Shown in pieces: positions 1 through 64,000 of a stretch of 64,000 nucleotides of DNA. Each line of letters begins with the position of its first letter. Position 1 is the stretch's first letter. The stretch is from Raillietiella orientalis. Taxonomy: Eukaryota. Under the pieces are notes generated by a model. That model was not told the DNA's origin and made no database searches. It saw only the letters and a list, made by a program, of their open reading frames with translations. The stretch spans positions 1-64,000 of the forward strand of contig JAYWIR010000040.1 of NCBI GenBank assembly GCA_036172245.1. The letters are read 5' to 3'. The translations under genes were made by a program, and so were the position numbers.

Positions 1-792
1 CCCCGGGATGGGGTCCGCCCTATTGAATCCAGGAAGGGCTCGGAGTCCGTTCCTCTCACGCTTGGGGAGGGATCCCCCCCAGACGGGGGGATCTCACCTC
101 CCACCCTGGTTGTCTCCGAAGGGGAACCCCGAAGGGAATCTCGTTCCTCATTCTCTCCGGAGGGACGCGCCCCGCAATGTGGGGTGGTCCTCTCCATTTT
201 AACTTCTCCCAAGGGAACCCGGAAAGGATCCTCTTGTAGGACTTTCTTCTCCGGAGGGAACCTGCAAGGGAACCGCTCCTTTTCACTACTCTGAAGAGAA
301 CCCCGAAGGGACGCTTCCGAAACTCAGAAGGGGCGCTGCTGCTTCCCGAATGGGGATGTTTTCGCTTGCTTCCTTGCACTCTTCTGGAGAGGCGACGACT
401 CGGAGGGACCCCTCAACAGGGGGGGGGGGGTCCGCTCCTTTGAACAACTGGAGAGGTGCCCGTGAGGGCTCCTGCTACATCTTGAAACCGGAGGCGGTCC
501 CCCGGTGATGGGGGTCCGCTCTCCGTTGCACGACCGGAGGAGGAACTCCCCACTCCTTTATTCCTGGGAGGACCCGAAGGTCGACTCCCATTGTTCCGGC
601 CTTCATCGGGAGGCCTCCGGGCTTTATCCACCGCCAGGGCCATGCCCGAATGTCTCGGCCAACCAGCTCCATCTTGCAGGAGAAACTCGGAACCCAACGA
701 CGCAGTGGCGTCAGTTATCTGCCGAAGTATTCGAACCCGCGACGCATGGTGCCACGCGCGGAAGCCTTAACCACAAAGCCTCCGACGCGGGC
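1..792 (-). mobile_element. tRNA-derived SINE with multi-hairpin body, copy 1 (3' end runs off the window)
   Basis: Minus strand begins gcccgcgtcggaggctttgTGGTTAAGG...cgcgGGTTCGAATAC (Pol III A-box-like and B-box-like motifs in a tRNA-like head, about 722-792). The body aligns by eye with 27221-27911. Confidence 0.8.
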
Positions 793-3700
793 AGATTGTC
801 TTTTTTTTTTCGGGGAATCCCGTAAGTCAAAGTCCGCCAAGGAGCCTAAGGAGTCAAAGTAGTTTGAATCTCGTCATCAACGTCATTTCTCGGTTTTGTG
901 TTGATTTCCAATGGGAATGGGATTGGGATTTTGTTCCCGTGGGAATGGGATTTTGTTCTAAATTTGAAACTGAGCCACCTTGCTCATACTGTTCTCAATC
1001 GGCCATCGCTATAGGCGTTAGAGCAACACATTGGAATTTCTTTTTGCAACATCGTAGCCCACAGAATTTTTGTTTTGTTTGCCGCCACAACCGCATCCCC
1101 TAGCCAGGAATACGGACACTGATTATTCAATCTACTCACAATACGAAATGGAGAATGTGGTTCACCGCAATTGCTTTTCTTCTCGTACCATTTCCAAGCA
1201 CGAATCACATGTCAATGCGTCAAAAGACGCATTGCACTAACGAGCTAGCTTCCTTGGTATCCAGATGGATGCTCTCTCTGTGGACTTCTTAATCGAGAAT
1301 CTACCACCGTAGCTAAACGAGAAATTCTATTTCGAAAATGCTCTGCGGCATGCGGCACAGATTCGTGGCCATTCAACTCGATCCCAGTCAACCCTTTGAC
1401 TTCAACAACCTAAATGTCAACAGATGTCAACCTAAATCAACCAACAGATGACTGCAAAGAAACAAACCTTGTTGAGTGGCAACACCGAAACTTTCACATT
1501 CAAGTGACTGATTCTATTCCACACCGAGTACCCATTTGTTGGCTTTAGTTCCTTCCTTTTTCTAGAGCTGCCATCTGCCTTCTAATCATGCTCTTTACAT
1601 CCCATTTTGTACATATGTCTGCCTCAATACCGCTCACAGAATCAGAAAGCTCATGGTAAACACCATCTCCTCTTCACTGTCCATGTTCCATCAATCCACC
1701 CTCCACCAGATATTCCATCTTACTACATCCATCACCATCCACCTATAGAAACCTTAGTCCCCAGGACTTTGACTATCCCTACATAAAGGTCCTCTGTGCA
1801 TTTACAACTATAATGAAATCAAAAACCATTAGCATTAACTTTGATGACTCCTCAAATGCCCTTTCAATCAACATCTTCATTGCCCTATTTTTCATCATTA
1901 TCTAAAATCAATCCACATTTGTCCCATAAATATTTCCATCTGCTCATTTCCTTACATCCTTCTATTTTCACTTTCAATGCAAGCTTGCTGAAGCATTCAA
2001 GGTTCATATCACTTACCAATCTACATACCCTGACCCTGTGTCTTTTCTTCTACTTTTCGAAACCTTAACATCCTCATTCAACGGATATCCCTCTGAGAAT
2101 CAGTCACATGTGACCACATTACCTGGCATATATGTCCAAATTGTTACAATCTCAAATACCTCTAGTAATCTCATCACTATCCCTCTCAAGCATATCCCTA
2201 AAATCAGCCATAGTTCCCATCCAAACTTACAACTTCACTAACAGAACCCGCATGTACATGAAAATATCCATGCAATACCAATCCACCAACCATTCCTCCT
2301 TCACCAATGCACATCCATGATTCATCCTTCATTCTCTTAAGCACCATTCATACCCCTCTCTCCAACCTGTTTACGCATGCAATCAGCACTCAACATACAC
2401 TCTTCAGGGTATCTACATTGGTAAGTTGAGTGGAAAAGAAAGAATTGAAACGAGAGTATGGATTTCCGAGCACCCTTTGCACAAAAATAAAAACTTTCCA
2501 ATTTCCAATCATTGCATTTATTTTCTCAGAAAGCTTCTAACTCGTTTTCATCTTCTGCCAATTTCTTCCCAGGTGAGATTCACCCACAACTCAACTTTTC
2601 CTCAAACTCTCTTGATGAAACCACACTACACACCTTAGCAGCACCCCACCTCGACACAATTTTTCTCGTGGGAACAAATACTGTGGCGAAAAGTCCGTGT
2701 TTCCTTTTATTCAAAAAAGGTGTTCCTTTTTCGTCGACTTCCCTAATCATTACCATCCCCATTTGTCTCCTATTCACGAGAATCTTTCCTGCTTAAATTC
2801 TCCATTACATCACCTCTTTTTGTTGACGCAACATTCCATGGTCTTCACCCGATTGCTTGCCTTATCCGACTCCCTATTTCAAATTCTCACTTCACTGCCT
2901 CCATCTTCCTTTTGATACGGACACTTCACAGGTGTTCCGTACGGATTCCTCTTCCTCATCCTGTACCGACGATCATACCCTTCTGGCATATAGGGTGCAA
3001 ATAAATTTCCACTATATAGCAATAAGCAGCAATTCTTTCCGAGCAACCTCGCACGACACATGAAAATAATGACCGAGGAACGAATACCGTTCATTCGAAA
3101 TGGGACCATTCGTTCGTTCCGCTGCACCATCCTCAGTTTCGTGGCACACGGCCTATTGCTCCGATCAGTCACTATCAACGCTGTGCTGCATCCGCAACAC
3201 CGGAAGAAAAATCTCTCGCATGCCAACTAAATTGTGGTTCAATCAATCACGCTTGTTTGGAGCAAACCGATTTTTACCCATTATCACCGAATTATTAGAC
3301 AATGCTCCTACTGCTAAGCTTCATTGAACGAAAGAAATTCGAAAACTCTGCTGCTTTAGATAATGAGTTGACCATCCCATTTCTCCCTCAAGGAACTGTC
3401 TTCTATCCAAGTTTCACTCACTACTAATCTTTCTACAGAAGTGCAGACGTAATGATTGCACATCCATACTCTACATAGAATGCCAGACCAGTTCGGACTC
3501 GTCCTCTGCTAAAGCATCCACGCCTAAGCACAAATTTTCTCGGCTGCAGAGTCGACAGTGCAAATCCATGATTGCCAGCTCTTCCCTGACCCGCCTCGCG
3601 CTCATAGAAGAAACGCCCTTCCTTTTCAAGAGCACACAAACAATATTCAGCCCTATTCTTTTCCTACCCACTCTCCTACCTTCAGAACGAAACACGTGCA

Positions 3701-4939
3701 TATCATTCGCAACGTAACTAGAAGACCCAATTTCTATCGAATCTGATTACGACCAGGCAGTTCATAATTTCCCTTACCTAGCAACTCTCCTTCCTCCCTT
3801 GGGGGCTGCACAGGCTCCATCCTTCCCTCAGGTTCTCCCATTCTCCATCGCACCCTCCCTTGAATTCAGCGCTGAGCAAAATAACATTGGTCTCGGTCAA
3901 TACGATACCATGGTCACCACGCAAACCCGTCGCATCACTATCAACACGTTTCACAATCGTTCGTAACTAAAAAATTTCCCATCTTCCCAATCCTTTCGTG
4001 ATGAAAAAGTATCTCACCAGCTCAAAGTGAAAAACCGTTTGCTTTATACCGATCTCCTTTCTAATCAGGCAGGATCCTTAGTTGAAGAAATCTTCCATGC
4101 GGCAAGCCTACCTAAGCAATTGAGCATCGAGGTCGCAATTCTCGACAGCAATCGCTACTCTTCCGTTGTATTACGTTGCCATTTTATGGTTATTCTTTTT
4201 TCTCTTCTTCTTGGTCACCGCTGCACGGCGACTAACGTCTAAACCATGCAGATGCGTTCTTCATTCTGTGTCACAGACAACGTGCTCCACGAGCTTCAGG
4301 TGAAGTTCCAGGGGCATGTTATTTTCGACACACAATGTGTTGTTCCAGTTTGCAGAGTACTTGAGAGTGGGAAAAAGCTCACTGTCAGTGTTTCTCTAAA
4401 ATACATCATATCAAAAATATGAAAGGAAACTGCTCCACGAATTGCAGTCTTTCACCCACGCTACCAAATGGATATGACGTCCTTATGCTGCAGCAACGCA
4501 ATCGAGGTACCGCCGGAGTTTCTTCAGAGACCGAGAAGACGTTACCTTACACCACACATCAGAAGACTGTCGTCCAAAAGTAAGAAAATGGTGCAGTGCA
4601 CTTTTGCTGAATTGCTTTTCACATCCTCACTTCACTACTTCTTGTTTCCTCAAATCTCTTTAACGGTAGCGTCCTTCCACCTAATCCATTCAAAAGTAGA
4701 AACCACATTCGCGATGAGATAAGCATACATCCGAATTAAGTATCGATCTTCCCTCAAATGAGCATACATAAGTTTCAAAGAATTCCCTCAAAGAATCCAA
4801 GGAAATTGCGCTTCAGTTTCCAAGTGGAAAAACAACAAGTAAGATTTCGCAACACGTCTGCGATGAAGAATCTTCCTCACTTACCCGCGTGGTCACGGTA
4901 CAACTCTCGACGAGACTGTTCTGTACCAGACCGGAGTGC

Positions 4940-6641
4940 AGCATGACCTCTTCCACAAGAAAAGCCCTGCGAAACCATGTCGGGTCCGACGGCAACGAAC
5001 GGAGACGCCGCAACCTGCCAACGGAAAGAGAATGGCCACGGAGGAAGCCCCGTCCATTAATATACTCATTAATGGATGGGTCAAGAAGAAAGACAAGAAA
5101 GCAGCGGACAAGCCAGAAGATGAGAGGGAAGAGAGCACTTCAGTTGGAATACCACCCGCGATGCCCCAACTAGAAGAAGAGGAGGAAGGAGGGCTTTTTG
5201 GCAATGTGGAAGCAATTGTAGACCCTCTGATCGAACATGCACTAAAGGAAGACACGGAAAAGAAGCAAAGACAACCTGCTCCCATCGACTGCAAAGTACG
5301 GTATAATAATTGCCCTCTCCTCCTGGGACAGCTTCCCCTAGCCACGGTCGCTCAGGAGAGCCAGTGAGAACAGCCATCACCAGAAAACACGAGCAAAACA
5401 GCAGCAATATAAGAGATATGCGAAACCAAGCAGGAAAGAAAAATGGACGCAAAGACCGAATTATTCCATGAAATTCAACAAAGAAAGAATCCATCTCCAG
5501 AAGATCCTGGATGGAGAAGGGCCTCGCTGAGGAGATCGTCCATCCAGGAACTCTACAATATGAACGGAAGAGCAGTTCGAGCCATTCTAGGTCAGCAGGA
5601 CCAAACTTGCAAGTTAGAGCTTGAGACGGTAAAAGAGCATTTTGAAAAGGAGTTGGAAATACAGATCAGACCAAGGACTTCCCTGGACGGTACTGCGGAG
5701 AAGAAGCCAGGCAGCATCTGCAATAGACCTATCTCCATTTAAGCAAAGATGCTCACCACAATGCTTAACGAATTTTGAACGGATTTCGTCGAATTCCAGA
5801 AACAAGAGTGGAAGTGCGTTGCTGGACAGAAAACAGAACGTTGTCCCACATACTGAATAGATGCAAGGGACCGGTTCCTTTGTCCGTGGCACGCCACGAC
5901 GCGGCTCAGGAGATTATCAGAAAGGCCGCAGTGCATGAAGCAAAGTGGAGTCTTGTGTAAAGAAACCAGAGAGTACCAGAGAGCAACTTCCACCTTAGAA
6001 CCGGATCGGGTCATGAAAAGAGGAAACTAAACATGTGTGCTAGACGTCTGCTGTCCACATGAGAATGGAAAAGAGGCGTTCAGCACAGACAGGAGGATGC
6101 AGGAAGGAAAACACAAGGACGTAGCAGTACAGCTGGGAAAAGGTGGAAATGAAAGCAAAGTACACGCGTTCATCGTTGGCTCTCTGAAGGCGTGGTATTA
6201 TCCTGGTAATGAAGAAGTATTACAAGATCCGGGAATGCCAAAGAAGAAGCTGGTGGAACGGAGGCACCGGACGGCAGCCGGTGCCTACGCGGTTCTCGAG
6301 TGAGATCTATGCCGTCCACATCGTAAGGAAAACATCCAGCCAGCCGGAGAATCCAGACAGTCTTTTCTCACCATACGAAAGCCAGGGAGTGGAGGATGGG
6401 AGCACCCTGAAGAAGAGTGAAGAGTGCCCCAAGTGGACAGAGAAAAAAGTGTGAACGATAGTCCAGAGCCCTTCTGCATCAGAAATCGAGTTCATGTCTT
6501 CGGGGTGGTCAAACACTTTGCATTTTTCCATTCGTTTGCTGAAGCGTCGTTCCCGTGAATCCATTCAGGGAATCCGTTGTTCCAGGCACGGAAGATGGAG
6601 GCTCAGGAAGTCTCTCCTCTACCCGAAATGACGGTTCGAAC

Positions 6642-6678
<37 letters not shown>
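4940..6678 (+). mobile_element. Degraded RLE-type non-LTR retrotransposon (NeSL/Utopia/R2-like) with the RT domain deleted and a poly(A) tail
   Basis: Pre-RT motif IQELYNMNGRAVRAILG...C...VKEHF (about 5540-5645). C-terminal zinc-knuckle/RLE motifs RTLSHILNRC, RHD, PD, DVCCPHENG and FIVGSL..WY..NE (5775-6300, frameshifted). A34 tail at 6645-6678. The 5' boundary is approximate. Confidence 0.75.
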
Positions 6679-6680
<2 letters not shown>

Positions 6681-6890
6681 AAAAATCCTCTATTTGATGT
6701 TACTGAAACGCCAAAGAAAAGCACCCCAAAAGTCAAAAGCAATATTATTCAAGGAAAAAGAAAAAACATACAATCAAAACACAAATAATGTTCGAAAGAG
6801 AAAACAAAGCTATTATTGCAGGGAATTCTTCTCTTGGCAGAGAACATAATTTTCGTCTCCTTCGATTTTGATTTGAAGCAGCTATGGATT

Positions 6891-8201
6891 CTATTGAATG
6901 ATTTCGTATACTAATTTCACGGGTTTTGGTGGACTCGATGAAATCTGGAAGGTTTTTTCAGCCCATTCATAAAGCATATCTCCAATATCACGATTGGTAT
7001 ATAATGTCATAACGACTTCGCCGGCTTCCACTTTTTCACCGGTCTTTTTATTTAGATAAATTCCTGCCATATGATCAATTGCTTCTTCTTTTGTGTTTCT
7101 GCCCGCACCTAAACCAACTGCTAGTAATCCGAGTTCATTCGTATCAACTATTTCAACGTACCCTGTTGTTTTAGCTTGAATTTCAATTTTCTTTTCAGTA
7201 TTTAACATTAAATCAAGATTATCCACATGATCCAATAAAGATAAATCTCCACCTTGCTCTTTGATAAAGTTCATAAAATATTCCAGTGGTTCCTTTGTTT
7301 TCAATTTAGCTTCACATGCCTTAAATGCTTCATCCAAATCATTATATTTTTCACTCTGACACAAACTTAGTGCTGCTGATTCACACACAATACTATGCAA
7401 ATCTTCAGATCCATTCCCCTGTAAAGTTTTCACAACTTCATAGATTTCAATTGCGTTTCCAATTGCCCGACCCAACGGTTGATCCATATTAGTAATTTGA
7501 GCTGCAATTTTTTTATCAAAATGTTTCCCAATTCCAACCATGATCTGTGCCAGTTGTTTTGCTTCAGGGACTGATTTCATAAATGCCCCCTTTCCACATT
7601 TAACATCCAAAACAATTCCTTCACTACCTGTGGCAATTTTCTTACACATGATACTTGCAGCCATCAATGGAATTGAATTCACAGTTGCACTTGCATTTCT
7701 TAGAGCATAAATCTTTTTGTCTGCTGGAACAATGTTGCTTGATTGAGCCATAATTGACATATTCACTTTATTAATAATCCGTTTGAATTCTTCAAATGAA
7801 ATTTCTACTTGAAAACCTTTGAAGCTTTCTAATTTATCAACTGTTCCTCCAGTGTGGCCTAAACCACGGCCAGACATTTTAGTAACCTTTAAGCCAAAAC
7901 TAGCTACTAATGGTGCATAGATTAAACTAACTTTATCACCAACACCACCAGATGAATGCTTATCTGCCTTAAATCCTTCAATACTTGATAAATCATATGT
8001 TTCACCGGATGCAATCATTGCATGTGTTAAATAGGAGATTTCCTTGACTGACATGGATTGAAAATAAACAGCCATCAAAAATGCTGACATTTGATAGTCT
8101 GGAATTTCACCGTTTGTATATCCGTCGATAATATATTTTATTTCTTCCTCTGAAAGTTCTTGTCCATTCTTTTTCATTTCAATTAAATCCAACATTCTCA
8201 T
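6891..8201 (-). CDS. pdp: Pyrimidine-nucleoside / thymidine phosphorylase, bacterial (Mollicute/Firmicute-like), 436 aa
   Basis: Intact intronless ORF starting MRMLDLIEMKKNG (ATG at 8201). Family motifs DKHSSGGVGDK, KMSGRGLGHTGGTVDKLES, PADKKIYALR, SIMCKK, LDVKCGKGAFMK and TNMDQPLGRAIGNAIE are present. Much more AT-rich than the flanks. Confidence 0.95.
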   Translation of the reverse strand: MRMLDLIEMKKNGQELSEEEIKYIIDGYTNGEIPDYQMSAFLMAVYFQSMSVKEISYLTHAMIASGETYDLSSIEGFKADKHSSGGVGDKVSLIYAPLVASFGLKVTKMSGRGLGHTGGTVDKLESFKGFQVEISFEEFKRIINKVNMSIMAQSSNIVPADKKIYALRNASATVNSIPLMAASIMCKKIATGSEGIVLDVKCGKGAFMKSVPEAKQLAQIMVGIGKHFDKKIAAQITNMDQPLGRAIGNAIEIYEVVKTLQGNGSEDLHSIVCESAALSLCQSEKYNDLDEAFKACEAKLKTKEPLEYFMNFIKEQGGDLSLLDHVDNLDLMLNTEKKIEIQAKTTGYVEIVDTNELGLLAVGLGAGRNTKEEAIDHMAGIYLNKKTGEKVEAGEVVMTLYTNRDIGDMLYEWAEKTFQISSSPPKPVKLVYEIIQ

Positions 8202-8244
8202 TTTGAGGTTGCTTTTATTTTTGTAGCTGTTCACTTTTTTGTTT

Positions 8245-8715
8245 TTATTTTGCAATTCTATTTGACGTTGAACCTTGGTTCAGTCAACAGTGGAAGTTGC
8301 CCCTATCGTTCTTTGAATTGGTTTTTTTGGTTTGGCTCTGAACTGAAAAAATCCCTACAGCATTAGATCATTTCCCAGAACAATCAAAAGCAAACTTTAA
8401 TGCTAAATCTGTTTCCCCCATTGATGGACGAGCGTTTCGAATAATACGTTCACCCTTTTGATGACCAGAAGTGATTCCATCTAAATCATCATCAAATCCA
8501 CCTGCACTGCCAGTATTAACACTGCCTGAGTTTCCTGACATTCAAATTTGGTTTGATACTTTGTCCACGTCAGCAAGTGATTTTTTGAATATATTATCTT
8601 TCCGATTGAGAGTATCACCCAATTTTTCAGCTTTACTTGCAACCTCTGCAATTGATTGGTTCGAAATGATTTCTTTACTGATTTCTTCAATTCATCCTTT
8701 GAATCTTCGTGATTT
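8245..8715 (-). pseudogene. Bacterial-like hypothetical protein segment, open only under translation table 4 (TGA=Trp)
   Basis: Manual translation KSRRFKG[W]IEEISKEIISNQSIAEVASKAEKLGDTLNRKDNIFKKSLADVDKVSNQI[W]MSGNSG...CSGK[W]SNAV...FHC[W]LNQGSTSNRIAK-TAA. About 156 codons with four TGA and no TAA/TAG, ending 44 bp upstream of the pdp ATG. No clear start, so possibly frameshifted from the upstream ORF. Confidence 0.55.
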
Positions 8716-8724
8716 TTACTATTT

Positions 8725-9066
8725 TTATATCAAATCATCATCCAAATCAATCTCCAAGCGAGCATCTCTTGTAGATGATTGAAATAAGTAAGTTGGACAT
8801 TCAATTCTTCCCATTCTATTGAACTCTTTATTTTTCAACATGCAATTACTTCAGGTTGATACACCAATTGCAACTTTGCTGGCAAACAAGTCACGCAAAA
8901 AGCTTTCAAGATGACTCCATAATTCATTACTGTGAAATAATTCATATCTCCATCAGTTGAGATTGGAAAAAATTTCCTCTGCTGCTGACATTGAATGTGC
9001 TGCAAGCGCCAAAATAGTTTGTTCAGCTTCAGCTAAAACATAAAGCTTTTGCACTTTCATTGCCAT
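8725..9066 (-). CDS. Bacterial-like hypothetical protein, 113 aa under table 4
   Basis: ATG at 9066 preceded by GGAGGTG. Reads MAMKVQKLYVLAEAEQ...NLN[W]WRYE...VST[W]SNC...DDDLI-TAA, with two in-frame TGA (8953-8955, 8851-8853). Confidence 0.45.
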
Positions 9067-9070
9067 TTTG

Positions 9071-9077
9071 CACCTCC
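9071..9077 (-). promoter_or_regulatory. Shine-Dalgarno-like site
   Basis: Minus strand GGAGGTG-caaa-ATG immediately before the 9066 start. Confidence 0.45.
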
Positions 9078-9464
9078 GTTTTCTCCATCATTACATTTCA
9101 AGGTGCAATTACATTATTCCATAATGTAATCTCCAAACGAGAATTCTTCCAATTTCCGTTAAATTATGACTGCATTTAACTCGTTCCGGAAACCTGTTTG
9201 ATTTCCGAATCGAGATTTTACGTAAGGAATAATAAAAGGTGAAATAATTCGCTCCCACACCCGAAAAAATTCCAAGAAAACGGTCTCTTTACTGCACCCA
9301 TTTTATTAATTTGGACGTGAATAACATAGAACGTTCAGAAGCCTCGAAAAATGAAACGAAATGTTTTCTCGTTTATTTTATTCGTTTTCATTATGGCAAC
9401 CTCAAAGGAAGAATGAAAAATCAGTTTTCCCTATGAAAATCGCAAAGATGAAGATATGTTGTTG

Positions 9465-10140
9465 CTAAGCGACTCCTTCCTGATTCTTAGCTACGGTGGA
9501 GGATGTTGGTTTTCTTTTTTTCTCCCGAGGGGAATTTCTCTCGTGTTGTTTGGTCTGACGGCTTTTTTCGATGTTTTCGAAATAGCCTAACTGATTGTGA
9601 TCAAATAAGTTGATACTCCTGGTAACCACCGTCTTATCAGGGTGCCATTTTTCCTCGATGGCTTGTGCTCTGGCCCAAACGGAGAACAGAGTTTCGAGGT
9701 CAGAATGGGAAATGCATCCCTTGACGCCCTTCTCTTCCAACAAAATTCCTTCTCCCACTTCTTCTTCTTGTTGAACGTGAAGATGTTGAAGTTCTTCTGT
9801 GCAGAGTCCGGCAATGTGATCATCTCCTGTGCATCCTCACTTCGAATCCCACAGCTCTACCCAAAGACACAATTTCATTTACAACAGACTGTTCTTCACA
9901 GCTTTCTATTTCTCCGACTGAAATGCAACCTGGACAGAGGTTTTTCCAAGCAAAAAATTCCATTCTTTCCATGCCTTGTCGATGATCGCTAAGCAGTGAA
10001 GGATGCTGTGAAGCTCCTTCGCAGAAATTCTTTGAGAGTCAGTTCTGTGTCATGGGTGATTTCAAAGCATTTTCAAAACGTGGCCTTAGTGTGCGCTGTG
10101 TTCAAGTTCGAAATGATTTGCTGGTCCATGGGCTGTGTGA
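9465..10140 (-). mobile_element. pogo/Tigger-like transposase remnant (C-terminal half)
   Basis: Minus-strand translation QPMDQQIISN...KCFEITHDTELTLKEF (pogo DDE_1 QPMDQ motif) and EKWHPDKTVVTRSINLFDHN, typical of Tigger C-termini. Stops and frameshifts are present. Confidence 0.7.
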
Positions 10141-10419
10141 GGGAAGTGCTATTGGCCAGCGAAAACTTTATCTTTATGAAAATAGATTCACCCACCGAAT
10201 GTTACTCGAAATTCGGAGGATGAGCAGGAGCGGCGTCCATCACTCTGATCGGCAAACCATTTTCAGGGAAATGTGAAAAAACGTTCTCAAAAGGATTAAC
10301 AAATACGTTTATCATCGATTCACAATAAACAAGGAAACTTTCACACACGCATATGTGCACACATGTATCTTTCTCTATATGTATGCTCATACATACGTGT
10401 TCATGTATACGTGCATGTA

Positions 10420-11400
10420 TTGCATCACAAGCAGGGAGATGGAAAATGCCATGCCCTCTTGAAGGTCGCATTCGCGCTCCTTATGGGACAGCTGGTCGGC
10501 GAAATTTTCTCTTCTGTTCTCATTAGCAGAGAAGTCAGCCTCGTTGGCAGTAAACATCGTACGTTAAGTTACGTTCGATCACTTTCAAAGGAAGCGCAGC
10601 AAATTCTCCAAGAACGGCACCTATTGAGCCGGAACAACCGCGTGGGAGAAGCAAAGAACAGCATCTTTCATGAGGCCTTTTCTCGATTCGTGTAACACCC
10701 GAAAGTTCAACCGGTCCTCCTGGAACGGGAGTGGTGTCGTTCTCCCGGTCAACTTGAAGTGCAACTCGGACTTTGAGCTCTCTTAGGAACCGAGTTCATC
10801 CGTGAAGCGAACCTTTGATGGTCGCAACGGCATTCCTGGAAATTTCGTTTCCCACCACTTCTCGCTGTGGCTGGCGCAGCGTTCCCGTTCGAAGCACCAT
10901 TTCAAGTGCTTCCGCCATTTCTCATCCGTTTTCGTTTGCAGGAGGAGACAGGGAAGCAGCAAGGGAGTGGAAATGAACCATTTTCTGGGATTCCTCTTGG
11001 TCCAGGCTGGCTGTTTTCACGAAGAAGCCTCTAGGTGAAGCCCTACATCTCATTTGTTGCTGTGCTCTCATGAAGGAATGTTTGAACGGAATGTGTTTTG
11101 GATTTGTCGTTCCCTCTTCCATGAGTGTCTAAAATGCAAGGCTTCTAAACACAGCTCGCAAGTGACCCAATCACCCGCCGAACATTCTGAAATAACTGAA
11201 GGATCTTCCGATTCCAACTTTGAATAGATACGAAAATCCTTTCGTTCGATGATAAACTGTGGTTTCTTGTCTTCTTTATTGATGGGTGCCTGCGCCGTTA
11301 TCGCTTCCCATTTCTTTGGAATCGTTTGTGAGCGAAGTAACATCTTGAGGAAAGACGGTGCCAACGCTCATTTCACTGTAATCTCCAATGCAGAAAGAGC
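10420..11400 (+). repeat. ~1 kb dispersed repeat, inverted paralog of 46540-47520 (unclassified decayed TE)
   Basis: Shared strings such as gatggaaaatgccatgccctcttgaaggtc.cattcgcgctccttatgggacag and tgtctaaaatgcaaggcttctaaacacagctcgc occur reverse-complemented at 46.5-47.5 kb. Confidence 0.8.
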
Positions 11401-12149
11401 AACATAACCTGTTTCCAAGAGAGCGGGGACACAAAAGTATCCAGACACAGGGGAGGGAGTGCATGGTCTTCGGGGACTAGACTCAAAAGTTTACTTCACT
11501 GAAGGAGTCTTGTTGCCGCAGCACGTGTACTGGTAACATCCACCAACTTACGCACCATCTAGCCTTCAAGGAGGTTGTTCCTGCCCGCGACGTTGCAGAA
11601 AAACTTTTATTTCGCCGCTGTCAAGTGATCCTTCCGCAAACCTGCCTCAGCCAGTCAGTCGCGCTTTAGAGCGTTCAAGTGCCTGGTTCAAAGTCCGCTC
11701 ATGTTGTTGGCAGTGGGCGACATCATTTCGCCGAAGTTATGAAGGTGTCTCCGTGCTTCTGGGTGTTGCAAGCGGGCAGGTCGAAAGGGTTGATTCTGGT
11801 GCACGGAGTGGGCAGCGATGATCCTAGTTCGAACGTACAAAAGTGGACAAGAAGTGCGCTAAGGGCCTGTGGGAAGACGGGTAGCTGTTTCTAGTGCTGG
11901 AAGATGCGCATCTCCTCGGACCTTTCTCGTTAGTCTGCCTGCGATCCATCCAACAGTCTTCTACGCTCCAGTCTGCTCCAAGAATGTCCCGGACGCAAGT
12001 ACCTGTTGAAACCCGCCATCCCGCCAGACATGTTGTCGATTGCTGGAGATCTTGGATTCGTGAGAGACAGCTCTTCGCTCGCCCCATATTGTGCAGCGTC
12101 TTTGCTAGGTCCGTTAAGGAAGCTGACGTAAGAAAGGTGCAATGAAAAA

Positions 12150-12960
12150 GTTAAAGAAACAAAATAAATAGAAAAGAATTTGAAGGGGTGGGGTGCAAAA
12201 ACTGATCATTGTCAGCAGAAGGTGGTCCTCTGCATCCTTTGAAGGATGGCGGCAAGGTGTTGCTGGATATTGCTGTCAAGGTCTGACCGCTATCCACAGA
12301 AAGCGAGGAGCCAAGCGGTTGAGTTCGCATTGTTTCCCGATCCACGACCCTGCGGAGGCAGCAAAGTGCTGCAAGGGCTACGACTGGCTTCAGGGCGTCT
12401 CGCAAAAAGAGTCAATCATTTCTGGAGTTGATGTCGAGGCTTCCAAGGCTAGCGTGTTTGGTCCGAATGGGACCAAAGGAAACAGTCCACTAGCCGGTGA
12501 GGAAAAGATTCCAGCTCCCCGCACATTGCACAGTTCGCTTCCACACACTTTCGTGTCCAGTAATGCCGGCGGGCGTTGCACAGGAGGCCCCAGTGCAGCA
12601 GCATTTGCACCGACTCCTGCCACTTCAAGGGGAAGATGCAGGTGTCCAAGAGCACCGGGATGTCTGCAGATCTTTCACCAGAATTCCCAGTGTCTCGCTA
12701 AAGAGTCGTCGAGGGTGGGCACTCGGGGTCGCAGCGTCCGTTAGCTGGCCCGTCGTCCATTCAACTAGTCATTCTCTTCTTCTGGAGATTTCGGCACTGA
12801 CTCCCTATTTCACGGACAGGTTGCTGCCCATATGTTCTCGAAGGGAGAGCAGCAATGCGGCAAGGAAAGTTGGCAAGAGCATCGATGGCCGCACTCTTCA
12901 AGATGATCTTCTCTGGCAGCTTCTCGGTATCTCCTGGATGCCTCTGTATGAGCTTTGACA
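12150..12960 (-). mobile_element. L1/Tx1-clade LINE 3' fragment (post-RT, zf-RVT region)
   Basis: PLKWQESVQMLLHWGLLCNARRHYW...CAMCGELESFPH...DC, homologous to the C-terminus of the 13288-15228 ORF. Confidence 0.75.
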
Positions 12961-13229
12961 GTCTGTGAATACCGTGATCGTTGGTGGGTTCAGCGAGTGA
13001 GACGGTGGGATGTATGTAGGCGAAGGGGCAGGGAGCCCCTCTTAGGAAGTGATCCGATTTCTAGGAGAGGGTGACACCTGGGAGGCGTTCGCACTCGGAT
13101 GTCACGCGTGGTGAAGAACTGCCGCTCGACTTGTGCGGCACAAAGAGAGGGAAAAAAAGAGGGGGAAGCTGCGAAAAGAGGATCAGTTCTCAAGGTCGCG
13201 GCGCTCGCCCCACCTCCCTCCGCACCAGC

Positions 13230-15295
13230 ATGGTTTCCGAACATCGCCTGAAGGACGTCGAAAAAGTTACCGCCTATTATTATCACGGTGGCCTCTCCTG
13301 AGGCCTATCCTTCGCTAGGGCTGATGACTTCGATCAATATCAAGGTGGCGATCTTTATCAAAAACGAGCTTGCCGCCACCATTCTGGAAACCTTCTGTCC
13401 CGTACCTGAAAGAGTCATCGCCTTACGGTTTGTTCTGGTCCGCAAATTTTTTCACCAGTTTCTGGTGAATGTTTACGGACCCCACCAAGACAAACCGTGG
13501 GACGGGCTTCGAGGTAAACAGGGCGAAGTCGTCAATCATTTCTCCGGACTCGTTGCGGGCAGGACGGTCAGGCTGGATCCGCTTGGGGATCCCCACGGGC
13601 GGGTACTTCAAGTACCTGGGCGTTCCGTTGGGGGACTTCTGCGCTGCAGAAGCCTGGTCCGACCGTCTCCAAAAGTGGAGTTGGCGATCGGCCCGTTTCG
13701 GGACGGCAAGTTTTACTTGCAGGAACGGGTGGCGGTGTGGAACGCTTTTGCGGCCCCCCTCCTCCGCCCCCTACTTTTTGTATGCCCCATACCTCCCCGA
13801 ATTCGACAAAGGACGAGGGGCCTCATTAGAAAAGCCCTCTGGGGCAATCGGAGGCCCCTCGTCCGTCTTAAAGACTTGTGCGCTCCACGCAGGGACGGTG
13901 GACTTGGTCTCCTGACGCTGGAGCGCATGAAGCGACAGCTCCGATTCCGCAAACTTGCATTTGTGGCAAAGTACTGGACCGCACCCTGGTGTGCACCTTC
14001 ACGAATCCTGGCTCAGAGGGCAACCGGCTGCCATGGATTGACCTCAATCCTAGTAGCCAACGACCGCAGCCTTAACCACTGTGGTTTTCAGCTGCGGGAA
14101 TTGGTTTCCCTGTTGAGAGACAATCCGTGGATCTCCTGCATCCCAGCGGACTGGATTACCTGGCTCCAGGAATCCGTTTCCGCATGGGCTAAAATCAACG
14201 GCTCCAGCGATGAGGACTTCTCCTGCCTCCGTAGAGGCAGGTACGCTGGTCAGCCACTGCAGGAGATCGTCAGCAACCCATGGAAGCTTCTGTGGGCCTC
14301 CTTTACCCCCCTTGCCCCAGTGCTGCCCTCCCTTAGGGAAGTTCGGGACAGCCAGCAGGAGGCATCGTGGGAAGTGTCCTGCCTCATCGGAGGCAGGAAA
14401 AAATTATTGAAGGCGTGGACGTCCCGGGAACTAGCGGAAGCTAGTACCCCGAGTGTCCCGCCAAATGGACTTTCACGCTGGGGCGCGCTGCTCGAAGTAC
14501 CTCCGGAGGAGGTAAAGTGGCCCCCGGTGTCGTGGAATAACGGCACCCTTCCCCTGCAGTGGCAGGAGACGGCGTTGCTTCTGCTCCATTGGGGACTGTT
14601 AAGCAGAGCGCGCTTGTCTCACTGGACACAAGGGAGTGTGGATGCTAGTTGCCCAGACTGTGGGGAAAGAGAAACCTTTGCTCACTTGATCATTGAGTGC
14701 GTTGCCCTTCGCGATATGTGGAACCGACACTCGTCGATCTTGAACATTCCGCGGCGCGACCCGAAGAACATTTTTCGACTCCTGATGCGGGACGCCTTGC
14801 CAGCTTCCGGGTGTGTAGCAGTGCTCTGTTGCGTACGCGGAATACTGGACAAGTGGACCGCGTCAAGGAGAGGACATGCCAGTCGGAATGCCATCCACTG
14901 GGCAACCATCTCCTTGGAGAAGGCCTGCCGTTGGCGCCGACTTGGAAAACACTTACAGGCATCCGTGACCGGATGCAGAGGCCTCCTCACGGCGTACCGG
15001 GATTCCTTCCCTTCCCTCCCCCTCCCAAAGAACATTGCCCCCCCAGGCGTTTTCTTGTTTTTGTTTATTTTCGGTTTTCTTCGCCCCTTCACCAGTGTAG
15101 AGGACCTTATCGTCCTTCGGGTCGGTAAGGACAAGTGCCTCAAGACATTCGGGCCATATGTCCCGACTGAAAAACAAGAACAACAACAACAACAAAAAAA
15201 AAAAAAACAAATCATGACTGTATTATGAAATTTTTTTTGTGTATTTCGAAAAATTTTAATAATAAAAGCCCCGGCTCACCGGGGTGAAAAACCCA
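13230..15295 (+). mobile_element. L1/Tx1-clade LINE with an internal deletion (APE fragment joined to the RT C-terminus and zf-RVT)
   Basis: APE-like KVAIFIK...ERVIAL...LVNVYGP, then in another frame GFEVNRAKS...FKYLGVPLG (late RT). Followed by LCAPRRDGGLGL and LLHWGL...CPDCGERETFAHLIIEC. Ends with AATAAA plus a hairpin at 15261-15290. Confidence 0.85.
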
Positions 15296-15539
15296 AGGCG
15301 GCGCTCCTGGTTTGAAACGCTGCCCTATCACCAAGAGCTCGTGAAGGCGGTGCTGCAGTCGACCACCATCAGCAGAATCGCCGACTGGGATAGCATGAAA
15401 CACCGTGTCCACCTCCTCTGCAACATGTAGTTCGGAGACAGGAGACTGAGGCAATAAGCGTACCGGGAGCTGAACATTCAAGATCGCTCCCTCTCGAAAC
15501 ACTGGCAAGAGTACGAGAGTCGGTACGTCTTCCTAAACA

Positions 15540-18210
15540 TCAAGGGAGAAGTGGAAGTGTTGGAGAAGAGGAATCTGGCAACAGATATGTTCTGTATCCA
15601 TTACGATGGTCGTGCCAGCCACTGGTCGGAAGACATCACTGAAGCCTTCCAGAGGCATTACGTGGAACACTTCCAACGCAGACATCTGTGCAAATTTTAC
15701 GAAAATAGCTTCCTGAAACATCTGGAGAAAAGAGTCGATGAAAAAAAGCGAAAGCTACGTTTAAGGATCTTCGCAAGGATGTGGCACAGGGTCCTGATAA
15801 TGTTCCCATCTCACACTATCAACGGTACCTGCATGCCTACAAGCATTTGTTCTACCAGCTGACGCTACGCATCATGGAAGACGGACGACTACTGCAATCC
15901 TTCTATGAGAGTAGGATGAGATTGTTGCCAAGAGGAGGCGAACTCACGCAGGTCACCCAATGGAGGCCAATCTCGATCCTCAACTTCGATGCCAAGTAAT
16001 TGGCGAACATACGGGCCAACCGCCTAGGCAAGGTCTTGCCGAGGCTGATCTCTCCGGTCCAAAAATGTGCGGTGCCTGGACGTCACATGTCGGCCAAGGT
16101 CAAGTGTGCCCAAGCTACCATTGGACTCAGCCGATATATCGGCGAGAACTTGGTGCTAGGCTTCACTGACACGGAGAAGGCTTTCGATACGGTGGACCAT
16201 GAGATGCTGCTGAAGATTCTAGAAAGACTGGACCTCCTGGAATACTTCGGCAACTTCGTGAAGATGATACTCGAACAACAACATTTCCACATCAAGATAA
16301 ACGGGGAAACGACAGCAGCTATTCGCATGGAACGCGAAGGCCATCAGGGCGATGCTGTAAGTCCGATGCTGTTCGTTATCTATATGGAGGCCGTCTCGTC
16401 GTTCATCGAGAGAACTGAGTACCTCCAAGGAATCAAAGTGGACATTGAAAGGTTCACCCATCTGGCCTACGCAGACGACCTTCTCTTCTTCTTGAAAAAG
16501 GAGAGAGACCAGCAAGGATTTCTGCATGTGGTGGAGCTTATGAGGGAAGGATTGGGCTTGAAGATCAACGCCCAGAAGAGCCAGCTTTTGCCCGTCGGAA
16601 TCCTGGACCTCTCTACACTCAAGAGGAGAGGATTCCGTACGGTGGATCGAATTACGTACCTGAGTGTCCACATCGGAGATGCTTCGGCACCCCAATTACT
16701 GTGGAAGGAAGTCCTGGGGAGAACAGCAGAGCAAGGAGCGAAGTACAGCCGCTCGGACTTCAATATGAAGAAGAGGGTCAATCTTTGGAACGGAGTTCTC
16801 CTTTCAAAGATACTCTTTGGAGCGGCCTTCTCTACAACATCCCAGAACACCGAGCGCGAAATGGAAAAGCTTTAGCGGAGAACCCACTGGGGAAAATGTC
16901 GACCGAGAGTACGCCTTAAGCCACTGTGTCGTCCTAAGGAAGAAGGAGGATCCGGTATGAAGTCGTCTGCATACGCCGTGGACGTCATGGACATGCGACA
17001 AATCCTGGAAATGTATTCCAACTGAGACGACTGGCCGTACGCCACGCACAGGGCGTACTCGCTGTTGCGGAACAACTCGAGAGGCCTGATGACTGCGCTG
17101 GTCGGCAGAGTTGGTGAATGGTCCACCATCGACCCGTCGTGTCGAAGGAAACAGGAACACGTCAAGAAACATTTCTTGAAAATGATCCCGAAGAGCAAGG
17201 AACTTTGGCAGGAGGAATCCATCCAGGTTATCCCGTGGATGCTCCCCGTGCAGGATGACACGAGGACCAGGATAAACCAGAGGACCGGAGTGACTTTTCG
17301 TGATAATGAATCATGGGCACGACGACGACACCTGCATCATTCTCGGGTGCTGCGTTATGTCGAAAGGATTTCTGGCAGCTTCGCATTCAGGACACGCGAA
17401 GTGTGGAAGAATCATCGCAACTTCGCATGGTCCAGAGTAACGAAGAGGAACATTCGCCAGCTATTAGGAGAAGAAGACTTCAGCGCCCTCCAAGATGCCG
17501 CCGACCGCTACGCTAGTAGTGGATTTAATCCACTGGCGATTGAGACGGTGCTCTAGAGGAGTGATTTAGCACCGGAAACTCAGGATAATCTCCTCAGGTT
17601 CTTCCATGGAGGTATCATGAGTGGTTCCAGGATGAAGCACTTCACGGGAATAGGAGACGAAGAAATCTGCAGGAAGTGTGGTGGAATAGATACAAGACGT
17701 CACGTACTGACTTCCCCCCCCTGCAAGCCTAGTGGACTACTCTGAAAAGGGCCATCGGGCTGTCCAGCTCCTCGACGATGGAGGTTTGGGCAGAGAAGTT
17801 CCAAAGAACTGGAACGGTTTCCCGCTATAACCCTATGGTAAGAGTGACGATCGCCGTTTTCATCACCGCCATTATTGTAAGGTGGTGGAAGATGAAGACC
17901 ACGAGGACCACAATATCTCCCCTAGGAAACCTGATAGGGCTCATCCAGAAAGAGATTGGCATTAAAAACTGCGGACCAGTGCAGGTCTGGAACTACCGAA
18001 ACATCCTGAAAAGGATTGGAGGAGGAACCCAGGCCCAAACGACACCCAGCTGATTAATGCAGCGAACTTTCCAGAGACCCCAAGAAGCAGACTTCAAGTG
18101 AACCCCAGCGATAGGAAGTGCAATCTTTGTGCAATTTGTATGCATGAGATTGTAGTGTGAAAGAGAAAATAAATTCACCCCAACCCTTGCAGGACTTGGG
18201 GAAACGTTAA
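15540..18210 (+). mobile_element. L1/Tx1-clade LINE ORF2 pseudogene with RT domain (second family)
   Basis: WRPISILNFDAK*LANIRANRL, DTEKAFDTVDH, QGDAVSPMLF, YADD, GLKINAQKS, LCRPKEEGG and a CRKCG knuckle. Multiple stops. AATAAA at 18168. Confidence 0.9.
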
Positions 18211-19019
18211 TAATTTTTTGTTTCCTGCTTATTCTCCCTCCAATTATCTTCAGTGCGCAGACCCTTTCCGGCGACTGCTCCGGGCAGATGGCACCTCCGG
18301 AACATCCCAAAGTAATGGCAATATAGAAACACTGGAAGCTTCCTCGACAAAAGATGTCACAGCTTGGAAAACAACTTGAAGTCCGAGTTCACCAGGGTGA
18401 TTCGGCGCAAGTTGTCCAAATGGCGGAAGTCTCCTGCTTCGGGGACCATACGCACCTTCGCCGAGGGAAAGGAAGCCGTGACATGTCGAACTCCCCTCCT
18501 CCGTCCCTATTTTTTGTATTTCCGCCCTCTTCTTTCGTGAAGACCTGGACGACGCGCCTCCTACGGAAAGCATAGTTGGGTGCTCATGCCATGAAAGTGG
18601 CCTTAATTAGCCGCGAATCTGAGTCCAATACGCGGCGAGCTGTCATCGTGGCACGGATGTAACAGATTGCTGCAATCACAGCGCTCGTTCGCTCTTCCGG
18701 CTGTCGGTCGGTGGCGAAGGACTCGCAACCCTGTTTGCGTGCCATCATCGCCGACTCACATCTAGCAGATTCCCCTTCCGGTTCGTCGCTACTCCGCAGA
18801 GAGCGAACATGTGGATTTCGCGCCCCCCTGGGAATGCTCTGGTCTGGCGGCAGAAGAAAGTGAGGATGTAGGCTCCAGCTCACCCGAATCCTGCAGCCGA
18901 TCGTTTCGGGAGAACGGAAGAACATTGGAGGAGGTGGGTAGTAAGCTAGCTGACTTTGCTGGGCTAGCCACCAGCCAGCCCCTTCGCCGCAGCGGTGTCC
19001 TCCGCTGTCAGGGTACATG

Positions 19020-19900
19020 TCACCTGACTTCCGGCGAAGTGGGAGGTTTGCTGCGGGATCTTATTCCTCATAAAGCCTATGGGTGGCTGGAATACTGCTG
19101 ACACAGCAACACGAAGAACCCTCTCCCAAGAAATGCAACGTTGCAGCGGAACTCTTTTCCATTCGGCCCTAAGAGTTGGAAGTGCCCCCTGTGTTTAGGG
19201 ATAGTAACCTGCTTCATCTCAATTGGCTGCAATCGGCGCAGCTGATACTGTACTGCGCGTCTCCCGTGCAATGCGCGTCGGCACCACTGGGCGAGGGGAA
19301 GCTCATTGCCGAACTGCGCCAGGTGAGGAGAGGAGGAGACTTTCCCCCACTCATTAGCGCAATGCTTCGCCCTCCGTGTCCTGTGGGAATGTCGGCGTCC
19401 CTTTCTCACTCCGTTGATGATCCACGTTACTCTTTGGGGCATCTCTTCGTGGGAGACGCCATGACGCCCGTTGCTGCAATTGCAGCTCGGTGCTGCAGGC
19501 GCGGTGTCGTCGCAGCCAAGTACAACTCCGAGAGAGACAGGAGCGACGGGGGTCGGCCCTACACGCCATCCGCTTCCTACACACAGCTTTGAGATGGTGC
19601 CATCTGGAAAGGGAGAAGGAGGAGCTCGCCGGCATCCTTCAACGGATGCAGAGGCCTCACCCACCACGAAAGCTGATCCCTTCCATTCCCCCCAACTAAT
19701 TTATGTTGTTTTTTCCAGTCCGTTATAGTTTGTTTGATTGTTTTTCTAGTTTTGTTTTATCCTTCTTCTTCTTCGTGGACGTGATCGACCTCTCCCACCT
19801 CTCCCTAGTTTTAGTGTTATAATTGCAATCGGTGAGCCCTTTGGCTCCATCAATTTCTGCAAGGGGAATAAACTCTCCGGCGCACCCGGGTGTGAAATCA
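19020..19900 (+). mobile_element. L1/Tx1-clade LINE 3' fragment
   Basis: Degenerate homology to the 14400-15290 region (cccgtgcaatgcgcg, gccggcatccttcaacggatgcagaggcct). Ends aataaactctccggcgcacccgggtgtgaaa. Confidence 0.65.
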
Positions 19901-19929
19901 CAGCGCTCTTCTTCACTCAGCCTCCCGCG

Positions 19930-20520
19930 AACAAGTCTCGCGGCAAGTCCGAAGCACGATAGATCCTGCGGTTGTCTGAGCGCCGAAAGGAGTTTCCGCC
20001 TCAAGCCCTCCACGAAACCGAAGTCCAGCAAAAGGTGAGGGAGGGATTCCGTCGTTCTGCACCTTCAACAGTTCGGGGAGACAACTCTTCCGGAAACCAT
20101 GTGCCTTCTCTGGTTGCATCCGAATTCCCCAACTGAGGAAAGCAGATGGCATCCTGCTGCCTACGGAGCGCGAACACGGAGGTGTCCACCACACACAGGG
20201 GTGGGACCACGAATATTTCTGGAGGCACATCAAGTAGGTCACTCTAATGAAGCGGTCCCTTCGCCCGAAAACGAGGGGTGGCGACGTACACCTACTCGAT
20301 CGTATTGCAGCCTTCCAGGAATGCTTCGACTGCTGCCGTTTTGCCAAAAACTCCCATCACCCCGGTTGGCTGCTGTCCTTGCTTGCCCTGATGGAAGACA
20401 GTGCTGCAGCAAGCGATTTGACGGCTATCCGGGACCACTGCGTCCAATCGTGCGGGATATTTCCCAGCGGTTTGCATGGGAGTTTGTGCAGCGATCGCAG
20501 TTCCTCTGGGCGCACTCCGA
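19930..20520 (-). mobile_element. L1/Tx1-clade LINE fragment
   Basis: VPPEIFVVPPLCVVDTSVFALRRQQDA...LSWG, the same post-RT region as 36960-37080 (VPPVELVVPNLCVDTSVFQL). Confidence 0.55.
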
Positions 20521-20582
20521 AAGAGACGGACCGGCACTCCAGCCTTCTGCCGCCAGAAATTCCAGCTTTGGGAAAAATTATT

Positions 20583-20666
20583 GTTCGCAGCACGTGGGGT
20601 TCCCAGGAGGTCGTCGTCCATCCAAGTAGCTGACCTGGTGTGGAGTTGCTTCACTTCGCCAATGGA
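20583..20666 (-). pseudogene. 5S rRNA pseudogene (3' two-thirds)
   Basis: Minus strand ggcgaagtgaagcaac...gctacttggatggacgacgacctcctgggaaccccacgtgctgcgaac followed by TTTTT. Confidence 0.75.
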
Positions 20667-21049
20667 AAGCATGGCGGTGGCCCGTAGTGGCGGCACCGCC
20701 TCTCGTTCGATCGTTCAATTTTTTGCCTCATGGAGTCCTTCGCCCTCACTGTGCTCCCCTTGTGGCGGCTTCCACCAATGGAACGAAGCGATGTCGATCG
20801 ACCAAATTTATCCCCGGATTCAAAGTTTCAACTTGGATCCGCTTCAATCGCGTGTGGTTACCTTTCACTGCCTGTCTCCGCTGGCGAGCATAACTTTGCC
20901 TTCTTTGCTTCTCCACATGTGCGACACTGATTTTCATAAACGTTTGCAAATATTTGGACTCACTTTACTCAGAAACGACGAACCGACACTGAAATGTGCT
21001 TACTTTCCGAGCTATGGATGACGCTCCCTTCATTAAGTTCTCCTTCTCT

Positions 21050-22090
21050 AACGAATGTATTTTTCGGATTATTTTAAATCCAATGATATATCTCCATTAC
21101 GAAATAGAATTTATTGCTGGGCGGGGGCAAGAATATTTCGGGAGGTAGGCACCATTTCCACAGCTGAGGCATTGGAATTCCTACGAATGCTCCTGTTTGA
21201 CGAAGAAGCGGCTTCGAGTCTTCGATTCCTTCCTCATTCGAGGGTGGAAGTCATTCCAAGGAAGATGCCGGCGAACCTTCACAGAACGTGCCCGGAAAAT
21301 GTATCTCCAGCCTCGCCCACGCAACTGTCTGAAATCGTGGTCTTTTACCTTTTCAATTGTCAGGGGGGAACAGCGCAAGTTCCTAGATGACGTCATTGTG
21401 ACACGCAGCTGCGAATCATCGATTCGTTTACGTGTTGGGCAATCTATTAGTCTCGGCGATAGATTTCGGCTCACTCCCACTGCTTCACTGGGCAATTTCC
21501 CGCCAAGGACATTCGTGTCCACAAGGGATCACTGGCTTCACAACTGGTCTCGGGTAAACCTTGCGCTGAAGATGTTCCCATGTAAAACAGAGGAGAGAAC
21601 TGGGATGGCGGGAAGGAATTTGACCACGAAAGTGCACGAAGCTTTCCTCTCGGAAGTTGCAAAAGCATGAAAAAGTGAATACTTCGCGTATCCGCGGACC
21701 AGCACGCTCCATGCGAGGTGGTTGAGAGGAGAACCAAATTCCTCTCAACCCTCACTTCAGAACCAGTACACCACCTGATTTTCTGCGACATGTGGAGCTC
21801 TTGTGATGCTGCTTCTGGAGTATCCTTGGCAAACGATGCTGCAAGCAGTTACTCGACATTCTCAAAAGAGCCTTCGTGATGAGGACAAGGAGGTGGCCAC
21901 GAGGAATGACACCGTCGTTTCAGAGTGGAGACAATCTTGTGCTGGTTCTCTTCTTTCCCTGGAATAAACCACTCCCGTTCGCATGGCTACCACATAAGCA
22001 TTCGAGCACGCAGTTGTGTGCATTCTGTTTCCATTTCGCCCTACCACAGCACTGACCAGGTGAAAAGGGTGCTCTCAATTTGCGACTTGA
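21050..22090 (+). mobile_element. Possible Helitron helicase remnant
   Basis: Weak ordered motifs across frames (LRMLLFDE, LRVG, GNFPP, RSHGYHISIRAR) resembling PIF1-like IIWDE, LKVG, GLPPH and FSHGQLYVA.SR. Confidence 0.3.
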
Positions 22091-22574
22091 AGTTGGGCTG
22101 CGTGGGAAGTGTGTGGCTTGCGAGACACGTGCTTCTTTCGAGGTTGCAGACATATCCACGGGGATGTTCTCCGGGAAGAGGGTGGTGTTGGGATGGGAAA
22201 TGGGGGAAGGATGGGTGGGGGATTCGCAACGGATACCCATATTTGGAGGGGGGGAGCTAAGTAGAGGGAAGGTCAGGTGTAGGGTGGGTGATTGGGTCGA
22301 GTGGACGCACCAGCTTAAATGCGACGGAGGATTCCCGCAACTTGAAGTCTGGTTTCCGGGCAGTGCAAGAAGCATCGCAGGGATTTGTGGAGCAGGGACA
22401 GAGCAAAGCTCCTAGCGATCGCTTCCTGTGTTGCAGCTTTAGGATTCTTCTTGATACTGAAAAGAAGGAGTGGGTGGGGGCGGCGCCACGCTGCATGCAG
22501 GACGGCGACCAGCTTCAACGAGCAACCACTCTTTCGGAAGCGTTCTGCTAGACAGACGCGGCCAAAAAGAATTG

Positions 22575-22692
22575 GTCCACGGCACCCGGGGTTCCCAGGC
22601 GGTCGCCCATCCAAGTACTGATCGGGCCCGACGCTGCTTAACTTCGCCGATCGAACGAGAGACGGTGCTTTCAGCGTGGTGTGGCCGTGAAC
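22575..22692 (-). rRNA. 5S rRNA
   Basis: 118 nt GTTCACGGCCACACCACGCTGAAAGCACC...AGTTAAGCAGCG (box A)...TACTTGGATGGGCG (box C)...GCCGTGGAC. Termini pair, and a T5 terminator follows. Confidence 0.95.
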
Positions 22693-23553
22693 GGAGGCCT
22701 TTCCCTACAAGGCACTTTTTGTGACACTTTCGCAAGGCAGCTCCCCGCCTACGCGACCGCGTGCACTTCTCCAGTGCGAACTTTTCCTGACGCGCGTTCC
22801 TCGTTGCATCGCATTCTCTTCGCCCTGCTCCGCTACTGTTCCACCTGAGCCTCCAGGCTTCGTTGGCCAACAGAAGGCTTGTTATTCTCTGAGGTGTAGC
22901 AGCTGCGACGGGACGTGGGAAGTGCTGGAACTCCCTCGCTCGCCGCAGAGGATCATCGAGCAGGGAATGCTCTCTCACATGCTCTCTCTCATGCCAAACG
23001 CGTGCGTCCGCTTTGGCCGATCGTAGAACGGAATGTGCAGGAGGCTCTTGGAGACCACTCGGCAAGGTGAGGGGAGGATGCAACTGGAGTCTGATAGGAG
23101 TGCGGGCATGTGTCAGACGAATCTGACTCCCGGCAGATTGCCTTCAGCCACGAAGAATCTTCGGATGCATCTTGAAGACACCGGCTTACATCGTTCTATA
23201 CAATGAAGAAGCGTTCCTCTGTACGGCAAGCCACGCGTGCTCCACTTGTTGAGAACGGTCAATCAGCCACTAAGCTGACGCGAGCAGCTGCTAGGCCCGT
23301 GAGGGAAGGCCGGAGTACCGGAAGGGCACTAAGCTGACTGTCGGATGCCCTCTTGACTCTGGTTGTTGCTCTGCACGCCTGTCGAGATGCCAGCGGATCT
23401 GCAGGCCGCACTGCGGACCAGGAGACAACCTTCAAGCCACCGTCTTGAGCATGGTTGACCTCTCTTACCCGCTGCGAGCATGAAGAGGCATGGTGCGGCG
23501 TGCACCAGATGGAAACACCAAGGAAAACCTCACGTGGGACCACGACGTGCCTG
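22693..23553. repeat. 5S upstream flank repeat (near-identical copy at 38547-39407; diverged inverted copy at 56605-57251)
   Basis: Direct sequence identity seen by eye. Confidence 0.9.
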
Positions 23554-23654
23554 TCCTCCACTGCGACCTGACTGACACGCTGTGAACACAGTGATCTGCC
23601 TACAAATGAAAACGGAAAATTAAATCTTTTGGGGTTTAGTTCAGGGGACAGTAA

Positions 23655-24070
23655 TTGTGCTCCACTATAACCCAACGCTAATGACCACGCTCGCTCTCTT
23701 CATCACAACCATTGGGATTAGGAGAGCCAAGATGTGCATCCTACAACGACAAGTGCCGGCATGGGACGTATTCAAATTTCTTGTCATGAAGTTAATCTGG
23801 ATCAGGAATTGTGGAAGGATACCAGCCTGGACGTATTGTTACATCTTATCGAAGATGAACAAATACATACAGGAACAAACAACGATTTCGTTGCCCCTAC
23901 GCTACCCTGAAATTTTAAAAGACAGTGTGTTGAATGTGATGTGTTAAAAAAACAAAGGGTGAATCTGTACAGTAACGGGCTGTGAAATGCTTACCTGTAA
24001 ATGTATGTTGATTGTTCTGTGATGTTGTTTCATAATAAATGCACCCCACCACTTGTCGGTTAGGGGACAG
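23655..24070 (+). mobile_element. LINE 3' end fragment related to 17820-18210
   Basis: HYNPTLMTTLALFITTI...KM...IRNCGRIPAWTY matches RYNPMVRVTIAVFITAI...KM...IKNCGPVQVWNY. Ends AATAAA-cacccc...gggg. Confidence 0.7.
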
Positions 24071-24337
24071 TTGTGAAGATCGACAGCGGAAAGAGAGAGG
24101 GATGGAAGGGAGATGGTGATTGAGCGAAGTTGGGTGGGAGGAACTCCCGTGCGCTCACGTGCGATGTCCTCTCATGGAGGGATTGCGGAAGCGCGCAGAG
24201 GCTGCCCTCAGAAACGCAACGTCGAATCACCGCCATCCTCGCACACTTAGTGAGCGTGAGATGGGAATTTTTAGTTATTATTTTGTTCACAGGACCACGG
24301 CGGGTTGACTGAGTGAAATCCTCATTGACTTGCCAAA

Positions 24338-25305
24338 GCAACGAATGGAATATTCGGAAAGTTTCATTTCCTTTGAAATAAAACAGGTACCCTTCCCAAT
24401 TGCCATGCAACAAAATTTCTACTCTCTGGATTTTTACACTTATCCCTGCCATTCTAATTCCATATCTTTTTTTCTTTCTTCGTTGTCAGCTTCAGTCGTC
24501 AACATTCCTTCTGATCTTCGGAAATCCGGCATTTCTGCATTCACTTAACACATACTCATCACACGTATGAAAAATGTACATTCGAGAAAAAATATACACA
24601 CACTTGAACCCATCTTGGCTGCACACACATCAGCGCACATTATAAATGATCGCAAAAAAATATTTCGTACAACCAAATGCGGTCATTCATCTTCATGCGC
24701 GCGCTTATATATACATATATATCAGTAAACATACAATCAGCATGCGTGTTAATGCCTAAGATCGTTCGGGATTTCGAACCAACTCCGAAGGGGTCCTGGC
24801 AGCAATGGAGGGGGAACTCAGGGATGCGAATAGGCGACCTCTCTTCTTGTGACGAGTCCAGTCGGCTGTGACGGTGCGAGGAGCACCTTCGGCGCTGTAC
24901 TAACGGGAGGGACGTCCTTTCAACAGACTTCGTAGGAGAGCCCTTGCAGGTTGCGGCAGCGCCTTGCCCGGCACGCCCCCATTTCCCAGTCACCATCCCC
25001 ACCTTACTCAGCGGAGGGCGGCTGCTCTCTGCCGATGCGCTTTCCCTCCTAGCTAGGCTCTCCTCACTACGACCCCGCGAACGGTGGACATCGGAGGAGG
25101 GTCATTGGATTCCCTTTTGATCCTTAGACAGATGGAGCCACTGAGACTCACGATTGGCATCACACACGAATCCCCACGCGAGTCTTCTCCAGTAGGTGAC
25201 TCGGGCAAGGACTCTCTACAGGAGAAGACGGCCAATACGAAGGTGGCAATAGGGAACAGCACCGCTTCCGCCTGCAGCTTTCCTCAAAGAAAGAAGCGCA
25301 TCTTC
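24338..25305 (+). repeat. ~0.9 kb block B, inverted near-identical copy at 57394-58250
   Basis: Long stretches of reverse-complement identity. ORF-track translations match (MDIGGGSLDSLLILRQMEPL; MEYSESFISFEIKQVP). Confidence 0.9.
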
Positions 25306-27220
25306 GAGCACTGTAATGAAGGCATGAGAGCGCTTGGGTTGCCGTCGCTATCGATAGTGCTCGAGGGCATTTTCTTTTTTTGCGTGTTTTTGGACTAGCC
25401 TCACGAATGTCGTTTTGTGACCTCACATTAGCCAGCCCATTTGTTCCCGTAGTTCTGAGGCGACTCAAGAGTCATTCAACGACCCGATTGAGAGTAATTA
25501 ACCTAGACTGACCTAACTAATTTTATTTCAGCTGAACTGACTTGGAAAGCAAAAGGGAAAGCAGGATCATCTTGCTCACTGACGCAGGTCAGTAAAATTC
25601 TTTCGAAAAACTCGAATGCGTACACCGTGGTACACGTAGCAAGTTCATGCTGACGAGTTTTTTTGTCGCAGCAGGGGATGCACATACCAGCTTCCTCGGG
25701 AAACAACGTACTGCCCAACTGATGCTGTGCAAACGCGATTCACGCGAAAGTCACGCACTCGAGGATTCGGAATCGCGAAACTGGCGTTGCCTTCGTCACA
25801 TAAAGCGCGCAATCATCCGAACGGTCGCGAAAGCAATGACGTGCACACATGTACCATGTACTCGTGCATCGTTCAGGAAACAAGGAACGCGTGCTTTTGG
25901 TGGAGCGTCTGATCCACCATCTCATAGGGTACTGACTGACGACCAATCTATCCCTTGCCCAATGCACGGCTTCAGACTCTTTTCACTGCACTGCAGTGCT
26001 TGTATGACATCACGACCGCAGCATTGTACCTGCTACGTAACGATGCTTGTTGCGTAGCAACAGAGATTTGTTCTCACGAAAGTTATCTGTGCTGACGTGT
26101 ACTTGGTTAGCTCGCAGATTTCGTTGGAAGAATCTCAACCCGAAGTATCGTACTGTTTCCAAATCCAGTGCGGAGCACACTGACTTTTGAATCGGGAACC
26201 TCGTACCGAATACATAATCCAATCCGGAAGTAACTCCTGTGAAGCCGGAGCTCGGGATTCGCTTCCGGAAGTCAATCCGCAAGCAATTCGGATTGTTTTT
26301 GAATCCGAGGCCCAGGAAAGTAGTGAGGCCCGAAGATGTTTGGCGGTCTCCGGAACTGGAGAGCCCGAAATCCCGTGGCAGCAGACCTGGATCCGTGGAC
26401 CGCGCTCCCCATTACAGCGGAAGCCGATCTGCCGTTCCTGGCTCCCTGTCCCGTCACCGTGGACACCTCTGTCTCGACCCAATGTGGATATGGACACGGA
26501 AGATGGCAGGTGTCCATGCTCCGGATTGGGGTCTGATGCAAGGCCATGGTCGTCCGGACGAGGTTCCGCTGGCGGAGGGCGCACTGGTGCAACAAGCTTT
26601 GCTGCCCACGCAAGACAAGCTGCGTGAAAGCTCTGCAGACAACTGTAGCACTTCGGCTGCAGCAAGTGGAAGCTGCGGGACAGCAGCTAGCAGCTTCGAC
26701 TCATCAGCAAGCTTCGACGACTGCAGCAGCGCGGGTGGAGGCTCTTTTCTTCGATATAATGCCCTGCCATCCCGCATGGCTGCCTCCAAGAGGGGCATCG
26801 GCCGCTTCTTGAGGCGCATGCTTTCGTGCCGAACTCCTTGGCCTCGCCTCGACCTCCTTGGTCTTTGGCAGCCGCGCGGGGCCATGCGAAAGAATGAAGT
26901 GAATCCTCGGATTTCCAGTTGAACAACTTCCCAGTGTGGGCTGGGAAGTTGTTCGGAAGGGATGCGCGTCTTCACGCGAGGTTTCGAGCGTCCCGACTTA
27001 GTCTGATGAGCGTCGCCTCCCTTGCCGCAGCTGCCGAATGGAACGCGACGACAGCTGCCAAATGGCAAGACGAGAGTTCTTCCCGACAGCGGCAGCCGCC
27101 AAACTCCGCGCCAGCTAAGCGGTTGCCGAGCTGGAGAACGCCACCGGAGCGCGCGTTCCGGGACCATCGGATTGCTCCGAAGGGAAAGGTCGAGGAGAAC
27201 GTGCGGTTGGCACCCTTTGT

Positions 27221-27916
27221 TTGTTTGTTTTTTAGTCTCCGAAGGGGGGACCCCAAAGGGAATCTCCTTCCTCATTCTCACCGGAGGGAAACCCCCCGTA
27301 ATGGGGGTTGGTCCTCTCCATTTCAACTTCTCCCAAGGGAACCCGGAAAGGAACCGCTCGTAGGAATTTCTTCTCTGGAGGGAACTCGCAAGGGAACCGC
27401 TCCTGTTCACTCCTCTGAAGAGAACCCCGAAGGGACGCTTCCGAAACTCAGAAGGGGCTCTGCAGCTTCCCGCAGGGAATCGCTCTTGCTTGCTTCCTTG
27501 TGCACACTCTGTGAAGAGGCGACGACTCGGAGGGAGCCCCCAACAGGGGGGTCCGCTCCCTTGAACAACTGGAGAGGTAACCATGATGGCTCCTGCTCCA
27601 TCTTAAAACCGGAGGCGCTCCCCCGGTGACGGGGGTCCGCTCTCCGTTGCACGACCAGAGGGGGAACCCTCCACTCCTTTATTCCTGGGAGGACCCGAAG
27701 GTCGACTCCCATTGTTCCGGCCTTCATCGGGAGGCCGCCGGCTTTATCCACCGCCGGGGCCACGTCCGAATGTCTCTGTCAACCAGCGCCGTTGCAGGAG
27801 AAACTCGGAACCCAAACGGCGCAGTGGCGTCAGTTATCTACAGAAGTATTCGAACCCGCGACTCATGGCACCACACACGGAGGCCTTAACCATAAAGCCT
27901 CCGACGCGGGTCCTTT
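27221..27916 (-). mobile_element. tRNA-derived SINE with multi-hairpin body, complete copy 2
   Basis: tRNA-like head at 27841-27911 with A/B boxes, 3' tail AAAAAACAAACAA, and an 11 bp TSD GCACCCTTTGT at 27210-27220 and 27917-27927. Confidence 0.9.
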
Positions 27917-28749
27917 GCACCCTTTGTGTGGTCGTTCCGGCGCCGACCCTTCCATGCACGTGAGAGACAGAACTTTTCCCTCCCCGGAGTTTCCAGGATA
28001 TTCGGCTCGACGAAACCTCGCACCCGGTAAACTGTCATCCCCGAACTTTCCGCCGTGCGGGACGGATGGATTCGTTCCCTCGCCTGTTGCTTGTGTCGGA
28101 TGTCGTGCAAGGACTGCGCGACAGTCTGTCTGCACCGCTGCTGCTTTCCGAGGACAAATATAGGGGCTGCAAACGCTACCGCTAAAAACGCAGGCACGAG
28201 TAAAGATGACAAAAATGAAGAGGGAGAAAAAAAGGGACTTTGCGTCCTGAGTGAGGGATTGACATGGAGGAATTTCCGCTTGCTCTTTCTGCATTTCTTG
28301 CATCCCGAGCACTTGTAGCCGACGGAGGTTTCGAGCAGCCCTTCGCTTGTACTCTTTGTCCCCTTATCTGATATCTTTGTCAGCAGGTAGTTTGTTCATT
28401 CCTGAAGAAACATCCCGGCGCAACCGCGTAAGGAACATCGCAGGTTCCGCGCTGTCCGTCCCAACACGAGGACAAAAGGACTGCCTTCCGACATGGTTCG
28501 GACACGCAGCTCCAGCATTGCTGCAACGGCCTGCAAGGAAGTGAACACCGAGCAACCCGGTCGGAGGATGTGACGCTGCTCTCAACGCCGAATAACAAAG
28601 AAACGAAAATACAGGGGTCGGGCAGGAAGCAAGACAAAAGCGGAAGCAGCCAGGCAGCGCCGCGAAAGGAATTGCAGAGAGTTCACGATATTTCCTAGCT
28701 TTTCGCGACCTCATTCCAGGAAAGGGTGCAGGGAACCACCCCGGTATTT

Positions 28750-29900
28750 CGGTTTTCACCCGGGTTTCGCCGGGGCATTTATTAAAAAAAATACTCTTAC
28801 AAAGACGTGCTGTGGCTGGCCCAATGCTCCAGCTACGCACGAAGAAACACAGAGCCTGCCGGGTCACCGATTTGCAGACCGGTACGGTCTACCACGGCAG
28901 CAGGGGGGAGAGGGATAAACCAAAAAAATAAACAAAAAAAAAAAAGAAAAGGTGGGAGGGTAAGGGAAGGGATCACTGTTGCTGCTGGGGCCGTTGCATC
29001 CTTCGCAGGATACCGGCAAGCTCTTCTTCTATTCCGGGATCCAGTTGGGGCCATTGCGACGCCCTTCTCAAAAATTCGGCAGCGTACTGGATAGCACCCT
29101 TATCGCGTGGTCCTCCCGCAGCCTTGCTCCAAGCGGCGACGATCCTGCGAAGGCAGCACAGGACTGCTAACGAGGCCGCAGGCGGAAGGGTGTCCGCAAC
29201 GAAGAGGGCTTTCAAGGCGTCCCTGGGGTTGCCACAGGGGATTCCGATGGCCGCGGCAAAGCGGAACCAAAGAAACCGAAGGGCAACACAATCCACAAGC
29301 AGGTGGGGTAGGGACTCCCGTTACCCACACCTGACGAAATTGGGGTCCACCGCTCTCCAGGTCCAGTGGTGTCGGCGGGCGTTGCAGGGGAGTCCTTAGT
29401 GTTGCAACAGGAGAGCCGACTCCTGCCATTTTAAGGGGATGGTGGAGGTGCTCATGAACACCGGGGGCCACTTCAGATGTTCAATGAGAACATCGAGCAG
29501 CGCGCAACTGCGCAGAAGTCCATGGGGAGGTGTACTCGGGGTGGCAGAGTCAGTCAGCTGACCCGTCTTCCACTCTCCTATCTTCTTCTCCTTCCTGGAG
29601 ATTTTTATTGTAACCTCCCACTTCGCCGCAACATCGCTGTCCAGATCTTCCATCAGGGAGGCCAGCGCAGCAGCGAGGGGGGTTCTTCGGATCCTCCAGG
29701 ACCTCTCGGAGCGTGCAACTTCTGTGGCACCCAAACAGGAACCGTCGTACCCCGGTATTTCGGGTGCGCCAATCGATTCCCCCTAAATCACACCATCTCG
29801 TCGAGATGTGGATCCCGGAAGATGAGCCATCTTCGAACCGCGATGGACAGCACCCTTTGCAGATGGGTTGTTCGGGAGTCGCGGCGTGCAGTGCGACTGT
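28750..29900 (-). mobile_element. L1/Tx1-clade LINE 3' fragment
   Basis: KKIGEWKTGQL...HLKWPP...PLKWQESALLLQH; DCVALRFLW...GIPCGNPRDA. Ends AATAAAtgccccggcgaaacccgggtgaaaacc. Confidence 0.8.
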
Positions 29901-32900
29901 GCAGAATGCTTTCATCAGTCCGTAGATGGCTGGTGAAATCGGTTGTTCTTTTCCTTTCTCTGGGGCATTTTACACGGATCTGCAGATTCCATGTCCTGCA
30001 TGCCTCTCAGGGATTCGTCTATCTGTGCGTCTGAATATACACGCTTGCGTACGAGCATGTGTACGCGCATGTCCCGCGGTCAATGCGTGTGTGTGAGCAC
30101 GGATGCGCGCGCCGCTTGTGTGGCAGCGGGGTTTGAAAAAAGAGGCAAACATTGCACTGACCGTTGGCTACAAAACCGAGACCATGGAATCGGTTGAAGA
30201 GGATGATCCTCACGGAAAACTACATGCTCGTTTTCACTCTTCGTGCAGCTTCTATTAATTTCACGGCGGCACTTTGTTCTTAAAGCGTTTTCAAGGTAGA
30301 GTGGGCATTTGTGAAAGTGGAAATGGCTGTGCTTAGTGTGTTCCGAGTGCTTCGGCGAGTGTATCTCGAGGCGAACGTGGCTGTTTCAGCAGATCGGGAA
30401 TAACACGCAACAGGCAAAAACAGGTAAATAGGGAGAATGCTGTTGGCCCTCGCCAACGTTCTGACTGCTTGCTGCGCGTCGCGGTCTCCTCGTCGGCTCG
30501 TGTCGACGTGGTGGCGGTTGCGGGAGCGATCCGTAGGCGGGATGCAAGTGATGCGCCATGGACTTTGCTGTCGTGTTTCCAGCTCAATTGAATGCTTGCT
30601 GATGACATGTTGTTGTCTCCATTGAAGAGGAAACCATGTCAATGGCCACGGCTTTCGAATCCGTTGTGGCACGATTGGAAAAAGCAGCCATGACATTGCA
30701 AGCGGAGGTAACAACCGTGGCCCAACCTCGTGTATAAGAGTCCGATAGCTCCGGTAATTCGATTTTCCCATGTATGCTTGCTTAAAGCTTACAGAGAAGT
30801 ACGAAGGTGTACATCCATGCTGGCTAAAGTTGCCCAACTCACTCGTCGAAACGCGTTCCCAAGGGTGTTTCGAAGCGTTGGGTTTGGGAAGCAATTCGCT
30901 GTTTTGTTCTCTCTAGCATTCCTTGTCTCCTTTTTGTGACCATCAACTGGAAAACATATGGCTAGCAGTTTGGGTTTCCGGGATGGGAAGCAATGTCAGA
31001 AGTCCTTGTGATTCCGGTTCGTCGCTTATCTTTTTAGAAACGGACCCTGACTAGTTCCTGCGCTATCACCAAATTCAATCGGTATCTTTGGCGGTTTACC
31101 GCTTTCGGTCAAGAAGCATCACCAAAGTTCGGCAGCACGCGAACAGAGTGGTGAAGGCATTCCGGAAAGAGCTCGGTATTTTAAAGACCATCGTTCGAGG
31201 ATGCCTTCTTGCCGTTTGAAAAGTGTGTGAACAAGTGCTTGTGAGCAACTTTCTTTGCTTCTGCAAAATACAGAGTGATTTTCTCCATTTAGCATCTTAT
31301 TGCAAGCAGGCTGAAGACCGGATGATGCTCTAACTACTTGAGCCCCTTTCGAATGTCTTCGACAGATCGAAACTTTCAAAGAGAACGAGAGCTCACGAGC
31401 CACTTACTCTCATCTTTGTGTGATAAGCGGAAGCGTTGAGGATCTTGCTTGGGTGACAAGGCTAAGTAGAAGGGCATGGATCTGGAAATGTGTACTTTAG
31501 CAGATCCCATCTCCGGCTACCGTTGTGAAGGATATGCTGGATGTGGCGGAGTTGCTTGTTAATCGCGTCCTTGAGGAATGGGAAGCAAAGTAAGTCTGGG
31601 GGATAGAGGGAGGAGCGAAAAGTTGCTTCTTGCTTTCAGGGAGGAGCACGTCTCGTGGGTCATTCGTGGATAAGTGGGTTGTTCGACTTGCACACATTTT
31701 AGCAAACGCATCAAAGAACAATTTGGAGCTGGAACGCTGAGGGGTGCAGCGTTTTCGTGCGCGTAACGAGACCCCCACTTGAACTCATCACGACCTCTCT
31801 CCGGTCGGCCACAGTCCCATCAGCTGATACGACTGTGGTGCTGGTAAATTGCAACGGCAGCGAAGGAGTAGGAAAACATACGATGTTTGCTGATTTCAGA
31901 GTCCTTTTAATGACTCTTTCTAGGCCCACTGCATGTCTCCGATGGCAGGAAAGCAGTGAAGTCTCCAGGCATACATACAGGAGCAGGTTGTACAGTGTCT
32001 GGGACGATGGGATGGCATGAATAAACTTTTCGAAAATGCTATCCATTCTTTTGCTATCCTGTCGTGAATTTTGCAACATCATGCATCAACAAAGGTTTGC
32101 ACACCCAATGGTGCATCCTTGTGCAGATGGTGCACGGTGATGCCCGTCGAGACATTGCATCTTCTCGGAATGATCCATGTGCTTCGCGTTCATGTTGACC
32201 GTGTAAGAAACTTTTGTTGTAGTCGAGGCCCTGGAGAGGCTGAACGCACTTTAAACGAACAGCATTCGCTCGAGAAAATTCCGTGGAAATTTTGCTGTCT
32301 TCCCTTTTTTGTGGGGAAGGTATTTCATTTTTTGTCTCAACAGAAACAAAAAACGAAGGAGTATTCAGGAGGAATCCCCAAAGCCAGAAAAAGGTGGTGC
32401 CTCTTAATTGCAGAGGTGGTGCACGCATCACCATTTGCGGTTTTGCGGAATGCATTGCAATGACAAAAACGGAATCCTTCATCTTTGCCGTAAGAAAGAA
32501 TACGCAGGAAAGTTGATCCATGGAGTTTTCTACCTACAGTCCGTCCATGAGAAGCCGGCAGAAGGCTGATCTTAGCGTTTTGAAATCGGAGGTCTGACGG
32601 AATAGCCAACAGAACAAATCTATAGCTGAGTTATTCCATGGTCGTGTGCTGCAGCATGAGACTTTTTCCGAACCTACACAGTGATTTCTTGACTTTTTTT
32701 ATCCCGAATCAGTCCTAGGTTGCGAGAGGACTAGTCTGCCTTGTTCATAGGGTTTCAGACAAAATCCGCCAGCTGTTGCAGGCTCTCTTGCATTCTGGAT
32801 TACCTTCATGCCTGAATGTCCATCTTTTGCAATATGATCTGCCCCTTTTTTTAATTGGTTTTCCACTGCTCACCGTACAATTCACTGCAAGGGAAGAAAC

Positions 32901-32984
32901 TATCGAATGGCAAATTGAAATTCGTTTCCGAATATGCGCACTGTGGATGCCTTTCTCATCTGCTCCTTCCTCAAATAAAATCCA

Positions 32985-33507
32985 CTGATCTTTTCTTTAG
33001 ATGACCCAACGTCTTACACAGCCCGCAGTATTTTTCCCTCCCCACGCGCCAGACGCCAACGAGTCCGTCGTTGATTTTCAGTTTGTGGAAAAGTTCAATG
33101 TTTTCGCGGAGAGTTACCCGCGCGGCGACTCGCCCACTAAATGCGCCTCTGAAAGTGGAGGCGTTGGCGTAAATGTTCACGAATTTGTTTAATTCCGTGC
33201 GGATGGCTTCCTCGCCCATCCGCAGAGTTGCTTAGGTTAGGTGGATCGCTATCGAGTGACTCACCGTGTGCGGTAGGAGATTTCGTCCCTCGAATGGGAC
33301 GGGCGTGCAGAGCAGTTTGTGCGTGAGCTCTGCATTCCTGCAGATGAGCTCCGCGAACTGTCCGCCGCTCCGAACGGAGAGGCACAAAATCTCCTCATCA
33401 ACTATATCCATCTTTCGGATGGCATTACCAAATTTCCGCGTGGTTATTTCATAAAAGAGAGCAGGGTTGTAGCCCTCCTTTATGTAGGCCTTGATTTCTG
33501 CTGCCAC
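32985..33507 (-). pseudogene. L1/Tx1-type ORF1 fragment (RRM-like region plus CCHC knuckle)
   Basis: Two in-frame ORFs split by one stop, ending REKYCGLCKTLGHLKK (CX2CX4H knuckle), the layout of Tx1/L1 ORF1p. Confidence 0.6.
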
Positions 33508-34990
33508 TTCTGCGGCGATCGGCCCGTTTCAAGGTAGCAGGTTTTTCCTGCCAAAACGGGCCCCGATATGGGACGCGTTGGCTGCCCCTCTCCTCCGTTC
33601 CCTACTTTTTGTTTGTCCCCCCACCAAAGAGACAAAAAAGAGGACGAAGAACCTCTTAAGGATTGCCCTGTGGGGCAGAGGGAGGGCCCGAGTCCTGCTT
33701 GTGGACTTGAGCGCTCCGCGTCGGGACGGCGGTCTCGGCCTCCTGACGCTGGAGCGGTTGGAGCTCCAGCTCCAGTTTCGGTTACTCGCCCAAGTGCCGA
33801 AGTATTGGAACACCGGTTGGTGCGACCCTGCACGCCTCCTCGTCAAGCAGGCCACCGGCAAGATGCGACTGTCGTCCTTCTTTGCACTCCGTCGTCGCCG
33901 CCAAGTCGGCCACTGCGGTTTGCAGCTGCGGAGTGGCCGATCTGATGAGAAACAATGCAGGATGGCTCTCTTGTCGCCCTGTGAACGGAACCGCCTGGCT
34001 GCAGGAGACCGTATACACGTGGACGAGGAGCAGCGAGCAACGCGCCGAACAAGATCGCAGACAACTGTTTGCGCGCATTGACCGCCTCACGCTCTGGGAG
34101 ATCCTGGAGAACCTCCAAAAACGAGCGTGGGGAAGGAAAACTCCCATCACTGCAGTGCTTCCATCCATCATGGAACATCTGGGCAGCGACATCATGGCCA
34201 AATGGGAGGTTTTTGCTAGAATCTCCGGAACGGAGAAAAAAATCGGGGAGTGGAAAACGGGTCAGCTAATCAACGCAGCGTCCCCTATTACCACCCCTAT
34301 TAAACTTTTGCGCTTGGGCGAGCTGCTGGATGTTTTGCCGGAACATCTGAAGTGGCCCCTGATGTTGATAGACACCCGTACCCTCCCACTGAAGAGGCAA
34401 GAGTCGGCGCACATAGTGCTGTACTGGGGACTCCCGTGCAACGCCCGCCGACTCCACTGGACCTTGAAGCGGTCGACCCCAATTGCATAAAGTGTAAGGA
34501 GCATGAGTCCCTTCCTCACCTGTTAATGGATTGTCTTGCTCTATGGCACCTTTGGAACCTCTTTGCAGTAGCCATCGGAATCCCCTGCGGCAACCCCAGG
34601 GACGCAATTAAAGCCCTCTTCGTTTGCGACGCCCTCCGGCCTGCGGCCTCGTTAGCAGCCCTGTGCTGCCTACGCGAGGTCATCGTCTCATGGAGCAAGG
34701 CAACGGGAGGACCCCGCGATAAGAGTGCCGTCCAGTGCGCCGCCGAATTCATGAGGATGGCGTCAGGATGAGCCCACCCAGACACGCACATCAAAGAAGA
34801 GCTTGCCGGCATCCTAGAAAGGATGTAACGCCCCCCAACAGACTGTGATTGCTTCCCGTGTCCCCCAGATGTCTTTTTCTATTTACTTTTTAATTTTTTG
34901 TTTTGTCCCTACCCCCTTCGCTGTTGTGGTGGACCGTACCGGTCTGCGAACCGGTCCCGGCAGACTCGCAATAGTTTGTTTGCGCGTGGC
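33508..34990 (+). mobile_element. L1/Tx1-clade LINE ORF2 3' fragment, close relative of 28750-29900
   Basis: LSAPRRDGGLGLLTLER, KKIGEWKTGQL, LYWGLPCNARRLHW, CIKCKEHESLPHLLMDC. Confidence 0.85.
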
Positions 34991-36559
34991 TGAATCACTG
35001 GTAAAGCAACAGATTCTCAATTTCTTTGATTCGAAAGAAACGCTTCTCACCTGCTGGCCGGCCCCTGCGCACCCGGATGAGAAACGAGCTCCTGAACGAC
35101 AAAGCCTCGTAGGTGCTGGCGGAGTTGCTCCGCTGCAACCGGATTGCTGAGCTGTCGGCCGGCATCCTCCAGCCGTGCGTCGGAGGGTCCTTGCCAGGCG
35201 GAAGAAGCTCAAACTCCAGCCTGTGGTGGTCGGAAAGCTCGGAAGTCGTTCCACTCGACAGAGCAAGTGTTGGTCGAGGAACACATGGTCCGGCAACCGG
35301 CACATCGCTAAATCGTCGGCTAGCAAATTGGCAAGTGTGCACGGGCGTGCACACCTCGTTTGCCATCCGCTTTTCTCGCGACCTGCGTCCGCGTCTGTGC
35401 ACGGAATGCAGCACGAGAGAGCAAAATGCGTTCTTAAAATACATTCGCGGCTGAGAGAAGCATCTCTTGTGCCTTCAGAAGCTGGCAAACCGAGTCCCGC
35501 TAGTCTGAAGTGCGAGGTGTTTGGAACTCCCAGCACCTGGAGTGTTGTCAAGTAGCATGCATGAGGCGAAAATTCTTCTTGGGAGATTCTTCGTAGTTTT
35601 ACGAGAAAAATTCTTTTCTTCTAACAGATTGCATAGTGGTAACTGATTTTCATTACTTGAAAAACAACCTCGTGATGATTTCCCCTTCTCGACTGAGCTG
35701 GGAGTCCAAGAAACTTGGCTCTCGCATGAGTTGATAGTTTTTCGCAATGACACGCGCGTTCACATGGACACTCGCAGGATAGAAAACGATGAAAGCAGGA
35801 GACAAGATGGCTATTTTTGTGAATGCAGCAGGAGGACATCTTTGTCTTGTGCTCAGAAAGAAGGAAAGAAAAAACAAAGTGAAGGCACCGCGAAGTGCAC
35901 GTATTCCATGAGCTGAAGCGCAACATTTCTCTTGGCAGCCTCCATGCAGATGGCTCTGCTATCAAATCACTGTCGCTCATCCATTGGAGTCTCGGCCCTC
36001 CAAGGAGACGGACGTCTTCTGCGCACGCTCTGCGAAAAGGAAAGGCTTTTGTTTTCGAGCTCCGCAGAGTCGTTGACTCGCAAAGTGCGTTGCATTCCTT
36101 AGCGCATTCCACTGTGAGTAGTGGTTTTCCTGTGTAGTGACGTGGCTAGTGTGAATTGCCTTGTGGAATATGCGAAAATTGTGGATGAGCCAGGGGCTGT
36201 CTCCAGGTGGAAAACCGCTGACCGCCACGCCGGTGGCGAAGCAGCCCGCGTTGCGTGATGGGGACCTGGAAGGCTCCAAGGATAGGAACGCAGAGTATCC
36301 CTTCCCAATCCACGCTTGTAGAGAGATGTCGTCGCGGCAGCGGAGGCCAGCGGGAGAACCCCAGTGAAGGCAGAGATTCAGGCGTGCATCAGCCCACGGC
36401 CACAAGCCTGCAATCCGCTACAAGGTAGGCCATAATTCGCGACCTCGACAGCAAGATCATCCCCATTCCATGGTGTGCTCCCGCGGGAATGTTTCTGAGA
36501 CGCAGCACCGGCAGCGAATGACTTCTTTCGTTACTGCCTCATAAGAAGCGCGCCACGAG

Positions 36560-37675
36560 AAGCTTCGGTTTCCCTATGAAACCCTCTACCGGCTCCGGGA
36601 AGCCCACAATTGGATCTCCTGCCGCCCAACGAACTTTAACGCCTGGCGGCAAAAAGCCTTATCGTCCTGGGCAAGACATGGGGGAGTGCCTCTACTCGAA
36701 CTTCGTTGCGCGCACCTTTCCCCGTATCCTCCTTCAGATGTGATGCGAGACCAGAGCAGGTGGACCAGCCTGGCCGCCACATCCCTTACCGCAGCGCTGT
36801 CTGTCCTATGGGCAAGAGACGACAGTTGCTTACCAACAAGCTGGGAAGTCTCCTGCTCGATCGCAGGAGCAATTTGACCCATCGACGGCTGAAGGACCAG
36901 CAAGCTGGCATACGCCGCCACGCCCCGCAACATCCCGAAGGGGCCCCTTCGGTAGAGCGAAGTATTTATTGTGCCCCCAGTAGAACTTGTGGTCCCAAAC
37001 TTGTGCGTGGACACTTCAGTGTTCCAGCTTCTTTGGAAACAGGACTTGCTTTTGCTGGTGCACTGGGGCTTCCGTCGCAACCAGCGCGCGAACATTGTTT
37101 GCAGGCGAGTTGCGTCTTCAAACTGTGGACGGTGAGGAGCAGCGGAAACGCTTCCGTACCTGTTGTTCGACTGCGGTGCCCTCCAAGGACTGTGTCGGAG
37201 GCTGGCTTCAGCCCTCCTGCACCGGGGGGACACCGCAAGGGATTTGATGCACCGCTTCTTCACGTTAGGCGACCTGTCGTTAGTGCGGTTTTCGCAACGA
37301 TCTGTTGCATCCGTGCATCGACAAGGCCCACCGTTAGCTGGAGTTGCAGGTAATACTTCGAAAGGCCACCGGAATAGCCTAGAACAACATGACGTCGACT
37401 GCCACGTGGCCTTATCTTCCAGAAGACGTCAGCAAGGACATCTCCGGCATCCAACGCCGGTTCTGAAAGGATGGAACGGCCGAAGTCAAAGACCCCTGTT
37501 CCTAACCACCACATATCTTTTTTATATTTTTATATATTTATTGGTGGTCCCCCCTCCCGGTTCGGACTTCCAATTCTATCGACTGCCTGAAGGGGATCCC
37601 TCTTAACGTATTTCTGTATTCTTTGTCCGAGAACTTCGTTCCCGTATACTTTATAAATAAACGCCCCGGTGAGAA
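36560..37675 (+). mobile_element. L1/Tx1-clade LINE 3' fragment
   Basis: HNWISCRP, LLVHWG, ETLPYLLFDC. Ends aataaacgccccggtgagaa. Confidence 0.7.
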
Positions 37676-38428
37676 GCAGCGAGGTTACGATGGTAGGCGT
37701 TTCCTAGAGGGAGACCTTCACTCCCGCATAATGCTTGCGGAATACGAAGAGTGTTCACCACAGAGGATCGGTCCTTCGTGCTCAGTTAGAAAACATTTGC
37801 GTGCGGTGCTTCGGATCGTGACATCATTGCGGCGCTGGCGGGTCACTAACGTGCACACCCTCTGCAGGAGAGGAAGCCTCTTGAAAAGCGGCACGCGCAT
37901 CTTACAAAAAACCGGAAATCTCGCACAAACCGGAAATCGGCAGAAGATTCGCAGGACCCTGGTTTGTAGGTCAAGTAAACGTGTGCAGCGCGACGAGTCA
38001 CCTCAAAAATAGGTGCCCGAAAAGAGAGTGCCACGGCTTCAATCAGCTTTGGCATATCAGAAACGCATACCCTGCGTTCGCGCAAGAGGCCTCCCGCACG
38101 GCGCCGATACAGTCTGCGATCCTCTACCAAATCGGAGGTCTCGCTGGTAGAAGCTTCCAGTTCCCAGTCTCCTTGGCAGCAGCGTTCGGAAGCACAAAAG
38201 GTGAACTTGATCGCGAGCGGCCTCGGGGTTCATCTGCAAGAACGCGCTCCAAACGGCAAGCAAGCACAGAAAGCTCCTGCGCAAACGAAGCGCCTAAGGC
38301 ACGTTGTGCAGCAGCATCATCCTTAAAGGAATGCAAGGCGACCTGCTACTCCTGTAGCCACTGACTCCGGAGACACGCAATCACGCAAAAGTGGGAATTT
38401 TCTCCAGAGATGCGGGCGCAAAAGTTTC

Positions 38429-38546
38429 GTTCACGGCACCCGGGGTTCCCAGGCGGTCGCCCATCCAAGTACTGATCGGGCCCGACGCTGCTTAACTTCG
38501 CCGATCGAACGAGAGACGGTGCTTTCAGCGTGGTGTGGCCGTGAAC
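38429..38546 (-). rRNA. 5S rRNA
   Basis: Identical to 22575-22692 except one base at the 3' end (GAAC vs GGAC). T4 downstream. Confidence 0.95.
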
Positions 38547-39407
38547 GGAGGCCTTTCCCTACAAGGCACTTTTTGGGACACTTTCGCAAGGCAGCTCCCC
38601 GCCTCCGCGACCGCGTGCACTTCTCCAGTGCGAACTTTTCCTGACGCGCGTTCCTCGTTGCATCGCATTCTCTTCGCCCTGCTCCGCTACTGTTCCACCT
38701 GAGCCTCCAGGCTTCGTTGGCCAACAGAAGGCTTGTTATTCTCTGAGGTGTAGCAGCTGCGACGGGACGTGGGAAGTGCTGGAACTCCCTCGCTCGCCGC
38801 AGAGGATCATCGAGCAGGGAATGCTCTCTCACATGCTCTCTCTCATGCCAAACGCGTGCGTCCGCTTTGGCCGATCGTAGAACGGAATGTGCAGGAGGCT
38901 CTTGGAGACCACTCGGCAAGGTGAGGGGAGGATGCAACTGGAGTCTGATAGGAGTGCGGGCGTGTGTCAGAGGAATCTGACTCCCGGCAGATTGCCTTCA
39001 GCCACGAAGAATCTTCGTATGCCTCTTGAAGACACCGGCTTACATCGTTCTATACAATGAAGAAGCGTTCCTCTGTACGGCAAGCCACGCGTGCTCCACT
39101 TGTTGAGAACGGTCAATCAGCCACTAAGCTGACGCGAGCAGCTGCTAGGCCCGTGAGGGAAGGCCGGAGTACCGGAAGGGCACTAAGCTGACTGTCGGAT
39201 GCCCTCTTGACTCTGGTTGTTGCTCTGCAAGCCTGTCGAGATGCCAGCGGATCTGCAGGCCGCACTGCGGACCAGGAAACAACCTTCAAGCCACCGTCTT
39301 GAGCATGGTTGACCTCTCTTACCCGCTGCGAGCATGAAGGAGCATGGTGCGGCGTGCACCAGATGGAAACACCAAGGAAAACCTCACGTGGGACCACGAC
39401 GTGCCTG
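38547..39407. repeat. 5S upstream flank repeat, copy 2
   Basis: Near-identical to 22693-23553. Confidence 0.9.
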
Positions 39408-39708
39408 CACGCACCTCTCGGTTGACAACTGTGAGAGGTCGACAGGAAGTTTGAACAGTGAGTCGTCCCCCGGACGGATAAGAGGGAGTGAGGAGCAGAA
39501 AGAGCGGCAAAGGGTGCGAGGGAACTCTGCAGCGAGAGCCGTCGTCGTCGCTCAGGAGGAAGCGTAGCGGAGCACGGCGGAGAGAATCCGAAGGCAGGAC
39601 GAACGTTCGTAAGCAAAACACTCGCACTGGAGGAGAATACGCTGCCACGAGGGCGGGGAGCGCCCTTGCGGGAGTGTAACAAAGAGCGCCATCAAGGATA
39701 CGGCCGTT

Positions 39709-39828
39709 GTGGACGGCCACGTCTCTCTGAAAGCATCGTCTCTCTCTTCCGATCGGCGAAGTTAAGCAACATCGGGTGCGGTTAGTACTTGGATGGGCGT
39801 ACGCCTGCTAACTCCGGGCGCCGTGACC
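39709..39828 (+). pseudogene. Divergent 5S rRNA copy (pseudogene or variant)
   Basis: gtggacggccac...ctgaaagcatcgtctct...cgatcggcgaagttaagcaac...gtacttggatgggcg...gccgtgacc followed by T6. Many mismatches in the helices. Confidence 0.8.
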
Positions 39829-40150
39829 TTACTCTTTTTTCCTTTTCTGTGCGCTGTGCGTCTCTGAGCAAGAAGACTTCAAAGTTGAACGCGAACTTGC
39901 TGATTGTCCTTTCGGTTTGGATAAGCAGTTCCTCCGACATGCGACTTGCCCTTTGCAAAGCCTTCGGGGCGGCAGATGAGAGGACGCGTGTGCTTTTGCT
40001 GGTACGATGCTCGTGGCCTCGAGGCACCGTCTCCGTTTTGTGCTGCTCCATTGGATGCCCGCCCGCGCGGGTGCAAACTTCTGACCGCCTGGTGCCTCGT
40101 AAGTTAGGCCTCTTTAGCGTAAGAAAGGAGCCGTTAACGGAATGCTTGTC

Positions 40151-40268
40151 GTTCACGGCCACACCACGCTGAAAGCACCGTCTCTCGTTCGATCGGCGAA
40201 GTTAAGCAGCGTCGGGCCCGATCAGTACTTGGATGGGCGACCGCCTGGGAACCCCGGGTGCCGTGGAC
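40151..40268 (+). rRNA. 5S rRNA
   Basis: Same 118 nt sequence. T5 at 40274-40278. Confidence 0.95.
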
Positions 40269-40689
40269 CAATCTTTTTGCGCCCGCGCCTGTCCAGAAAA
40301 TTCCCACTTGTCGTAACCAACCGACGATTTTTTGCACACTTTTCCTTTCATACTTTCGTTGTGCTCTTCTGTGCACTGCTTCTTGACTTCTCAGCTTTTC
40401 GTAGTCTCTCTAGAAAACCTGCCACCCCTCTTCCGTTTCGAAATTCAAATGTCTTCTTGGGCAGAGTGATGGTGGAAGCTCTTTTTCTGCTCCTCGTTTA
40501 GCGCTGCCTTTGAGTCCTCCTGTCATTCGTCCTTGAATCCGTCCGCTGTCTGTCTCCAAGGATGCTGCGGGTGCTGTTCCTCTGCGTGCAAAGCCACGTG
40601 GAAATTGGCATGGAAAGCACAACTCCAATGGAGCTTTTCGAGCTGCTTGCCACCGTGGCAACCAACGGTTTCACTCCATGGAAATGCAT

Positions 40690-40930
40690 TTAGAAATCTT
40701 CCATTGTAACTTTTAACCAGGAAATAGTTGCACAGTAGCTATGATGATGATCCCGTAAATTGGCGGGAGCGGAGCGCATCCAACGCCGGTTCAAAGAAGG
40801 GAACGCCCGAAGCCAATGACCCCAACCCTGCTCCCACCCCCGCATTTGTTTTTTTTTTTTAATATTTCTTATATATTTATTGGTGGTCCCCTCCATGCGT
40901 TTCGGACTTTAAGTGTTTCCTGATACCTGA
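40690..40930 (+). mobile_element. Short LINE 3' UTR fragment
   Basis: gcatccaacgccggttc and tatatttattggtggtcccc...ttcggactt match 37447-37570. Confidence 0.55.
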
Positions 40931-43599
40931 GGATGGGGCTGCACGCATGCGTCACGCAGTACTTCGCCTCCATGTGCATGCTCGATTCGTGAAGTCAGGA
41001 TTTCACTGCTTTCCAGGAATTTGGTTCAGTGCCTTCTTGAATGCCCTGTGGCTCCTACCTTCCGTCTACCTGACTGAACAGGCTTCCCTGTCAGAATACC
41101 AATCCGTCGATTGACAATTTTTCTTGGTATATGCCAAGAAAGCACGGAGGTATTGAGTAGTCATGGAGTCCTCTCCAATATACACTCAGTTCAACCACAT
41201 TTGCTGCTCAGGAGTCACCACACTTACCCAAACGTAAATCACAGAAGTTGGAGGGAGCTCTGGAGAAACACGAGCGAACAGTCCTCCCACGGTCAGTTCT
41301 TACACGTAAACACACGGAAGGGAGAGAGAACACATCGCTCCCGCTGCGAGAAAACGGACAAGAATCTACCCAGGGGAGCGCAACCCATGCCGGCCTGCAA
41401 GTGAGGAAAGCTACCAAACTCTTCAATGGACCGAATCGAGCGAACTCGTATAACTGTCTGATTGCGTCCACTCTGACCTCGCCTCCATGAATATTTCGAA
41501 ACCCTCGATGATGTCGCAGGAGTCCATCTCTACGCAACGAAAGGAAGACGAAGCGTAGTTGAATGGATCTCCTGAAAAGTTGCGCCCACGACGGTTGTGA
41601 AGCCGACCGAACGGAAGCTGAGTGCAGGAACGCAACATCGAAACGGACGGAAGGCCGTCTTTTCGCATGATGTTCCTTTCTCAGATGGAAATTCTGGACG
41701 GGGATTTTCGGTAGGTATCTTCGCCTCGTCTGATTTACGTTTTCGCCATTTCTATAGGAAGAATGAACGTTTCCCGCTGTGAAGGCTCAGTACAAAGAAC
41801 GGCTGCCTGCTCTCCCTCGTTACGCTCTAAATGGAATTTTTCCATTGCCAACTTCTCCGATAAATATAAATGAATGTCGACGTTGCATTGCATGTCATCG
41901 TAGAGTGCATTACATGAAGAAGGCATTCTCCGCGCTGAACACTCTGTACTGATCGCATCTTGGTATATAAACTTCATTATAATTGCATGAGTGCCCCATC
42001 CTGCGCGCTTCATTTCGTTCACTGGATTGAATTTTGAATTGGAACAAGAAGGAATGAATGTGTACAAGCGTTTGTGGTGTTCAAGGAAATCGTTTATTTA
42101 TTGCATCAGTGGGGAAGGGTATCCTTTCATGGATATACAGGAGCGTGCACGAGAATTTGCCTAGTAGCGAGGAAGAATCTCGTCGGATTCCGTTTTAGGA
42201 AAAAGGTTCCTATTCCTATGGTTCCGTCGTACAGGTTTTCATCAGCTTCGATTAGAACTTCGCACATGTCCACTGCACTACTGTTTGATTCGACCTGAAA
42301 TAATCCCTTCCTTGTGTTTCGCAAGGACGATATTTCAGTTACCTTCCTCATCAGATCCCTATGATTAAATGAAAATGATCGGTGTCCCATGAGGAAGCTG
42401 AACTTGGGAACCTTGTTGCCCTCGGAACAAGGTAACTAGCAGTGTGGTAAATGCAGAAGAACTGACACCGATGACCTACCTTCATAAATCTGCCGCTTCG
42501 ATCTGCAGTTTTCATTTGTTCGGCATATTTTTCATAGGCTTCGTTAGAAAGAAAAAGACCAGTGTCTTCCAAATAAAAACCGAAATAACAGCTCTTCTGA
42601 CAGATTGGCTGTGATCCTATATGCGGTCTACATGGACACAGCGTGAGTGGTCAGCAGTGTCTTTACATTTGTTTTCGCAATATCTTACTCTCCAATCTTG
42701 AAGCTCCAGAAGTCCATGCTGTTGCTTTGAATTAAGAGGTCATACAAGTCGAATTCCGGCAGAGGAACTCCTATGGAAAGTTTTCCAACTTGCTGGTGTT
42801 GCTTTGGCTGTCTGAAAGGTAAATGAGACGGATTAGAAGATGCTAACGCCGTGTCTTTTAGAGGCACAGGAATTCATTCTGTGTGAAAATAGAATCGCTA
42901 TTGTGAAGGCAATAGGCTTAGTTGAAAACTGGCACGGAAATCTGGTTCCTCATGGTAGCTTGAGAAATGTTCTGTAATGTGAGCGAAAGTATAAGCAAGT
43001 CTATAAAGGACGATAATAGCAATTCGATGGGTCATAGCATTTGACCTTCGATGCTGCAGCTGCTCAGTTAGATTGCTTGGTGTTTCTATCTTCCTTATTA
43101 ACGCTGGTTTCCACCAATGAAGCGTTCTTCTTCGTTAGAGATCCGCAACACTTCTGCCGCCTTCTTGATTTGTCTTCTTTTCCGCTCTTCCCCCTGTACG
43201 AAAGTGTTCATTCAAACTGTACGAAATTCAGATCGGCTCGATGGTTTCCGGATGCCCGAGCTGCCTTCAAATCTTCCTAGATTTTTGAAAACGTCTTCTT
43301 GGGAAGCCCACATTGAATCTTTAATCGTCTATCCTCAAGGGAAATTGGTCTTTCTCACAGCACAACTCATTCGCAGGTAGTGCTGCAATCGCACAAATGG
43401 GTTTCCAAACAAATATACACTGATGGTAACATGCGTTTTGCAGAAAGTACTTTTTGCAGCTATGAATGATACTTTTCCGTTGTTTACCTGCTGATGGAAA
43501 CTGAGAAAATATGGCACGAAATTGAGTACGCGTGAAATATGTTGCTGCCCTTTGACGCTTCTCTTAGAACTCAGCATGTCTTTTCGTTTTGGGGATTCA

Positions 43600-43950
43600 T
43601 CAGCTGATTGCTTTCGCATTTATATCCTTTCTGCAGGCTGAGGGCCTCGGATATATCCCGGATTTCACTCATGATTGCATTCTGAGTTTTCACGAGAGAC
43701 TAATGGGAGTTACCTCAAAGCAAAAGGAAGAGAAAACCTCTTGCTTGATTTTTCATCTTTCCATGAGTGTTCATTTTGTGGAGTTGCTTGGACTTGGGAA
43801 AAAGGGAATATGGAAGGTTTGGAAAAACAACGACACTGAAGTACCTGAGCAGATGTGTACAAAGTTCAAATAAATATTGGAAGGGCACCGATCCCAGAAG
43901 ACTTTCAGATCGAAAGAGGCACTTAAAGCATCCCAAAGACGATAATAGAG
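43600..43950 (+). mobile_element. Possible Academ-like (XPG/H3TH-bearing) DNA transposon remnant
   Basis: FH...LLGLGKKGIWKVW resembles the FHA.TGCD...G.GKK..W..W motif. Highly decayed. Confidence 0.25.
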
Positions 43951-46539
43951 TTTATACACTTTTTCTTTCAAAGCAGATGATCCCTTCATGAATTCGGATT
44001 GCGCATTAGGACCGAGAAATCTGTTGGAAATTTCCCTTCATTTTAGAACACCATATTTTCGCTTTGATGAGAGTCTGCTACTATGCCATCTTGTTTTGTG
44101 GGGAGAAATGAAGGAATGCACAATACCCCCACAATAGCGCGGGAAAAAATGCAGCAAGAAATTTGCTGAATGAAAAGTGTTTGCCTTTCTTTATCAGGAA
44201 GGTGTCAGAGTTGACGCGCATACTTTCTTTCGCGGTGCCACAACAGCCATTTTTGGCACCCATGAGGACGACTGCTTTTCCCAAAACCAAAACATGAAGA
44301 TTCGATCGAATGTCTTAGTGAGAATTATATGTCGACTGATGTCAAAATTGTAAACATTCTCTAAGAAAAGAGAGCTTCTTTTAAATGGATCTTACTTGTA
44401 CCAGCGAAACATGAAGTTTGATCCCAGTTGACAAGGTAGAAGCTTTTTGAATGTGCTCATAAATGCTACTGTCTTCTGATCCGCGAACCTTGAAGGAGGT
44501 GCAAGTCCTAGTAATCCTTCAAAGTTTCCAGAAAGATTTTGCAAGCGTGGAAGTCCACTCCTTTTTTTTAAGGTGAAATTAACAGCCTTGAGAGAATGGC
44601 GTCCAACCTGCAAGCACATGACAAGCGCATTGTGCAATGTAATCAATCAGAAAGTTTTCCCTTAGTTCTATTCTAAAGTCTAAAACTGCGGCATTCTCAA
44701 AATGAGGCACCGTAACACACAAAGAATTATATAATTCGATCATTCAGTTCCCCCGTGAGAATGGCATTGCATGATCATCACGAGAAATAGAAAATACAGG
44801 AGTTTCATGTTTTGCTACTTCTCGGTTGTGGACTCAAATTAGAAGAACAAAGACACCACCAATAGAAGGCATACCTGAGAAGGATATCACGCTCTCGGTG
44901 GTGGTTTTTATTTTGAAATTCAAGAAAGACTGCATCACAGTACAGAATTCAATTGAGGAAGAATGAGAAAAACTTAAAAAAAAAGCACTCAGAAGAGTTT
45001 TTAGTTGGTGTATTAGAACGCACTTTAATGTCATCTTGTCCGATGCTGTCCACAGTCAAACGTCTGGCTAATTTATTCTTATCTAGCAAATGAAACGTCT
45101 TTGAAGCGCTTCTATTGTAACCATGAGCTCTGCCTAAAAAGCAGGATGGATCATTATTTCCAATCGGAAACACGGCTGTGAGTACCATTTTGTTGTGGAG
45201 AGGGATCGATGTCATCAGTAGCAACCAGCAAATAAGACCGTGCGGAATTTGGAAGAACATAAACTGTTTGCTCAGGGCTTCCTATTTTCAGCGTGATGTA
45301 GTTGTTCTGAAAGAAGAAGAGAGCATCTCAGCGTTAAATGTCCGCAAGTTTCACACAGTCTTCTGGAAGGTTCCCTTTTGGTCCTTCCGCACAGATGCAA
45401 ATCGTAACACGTCACACGTCGCGCAAGGCATTTCCTTCACGATGATTTCCTTTTCTCTTTCGTAATCAAAATGCAAGGTGAACTATGGTCTGTCGGAACA
45501 ATAGGTCGGATTGGTCTGTCGAATAGGTCTCCCCCCATTCTGAGATAATTGAATTTCGTATCGTCTGTGATTCTAGGATTCGTAGATAGAGACAGTTGTC
45601 TCTAGATTCCAAGATAAGCGATGGCATTTTGCTGGCACAAGAAATAAGAATTCCTTCAGCAAAACCTTTTCTTCTTTAAACTTTTTGAATTCAATAAACG
45701 AAATATTGAAAAGAACCGCTGCATGGCCGTCCTGGGCAATCTCGAAATCCTGTAGGTCGAGAGTGCCATGGAATGCGAACTTCGACCCATCTTCATCCCA
45801 TATGGTAGCTGTAGTTGAAAGTTTTGAGATCAATATCGTCAACTGTGTCGCAGAAATCTGCCGTTTCAACGATATGCTTACCGAAAGGTATACCACCTTT
45901 ACGTGACGAACCTTCGAAACCCAGGTGCGGGTATGTGTACTCACCAAGCCATCACTGTACAACGGTATATCATATTTCTTGCTTTCCTTTCGCTTCTGGG
46001 GGGATTCTGAATTCTGCGAGGTCATCCTAAGAAGAGAAAAGACGATGGTATGAGAAGGCAATAAATACACCAATCGTATGCGGGAATTGCGACTCTCTGT
46101 TGGGACTGCAGAGAGTCCAAATTTTTCCAGCTTCTTCCATGCAGAGCTCCAGAAGAAGTTTCCATCTCTCTTCTTTCGCAAGTATTCCAGCACAAAGGAG
46201 GAAACGAGTCGCCAAACACTCACAGTCCTTTTCTCATTACAAAAAAAGATTGCAAACGCAGTAACTCTCATTAAGAAACATTCGGATGCACACGAGGAAA
46301 AAAATGCATGCTGATCGATTTTTGATATGAAGAGAGTGACTTTCGAAAAATTCGTAGAACTATCATTCCATCCGTGTTTATCAGAAAGCAATCCAAACAT
46401 TGAAAACCTGCAGTGCTCTGCTTGCATCTCTGAATGGAATTCGTCCACTATAAGGGCACTCAACTTCAAAGCCTGCAAACAGCAAACTCTCAAGTCAGTA
46501 AGAAGGAAGACATTCAAGGTGACGGTAGGCGCTCACTTC

Positions 46540-47520
46540 CATTCAGAGCAGCATCTTAGTGGGAGCGATTGGCAACTAAGAATGATGATGGCCTCAAGTC
46601 CGAGTGGGCTGAAGACGTTGGTTCCCTCAGAAACGGTTTCGAAGGAATTCAAAGAGATAAGCGCGCTGGCAGTCGTCCATAAAGAAGAAATGAAATCACA
46701 GGTTCTCATCGAACGGAAGAATTTTTGCAACTATTCAAAGTTGGAATCGAAGGATCCCTCAGTCATTTCAGAACGCCCAACGGGTGATTGAGTCGCTCGC
46801 GAGCTGTGTTTAGAAGCCTTGCATTTTAGACAGTCATAGAAGAGGGAACGACGAATCCAAAACACATTCCGTTCAAACATTCCTTCATGAGAACACATCA
46901 ACAACAAACGAGATGTAGAGCTTTACCTAGAGGCTTGTCCGTGGAAACAACTAGCCTGGATCAAGAGGAGTCCCAGAAGAACGTTCATTTTGACTATGTT
47001 CTCGTTTCCTTGTCTCCTCCTGTAAACGAAAACAGATGAGAAATTGCGGAGGCACTTAAAATGGCCCTCCGAACAGAAACGCTATGCAAGACACAGCAAG
47101 TTGCGTTTGCATACGAAATTTTCAAGGATGCCGTTTCGACCATCAAAAGTTCTCTGCACGAATATACTGAGATGCATAGGGAGGTTGATGTCCGGGTTGC
47201 ATTTGAAGCTGATCGTTCTCGTTAACGAACCCTCGATCCGATCGCTGTTCCAGTTCGAAGAAACCTGCTCGAAATTCGGGGTGTAATTAAAAACTGAGAG
47301 GAGGCCATGTTTGACCCCATTTTTAGCCAATTCACTACGCTTCCTTAACAAGCGAGGGAACATTAGCTGTCCACTGTCAACGACGCTCCCCTGAAGACTT
47401 CTCTGTCAATATAAACACAAGAGGAGAGTTTGCTGACAAACTGTCCCATAAGGAGCGCGAATGAGACCTTCAAGAGGGCACGGCATTTTCCATCTGCTTT
47501 CTCGTGATGCTATGAGTTCG
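46540..47520 (-). repeat. Inverted paralog of 10420-11400
   Basis: Reverse-complement similarity. YSKLES.DPSVISE is shared between the translations. Confidence 0.8.
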
Positions 47521-50500
47521 TTGAAGACACTGTGAATTCCTCAAGGATTCCTCGGTTTGCGAATCAGAAGTTTCCGAACGATTCCAAATAGTTCGGTTTT
47601 TCCTGTGCAGTCGGATGAAGAGAGATCTGCTCTTGCCAAACAGGTTTTTTGGTCAGAGGACGATGTTTCCAGATCGTTCCGAAAGGTGAAGCTTGCTGCA
47701 CCCGTTTGCTCACCACCTTCCCCAGTGTTCCTGCAGTGTGCAAAAGAAGTGCAAGCTGCCTAAACACCACAGGTTTACTCCCCGGCAGATGCAGCGTGCT
47801 TCCTGCACGACAGTTTCTTCTGCTTATATACCCCCAGCTTCAATTGAAACGCTTCTTGCAAAGCGCTCTTCATCTGTGGCTTCTTTCTGTTGCATGACCT
47901 CTTCTGGGCTCAGTTGCTATGACATGGAAATGCGAAAGGCTATGGAGAATGGAATTTTTTTCATCATAACTCGGAATCTTCTTGCTGCAGTCCTCGATGT
48001 AGTTTTATATATATGAGAAGCTGCGACATCATCTTGAGCTCGTTATGAAAGTACTTATCAGATGGGTTCGTGGAAGTATCAGCACCGCTGTCATTTTCCG
48101 TACCTGAAGGGCTCCTGGATTTGGTTCGCCTTTAAGAGCAATCGATACGGAGACTTCCGGTAAACCGTAGGGAAGTCTTAAATCATTGCATATTGACCTC
48201 ATCAGTTTGCTAGCACAGGTTACCGTTCTTACTACAGTCTTTAGCTTTAACATCACGTGTTGAGAACCAAAGGAAGAAGGCTTGCATGAATATTTACCTG
48301 AGACGAATTCTTCAGCAGGAAACTTGATGATGGAGGGTGGACTGAAGAGGCAAGTGCCGTCCTTGGATAGCTCGAAAGGTTGGTTGACGAGGAACTTTAG
48401 AGGTTGCAAGGAAGCCTCTCAAGCTGAACGGAGATGGATGTGGTAGGTCGGTTGCCGTGAGGAGACAGACCAGATCTGAGCTTCCATAGAGAACGCCTAT
48501 CGTTTTGTCGTTTCTCTGCACGTGACAATGGCAATGAAAATGCGAATCTTGAGTGTCAGCGTGCATCAGATGTAGGCAGGTTGCCAAGGCAATTCCGTAT
48601 GGTGGAAAACGATGCTTTGCTCATCTGCGCCCATTTTTCATTCAAATCATGTCCAATTTACAAGCTAATTTTCTGGAATTAGAAGTTTCAAACAAGATCA
48701 TCTCTTGCGTAGGATTTTTTTCCACGGAGACTTTCTTTCCTCCCATCGATATATTTACAAAGACTTTCTGAGCATATAGCATGTTTAGAAGAATACATAT
48801 ATATTGTATGGATCAAGTTCAAAATGCATAGAGAAGAACAGCGAATTTGTATCATTAGATTATTACCACTGAAAGTGCGGATAATCGCTGTCTGTGGATG
48901 ATACGAGATTCCAGAGTTAGCAGCTTTTTTTAACTATACACTCTTTGTTTGAAATTGACAGTTTTCGGCTTTCAGCATCAAGGTCCTCTAATCTAGAAGC
49001 CTTCTTAAATTCGTTTTGGAAATTATAAAAGATTCCTGCAATTTGGGAGACCGAATTGCGAATTTATTCATTGGAATATGAAATTCAAATGTTGATGTTT
49101 TCATTGGTCACAAAAGTGCTGTTTCTCATGAAGCATCCACAATGGCCTCCGCACATTTCAAAAGACCAATAGTGTTTTATATTCCACGTGTAACGTTGAC
49201 ATCACCATTGTAAAAAATCCCAAATAACATACTACAAAGAAAGGCAGAACTTCATCGTCCTATGGAGAGCCATACCCTGGATTCAAACCTGGGACCACAG
49301 GAGTTATCGCACTCTCAACTATTCGCAGATAATAGTTCAAACACATTTCTTTTCACAAATGCAAATACCTACATAGAATGTCACTTCTTAGTCCCCAACT
49401 TGCGATCTCAATATTGTCTGACCTTCCACGTTTGTCGATCCAGATTAGAAAATCAGGGGATCATTCTGTGCCAGAGACAAGCCGGAAAAGTCAAGGGTGT
49501 GACTTTGATGTGCGGAAATGAAATTCTTCCGTATCAGATTGCTTTGGAGATGAAGCGCAGATATGCTCATGGTTTCAAACACTACAAATAAGAATCTTCT
49601 TCATTAGGAGCTCCCAGTAGCCAACTCGAGATACCCTTTTATTTGCACCCTGGTGGTATCCTTCAAAGGCTTCTCCATCTGCAAAATTAAGATTGATATT
49701 CCAGTAAACAGGAGCTTTCCGAATTCCTGCAGTGTCTCCTTTTTCTAAGAATGCCAGTTTGTAGCAGGACGACCAGTTTGCAATGCAGCGCTTCACAATA
49801 GAGTTCACTCTTATTTTCAAAATGGCACTTTGGATAATCTCCGCACTCACATCTTCAGAATGGAAGATTCAGAAATAAGACGATGATAACGGTTTCTGAA
49901 ACTAACATTTTTTTACTGTACAAGTTTTATCCATCAGTGAAAAAGATTGCAAAAAAACGAGGATGGACTCTGAGTTCCAATGGTTGCAACTGTGTGCTTC
50001 CTGTCGTGATGCTTTCACAGATTCTCACAGATCGTCGTGAGGACTGCTGTACGACATCGAATATCTTATTCTATTGAGTTTTACAAAGTGTCCAGAAAAA
50101 TAAAAGGTTGGCCCCGTTTCCAGCAGCCTTACGTCGCTTTTCCAATCTCACACAGCTGCGATTCGAGCTTTATACGGTTCACTCCAGCAGCCACCTCAGT
50201 GTGTCGTGGTTTGTTTTAATTAATTCTCGAAGTAAGCCTTCCGTTCAAAGAAAAGAAACGAAATTTTTATTCCAGCAAAGAGAGTCTTCTGTAGCCCTCA
50301 GGATCAATAAGAGCAGCTCTAAAACAGAACGCAGATGCGAATCCCGAGAAGTGTGTTCAAGAATTATGCAGATACACAGAAATGCCGAAGAAGGGTGGTG
50401 GCACAAGCAATCTGGCGGAACCGAAATCCGTTGCTGTGCATTCTCCTTCCATGCCGCCATATGTCACGGTAATTTTACCGAGCTGCTTATTTGATGAAAG

Positions 50501-53500
50501 GATAAAATCCTTCCTCGAGCAAACACTCTCGAGTTCTCTGGGATCTTTAGATTACCTGGCTTCGAAGATAGAAAGCCGAGATGCTGGAACTTCTGTGCAA
50601 GGAACCATGTGAGCTTAACCGGACTCATGTTGATTCCTTGCTGAAAACCATGCGAGTGGTTGCAACAGCTTTTGCTTTGAAGTGAGCAAAAGCAGGCAGC
50701 AGCAAACACCAAAGTTACTTTTCATGTACGCCAGTTCATTGCTACTGCATGAGGGACGCAGAGATTCCTCAATCGGGAAGCAGAGAGAAGTCAGCAGTCG
50801 GCTTGACTCACGGTCACCGGACAACTTTGACGCATGCCACGCATCTGCGTTCTCGGAGACTTAGCAGCCTCCGGTTGTAGCATCACAAAATTGTGGGTGC
50901 ACTCCTCCTTCACGGATCCAGCACCGTGTGGTTGCAATCTATACGTCGAACGTGGCGCGTTCCTCCAAACGAGAGAGCTCATGATGAAGCTCCACTGCTT
51001 AAGAGGGAAAATTTTCCACGTCACCACGCATGCGGCACGCAGCTGTGAGGTGCTCTCTCTCTCGATACAAACTCCACGGTAGAGCATTACGTCTTAAGAA
51101 GAAGAACCTTGCTCGGAAGCGAGCCCCCGAGGAGAAGGCGGGTCGCTCAATACGAATGCCATCGGTATCAGCTCAAAGGCAGCTGGGAATGGAAGGAAAC
51201 TTTGATGATTTGCGATACTGAAAAAAAGACTTGATGCAACATGAGGTGATCATGTGATACAGGCGAACACACCGCACGCTTTGCTGCTTTCCAGGCTAAC
51301 TGGGAATTATGAGTTAGTTTAGGTCATCTGGAACTTGGACTGAAAGCGAAGGAAGAGCTGATGCACGAATTCGAAGAGAGAAGGAAGCCTTTGGTCTTTC
51401 GTAAACTTCCTTTGAAAAGACCGACGCTGAAATCAAGAAAGACAGGAATCCTTACCATTGGAAGAGAAAAGCCAACGATGAAGCGTATACAAAAGTAGAA
51501 CGACCCGGATACCTTCTGTGCGAGTCACTGGCAACCCTGCATCAACTTTGTATACTTAAGAAGTGGAACAAAAGGCAGCAGAATACAGAAGGCTGGCAGC
51601 CTCGTGGACAGTGGTGCTCCGCGAACGCGTTCACGGCTCTGTTAAAGGGGATGCTCTGGATGGAGCCCAAGACGCTCTCGGAATAACCTGATTGGGACTC
51701 CTTGCAAGATTGAGGCTGCGTTTGAAAACCACCCCCTGCAGAAGTGCAGCACGGTGCTTTGTTAGGAAAAGTTCAAATAGGATACAGAAATGACGTTGCT
51801 GTGGAGTAAACTCAGCAGTGGCCCGGGCAATGTCTCCATGCACGTTGTGATTTCAGCGGCTGCGTCTCCTGCGGCAACCGGTTGGCGCGGGAACATGAAG
51901 CGCCTGTGACATTCCCTGTCAAGAGCATTGCCAGTGACTGACGTTTCTAGCTCTCAGGTGCGTTAGCTACTATTTCTCAATGCAATCCTGCAGAGCCGCA
52001 CTAGCGAGAGTTACGTGGTATCTTCTGCGGCGCGGGCGGGAGTGAGCGGGGCGACTGCTGGTTTGCATTGCCGTCAGAGGGACGTGAGCGAGCAAACCGC
52101 GGAGACGCAGAAGGACACTAGCCCGTTCGCTGGAACACCAGCTCATGCCAACGCCCACAAATGAACACAGAAGAAGAAGAAGAGGTGTCTAGAAATGAAA
52201 AGGAGTGCAAGTCGACAGTGTCTTTCTCCTCGTCCATCGTCTTCAGAAGCGAAGCATGTGCTGGCCGTAAGACGCGCAGCTTCAGTATGAAATAACCAAT
52301 TAGAAAGCAAGGACAACTGCAGAAGCTGATTCTGACCAGATACTGCGTGAAGCTGATGCAGCAGATACGGTGAGCTATGGGAGGCGTCCAAAAGTCTTCA
52401 CTCGCATTCGTGACGACCAGCTATCCGTTTGGGCAACCTGCCCGCCTGCGTGCATCTCATCCCTGAAGTCTGGATGTGTGCGCACGCGCGGGCGACGCAA
52501 GAGAACCGATGCTTCCAGATGCGTGCACCGTCCCCTCTGCAGCCGGTAGGGTTACGAAAAGACCACTGCGAAATGCGAGGTGCAAGAGGACCATCGAGCA
52601 GTTTTTGGAAGTGGCACCCAACAGCGATGGTGGCAAGGACCATTGCTCCTGAGGCACGCCAGCATCGGTCGTGGGTTTGCAATTGCTTCTGGTTTGCTGC
52701 GAAGGGGTCCACCTCGCCCCTTGCTCGTGAAGAGCACCATCATGAGCTTTGCCATGTTCGCAGCGAAACTGCGCCTACACTTTTCCTGAAGTGAAATCAA
52801 CGGCAAGCACCCGCGCCGACGAGCGGAGTGCATGGCCAGCATGGCCCCACGAATCTACCGTGCGGTAACCATTGGTGAACACGAGGCGGCTCCCAATCGT
52901 GGCATCTGCTATTTAGCAGCAACATGACAACTTCTCCCATACCGCGAAGGACAACCGAAGGTTCAGGACTGTTTTCTATACCACCCACAGATTTTTAGCA
53001 GCGACCACCCTTCATGCCGAACTTGCTGATCTTTCATACACTGAAGATGCTCATTCAAACTATGTTTCTTTCTTCCGCAGGCGCCCGTGTTTCGCGCTGT
53101 GACTTTTCCCGAGTCATGTCTTTCCCTTTTCTGAATAATTCTTTTGCATTTTCGACCATATACCCGACCTCCACTATTCCTATGGTGCTATGGTTTTTTT
53201 TAGCACGTTTCTGGCTGTTGCATCTTCACACACAAGACGAGTGGACGATTTTCTTTGCCTTTTATTGCTGCCATCTCGTTCCTTTCTTTTCTATCCCCTA
53301 CCGAAACTCCTTGATGTCCCTCGTTCCTCGCATGCCTGACACTCTTCTTTGTACATCGTTTGCGTGGCTCACAACGGAGGGAACCTGTTTTGGAGAACAA
53401 CCATGACTTGTCTGCCTTGTGAATGGGAGCCAACAGGGGAGGAACTCCTGTGATAAGAAACTCCTACTGGTAGGGATGAGCCACACACACCGGAAGCCAC

Positions 53501-54849
53501 TTCTCTATGCTGCACAGAAACCGAGAAGAAGTCGCGAACTCTACTTGGCGACTGCTTGCATTTTGGGCTGCGGCCAGAATCTCTAGGAGCGCGGAGCAGG
53601 GAACCCAGTCAGATTATGGGAATCGTCACCACTGAAGAGTCATCCCAATGCCTGCCGCTTCCCTTCCAAGAGGATTACTCGGAGACTGCTCTTCTTTCCT
53701 TTGCATGAACACCTCTGGCTCTCGGTGTCGCAGTTCCTTCCCCATGAAATGTCTCGCGATTTTACGAACTTGTGCATGAAATGAGAGACCGAGAGATAAT
53801 CGTGTCGTGAGAATGAGCATCGTTGCTAAAATTTCGCCTTCGTTCCCATGGCATCCTCTGGTAGTGCTTTTTGTTTCCAGTCTGGATTCCGAATTGACGA
53901 GAATGATTTCACACTCTTACGCAGAATCTGCAGAATCATCGATAATTGCACACAGTGTTTCGCTGTCCGCATTCTCTGTTGAAGTGTGCATCTTCGGACC
54001 GAGTTGGAACGTCTGCTCACACGTTCTAATTGGCTCTCTCAGAGGACGTTTTTCGTCAAGAAGAGCGAATTTTTCCCTTATCTTTCCATCGTTTATTTGC
54101 ACGGTGGCGTCCTTCCCTCTCACTCTGCTTTCCTCTGTGATGGTTTCCGTCAGTAAAAGGAAGCGAGGTAGCTAGAGAGGATGCTTTCCCTAATTGAAAA
54201 TTTCCACTTAGGTTCTTGCAAACGAAGTGCCGTTTTTTTTCATCTTACCTTTCGCTGTCAATCTTCCCTAGGCAGACATTTCGGCTCAGTTTTTTCTGAA
54301 ATGGCGAAGCAACGTTGCAATAGGCATATGTTTCTTGCAATTGCTCTGGCTTCTTCCTTCGGAATTTTCAGCTCCAAAGAATGCATTTCAGAAAATTTTC
54401 GATCTACCGATTATTCGAATACGAAATTTGATCTATTGCTAGAGTGTAACAACATCGTTTCGAGAGTCATCACCACTTGCACAGATGTCGCATAAAATTC
54501 ATTGAAGTACCTTCGAGTGGCGCCTTCCTTCCTCAATCGAGGATGGAAGCTCTTTTAAGAAAGATACCTGCGAACCTTGACAGCACCTGCGCAAAAGTAT
54601 CTCTGACCTGGCCCGAGCAACTGCCTAGAATAAATTCATTATATTATTTTATCTTGCCAATTGTCAGGGAGCGCATCTCAAGTCCCTAGATGAAACAGCA
54701 CCCAATTGTCATAGCTCGCCTCTAATCATCGTAATTAATGCATTTGACAATCTAATAGGCTCGGTGATACGTAATGGCTCAGTCCCTCTGCTACACTGTG
54801 CTATGCATTATTCGTGAAGATCAATTGAATCCATGTATTTAGGAAGAAA

Positions 54850-55520
54850 TCACCGACTCCGCAACTGAACTTGAGCCGTCCTTACTGTGGAGCAACTGTT
54901 ATGTGAATCAGTAGGGAGAATTTGGATTGTAAAAGAGAATTTCTCCACAAACATGCAGTAACGTTTTTCCGGAAAAAAGCAAAGGCATGAAAAAATGAAT
55001 GCTTTTCGTAGTCGCCTACCAGCAGGCTCCATGTGAGATGGGTGGAACGAGCAATAATTTTTTATGAGCCCCCATAGCATCACATTACTTCAGCACCAGG
55101 AGTTCACATAATTATCTGTGACCTGTGCGGCTCTTGTGATGCTTATTCTGGCACATTCCCTTTGAAGATATTTTTTGGAGAACGATGCTGCAAGCAAAAA
55201 CTCGACATTTCCAAGAGAACACATAATGACACGCAGTGCCCACGAAAAATGACAGTCGTGTCAGAGGGGAGAAAAGCTTCCGTTATTTTTTTTCCTTCAC
55301 TGAAATAAATCACTACCATCCGAGTGCGTTCCACATAAAAATTCGAGTCTGCAATTACAAAGTTTACTTCCCAGTTCTCTTCCAACGCAGTGATCATGTG
55401 AAGGAAGTTGCCTCCGTCTAGTAAGATCCACATCCACTGGGTTAAAGCCTGCAGCTTGCCATCCACGTAGTTTAATTGCTTCAGAACACCGCGATCAACT
55501 TTGCTACCTTGGATAGACAA
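54850..55520 (-). mobile_element. Possible Academ-like transposase remnant
   Basis: ILLDGGNFLH...VVIYF resembles the VIDGG.LLH...VVFD motif. Weak. Confidence 0.2.
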
Positions 55521-56604
55521 CTGGTTTCCACTGACGGTTCACAAGATATTTGATGTTAAAAAATGAAAGCAACAAGTGTTGCATTCATTTCGGATTCGTT
55601 GAACAGATTGAGCTCTTCATGTTTCTGTCTCTCTTGTTTCGTCGACACATTTCTCTTGGAGAAAAGAAAAGTGCTTCTGTTTACCAAAGTTGAATATTTG
55701 AGGCTTTTAGAAAATTCACCATGCCACAAACTTTGTCTCGTATTTCAAGTTAACAATTGACTTCTTGTTAGTTTTTGATTCGTATCTCAAACTAATGGAG
55801 CCCTCGCATAATCAAAGCATATGATTAGCACTTTGGTAGGACGACTCTCAGAACTGCCGCATCTCCGTGTGTCCCTCATAGATTTAGGTTTGCCTTCGCT
55901 GCAACGCACACAAGTTTACGACTGCTTGACAAAGATGGAACACACTTTCTGATTCTCGGATTTCTCTTGCTGCAGGAATTAAGCCATTGCGCACAAGCGA
56001 GGTGGTCTATAGTAGGAGTGTGACGCTCATTCACTCATACCCTAACGCAAGGTTTCTCTGATATTTCAAGTCTTTTCCACTTTTTTGCGATGCATACGTA
56101 ATCGCTCTTAATCCTAGCAGCATTCCTCAACAAATTGATCCTAGCAGCATTCCTCATATAAGCGTCATAAAACAACTGGGTTTTTAGAAGGAGGACGTCT
56201 GAAAAACATCGAATTTCTTTCCATCCAGATTCACCATTTCGTCATGTGTAACATACACTTTTCTCCGATGAGAAACGTTGAGCTCATGCTAGCTTTCCAA
56301 GAACTACGATGAAAACGACTCATAAAGGTCAGCATGATTATATCTGTACACATCTCGGAGATCCTATTGCTTGCCAATTGCAAGCGAAAGAAGTTAGCAA
56401 GTTTCTGCAAAGAGAAGTTAGAACTCGAGTGTGCGGCTTTCGAAAGAAAAGTCAATCTTTCAGGGCTAAGAAAAGTTTATCAGACAGAGAGACGTCTCAG
56501 AGACAGGATTTTGTGATTGCCCTGTAGGTGCCAAGTTCCTGCGAGTGCAGATTTGCAAATATTTTGAAAGGTGCGCGGAAAAGCAGCCACAGTCAAGAAC
56601 GAAT

Positions 56605-57251
56605 CAGTCAGTCAGCTGCCCTTCCCGTACTCTGGCCTTTCCTCAAGGGCGTTGCAGCTGCTCGCTTCAGCTTAGTGGCTGATTGACCATTCTCAAGGAG
56701 TGGAGCACTCGTGGCTTGCGCTCCAGCGAAACGCGATGCATCGCTTGCCTTCATTGTATAGAGGGATGTCAGCCGGTGTCTTCAAGAGGTATCTGAAGAT
56801 TCTTCGTGGCTGAGGTCAATCTCCCGGGAGTCAGATTCGTCTGACACATGCCTGCACTCCGATCAGGCGCCAGTATCATCGTCCCCTCACCTTGCCAAGT
56901 GGTCTCCACGAGCCTCCTGCACGTTCTACGAATGGCCAAAGCGGACGCACGCGTTTGGCATGAACGGTGAGAGAGCATTCCATGCTGGACGATCCTTTGC
57001 GGCGAGCGAGGTATGCCCAGAACATCCCATGTCCTGTCGTAGCTGCTATACCTCAGAGAAGAACAAGCCTTCTGTTGGCCAACGAAGCCTGGAGGCTCAG
57101 GTGGAACAGTAGCGGAGCAAGGCGAAGAAATGCGATGCAGCGACGAACCCGCGTGAGGAAAACGTTCGCACTGCGGCAGTGCACGCAGCCGCGGTGGAGG
57201 GGGTGCCCTTGCAGAAGTGTCACAAATAGTGCCTTCAAGGATGAGACCTCC
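56605..57251. repeat. 5S upstream flank repeat, diverged inverted copy 3
   Basis: Reverse-complement similarity to 22693-23342. Confidence 0.85.
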
Positions 57252-57369
57252 GTTCACGGCCACACCACGCTGAAAGCACCGTCTCTCGTTCGATCGGCGA
57301 AGTTAAGCAGCGTCGGGCCCGATCAGTACTTGGATGGGCGACCGCCTGGGAACCCCGGGTGCCGTGGAC
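57252..57369 (+). rRNA. 5S rRNA
   Basis: Same 118 nt sequence. T5 at 57376-57380. Confidence 0.95.
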
Positions 57370-57393
57370 CAATCCTTTTTGGCCACCTCTGAT

Positions 57394-58250
57394 GAAGATG
57401 CGCTTCTTTGAGGATAGTTGCAGGCGGAAGCGGCGCTGTTCCCTAATGCGATCTTCCTATTGGCCGTCTGCCTCTGTAGAGAGTCCTTGCCCGAGTCACC
57501 TACTGGAGAAGACTCGCGTGGGGATTCGTGTGTGATGCCAATCGTAAGTCTCAGTGGCTCCATCTGTCTAAGGATCAAAAGGGAATCCAATGACCCTCCT
57601 CCGATGTCCACCGTTCGCGGGGTCGTAGTGAGGAGAGCCTAGCTAGGAGGGGGAGCGCATCGGCAGAGAGCAGCCGCCCTCCGCTGAGTAAGGTGGGGAT
57701 GGTGATTGGGAAATGGGGGCGTGCCGGGCAAGGCGCTGCCGCAACCTGCAAGGGCTCTCCTACGAAGTCTGTTGAAAGGACGTCCCTCCCGTTAGTACAG
57801 CGCCGAAGGTGCTCCTCGCACCGCCACAGCCGACTGGACTCGTCACAAGAAGAGAGGTCGCCTATTCGCATCCCTGAGTTCCCCCTCCATTGCTTGTAGG
57901 ACCCCTTCGGAGTTGGTTCGAAAGCCCGAACGATCATTAACACGCATGCTGATTGCATGTTTACTGATATAGATATGGATATAAGTGTGTGTATATTTTT
58001 TCTCGAATGTACATTTTTTATACGTATGATGAGTATGTGTTAGGTGAATGCAGAAATGCCGGACTTCCGAGGATGAGAAGGAATGTTGACGACTGAAGGT
58101 GAAAACGAAGAAAGAAAAGAAGAAATGGAATGAGAATGGCAGGGATGAGTGTAAAAATCCAGAAAGTAGAAATTTGGTTGCATGGCAATTGGGACGGGTA
58201 CCTGTTTTATTTCAAAGGAAATGAAACTTTCCGAATATTCCATTTGTTGC
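57394..58250 (-). repeat. Block B, inverted copy of 24338-25305
   Basis: Reverse-complement identity. Confidence 0.9.
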
Positions 58251-59399
58251 CAACATTCCTGAGGTATCCGTCAGACTTTTTTGAATTTTTCAAATGGAAG
58301 AATTTTTTTTAAAGTCTCCGCAAAGTATTTACAGTGTGCCTTCCATGGATTGCTTTGATACAGAGTGTGCAAACCAGATAACCCCTTTGTATGAATCCAC
58401 ACTTGCACTGCAAACAAAGAATTGAGAACGCATCGTGGAATCGGAAGATGAGTTGGTAACTCTGGCTGCAGATTCGTGAGACGAGGCGTTCTTTCAGGTG
58501 GTATTCAAGGTTTCGGAAGTGCTAAAAACCGAACGCGGAATTCAGTAGGGGTCGCGATCGTTGTGGCTTGAGGGGATCACGTGGTCAGGTTGCCTTTCCG
58601 CCAAAGTGTAGTCAACGTTTGCTTTGTGTGGTAAAACACGTAGGCAGCTGTGCAATGAGCCCCCAGTGCATCGAAACAAGGATGAAAGAGATCGAAGACT
58701 GCTATGCCCTTTCCTTTGCTGCAATCCAGTGTTTCATGAAGACGACCTGTTTCTGCGTCGAAGCGCCAGCTGCCTCGTGGAAACTTCTTCCATCTATGGT
58801 TCTTCATAATCAGGCAAATATGAGGTGTGTGCATGACTGTGGAGAATGCTTGCCTTTCGAAGCCAGAATGTTTTTCCACTCCGGGAAACCCGGTCGCGTC
58901 GGTTAACTTAGTTGTGTTGGTCACTGTGTTCTTTGCAATCAGATTGCAATATGGATGGGTTGACTTGGATCAAGTGGTTCAGATGTGCCTTGATAATGGA
59001 GCTGATAGTCGCAAGAACAGCTTATGAGATTATAAGGCTGAAGCGTAACTGAAATGAACTGGAACCATTTCCGGACTTCAAGCCAAGTTATTGACCCTAT
59101 GATTTGTTTATTATTTACATGCTAGTTGAGAAACCCACTCTGTGTAGGCGTAGGGTGCTAAACATGGTTTGAAGTTCCTGATGAGCAGCTAAGATTGAAA
59201 ATACTTTATCTAGCAAAGTAGATCCAAGCGCATGTATGTCTGAAACCATATTTCAGTTTGAGCCTATTCTTATGAAATGCAGGAGTTTCCAAATCAATAT
59301 CGCAAAGATATAAAATCCGTGTCCGAAAAACATATATCTGAATTCTTAATGGAACTTGCTTGTTTAGGAAACAACTGCACGTTGTCACACTCATGATGT

Positions 59400-61250
59400 T
59401 TTCCCGATTAAAATGCTTTGGAATCTGTTAACAGGTCAATTATGATTCACGATGACAGTGATGAATAATGTCCGCATTAAATTGTTGGAAGCTGCACCAG
59501 TATGTGCTTTTGACCAGTATTGCTGATTAGTAATGACAACAAAATGGAATGTAGCTTTTCAATTATGAACTATCTCAAGTCTTTGAGTTTAGATTTAGAT
59601 TCATTATAAATGTTAAGTTGTTTTGTTTGCTAACTTTGTGCTGACTAGAAATCTTAATGTGTACATTGATTTGCAAAAATGTTTCTATCATGACATGGTG
59701 CTATGATACAAGATTTTATACAAACTTTGATTTTTTTTTTGAACATTTGAGGTTTCCATCAGATGCTTCTGTATGCTTTTCTGTGAGATTGCCTTAGAAA
59801 ATCTGCATCGTGTTGCTAGGCATTTGAACTTTGTTTCTCTGATCATGGAATTTGTCTCAAGACTTTATTGGCAAGTGTAGTGGAGCCATCCCATAGTTTT
59901 CACCATGTCTTCCTGGCATGTACTCATTTTATGCAAATATGTTTCTCATGTGGTATCTGGGGGCCTTTAATAGGTAAAGTTGCCACGAAAGGTTGATGTT
60001 CAAACTCGAAAAGTGCTTTTCCATTTTGAGAAGTGAATATTATGTGGTTACATTACGAGATTTCAAATGGTCAAGCCAACTGTCAGGGAAATGAAATTTG
60101 TAAATATGATATTTTGTGAACGGATCTGTTCTTATTTCTTAGATCAGAAGTAGAATAAAAGTCTTTTATGGAAAAAAACATGAGTTTGACAGCAAAATCC
60201 TTTGATCAGGCTTCATAAAAACTGAAGGATCTTCCTCAGTATAGGTGCTTCTTGCTGCATGATGAATCTGAACAAATTTATGTTTGAAATGCTTGTGAAC
60301 TTGGTTCAGTAGCCTTGAAATAGATTTCATTTCATGACATAGTATGGAAGCAAATGAACCAAAATACAACCAGACACTAATTAGAATAATGTTTTGGTCA
60401 GGGAAGGCATGTAGAGCATTGACTTGCAATTGGTGTAGTGAAGGACAAGAAAATATGGGTATAATGATTGAACTTATTTTGTGAAACAGCTGTATTACTT
60501 CATTTCTCATTCTGAAGTGTATTGCCTTTTTTGCTATGTACTTAAGCAAACTGACTATTTGCATTCTGAAAATTGCAGTTTTGCAAAACATGCATAAAAC
60601 GTGTTGGATGATGAGGATGCCAAATCATTTCTGATTAGAAAAGTTTGCCTTCTTAAAAAGTAGCAATTCCAGTCTTTCATTGTAAACATATGGGGACAAT
60701 AGTGAGATGGTCGTTTTAGTTCCAGGCTTGAAATTCAAACTATATCCATGAAGTCTTATCACCTTTTGCCATGCACAAGGCAGTTTGAGAAGCTCCAGGA
60801 TGGCAAAAAAGTTTACAAAATGTTCATCAGAGTTAGCGAAATGGTTAGTTGGAATGAGTATGCAACTGGGTGTGTTGAAAGATTTGCCCTTAGATTGTTG
60901 TGCGAACATCTACTTGCAATTAATGGATGGAAGTAGAGAATGTGAGCAAAACATTTTGTGAAGGGGAAATGTTTGACAGATGAATCAGCAGCTGTAATGT
61001 AAAACATGCTGGAAACCAAGATTGTTTCTGTGTGAGGTATCTAGCAATGCGTTCAGATTTACAGTAGGAAAATTTACCAAAGAGTAAACAGAATTTGCCA
61101 TGGAATTGATCCAATTCCATGATGGCGTGGATGAAATTATCAGACTGGCACCAGGGTCATCCTTTGCACTTCTCTTTCTTTGCAAGCATAAAGGTGGCAT
61201 ATGTTGGAACAGATTGACATCTGTTTTAAATGACTTGATTTCAAACATTC
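59400..61250 (+). mobile_element. Possible decayed MULE-like transposase
   Basis: AT-rich broken frames containing a SWIM-like GC......LLCEHLLA at about 60865-60920. Confidence 0.2.
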
Positions 61251-61356
61251 ACATTTATCTTGTGAGATGAGAAGATATGCAGAGAAAAGAATAAACTGTA
61301 AACATGTAAATAACTGTAAACATGGTCATTTTGAAAAAGGGGGGGGAAACATGGTC

Positions 61357-61358
<2 letters not shown>

Positions 61359-61412
<54 letters not shown>
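61359..61412. repeat. (GT)27 microsatellite
   Basis: Seen directly. Flanked by duplicated taaacatggtcattttga. Confidence 0.95.
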
Positions 61413-61415
<3 letters not shown>

Positions 61416-61567
61416 CATGGTCATTTTGAGGTAGAGGGATGAAGCTTGAATGTGCAGATGAACCCGGGGTTTCATACAGCGAACGTTTGATTCTTCGTGC
61501 AGTGATTCCCTACATATTGCAGTCTATGTAGGAAACATGCTGTGTGAATGATCTTATTCGACTGCAG

Positions 61568-63295
61568 TCATGTAACAAATCTGGACGAAGTTTTATCCCT
61601 CATTATTGCTTTGATCGCACTGCAGTCAGCAACGAGGTAACCGGCTTTCGCCAGCCGGCCGAGTCCTCTCTCTTGTAGGGCATTGCCTATCCCTGTCAGA
61701 GATTCGGCGTTATACACGTTGTAAGTGTACGCCGCTACGAAAACGGCCAGCTCGGCAAATTTCGTCCACCTGCCGAACGAAACTGCCGGGTTTCTCCGGG
61801 CGTCTCCTCTCCCGAGGGGGACATGATCGAAGCAGCCTACCGCCCCCTGGTGGCCGTAGTCCCTCATGCTTCTTCCAGCATGCTCCTCTATTTTGTACGT
61901 CTTTCTTAAGATATTGGGGGGCGGGCCCTGCCCGACCATGCTGGACACGTTTCCTGCCGCCCTTGTGAAGACCTCAACCTGTGGGGGATACTTTGATGTC
62001 AAGACCGAGGTCAGCATCTCCACCTCCGTCCAGTTGAGGCCTCCCGGTACCCGGGCTCCTAAGTACCTTATGAGCACTCCCTTCAGAGAAAGTGGGTAGC
62101 TCATAATTTGGCACAGACAGGCTTCCACAATCGTGTCCGCTTCCACCACAGTTGCTGGGATCCAGTTTTCCATGGTTGTTATGGTCAACACCTCGAGCGC
62201 TATTCCGGCTAACTCGATCTGCCGTTGTGCCGCAGAGGGTGTGACCACCACGATATTACGCACCTCATTGTGGAAGTCGATGAGGCCTGCATTGCGCAGG
62301 AACAAGTCCCTGTATTCCGTCTGGTCTCCTAACAGTAACTGGGCTCTTCTGCTGTTAAGTGTTCCAGGACAACCATCCCGGTATTCTCATTTCTAAGGTC
62401 CCACTCTTCCTCTGCTCTACCTGAAACGACCGGGATCAGTCCTCTCCTGTTCATCAGACATAGGTTCAGGTAGTGTGCGGAGATGGTCACTATCCTGAAC
62501 CCCCACTCATCGAAGGACCTGATGGGCAGGTAGACACGCCTCCAATCTTCAGCTTCAGCAAAGGCCTACTCAACCCCAGTTCGCTGGTTGAACCGATGTT
62601 CTCTCAGGTCGTCGTAGAGGGAAGCTTTTAACCCAAGCTCCCGCCAGTTCGCCACCTCCACGCCTGCCCCTTGATAAAGGGCCGCATAGAGCGCGGCTAT
62701 TTGGCTACGATACTGCCAAATCTGAGTTGGCAGCCTCGGGTTTAAGACGTTGGGTGCCCTTGTCATGTTTTCGGTTTGCTCTATTATCTCTGCTGTGTTC
62801 TCCGCCGCGATGACCCGCCCGTATCTGTGGCGGTGGTCATAGCCCACGGCGTACCAAAGAATCTCCTCACAGCCAGACTCTACAAGCTTTTTCTGCTTCC
62901 TATGGGGAAGACTGGCATCCAATGAGTATCTCAACAGGTCTGGGATCCCCCTAATCGCTCGGAGATACCTTTCCGTGAGCACACTTCCCGATGTGCCAGT
63001 TCCCCTATCGGCTACCGCAGTGAACCAAGCCTGTAGAACTCCCATGGGAGCTGTCATTGGTGGGCGTCTTCCTGTCTCCGACCTTTCGAGCGAATCCCAT
63101 TTTTCCTGCCCGATGGTCGTGTCTGGTGCCTCCAACGTACTGCACCTGATCAAGAGGGTGTGCAAGGTGCCTAACTGTGTCGGACACCTTGACCCCCAGA
63201 TCACCTCTCTGCTAATTTGCACCTCCTCCGCGGCTTGCTCATACCTACGGAGGAGTTCAGCTGCAAGTGCGTTGATGAACCCATGTGTATGTAAA
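61568..63295 (-). pseudogene. Putative endogenous viral element, ~575-codon disrupted ORF (toti-like capsid hypothesis)
   Basis: ORF 62566-63324 continues in frame past its TAG (AFAEAEDWRRVYLPIRSFDEWGFRIV...WDLRNENTGMVVLEHLTAEE), then shifts near 62340 into QLLLGDQTEYRDLFLRNAG (ORF 61568-62305). Intronless, more GC-rich than the flanks, and has no TE motifs. Confidence 0.5.
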
Positions 63296-64000
63296 TCAGT
63301 TTCCAGATTTGTTGTAATTTTCAACGTTGCGAGCTTTTGCTTCTGAATTTATTTTGAGTTGTGCCTGACACCATCCAGATCTAAGTTTAGAATCACTCAA
63401 TTTGCAAGCGTACTGATTGTTGTTATGTATACTGTGATTGCCTTTGAAACCAGCACAATAAACATTTCAAAACAGATGCTTTTTTCGTTAGATCAACAGC
63501 TAGCCACACGCACCCTGATAGGGTGGGACGTCATTGAAGTGTGGTTAATGAGCGCAGACACTTCTGTTTATTGTGAGCACGTTTTCCTGCAAGATAAAAG
63601 CCATCCCGAATTTTTTTTTCCTGTCGAGACGTCCGTTGTTGTGAGCTCTGTTTTCTTGTGCGCTACTAGGTAGCCACATAGTAAAGTATTATGCAGCCGA
63701 ACTGCGTTTTGAAATTTATGTTTGATTTTGTGATGTTTCCGATTGATAGTTCGAAATCGAAGCAGTACCCTTCAAACTGTATTGGGAACGGCTGCTGTGC
63801 ACTACTCCTCTGTATACGTTGTCTTCCTCATAGACAGCTCTGCATACTGTGTGCAAGGTAGCCAACTGAGGCAGTGGTGCCGGAAAGTTTTCTTACAGGA
63901 AATTATGTGACGGTAGAATTCACCAATGGCGGCAGACAGCAATTAGGAATATTGTTTGTTTTGTTACATCTGTTTGCTTGTTATCGTCATCGTCCTGAAT

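What the first reader, a model, noticed from the sequence alone, without database searches (positions are those of the whole stretch)
1..792. tRNA-headed SINE whose body is an array of 10-12 related bulged hairpins
Seen: downstream of the tRNA-like head, the RNA-sense (minus) strand repeats roughly every 45 nt a stem-loop with a GGAG(C/A)GG-type 5' arm and a CCCUCC(G/A)G-type 3' arm. Examples are UGGGAG-uc-GACC-UUCG-GGUC-CUCCCA, GGAGCGGUUCCC-UUGC-AGGUUCCCUCCGG and CCC-UUCG-GGG. Several carry cUUCGg tetraloops. Against the second copy (27221-27916), loops change while stems are kept, including a compensatory swap (GCCC-ucac-GGGC vs GCCA-uca-UGGU). Copy 1 has extra 3' hairpins that copy 2 lacks. 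Inference: this is a long, structurally constrained Pol III RNA with a modular, variable number of possible protein-binding sites (a sponge or scaffold, or multivalent LINE-protein recruitment). That architecture is unusual for a SINE.
Basis: partly seen in the sequence, partly recalled or inferred. Interest (0 to 1): 0.8.

Follow-up and report, generated by a model that had tools for sequence, protein, structure and literature searches.

The report
Long SINE built from repeated hairpins
This is a mobile, non-coding "SINE" element of an animal (probably arthropod) genome whose unusually long body is a row of duplicated small hairpin units; it is a real and tidy example of a known kind of genomic parasite, not a demonstrated new functional RNA.

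Summary
The features described are in the sequence. Window 1-792 (minus strand, cut by the window edge) and 27221-27916 are two copies, 88.5% identical, of a non-coding retroposon. Copy 2 has an A-rich tail and a perfect 11-bp target-site duplication. 115 contigs of one public run and a 955-nt contig of another carry the same element. The 5' end has Pol III A- and B-box-like motifs and aligns collinearly with a tRNA, but no tRNA finder calls a cloverleaf. From about nt 200 the body is a degenerate tandem array of 84-93-nt repeats. Each repeat holds a GGAG...CUCC-clamped bulged hairpin and a small CCC-UUCG-GGG hairpin. Copy 1 has at least 103 nt more of the array than copy 2.

The hairpins exceed chance and were better formed in the progenitor: undoing each copy's private mutations lowers the local folding energy far beyond controls. 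cUUCGg occurs 5 times on the sense strand and 0 times on the antisense.

The claimed stem conservation between the two copies is not supported: about half of the changed pairs are broken and none is doubly compensated. Folding energy shows no strand preference, and no expression data were found.

Verdict: a long, quasi-oligomeric SINE. A role of the hairpins in its own retroposition is plausible; a sponge or scaffold role is unsupported.

The parts
1..792 (-). SINE copy 1. Its 5' end is at 792; its 3' part runs off the window start.
   Evidence: Contigs of run X1 diverge just beyond 792. The X2 contig continues 163 nt beyond position 1.
728..792 (-). Head. A-box-like AGGCTTTGTGG at 771-781 and B-box GGTTCGAATAC at 728-738. 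The first 42 nt (751-792) fold as one long hairpin.
   Evidence: B-box 9-mer found only in the two copies. 38/55 collinear identities to a bacterial tRNA, matched by 1 of 200 shuffled heads. No cloverleaf called. Hairpin of -28.2 kcal/mol.
550..615 (-). 66-nt stretch identical in both copies (sense 178-243). It includes the GGGAG-UC-GACC-UUCG-GGUC-CUCCC hairpin at 566-589.
   Evidence: Longest identical run; p about 0.012 by random placement of the differences. Highest contig depth in X1, and no listed variant between 541 and 636 (102 rows not shown).
489..525 (-). GGAG...CUCC bulged hairpin module (sense 268-304), -27.3 kcal/mol.
   Evidence: (inner p 0.002).
445..484 (-). Hairpin (sense 309-348) holding GCCC-UCAC-GGGC. 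Copy 2 has the register-shifted GCCA-UCA-UGGU.
401..439 (-). GGAG-C-GGACCCC...GGGGUCC-CUCC module (sense 354-392).
   Evidence: p 0.018; best model hit, 37.4 bits.
281..363 (-). Tandem repeat unit (sense 430-512), related to the next two units.
   Evidence: Smith-Waterman z 6.0 and 7.8; 0 of 200 shuffles as good. Alignment A2.
197..280 (-). Tandem repeat unit (sense 513-596) with module GGAGCGGUUCCC-UUGC-AGGUUCCCUCC at 252-280.
   Evidence: Smith-Waterman z 13.5 against the next unit..
104..196 (-). Tandem repeat unit (sense 597-689) with a module at 158-196 and CCC-UUCG-GGG at about 127-136. Copy 2 ends at the 3' border of this unit.
   Evidence: p 0.024.
1..103 (-). Extra 3' units absent from copy 2: a module at 65-102 (-30.3 kcal/mol) and a further module cut at position 1.
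   Evidence: p 0.001. Loose ends of X1 contigs continue the cut hairpin.
27221..27916 (-). SINE copy 2, complete (696 nt), with tail AAAAAACAAACAA at 27221-27233.
27210..27220 (.). Target-site duplication GCACCCTTTGT (3' side of the element).
   Evidence: Read directly; identical 11-mer at 27917-27927.
27917..27927 (.). Target-site duplication GCACCCTTTGT (5' side of the element).

Best explanation
The feature is a multi-copy, non-autonomous retroposon of the SINE kind.

SHOWN.
- It has a fixed 5' end with Pol III A- and B-box-like motifs in a tRNA-collinear head.
- It has no coding capacity.
- Copy 2 has an A-rich tail and an 11-bp target-site duplication. These are the marks of LINE-mediated, target-primed reverse transcription.
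- From about nt 200 to the tail the body is a degenerate tandem array of at least six 84-93-nt repeats. Each repeat holds one GGAG-N-GG...CC-CUCC clamped, bulged hairpin and one small CCC-UUCG-GGG hairpin.
- Copies differ in the number of repeats at the 3' side.
- The hairpins were better formed in the progenitor than in today's decayed copies.

INFERRED.
- The array grew by duplication of a hairpin-bearing 3' module. Candidate routes are slippage or template switching during reverse transcription, or unequal exchange.
- The hairpins were kept in the source genes because they serve the element's own life cycle. Most likely they act as repeated recognition or loading sites for the partner LINE's reverse transcriptase or RNA-binding protein, as in 'stringent' LINE/SINE pairs, and/or they stabilise a long Pol III transcript.
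- The genomic copies themselves decay neutrally.

My odds: about 0.9 that it is such a retroposon, and about 0.4 that the hairpins are selected for retroposition.
For: - Two copies, 88.5% identical over 686 nt.
- Perfect 11-bp direct repeat flanking copy 2, and an A-rich tail.
- 115 contigs of run X1 match the element (positions 1-804); only two of the listed pieces lie in the flank (1095-1488). One 955-nt contig of run X2 covers 1-777 plus 163 nt more. Contigs lose similarity right at 792.
- 0 Pfam families in the 4 frames of 100 aa or more that overlap the copies.
- B-box 9-mer present only in the 2 copies.
- Head against 36 bacterial tRNAs: 38/55 collinear identities, matched by 1 of 200 shuffled heads.
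- Internal repeats: Smith-Waterman z 13.5, 7.8 and 6.0, with 0 of 200 shuffles as good.
- Copy 2 ends exactly at a repeat border, and copy 1 goes on.
- X1 contigs have joints that skip 76-222 nt.
- Anchored inner stems: Fisher p about 5e-7 in each copy.
- Reversion of 22 private changes in copy 1: local energy -257.2 to -299.0 kcal/mol, against controls of -267.8 +/- 7.0 (0 of 300 as low).
- Reversion of 48 changes in copy 2: -271.1 to -301.7, against -266.0 +/- 9.1 (0 of 300).
- CTTCGG 5 (sense) against 0 (antisense).
- Stem-loops at the 3' ends of stringent LINE/SINE pairs are described in PMC3747384 (passages read).
Against: - No partner LINE with the same module is seen. The covariance model of the module finds nothing outside the two copies (best E 0.37). 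The 3' end of the LINE fragment at 15000-15172 shares only 12-14-nt matches, which 10 of 300 shuffles equal.
- No covariation between copies or between aligned units.
- Sense and antisense strands fold equally well, so the energy data cannot tell RNA structure from a DNA-level palindrome.
- Absence of TTTT in copy 1 is not significant: 2296 of 5000 shuffles also lack it.
- tRNA finders see no cloverleaf.
- At 696 to at least 940 nt the element is at or above the usual SINE size. PMC3531059 gives <700 bp in one definition, <1 kb in another, and 75-662 nt for 175 families.
- Pol III transcription is not shown.
Confidence: 0.6

Rival explanations
1. Neutral by-product. One palindromic unit, for example a LINE-tail stem-loop, was amplified by slippage or unequal exchange. 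The hairpins are inherited from that unit and from the G+C-rich, GGAG/CTCC-rich composition, and have no selected role as an array.
For: - Both strands fold equally well.
- No compensatory changes between copies or between aligned units.
- A LINE coding region at 13.4-14.6 kb has an equal or stronger local-folding residual: z -3.76, against -2.9 and -3.29 for the SINE windows, out of 318 windows.
- The number of hairpins of -10 kcal/mol or better is not above shuffles in copy 1: 12 against 11.7.
- Tandem internal repeats of variable number arise in other SINEs with no known function (PMC2996970 and PMC3531059, passages read).
Against: - The units have diverged to 52-67% mean column identity, yet 5 of 8 units have p<0.05 and one more p 0.054 for inner pairing, using different stem sequences and registers.
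- The UUCG enrichment is strand-specific, 5 against 0, which a DNA palindrome does not predict.
- The progenitor was markedly better paired.
Confidence: 0.25
2. 5'-truncated or internally deleted LINE, or another non-autonomous retroelement transcribed by Pol II. On this reading the A/B-box-like motifs are chance and the hairpin array is a LINE 3' UTR.
For: - No tRNA cloverleaf.
- SINEBase states that A/B boxes are only an indication, not a proof (PMC3531059, section 'Definitions' read).
- The length is at or above the SINE range.
- A LINE 3' UTR in this window also carries a cUUCGg hairpin before an A-rich tail.
Against: - Both copies and the X1 contigs share the same 5' end at 792 / 27910. 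Truncated LINEs have ragged 5' ends.
- The head is collinear with a tRNA from D-loop to T-arm; only 1 of 200 shuffled heads matches as well.
- The box spacing, 43 nt start to start, is tRNA-like.
- No LINE coding remnant is present.
Confidence: 0.08
3. Host-function RNA. On this reading a long Pol III RNA has multivalent hairpins that bind a cellular protein, and the genomic copies are retropseudogenes or exapted loci.
For: - Repeated, near-identical clamp motif with a conserved bulge.
- Progenitor hairpins were intact.
- A 66-nt segment is invariant between the copies.
- A plant SINE RNA is reported to bind a dsRNA-binding protein (PMC2408557, abstract in search listing only).
Against: - Copies carry target-site duplications and decay like neutral insertions: about 11% divergence, with stems broken as often as kept.
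- Many diverged copies exist in other data sets. Of 115 contigs, 52 are under 90% alike.
- No Rfam family matches.
- No expression evidence of any kind.
Confidence: 0.05

Closest known systems
tRNA-class SINEs with a body of unknown or LINE-derived origin (SINEBase definition; most common structure: tRNA head + body + tail, PMC3531059)
   Same: 5' head with A/B boxes collinear with a tRNA. Non-coding body. Simple A-rich tail. Target-site duplication. Many dispersed, diverged copies.
   Different: 696 to at least 940 nt, against 75-662 nt for the 175 families of 2012. No cloverleaf is detectable. The host's own tRNAs were not available, so the criterion of 60% identity over 60 nt could not be applied.
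[quoted passage not shown]
   Same: The SINE body is made of a degenerate motif repeated in tandem, and the number of repeats differs between variants.
   Different: The unit here is 84-93 nt (two hairpins of about 25-40 nt) and is built around self-complementary GGAG...CUCC and UUCG stem-loops. I saw no CHRS sequence, so homology was not tested.
Entamoeba histolytica EhSINE1 (500-600 bp, one to four internal 26-27-nt repeats; PMC2996970, passages read)
   Same: A long SINE whose length range is due to a variable number of internal tandem repeats. A/B boxes are only approximate. Strand slippage or unequal crossing-over is proposed as the origin.
   Different: Different host group and composition. 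The EhSINE1 repeats are internal, between conserved ends, and are not described as hairpins. Here the array reaches the 3' end and varies there.
Stringent-type LINE/SINE pairs with a 3' stem-loop recognised by the LINE reverse transcriptase (e.g. eel UnaL2/UnaSINE1; PMC3747384, passages read)
   Same: A stem-loop lies directly upstream of a short repeat or A-rich tail. Copy 2 ends in a hairpin of about -16.5 kcal/mol 3 nt before the tail. This is the working model for what the modules do.
   Different: That case has one hairpin shared with an identified LINE. Here there are about a dozen hairpins and no identified partner.
SVA (SINE-VNTR-Alu) composite retrotransposons (PMC10681720, abstract in search listing only)
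   Same: A non-autonomous, LINE-mobilised element with a G+C-rich block of variable-number tandem repeats.
   Different: From my own knowledge, SVA is a Pol II-transcribed, hominid-specific composite without a tRNA-type head. No sequence relation is expected.

Membership tests
SINE (SINEBase definitions, PMC3531059) | Short (<1 kb; elsewhere <700 bp) interspersed, non-tandem repeat | tested here: inconclusive
   Copy 2 is 696 nt with its tail. Copy 1 is at least 792 nt. The X2 contig has about 940 nt of element-like sequence. The element is interspersed, with copies 27 kb apart in different flanks. It is under 1 kb as far as seen, but at or above 700.
SINE (SINEBase definitions, PMC3531059) | [quoted passage not shown] | not testable with these tools
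   No genome is held. There are 2 copies in 64 kb, 115 matching contigs in run X1, and a depth-15 contig in a 62-Mb run X2. These suggest high copy number but give no count.
SINE (SINEBase definitions, PMC3531059) | At least 60% identity to a tRNA, 5S or 7SL RNA over at least 60 nt | tested here: inconclusive
   Against 36 tRNAs of one bacterium, the best match is 38/55 (69%) over 55 columns, matched by 1 of 200 shuffled heads. Host tRNAs were not available. Rfam tRNA, 5S and 7SL give no hit on 1-900 at E<=10.
SINE (SINEBase definitions, PMC3531059) | Internal Pol III promoter (boxes A and B) and Pol III transcription | tested here: inconclusive
   B box GGTTCGAATAC matches 8 of 9 specified positions of GGTTCGANNCC. 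The A-box-like AGGCTTTGTGG matches 7 of 9 of TGGCNNAGTGG. Consensus sequences are as printed in PMC2996970. The motifs start 43 nt apart. Transcription was not tested, and no RNA run was listed.
SINE (SINEBase definitions, PMC3531059) | Non-autonomous; retroposed by a LINE (tail of simple repeats, target-site duplication) | tested here: met
   No Pfam match in the overlapping frames. Tail AAAAAACAAACAA and a perfect 11-bp duplication for copy 2. The 3' end of copy 1 lies outside the window.
tRNA gene / tRNA pseudogene | Cloverleaf recognised by tRNA detectors | tested here: not met
   ARAGORN default and -ps find 0 in either head. At an 80% threshold there is one poor model, in copy 1 only, that uses flanking bases. 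Rfam RF00005 is absent at E<=10.
Quasi-oligomeric / VNTR-bearing SINEs (CHRS, EhSINE1) | Body motif repeated in tandem, with repeat number varying among copies | tested here: met
   Repeats at sense 430-512, 513-596 and 597-689 (z 6-13.5), and weaker ones at 262-429 and 690-792. Copy 2 stops at a repeat border, and copy 1 has at least 103 nt more. X1 contigs have joints skipping 76-222 nt.
Stringent LINE/SINE pair | 3' region shared with a partner LINE | tested here: inconclusive
   Only two LINE fragments were available. There is no significant similarity: 10 of 300 shuffles reach the score, and the module model has no hit in them at E<1.
Structured RNA under selection (covariation standard) | Compensatory base changes that preserve predicted pairs | tested here: not met
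   Between the copies: 0 pairs changed on both sides, with 17 kept and 21 broken, or 15 kept and 29 broken. In the unit alignment A5: 0 covarying pairs, and the outer stem is invariant. Only two copies were available, and they are expected to decay neutrally, so this is a weak test.
Any Rfam 15 family | Match at the gathering score | tested here: not met
   Only 5S rRNA elsewhere in the window. On 1-900 the best weak hits are NrsZ (E 0.026) and mir-3689 (E 0.28), both far below their cut-offs.

The most novel reading that the evidence does not exclude
The element represents a distinct SINE body type. It would be a 0.7-1 kb Pol III transcript whose 3' two-thirds is an expandable array of GGAG/CUCC-clamped, single-bulge hairpins and cUUCGg hairpins. 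These would act as multivalent binding sites for the partner LINE's protein or a host RNA-binding protein, so that the number of modules tunes retroposition success. That would be 'avidity' parasitism of the LINE machinery, not mimicry of a single tail.
Probability: 0.15. Interest if true: 0.6.

Novelty: new member of a known kind. Interest (0 to 1): 0.3.

Why it matters
If the modules are selected binding sites, this family would give a natural dosage series for how SINE RNAs compete for LINE proteins, because copies carry different numbers of the same hairpin. That question has so far been studied mostly with single 3' stem-loops or poly(A) tails.

As it stands, the value is mainly descriptive. 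It is a clean, long, quasi-oligomeric SINE with a readable insertion signature in a poorly sampled, probably arthropod, genome. It is useful for repeat annotation of that genome and its relatives. It also shows that hairpin-rich, G+C-rich repeats can look like structured RNA genes without being so.

Tried and rejected
- Whole-genome collection of copies: no genome is held.
- Public collections: two 22-mers of the element gave 0 hits in metagenome contigs. A 20-mer of the head gave 2 hits in prokaryote genomes. Both lie outside tRNA genes in unrelated bacterial sequence and are chance matches.
- Sequencing runs: only two small-share holders, and no RNA holder listed. Expression is therefore untested.
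- Earlier notes of this scan: nothing on this genome or sequence. A word search gave only unrelated prokaryotic tRNA-linked repeats.
- TRF finds no tandem repeat in either copy. The units are too diverged, so Smith-Waterman with shuffles was used instead.
- MAFFT alignment of the hairpin units: the first try misaligned the 5' arms. The second (A5) gives an invariant outer stem and no countable covariation.
- The covariance model R1 only recovers its own training units and a few weak units inside the copies.
- Partner LINE: the 3' end of the LINE fragment at 13252-15228 gives only short matches. A search with its ORF found 1 unnamed relative.
- Protein-coding reading of the element: 0 Pfam families. 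The 382-aa open frame at 26454-27602 runs through the tail into the flank, so I take it as chance.
- Host identification: the Atlas look-up of the phosphorylase gave only bacterial clusters. The homology search pointed to Spiroplasma and not to the host.
- Pol III terminator argument: the lack of TTTT is not significant.
- Variant positions from the runs as a test of stem conservation: of 40 listed rows, 27 fall in positions that are unpaired in copy 1's own fold. I rejected this as evidence, because copy 1's private mutations are unpaired by construction. Among the 12 rows specific to X2, 7 are unpaired and 5 paired (1 kept, 4 broken).
- Dfam, Repbase and SINEBase could not be searched. Five literature searches found no description of a SINE with a GGAG/CUCC or UUCG hairpin array. 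This shows only that none stands in the open-access library under those words.
Full report
WHAT IS THERE

The window is eukaryotic. No prokaryote-type genome is held for it. It carries four 5S rRNA genes plus one weak one, two LINE reverse-transcriptase fragments and little else that Pfam recognises. By my recollection the 5S sequence is of the metazoan/arthropod type. That is recall, not a test.

On the minus strand, window 1-792 and 27221-27916 are two copies of one element. They are 88.5% identical over 686 nt (alignment; repeat families D2, D4 and D5). A sensitive BLAST finds no third copy or fragment in the 64 kb.

INSERTION SIGNATURE

Copy 2 is complete. Read in the RNA sense, it starts just after GCACCCTTTGT (27917-27927). 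It ends in ...CCUUCGGAGACU followed by AAAAAACAAACAA (27221-27233) and the same 11-mer (27210-27220). That is a perfect target-site duplication with an A-rich simple tail, the mark of LINE-mediated target-primed reverse transcription.

Copy 1 shares the same 5' start (GCCCGCG... at 792). It runs off the window after at least 103 nt of sequence that copy 2 lacks.

OTHER DATA SETS

Only two public runs held a small share of the words.
- Laid at 80% likeness or more, run X1 gives 115 contigs that fall almost wholly on 1-804.
- Their likeness classes are 4 (99+), 17 (95-99), 42 (90-95) and 52 (under 90).
- Those contigs lose similarity exactly beyond 792.
- Run X2 gives one 955-nt contig that covers 1-777 and continues 163 nt past the window start.
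- So the family is multi-copy in at least two further data sets, its 5' end is fixed, and some versions are about 940 nt or longer.
- X1 contigs also show joints that skip 76, 77, 108, 119, 168, 185 and 222 nt within the 3' half. Some have other letters in between. The block structure therefore differs among copies.
- Contigs cannot give copy numbers. No RNA run was listed, so expression is untested.

THE HEAD

- ARAGORN (default and -ps) and the Rfam tRNA model (E up to 10) see no tRNA.
- Lowering ARAGORN's threshold to 80% gives one poor model, in copy 1 only, that borrows flanking bases. I disregard it.
- The head has GGTTCGAATAC at sense 55-65. This matches 8 of 9 specified B-box positions. 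The 9-mer GGTTCGAAT occurs only in the two copies in this window.
- It has AGGCTTTGTGG at sense 12-22, which matches 7 of 9 A-box positions. The consensus sequences are as printed in PMC2996970.
- Against 36 distinct tRNAs of one bacterial genome, the head aligns collinearly from the D-loop (GTGGTTAAGGC) to the T-arm. The match is 38 identities in 55 columns, and 1 of 200 shuffled heads scores as well. This holds for both copies.
- I read this as a decayed tRNA-derived Pol III promoter region. SINEBase warns that boxes alone are an indication, not proof (PMC3531059, Definitions section).
- The first 42 nt also fold as one long hairpin of -28 kcal/mol. Its four differences between the copies are all one-sided transitions that keep pairing on the sense strand. 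Four events are too few to weigh.

THE BODY

TRF sees nothing, but Smith-Waterman comparison with shuffles shows internal repeats.
- Sense 513-596 against 597-689: z 13.5.
- Sense 430-512 against those two units: z 6.0 and 7.8. For all three comparisons, 0 of 200 shuffles are as good.
- Weaker but significant links tie 262-345, 346-429, 690-771 and 772-792 together (z 4.1-6.0).
- The body from about 200 to the tail is therefore a degenerate array of at least six units of 84-93 nt.
- Each unit holds (a) a hairpin clamped by GGAG...CUCC, usually with one bulged base after GGAG and a G+C-rich inner stem such as GGACCCC/GGGGUCC, and (b) a small CCC-UUCG-GGG-type hairpin.
- Copy 1 has 8 clean GGAG...CTCC hairpins of -5 to -30 kcal/mol and a ninth cut by the window edge. 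The loose ends of X1 contigs complete that ninth hairpin.
- Copy 2 ends exactly at a unit border.
The true period is the two-hairpin unit, not 45 nt.

IS IT MORE THAN CHANCE?

- Global folding is only modestly better than shuffles: z -1.9 and -2.4 with 20 shuffles each.
- Local folding (span 50) gives z -2.7 to -4.9 with 200 dinucleotide shuffles. It does so on both strands alike.
- The plain number of hairpins at -10 kcal/mol or better is not above shuffles in copy 1: 12 against 11.7.
- Against the rest of the window, after regression on G+C, SINE windows rank 1st (plus strand) and 3rd (minus strand) of 318. A LINE coding stretch at 13.4-14.6 kb scores as high.
- A cleaner test defines units only by the GGAG and CTCC anchors and asks whether the inner part pairs better than its own shuffles. 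In copy 1, 5 of 8 units have p<0.05, one has p 0.054 and two fail. The Fisher combined p is about 5e-7 in each copy.

The strongest result is a polarised one.
- At 22 sites copy 1 differs from a base shared by copy 2 and the runs. Setting these back lowers copy 1's local energy from -257.2 to -299.0 kcal/mol. The same kinds of substitution at random sites give -267.8 +/- 7.0, and 0 of 300 reach the observed value.
- The mirror test on copy 2 (48 sites) gives -271.1 to -301.7 against -266.0 +/- 9.1, again 0 of 300.
- One search listed only 40 of 142 variant rows, so some of the 48 sites may be mis-polarised.
- The conclusion is that the progenitor was much better paired than today's copies. The hairpins are a real feature of the source element.

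RNA OR DNA, AND WHICH STRAND?

Energies do not tell. The reverted sequences fold at -297 and -302 kcal/mol in the sense direction and at -292 and -295 in the antisense direction.

The one strand-specific signal is the loop sequence. CTTCGG occurs 5 times on the sense strand of copy 1 (3 times in copy 2) and never on the antisense. TTCGG occurs 8 times against 0. Shuffles average 0.23, and 0 of 5000 reach 5. Three of the five sit on proper stems. From general knowledge, cUUCGg is the classic extra-stable RNA tetraloop and has no such standing in DNA. This favours an RNA-level hairpin in the orientation set by the head. The absence of TTTT in copy 1 fits Pol III read-through but is not significant, since 2296 of 5000 shuffles also lack it.

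THE CLAIMED STEM CONSERVATION

RNAalifold on the pair looks favourable: 19 substitutions in 372 paired columns against 52 in 313 unpaired. However, it chooses pairs that suit both sequences.

With a structure from one copy alone the picture changes.
- The substitution rates are 0.093 against 0.122, and 0.107 against 0.101.
- Changed pairs are kept/broken 17/21 and 15/29.
- No pair is changed on both sides.

The GCCC-UCAC-GGGC versus GCCA-UCA-UGGU example exists. It is four clustered substitutions that leave a weaker hairpin in a shifted register.

A column-wise count on ten aligned units gives no covariation, because the outer stem never varies and the inner stems differ in register.

Dispersed copies are expected to decay neutrally. 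These negative results therefore argue against constraint on the copies. They say little about the source genes.

A 66-nt run (sense 178-243) is identical in both copies (p about 0.012). It has the highest contig depth in X1 and no listed variant. It may be a conserved core, and I leave that as a lead.

HOW IT MOST LIKELY WORKS

Shown: it is a LINE-dependent, non-coding retroposon with a Pol III-type head and an expandable array of hairpin units that were intact in the progenitor.

Inferred:
- The array arose by duplication of a 3' hairpin-bearing unit. Candidate routes are slippage or template switching in reverse transcription, or unequal exchange. EhSINE1's authors propose the same for their repeats (PMC2996970).
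- The array was kept because the hairpins help the RNA's own propagation, by recognition by the partner LINE's proteins as in stringent LINE/SINE pairs (PMC3747384), and/or by stabilising the RNA.

No partner was found. The module model hits nothing outside the two copies (best E 0.37). The LINE fragment ending at about 15172, which itself has a cUUCGg hairpin before an (AAC)n/A tail, shares only 12-14-nt matches that 10 of 300 shuffles equal.

COMPARISON WITH WHAT IS KNOWN

The element meets the retroposition and non-autonomy marks of a SINE. The copy-number, length and tRNA-identity criteria could not be settled with these tools.

Tandemly repeated body motifs of variable number are already described. 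Examples are the CHRS 'quasioligomer', with a ~20-nt motif repeated more than 10 times (PMC3531059), and EhSINE1, with one to four 26-27-nt repeats (PMC2996970). The 175 families in the 2012 SINEBase survey span 75-662 nt, so this element is at the long end or beyond.

Two things I did not find in print are the self-complementary, clamp-and-bulge design of the unit and the sense-strand UUCG enrichment. That rests on five word searches. Dfam, Repbase and SINEBase were not available.

I therefore file it as a new member of a known kind, of modest interest. About 15% remains for the bolder reading that module number tunes multivalent recruitment of the LINE machinery.

Noticed in passing
window 6891-8279 (-), with 8245-8715 (-): An intact, intron-less thymidine/pyrimidine-nucleoside phosphorylase ORF, open under the standard code. 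It is 77% identical to that of Spiroplasma eriocheiris and 81% to an unnamed contig protein. The next best hits are other Spiroplasma. A short DnaB_C-like fragment lies beside it. Both sit in a 37-39% G+C stretch between 50-58% G+C, repeat-rich eukaryotic sequence. This looks like Spiroplasma DNA transferred into an arthropod host genome, or an assembly chimera.
   Followed up: partly
window 22574-22692 (-), 38428-38546 (-), 40151-40269 (+), 57252-57370 (+), 39709-39829 (+, weak): Four full 5S rRNA genes and one degenerate copy are scattered on both strands over 35 kb instead of forming a tandem array. Two share about 300 nt at 96% identity including flanks, at 22554-22853 and 38408-38707.
   Followed up: no
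window 13252-15228 (+) and 16000-17556 (+): Two LINE fragments lie on the same strand. The first has a zf-RVT-like C-terminal ORF. It ends in a 3' UTR with a long cUUCGg-capped hairpin (about 15100-15135) and an (AAC)n/A-rich tail (about 15170-15213). The second has an RVT_1 domain. Only one unnamed relative was found for the first ORF.
   Followed up: partly
window 13400-14600 and 33200-34000: These stretches have the strongest G+C-corrected local folding in the window, z down to -3.76. They share a 106-nt repeat at 76% identity, 13683-13788 and 33514-33619. The first lies inside the LINE ORF.
   Followed up: no
window 799-811: A run of T (A on the element's sense strand) lies 8 nt upstream of copy 1's 5' end. 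It may be the tail of an older insertion or an A-rich target. The 3' junction of copy 1 is outside the window, so its target-site duplication cannot be read.
   Followed up: no
window 26454-27602 (-): A 382-aa stop-free frame runs through the 3' half of copy 2, its tail and the flank. It has no Pfam match. I take it as a chance open frame in G+C-rich sequence.
   Followed up: partly

Follow-up and report, generated by a model that had tools for sequence, protein, structure and literature searches.

The bacterial genes lying among repeats near one end of a contig of the pentastomid Raillietiella orientalis raise two questions: (i) from which bacterium they came, and whether they lie in the animal's own chromosomes, and (ii) whether any of them still works there, since the suspected donors read TGA as Trp. 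Pentastomids are parasites of the crustacean line, with a life cycle that can pass through invertebrates (PMC10355681). COX1 groups the host with them at moderate confidence, and the best match to a COX1 query of barcode length was 68%. The window, the whole 64,000-nucleotide stretch that was analysed, had been described in an earlier note as carrying an AT-rich block at 6680..9130 that entered the nucleus from a Mollicute, with TGA codons read as Trp as the argument. The conclusion is borne out, with Spiroplasma as donor genus on the evidence of protein matches, trees and decayed paralogues; the argument for it is not. That note was silent on selection on pdp and on the several paralogues of the block.

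Gene content and limits of the block

We identified an intact, intronless gene for a pyrimidine-nucleoside phosphorylase of 436 aa (pdp, 6891..8201, minus strand). The protein scores 550 bits against TIGR02644 (cut-off 409) and 538 against the Bacillus-type equivalog NF004747, short of the cut-off of 559. The family has solved structures (1BRW, 5OLN and 5EP8). Like Pdp of S. eriocheiris and S. mirum, to which, together with that of DGKH1 (all Mirum clade), it is 77% identical over its full length, it has PF02885, PF00591 and PF07831 in order (each above cut-off) and retains all seven named site residues, D80, K81, H82, K108, Q153, Y165 and K188 (PMC13629066), with 1BRW numbering unchanged. It differs from the Spiroplasma copies in lying in an animal chromosome, in the loss of its plsC/scpA neighbours and ribosome-binding site, in having TGG rather than TGA at W413, and in having Asn at position 169. 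This position does not belong to the seven-residue list; 118 of 121 proteins have Asp there, and elsewhere in Spiroplasma one other protein has Asn and two have Gly. Residue 169 adjoins the base-binding R168, and the altered residues 169-171 lie at the edge of the base pocket. Overall, the protein departs from 4 of 148 otherwise invariant columns, three of them conservatively. Third-position GC (0.25) equals that of the Mirum clade, and codon use has not shifted toward the host. A plsC remnant upstream of pdp was considered and dropped, as 44-126 of 200 shuffles scored as high and dnaB accounts for the stretch.

Upstream, no more than about 10 nt from the pdp start codon, is a dnaB pseudogene (8208..9066, minus strand) that covers about codons 1-290 of 455 and is broken by nonsense codons and small indels. 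It is recognized by DnaB family matches (E as low as 2e-11), by nhmmer (9056-8270, E 1e-104), and by a local alignment extending to about 8208 that none of 200 shuffles equalled. This is the frame that had been taken for a code-4 gene, and its description was accurate in each particular: six in-frame TGA codons within 9066-8245 (8955, 8853, 8694, 8544, 8370 and 8286), TAA and TAG confined to one cluster (TAA/TAG/TAA at 8727/8721/8718) apart from the TAA at 8247 that ends the frame, and GGAGGTG at 9077-9071, 4 nt ahead of the ATG at 9066. A frame with six TGA codons but just three internal TAA/TAG, together with a good ribosome-binding site, does suggest a real gene in which TGA means Trp. However, 22 Spiroplasma DnaB proteins have no Trp within their first 273 residues, and none of the six TGAs stands opposite a Trp in them: two are off-frame after small indels, three stand in place of codons for Leu, Glu and Thr/Ser, at positions where the paralogues have no TGA, and the remaining one faces Val. 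The TGA at 8694, which is common to the paralogues, is the only one of the six that might answer to a Trp in some other Spiroplasma DnaB. The frame map resolves the stop cluster as a short frameshifted patch, the Walker A lysine is altered, and the C-terminal third is absent. The frame is almost certainly dead dnaB, and a functional code-4 gene is extremely improbable.

Beyond dnaB lies the decayed 3' end of rplI, for ribosomal protein L9 (9074..9169, minus strand). It was detected with nhmmer (E 1.1e-4), which also found it at the equivalent position in the paralogues on contigs C9 and C31; the protein-level match alone is not significant (E 0.73). The GGAGGTG motif (9071..9077, minus strand), inside the last rplI codons, is a relic Shine-Dalgarno site of dnaB, and an AG-rich AAGGAG-type site occupies the equivalent place in 22 Spiroplasma loci.

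The block is AT-rich as claimed (GC 0.35 at 7001-9000 versus 0.40-0.48 in adjoining bins), yet the bin at 59001-61000 is equally so. The bacterial block itself stands, with altered limits: nhmmer places its right end at 9169 instead of 9130, and its left part is demonstrable only as far as the pdp stop at 6891 instead of 6680. The 3' flank of pdp (6686..6890, minus strand) is non-genic, and 6737-6890 is common to the paralogue on contig C65. Compared with Spiroplasma DNA downstream of pdp, this flank was equalled in score by 95-179 of 200 shuffles and gave no nhmmer match. A third co-oriented minus-strand gene, proposed below pdp alongside the two frames that we confirm, was rejected, having family matches at noise level only and no significant likeness to Spiroplasma.

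Both sides of the block are host DNA. To the left is the 3' end of a repeat (5750..6678, plus strand, 5750 being a nominal limit) with a 34-A tail at 6645-6678. All 40 scored candidates, of 181, match it, and it is thus dispersed. The poly(A) run that had been assigned to a retrotransposon does end a dispersed repeat, but the profile search of this repeat gave no Pfam match and the family rests on motifs, presumably a zinc finger and a restriction-like endonuclease, from which we read it as a non-LTR retrotransposon. To the right is a putative pogo/Tigger-type transposase remnant (9510..10245, minus strand). The DDE_1 match that had suggested pogo is present at about 10060-10245, but at E 0.012 it fails the cut-off.

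Donor and integration of the block

All ten named proteins among the best 18 matches in the Pdp similarity search are from Spiroplasma, and the first other genus appears at 53%. A quick protein tree nests Pdp within the genus (SH-aLRT 99), as the Mollicute attribution had led one to expect, and careful trees, which hold Spiroplasma rows only and are unrooted, place both pdp and dnaB nearest the Mirum clade (support 100/99). The donor was Spiroplasma, with very little room for doubt. The closest relative in the quick tree is the protein P0002, encoded on a 2.2-kb contig, which is 81% identical to the window protein, is its sister with support 99, and shares ten derived residues with it. A metagenome scan for the DNA context of P0002 gave no match above 50%. 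In three Mirum-clade genomes checked by coordinates, dnaB lies 147-190 kb from pdp, and we rejected on this basis the idea that dnaB adjoined pdp in the donor; an unsampled, rearranged donor with the two side by side is possible.

The pdp block gives nine matches at seven places on six contigs of 0.5-7.5 Mb. Four of these copies have decayed to 74-81% and lie on four other large contigs with the same host flank. Contig C2, which bears one of the paralogues, also carries an intron-split thymidine kinase. A contaminating Spiroplasma sequence misjoined into a host contig would account for GC and GC3 values that fit Spiroplasma, for the position of the intact copies (none more than 35 kb from the end of its contig), and for the outer junctions, which no contig of run X1 spans. 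That run, which contributed contigs only and is perhaps not independent of the assembly, matched pdp almost exactly in two pieces (depth 3.3 and 3.9) and the host flank exactly in one (depth 4). A misjoin does not account for the decayed paralogues with their shared host flank, nor for a truncated, dead dnaB, which is essential to a living bacterium. A bacterial 16S search of the assembly matched 18S loci only (3 of 3), and a 9.3-kb Spiroplasma locus had no match in it except pdp. At assembly level the block is integrated in host nuclear DNA, which we regard as close to certain, and contamination is very improbable.

The pogo-type remnant is common to contigs C9, C31 and C2 at 77-82%, having been duplicated along with the insert, and among 40 scored candidates of 240 it matched pdp-linked copies only. 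Capture and spread of pdp by a pogo element was rejected: there were no bracketing terminal inverted repeats among the five longest inverted pairs in each of five regions. Segmental duplication fits better.

Selection on pdp and its single Trp codon

The locus supplies internal controls, namely a decayed gene within the insert itself and decayed copies of the surviving gene, and selection after the transfer is therefore directly measurable. We used the neighbouring dnaB and the dead pdp paralogues in this role. Three-way dS proved unstable, with a negative value for the paralogue branch, because the outgroup is near saturation; we relied instead on dN, on site counts and on branch lengths from the trees. 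On the window branch dN is 0.016-0.020, versus 0.147-0.153 on the paralogue branch, and single-base changes number 12 synonymous to 4 nonsynonymous versus 11 to 29 (Fisher p 0.002). Since the split from the paralogues, the branch leading to the window measures 0.035 per site for pdp versus 0.16 for the adjoining dnaB; in the paralogues the values are 0.25 and 0.26-0.27. When neutral divergence of 0.10 and 0.15 per site was simulated, pdp remained free of stops in only 25 and 5 of 2000 runs, respectively. We conclude with high confidence that purifying selection has acted on pdp in the host since the gene arrived there.

The sole Trp codon of pdp (W413, 6963..6965, minus strand) is TGA in all 17 full-length Spiroplasma genes and TGG in the window and in all four decayed paralogues. 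The gene is readable by the standard code because this codon is TGG, and the sole sign of code 4 points in the opposite direction to the one proposed earlier, with TGG in the window pdp and TGA in the donor's relatives. Trp codons in the Mirum-clade loci number 36 TGA and 29 TGG, with some spurious frames among those counted; TGG already has a large share there, and the recoding may therefore predate the transfer. The same question, whether an animal can use a gene whose donor reads TGA as Trp, arose with the ribosome-inactivating protein genes of mosquitoes, for which Spiroplasma was rejected as donor and the reversion of several TGA codons was called implausible (PMC5431988). In contrast, pdp has one such site only, 24 codons from its end, and because of this single Trp codon the code barrier amounted to one base. 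The locus thus illustrates a way for a gene to pass into an animal from a donor that reads TGA as Trp, a route that has been argued to be improbable (PMC5431988).

Proposed role in the host

Searched exon by exon, the 210-Mb assembly yielded neither a native thymidine phosphorylase nor a native uridine phosphorylase, which does not prove that these genes are lost. The same kind of search found PNP, MTAP, TK1, DERA, DHODH, ATCase, UCK and an UPRT-like gene, several of them intron-split. Dihydropyrimidine dehydrogenase was likewise not found in the assembly; the usual degradation of freed bases would therefore be blocked, and a plain catabolic role is weakened.

The explanation that we favor as a whole, at a probability of about 0.7, is that of a Spiroplasma insert in which dnaB and rplI decayed and pdp was kept by the host, likely as a stand-in for uridine phosphorylase. 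An unsampled Spiroplasma close to the Mirum clade would have contributed about 2.3 kb of DNA, which entered the germ line long ago beside a pogo-type remnant and which joins two donor segments (the rplI-end with dnaB, and pdp) separated by 150-190 kb in the Spiroplasma genomes sampled. Only pdp, with a single Trp codon that was or became TGG, would have been both readable and useful; the host would have retained it while dnaB and rplI were left to decay. The region would then have been duplicated several times, with one lineage staying intact and four copies dying. The enzyme, most likely cytosolic, would convert uridine, thymidine or deoxyuridine plus phosphate to the base and (deoxy)ribose-1-phosphate, or alternatively run backwards for salvage, and it probably stands in for the uridine phosphorylase of animals, which the genome search did not find. 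Judged from sequence, pdp is probably still expressed and its product active, and the odds slightly favor its being the animal's only pyrimidine-nucleoside phosphorylase.

Two alternatives accept the insert and its history of selection. The gene may long have been useful and been silenced or weakened so recently that its frame has not had time to decay. D169N and the two neighbouring changes would fit, as would the repeat-rich setting (none of the other 56 long frames has a Pfam match), the insertion of a repeat some 200 nt past the stop codon, and the lack of a canonical poly(A) signal: the 990 nt that follow the stop contain no AATAAA, whereas in all four dead paralogues one spans the stop codon. 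No promoter stands out, an initiator-like motif at 8346 being one of five in 1400 nt, and promoter and poly(A) motifs near pdp do not exceed chance. Recent silencing is nevertheless unlikely, given how few invariant columns have changed, a pdp branch that is short over its whole length, and the lack of another enzyme of this kind in the assembly. Equally, pdp could be alive as an addition, with a native uridine phosphorylase merely unassembled or with a shifted Pdp specificity. The assembly may be incomplete and the changes at 169-171 adjoin the base pocket, but eight other nucleotide-metabolism genes were recovered by the same search and the seven site residues are unchanged; this reading seems a little less likely still.

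Returning to retention of pdp as a stand-in, a broader version is tentative: that pentastomids, or one lineage among them, no longer have the animal uridine phosphorylase and depend on a Spiroplasma enzyme of unrelated structure, a non-homologous replacement that passed the code barrier via a single TGA and has been fixed for long enough that related species share it. If so, P0002, which has Arg at the W413 codon, would be an orthologue of this kind. If pdp is the sole pyrimidine-nucleoside phosphorylase, the parasite differs metabolically from its vertebrate hosts, and inhibitors and nucleoside analogues become relevant.

Functional transfer from Spiroplasma is already known. A survey of ants describes murQ (MurNAc etherase) of Camponotini as derived from Spiroplasma and expressed in eight species, and attributes 37 of 497 transfer loci to Spiroplasma/Mycoplasma (PMC13320244). 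Like murQ as described there, pdp is a lone, old metabolic Spiroplasma gene retained in an arthropod nuclear genome; it differs in enzyme and host group, in that it may replace a missing host enzyme, and in being known by selection, whereas murQ was shown to be expressed (PMC13320244). Our literature search found no earlier case for pdp or for this host group, although pdp may be among those 37 loci (PMC13320244). The insert records a past Spiroplasma infection of pentastomids, of which the literature search found no report.

The block also resembles Wolbachia nuwts and NUMTs, in which bacterial segments are patchworked among host repeats and later duplicated and decayed. It differs in its Spiroplasma donor and in that one gene escaped decay. 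The R. orientalis genome carries 54 COX1 matches and therefore appears to take up foreign DNA readily.

Makeup and donor of the insert

The bacterial DNA lies in an AT-rich block, as the earlier note had held (GC is 0.35 at 7001-9000), and runs along the minus strand in the order rplI 3' end (9169-9074; nhmmer E 1e-4), dnaB beginning at its own start (9056-8270; nhmmer E 1e-104) and pdp, a pyrimidine-nucleoside phosphorylase gene (8201-6891). By local alignment the dnaB likeness extends to ~8208, and 0/200 shuffles score as high. The earlier note had counted three co-oriented frames: pdp is open over 436 codons and the frame upstream is present, as dead dnaB; the third was rejected as a gene, with no family match above noise and no significant likeness to the Spiroplasma DNA downstream of pdp. 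The GGAGGTG reported upstream of the ATG at 9066 is there, and this ribosome-binding site belongs to dnaB itself. The rplI-dnaB order is that of Spiroplasma. In three Mirum-clade genomes dnaB and pdp are 147-190 kb apart, and the insert is therefore a chimera; at the junction, the pdp Shine-Dalgarno site is replaced by CAAAATG. Following a past indel near 8329 (8329-8202, minus strand), the true dnaB frame coincides with that of pdp, and dnaB and pdp may therefore once have formed an in-frame fusion in the ancestral insert. Such agreement arises by chance in one case in three, and the alignment is ambiguous near 8231.

The mobile elements proposed as neighbors were recovered in part. To the left lies a dispersed repeat with a terminal run of 34 A, which we take, from its motifs, to be a non-LTR retrotransposon; a profile search of this repeat gave no match. 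On the right, the pogo side, the DDE_1 match is weak (E 0.012).

Of the 18 best Pdp matches (120 listed), ten are named proteins, all from Spiroplasma, and the nearest other genus is at 53%. Spiroplasma sp. DGKH1 is the best of 80 genome loci (77%; runner-up 56%). A quick protein tree (53 rows) joins window Pdp with P0002, an 81% identical protein from a 2.2-kb contig and possible orthologue (support 99), and places both inside the Mirum/Citri/Chrysopicola group (support 99); by database comparison and phylogeny, the protein thus falls within Spiroplasma. More careful DNA trees, unrooted, with 20 rows for pdp and 24 for dnaB, each hold the host copies together (100/100) and nearest the Mirum clade (100/99). 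The donor is an unsampled Spiroplasma lineage. The hosts on record for the Mirum clade include freshwater crustaceans and biting midges, according to PMC4607517. The Mollicute nuclear insertion of the earlier note is borne out by this affinity in matches and trees, and by decayed copies on other contigs.

Dead dnaB and the code barrier

As described before, the frame that opens with the ATG at 9066 holds six TGA codons and a TAA/TAG/TAA cluster (8727-8718), and it ends in TAA. The reading of these TGA codons as Trp failed: across 22 Spiroplasma DnaB proteins, Trp is never aligned with any of the six, and residues 1-273 of these proteins are without Trp. In the DNA alignment, the TGAs at 8955 and 8286 are off-frame reads following small indels, and the cluster is a frameshifted patch of 15 bases. 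Those at 8853, 8544 and 8370 stand for former Leu, Glu and Thr/Ser codons and are non-TGA in the paralogues on contigs C9 and C31. The TGA at 8694, common to window and paralogues, faces Val and is the only one of the six with a possible origin as Trp in the donor. The dnaB frame is a pseudogene.

The sole Trp codon of pdp (W413) is TGA in 17/17 full-length copies from Spiroplasma; the window and 4/4 paralogues have TGG, which is therefore older than the duplications. Since TGG is frequent in Spiroplasma, the change may have taken place in the donor; wherever it arose, the standard code reads pdp completely. For mosquito genes, a Spiroplasma donor was rejected on the ground that several TGA codons would need reverting (PMC5431988); pdp needed one reversion. 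P0002 has Arg in the W413 column, possibly a second way of avoiding TGA, although the column is not diagnostic, as Leu, Cys or Ser occupies it in other Spiroplasma-group rows.

Copies and selection

The insert matches nine places on six contigs (0.5-7.5 Mb) of the 210-Mb assembly. Decayed copies on C9, C31, C65 and C2 are 74-81% identical, with stops and frameshifts, and those on C9, C31 and C2 share the pogo remnant. A 16S search, with a stricter first look, gave three matches in the assembly, all at 18S loci, and from a 9.3-kb Spiroplasma locus pdp alone matches. Two further identical pdp copies are on C24, one within a 23.5-kb reverse match that extends to both contig ends and resembles an assembly overlap, the second an inverted duplicate (99.7%); intact copies therefore number one to three, probably two. 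One public run gives weak evidence and may not be independent of the assembly: of eight contigs compared, three match almost exactly, two of them within pdp (depth 3.3 and 3.9) and the third within host flank (depth 4), and none of the eight spans the outer junctions.

C24:1-43221 is a large inverted duplication with a 1.5-kb spacer and 186-bp perfect inverted ends, both arms matching the start of contig C40; it may be genuine or a fold-back made in assembly. At the C9 and C31 loci, pdp lacks its start codon and codons 1-68 through an identical 348-base loss (window 7997-8345), which probably killed that lineage. At C9 (~3200-4330 of the locus) and the corresponding C31 stretch, a retrotransposon 3' fragment and a piece that we take to be histone H2B-like are inserted and separate the pogo remnant from bacterial DNA. 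The pdp stop (6891-6896) is TAG within AATAGA in the intact copy and TAA within AATAAA in 4/4 dead copies.

Asn at position 169, unchanged GC3 and the lack of a canonical poly(A) signal and clear promoter speak against pdp being live. In a comparison of window pdp with the C9 and C31 paralogues, with Spiroplasma outgroups (three), the window branch has a dN of 0.016-0.020 and the paralogue branch one of 0.147-0.153; dS from the three-way comparison proved unstable and is left out of the argument. Single-base changes, synonymous to nonsynonymous, are 12:4 in the window lineage and 11:29 in the paralogue lineage (Fisher p 0.002). With neighboring dnaB as local clock, post-split change per site in the window is 0.035 for pdp versus 0.16 for dnaB; in the paralogues the two are alike (0.25 and 0.26-0.27). 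The longer pre-split stem of dnaB (0.62 versus 0.33) suggests that pdp was already protected before the split. When neutral change was simulated at 0.10 and 0.15 per site, indels uncounted, the pdp frame stayed stop-free in 25 and 5 of 2000 runs. The block is a real, old Spiroplasma insertion, and from sequence comparisons we favor pdp, held by purifying selection, as its one domesticated gene.

Enzyme, pathway and host

Window Pdp has 7/7 of the site residues named in PMC13629066 (1BRW numbering). Position 169 is Asn; 118/121 proteins have Asp, as do 26/30 Spiroplasma-group rows, where Asn occurs once besides the window. The equivalent of D169 in the human enzyme is, we presume, catalytic. 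No signal peptide was seen by eye.

Arthropods are normally expected to possess uridine phosphorylase and dihydropyrimidine dehydrogenase (DPYD). Thymidine phosphorylase searches of the assembly returned the transferred copies alone (11/11 and 5/5 matches), two uridine phosphorylase models gave no match there, and PF01048 found four exons, from PNP and MTAP. Two models expected to reach DPYD found DHODH alone in the assembly, so reductive pyrimidine breakdown may have been lost. TK1, DERA, DHODH, ATCase, uridine kinase and UPRT-like genes are present. DHODH occurs twice on C82 (35203-41793), inverted and ~4.6 kb apart, a pattern resembling the C24 duplication. The likeliest role for Pdp would be interconversion of pyrimidine nucleosides and bases: it could clear dietary thymidine and uridine, with DERA and central metabolism receiving the sugar phosphate, or salvage bases for TK1 and UCK. 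That pdp has taken over, throughout a host group, from an animal enzyme since lost strikes us as rather doubtful.

Functional Spiroplasma transfer is already known from Camponotini ants (murQ, expressed in eight species), and 37/497 ant transfer loci were assigned to Spiroplasma/Mycoplasma; the available main text of that study does not mention "thymidine," "deoA" or "phosphorylase" (PMC13320244). Within the accessible part of the open-access literature, subscription journals being outside its scope, we found no report of pdp in any animal genome and none of pentastomids carrying Spiroplasma DNA.

The 18S gene of the assembly is scored as eukaryotic (1740 bits). Among 120 listed COX1 matches, pentastomids take the first three places (72-73%), followed by insects (≤71%). 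A COX1 tree of 19 rows, without other crustaceans, mites or myriapods and with long branches that may attract, separates host and pentastomids from 15 insects (100/100). We therefore consider a pentastomid host fairly likely and an arthropod host almost certain. Pentastomes are reptile lung parasites, and at least one has invertebrate first hosts (PMC10355681). COX1 has 54 matches in the genome. On C282 (1774-2966 of the locus), cox1 is separated from cox2 by a partial cox2 duplicate, and the contig is therefore possibly a NUMT or rearranged mitogenome. Elsewhere in the window, a second retrotransposon occupies 13252-16872 on the plus strand (RVT_1 E 6e-20, weak zf-RVT match), and five 5S rRNA copies, four scoring ~103 bits, lie amid repeats in both orientations (22574-22692, 38428-38546, 39709-39829, 40151-40269 and 57252-57370).
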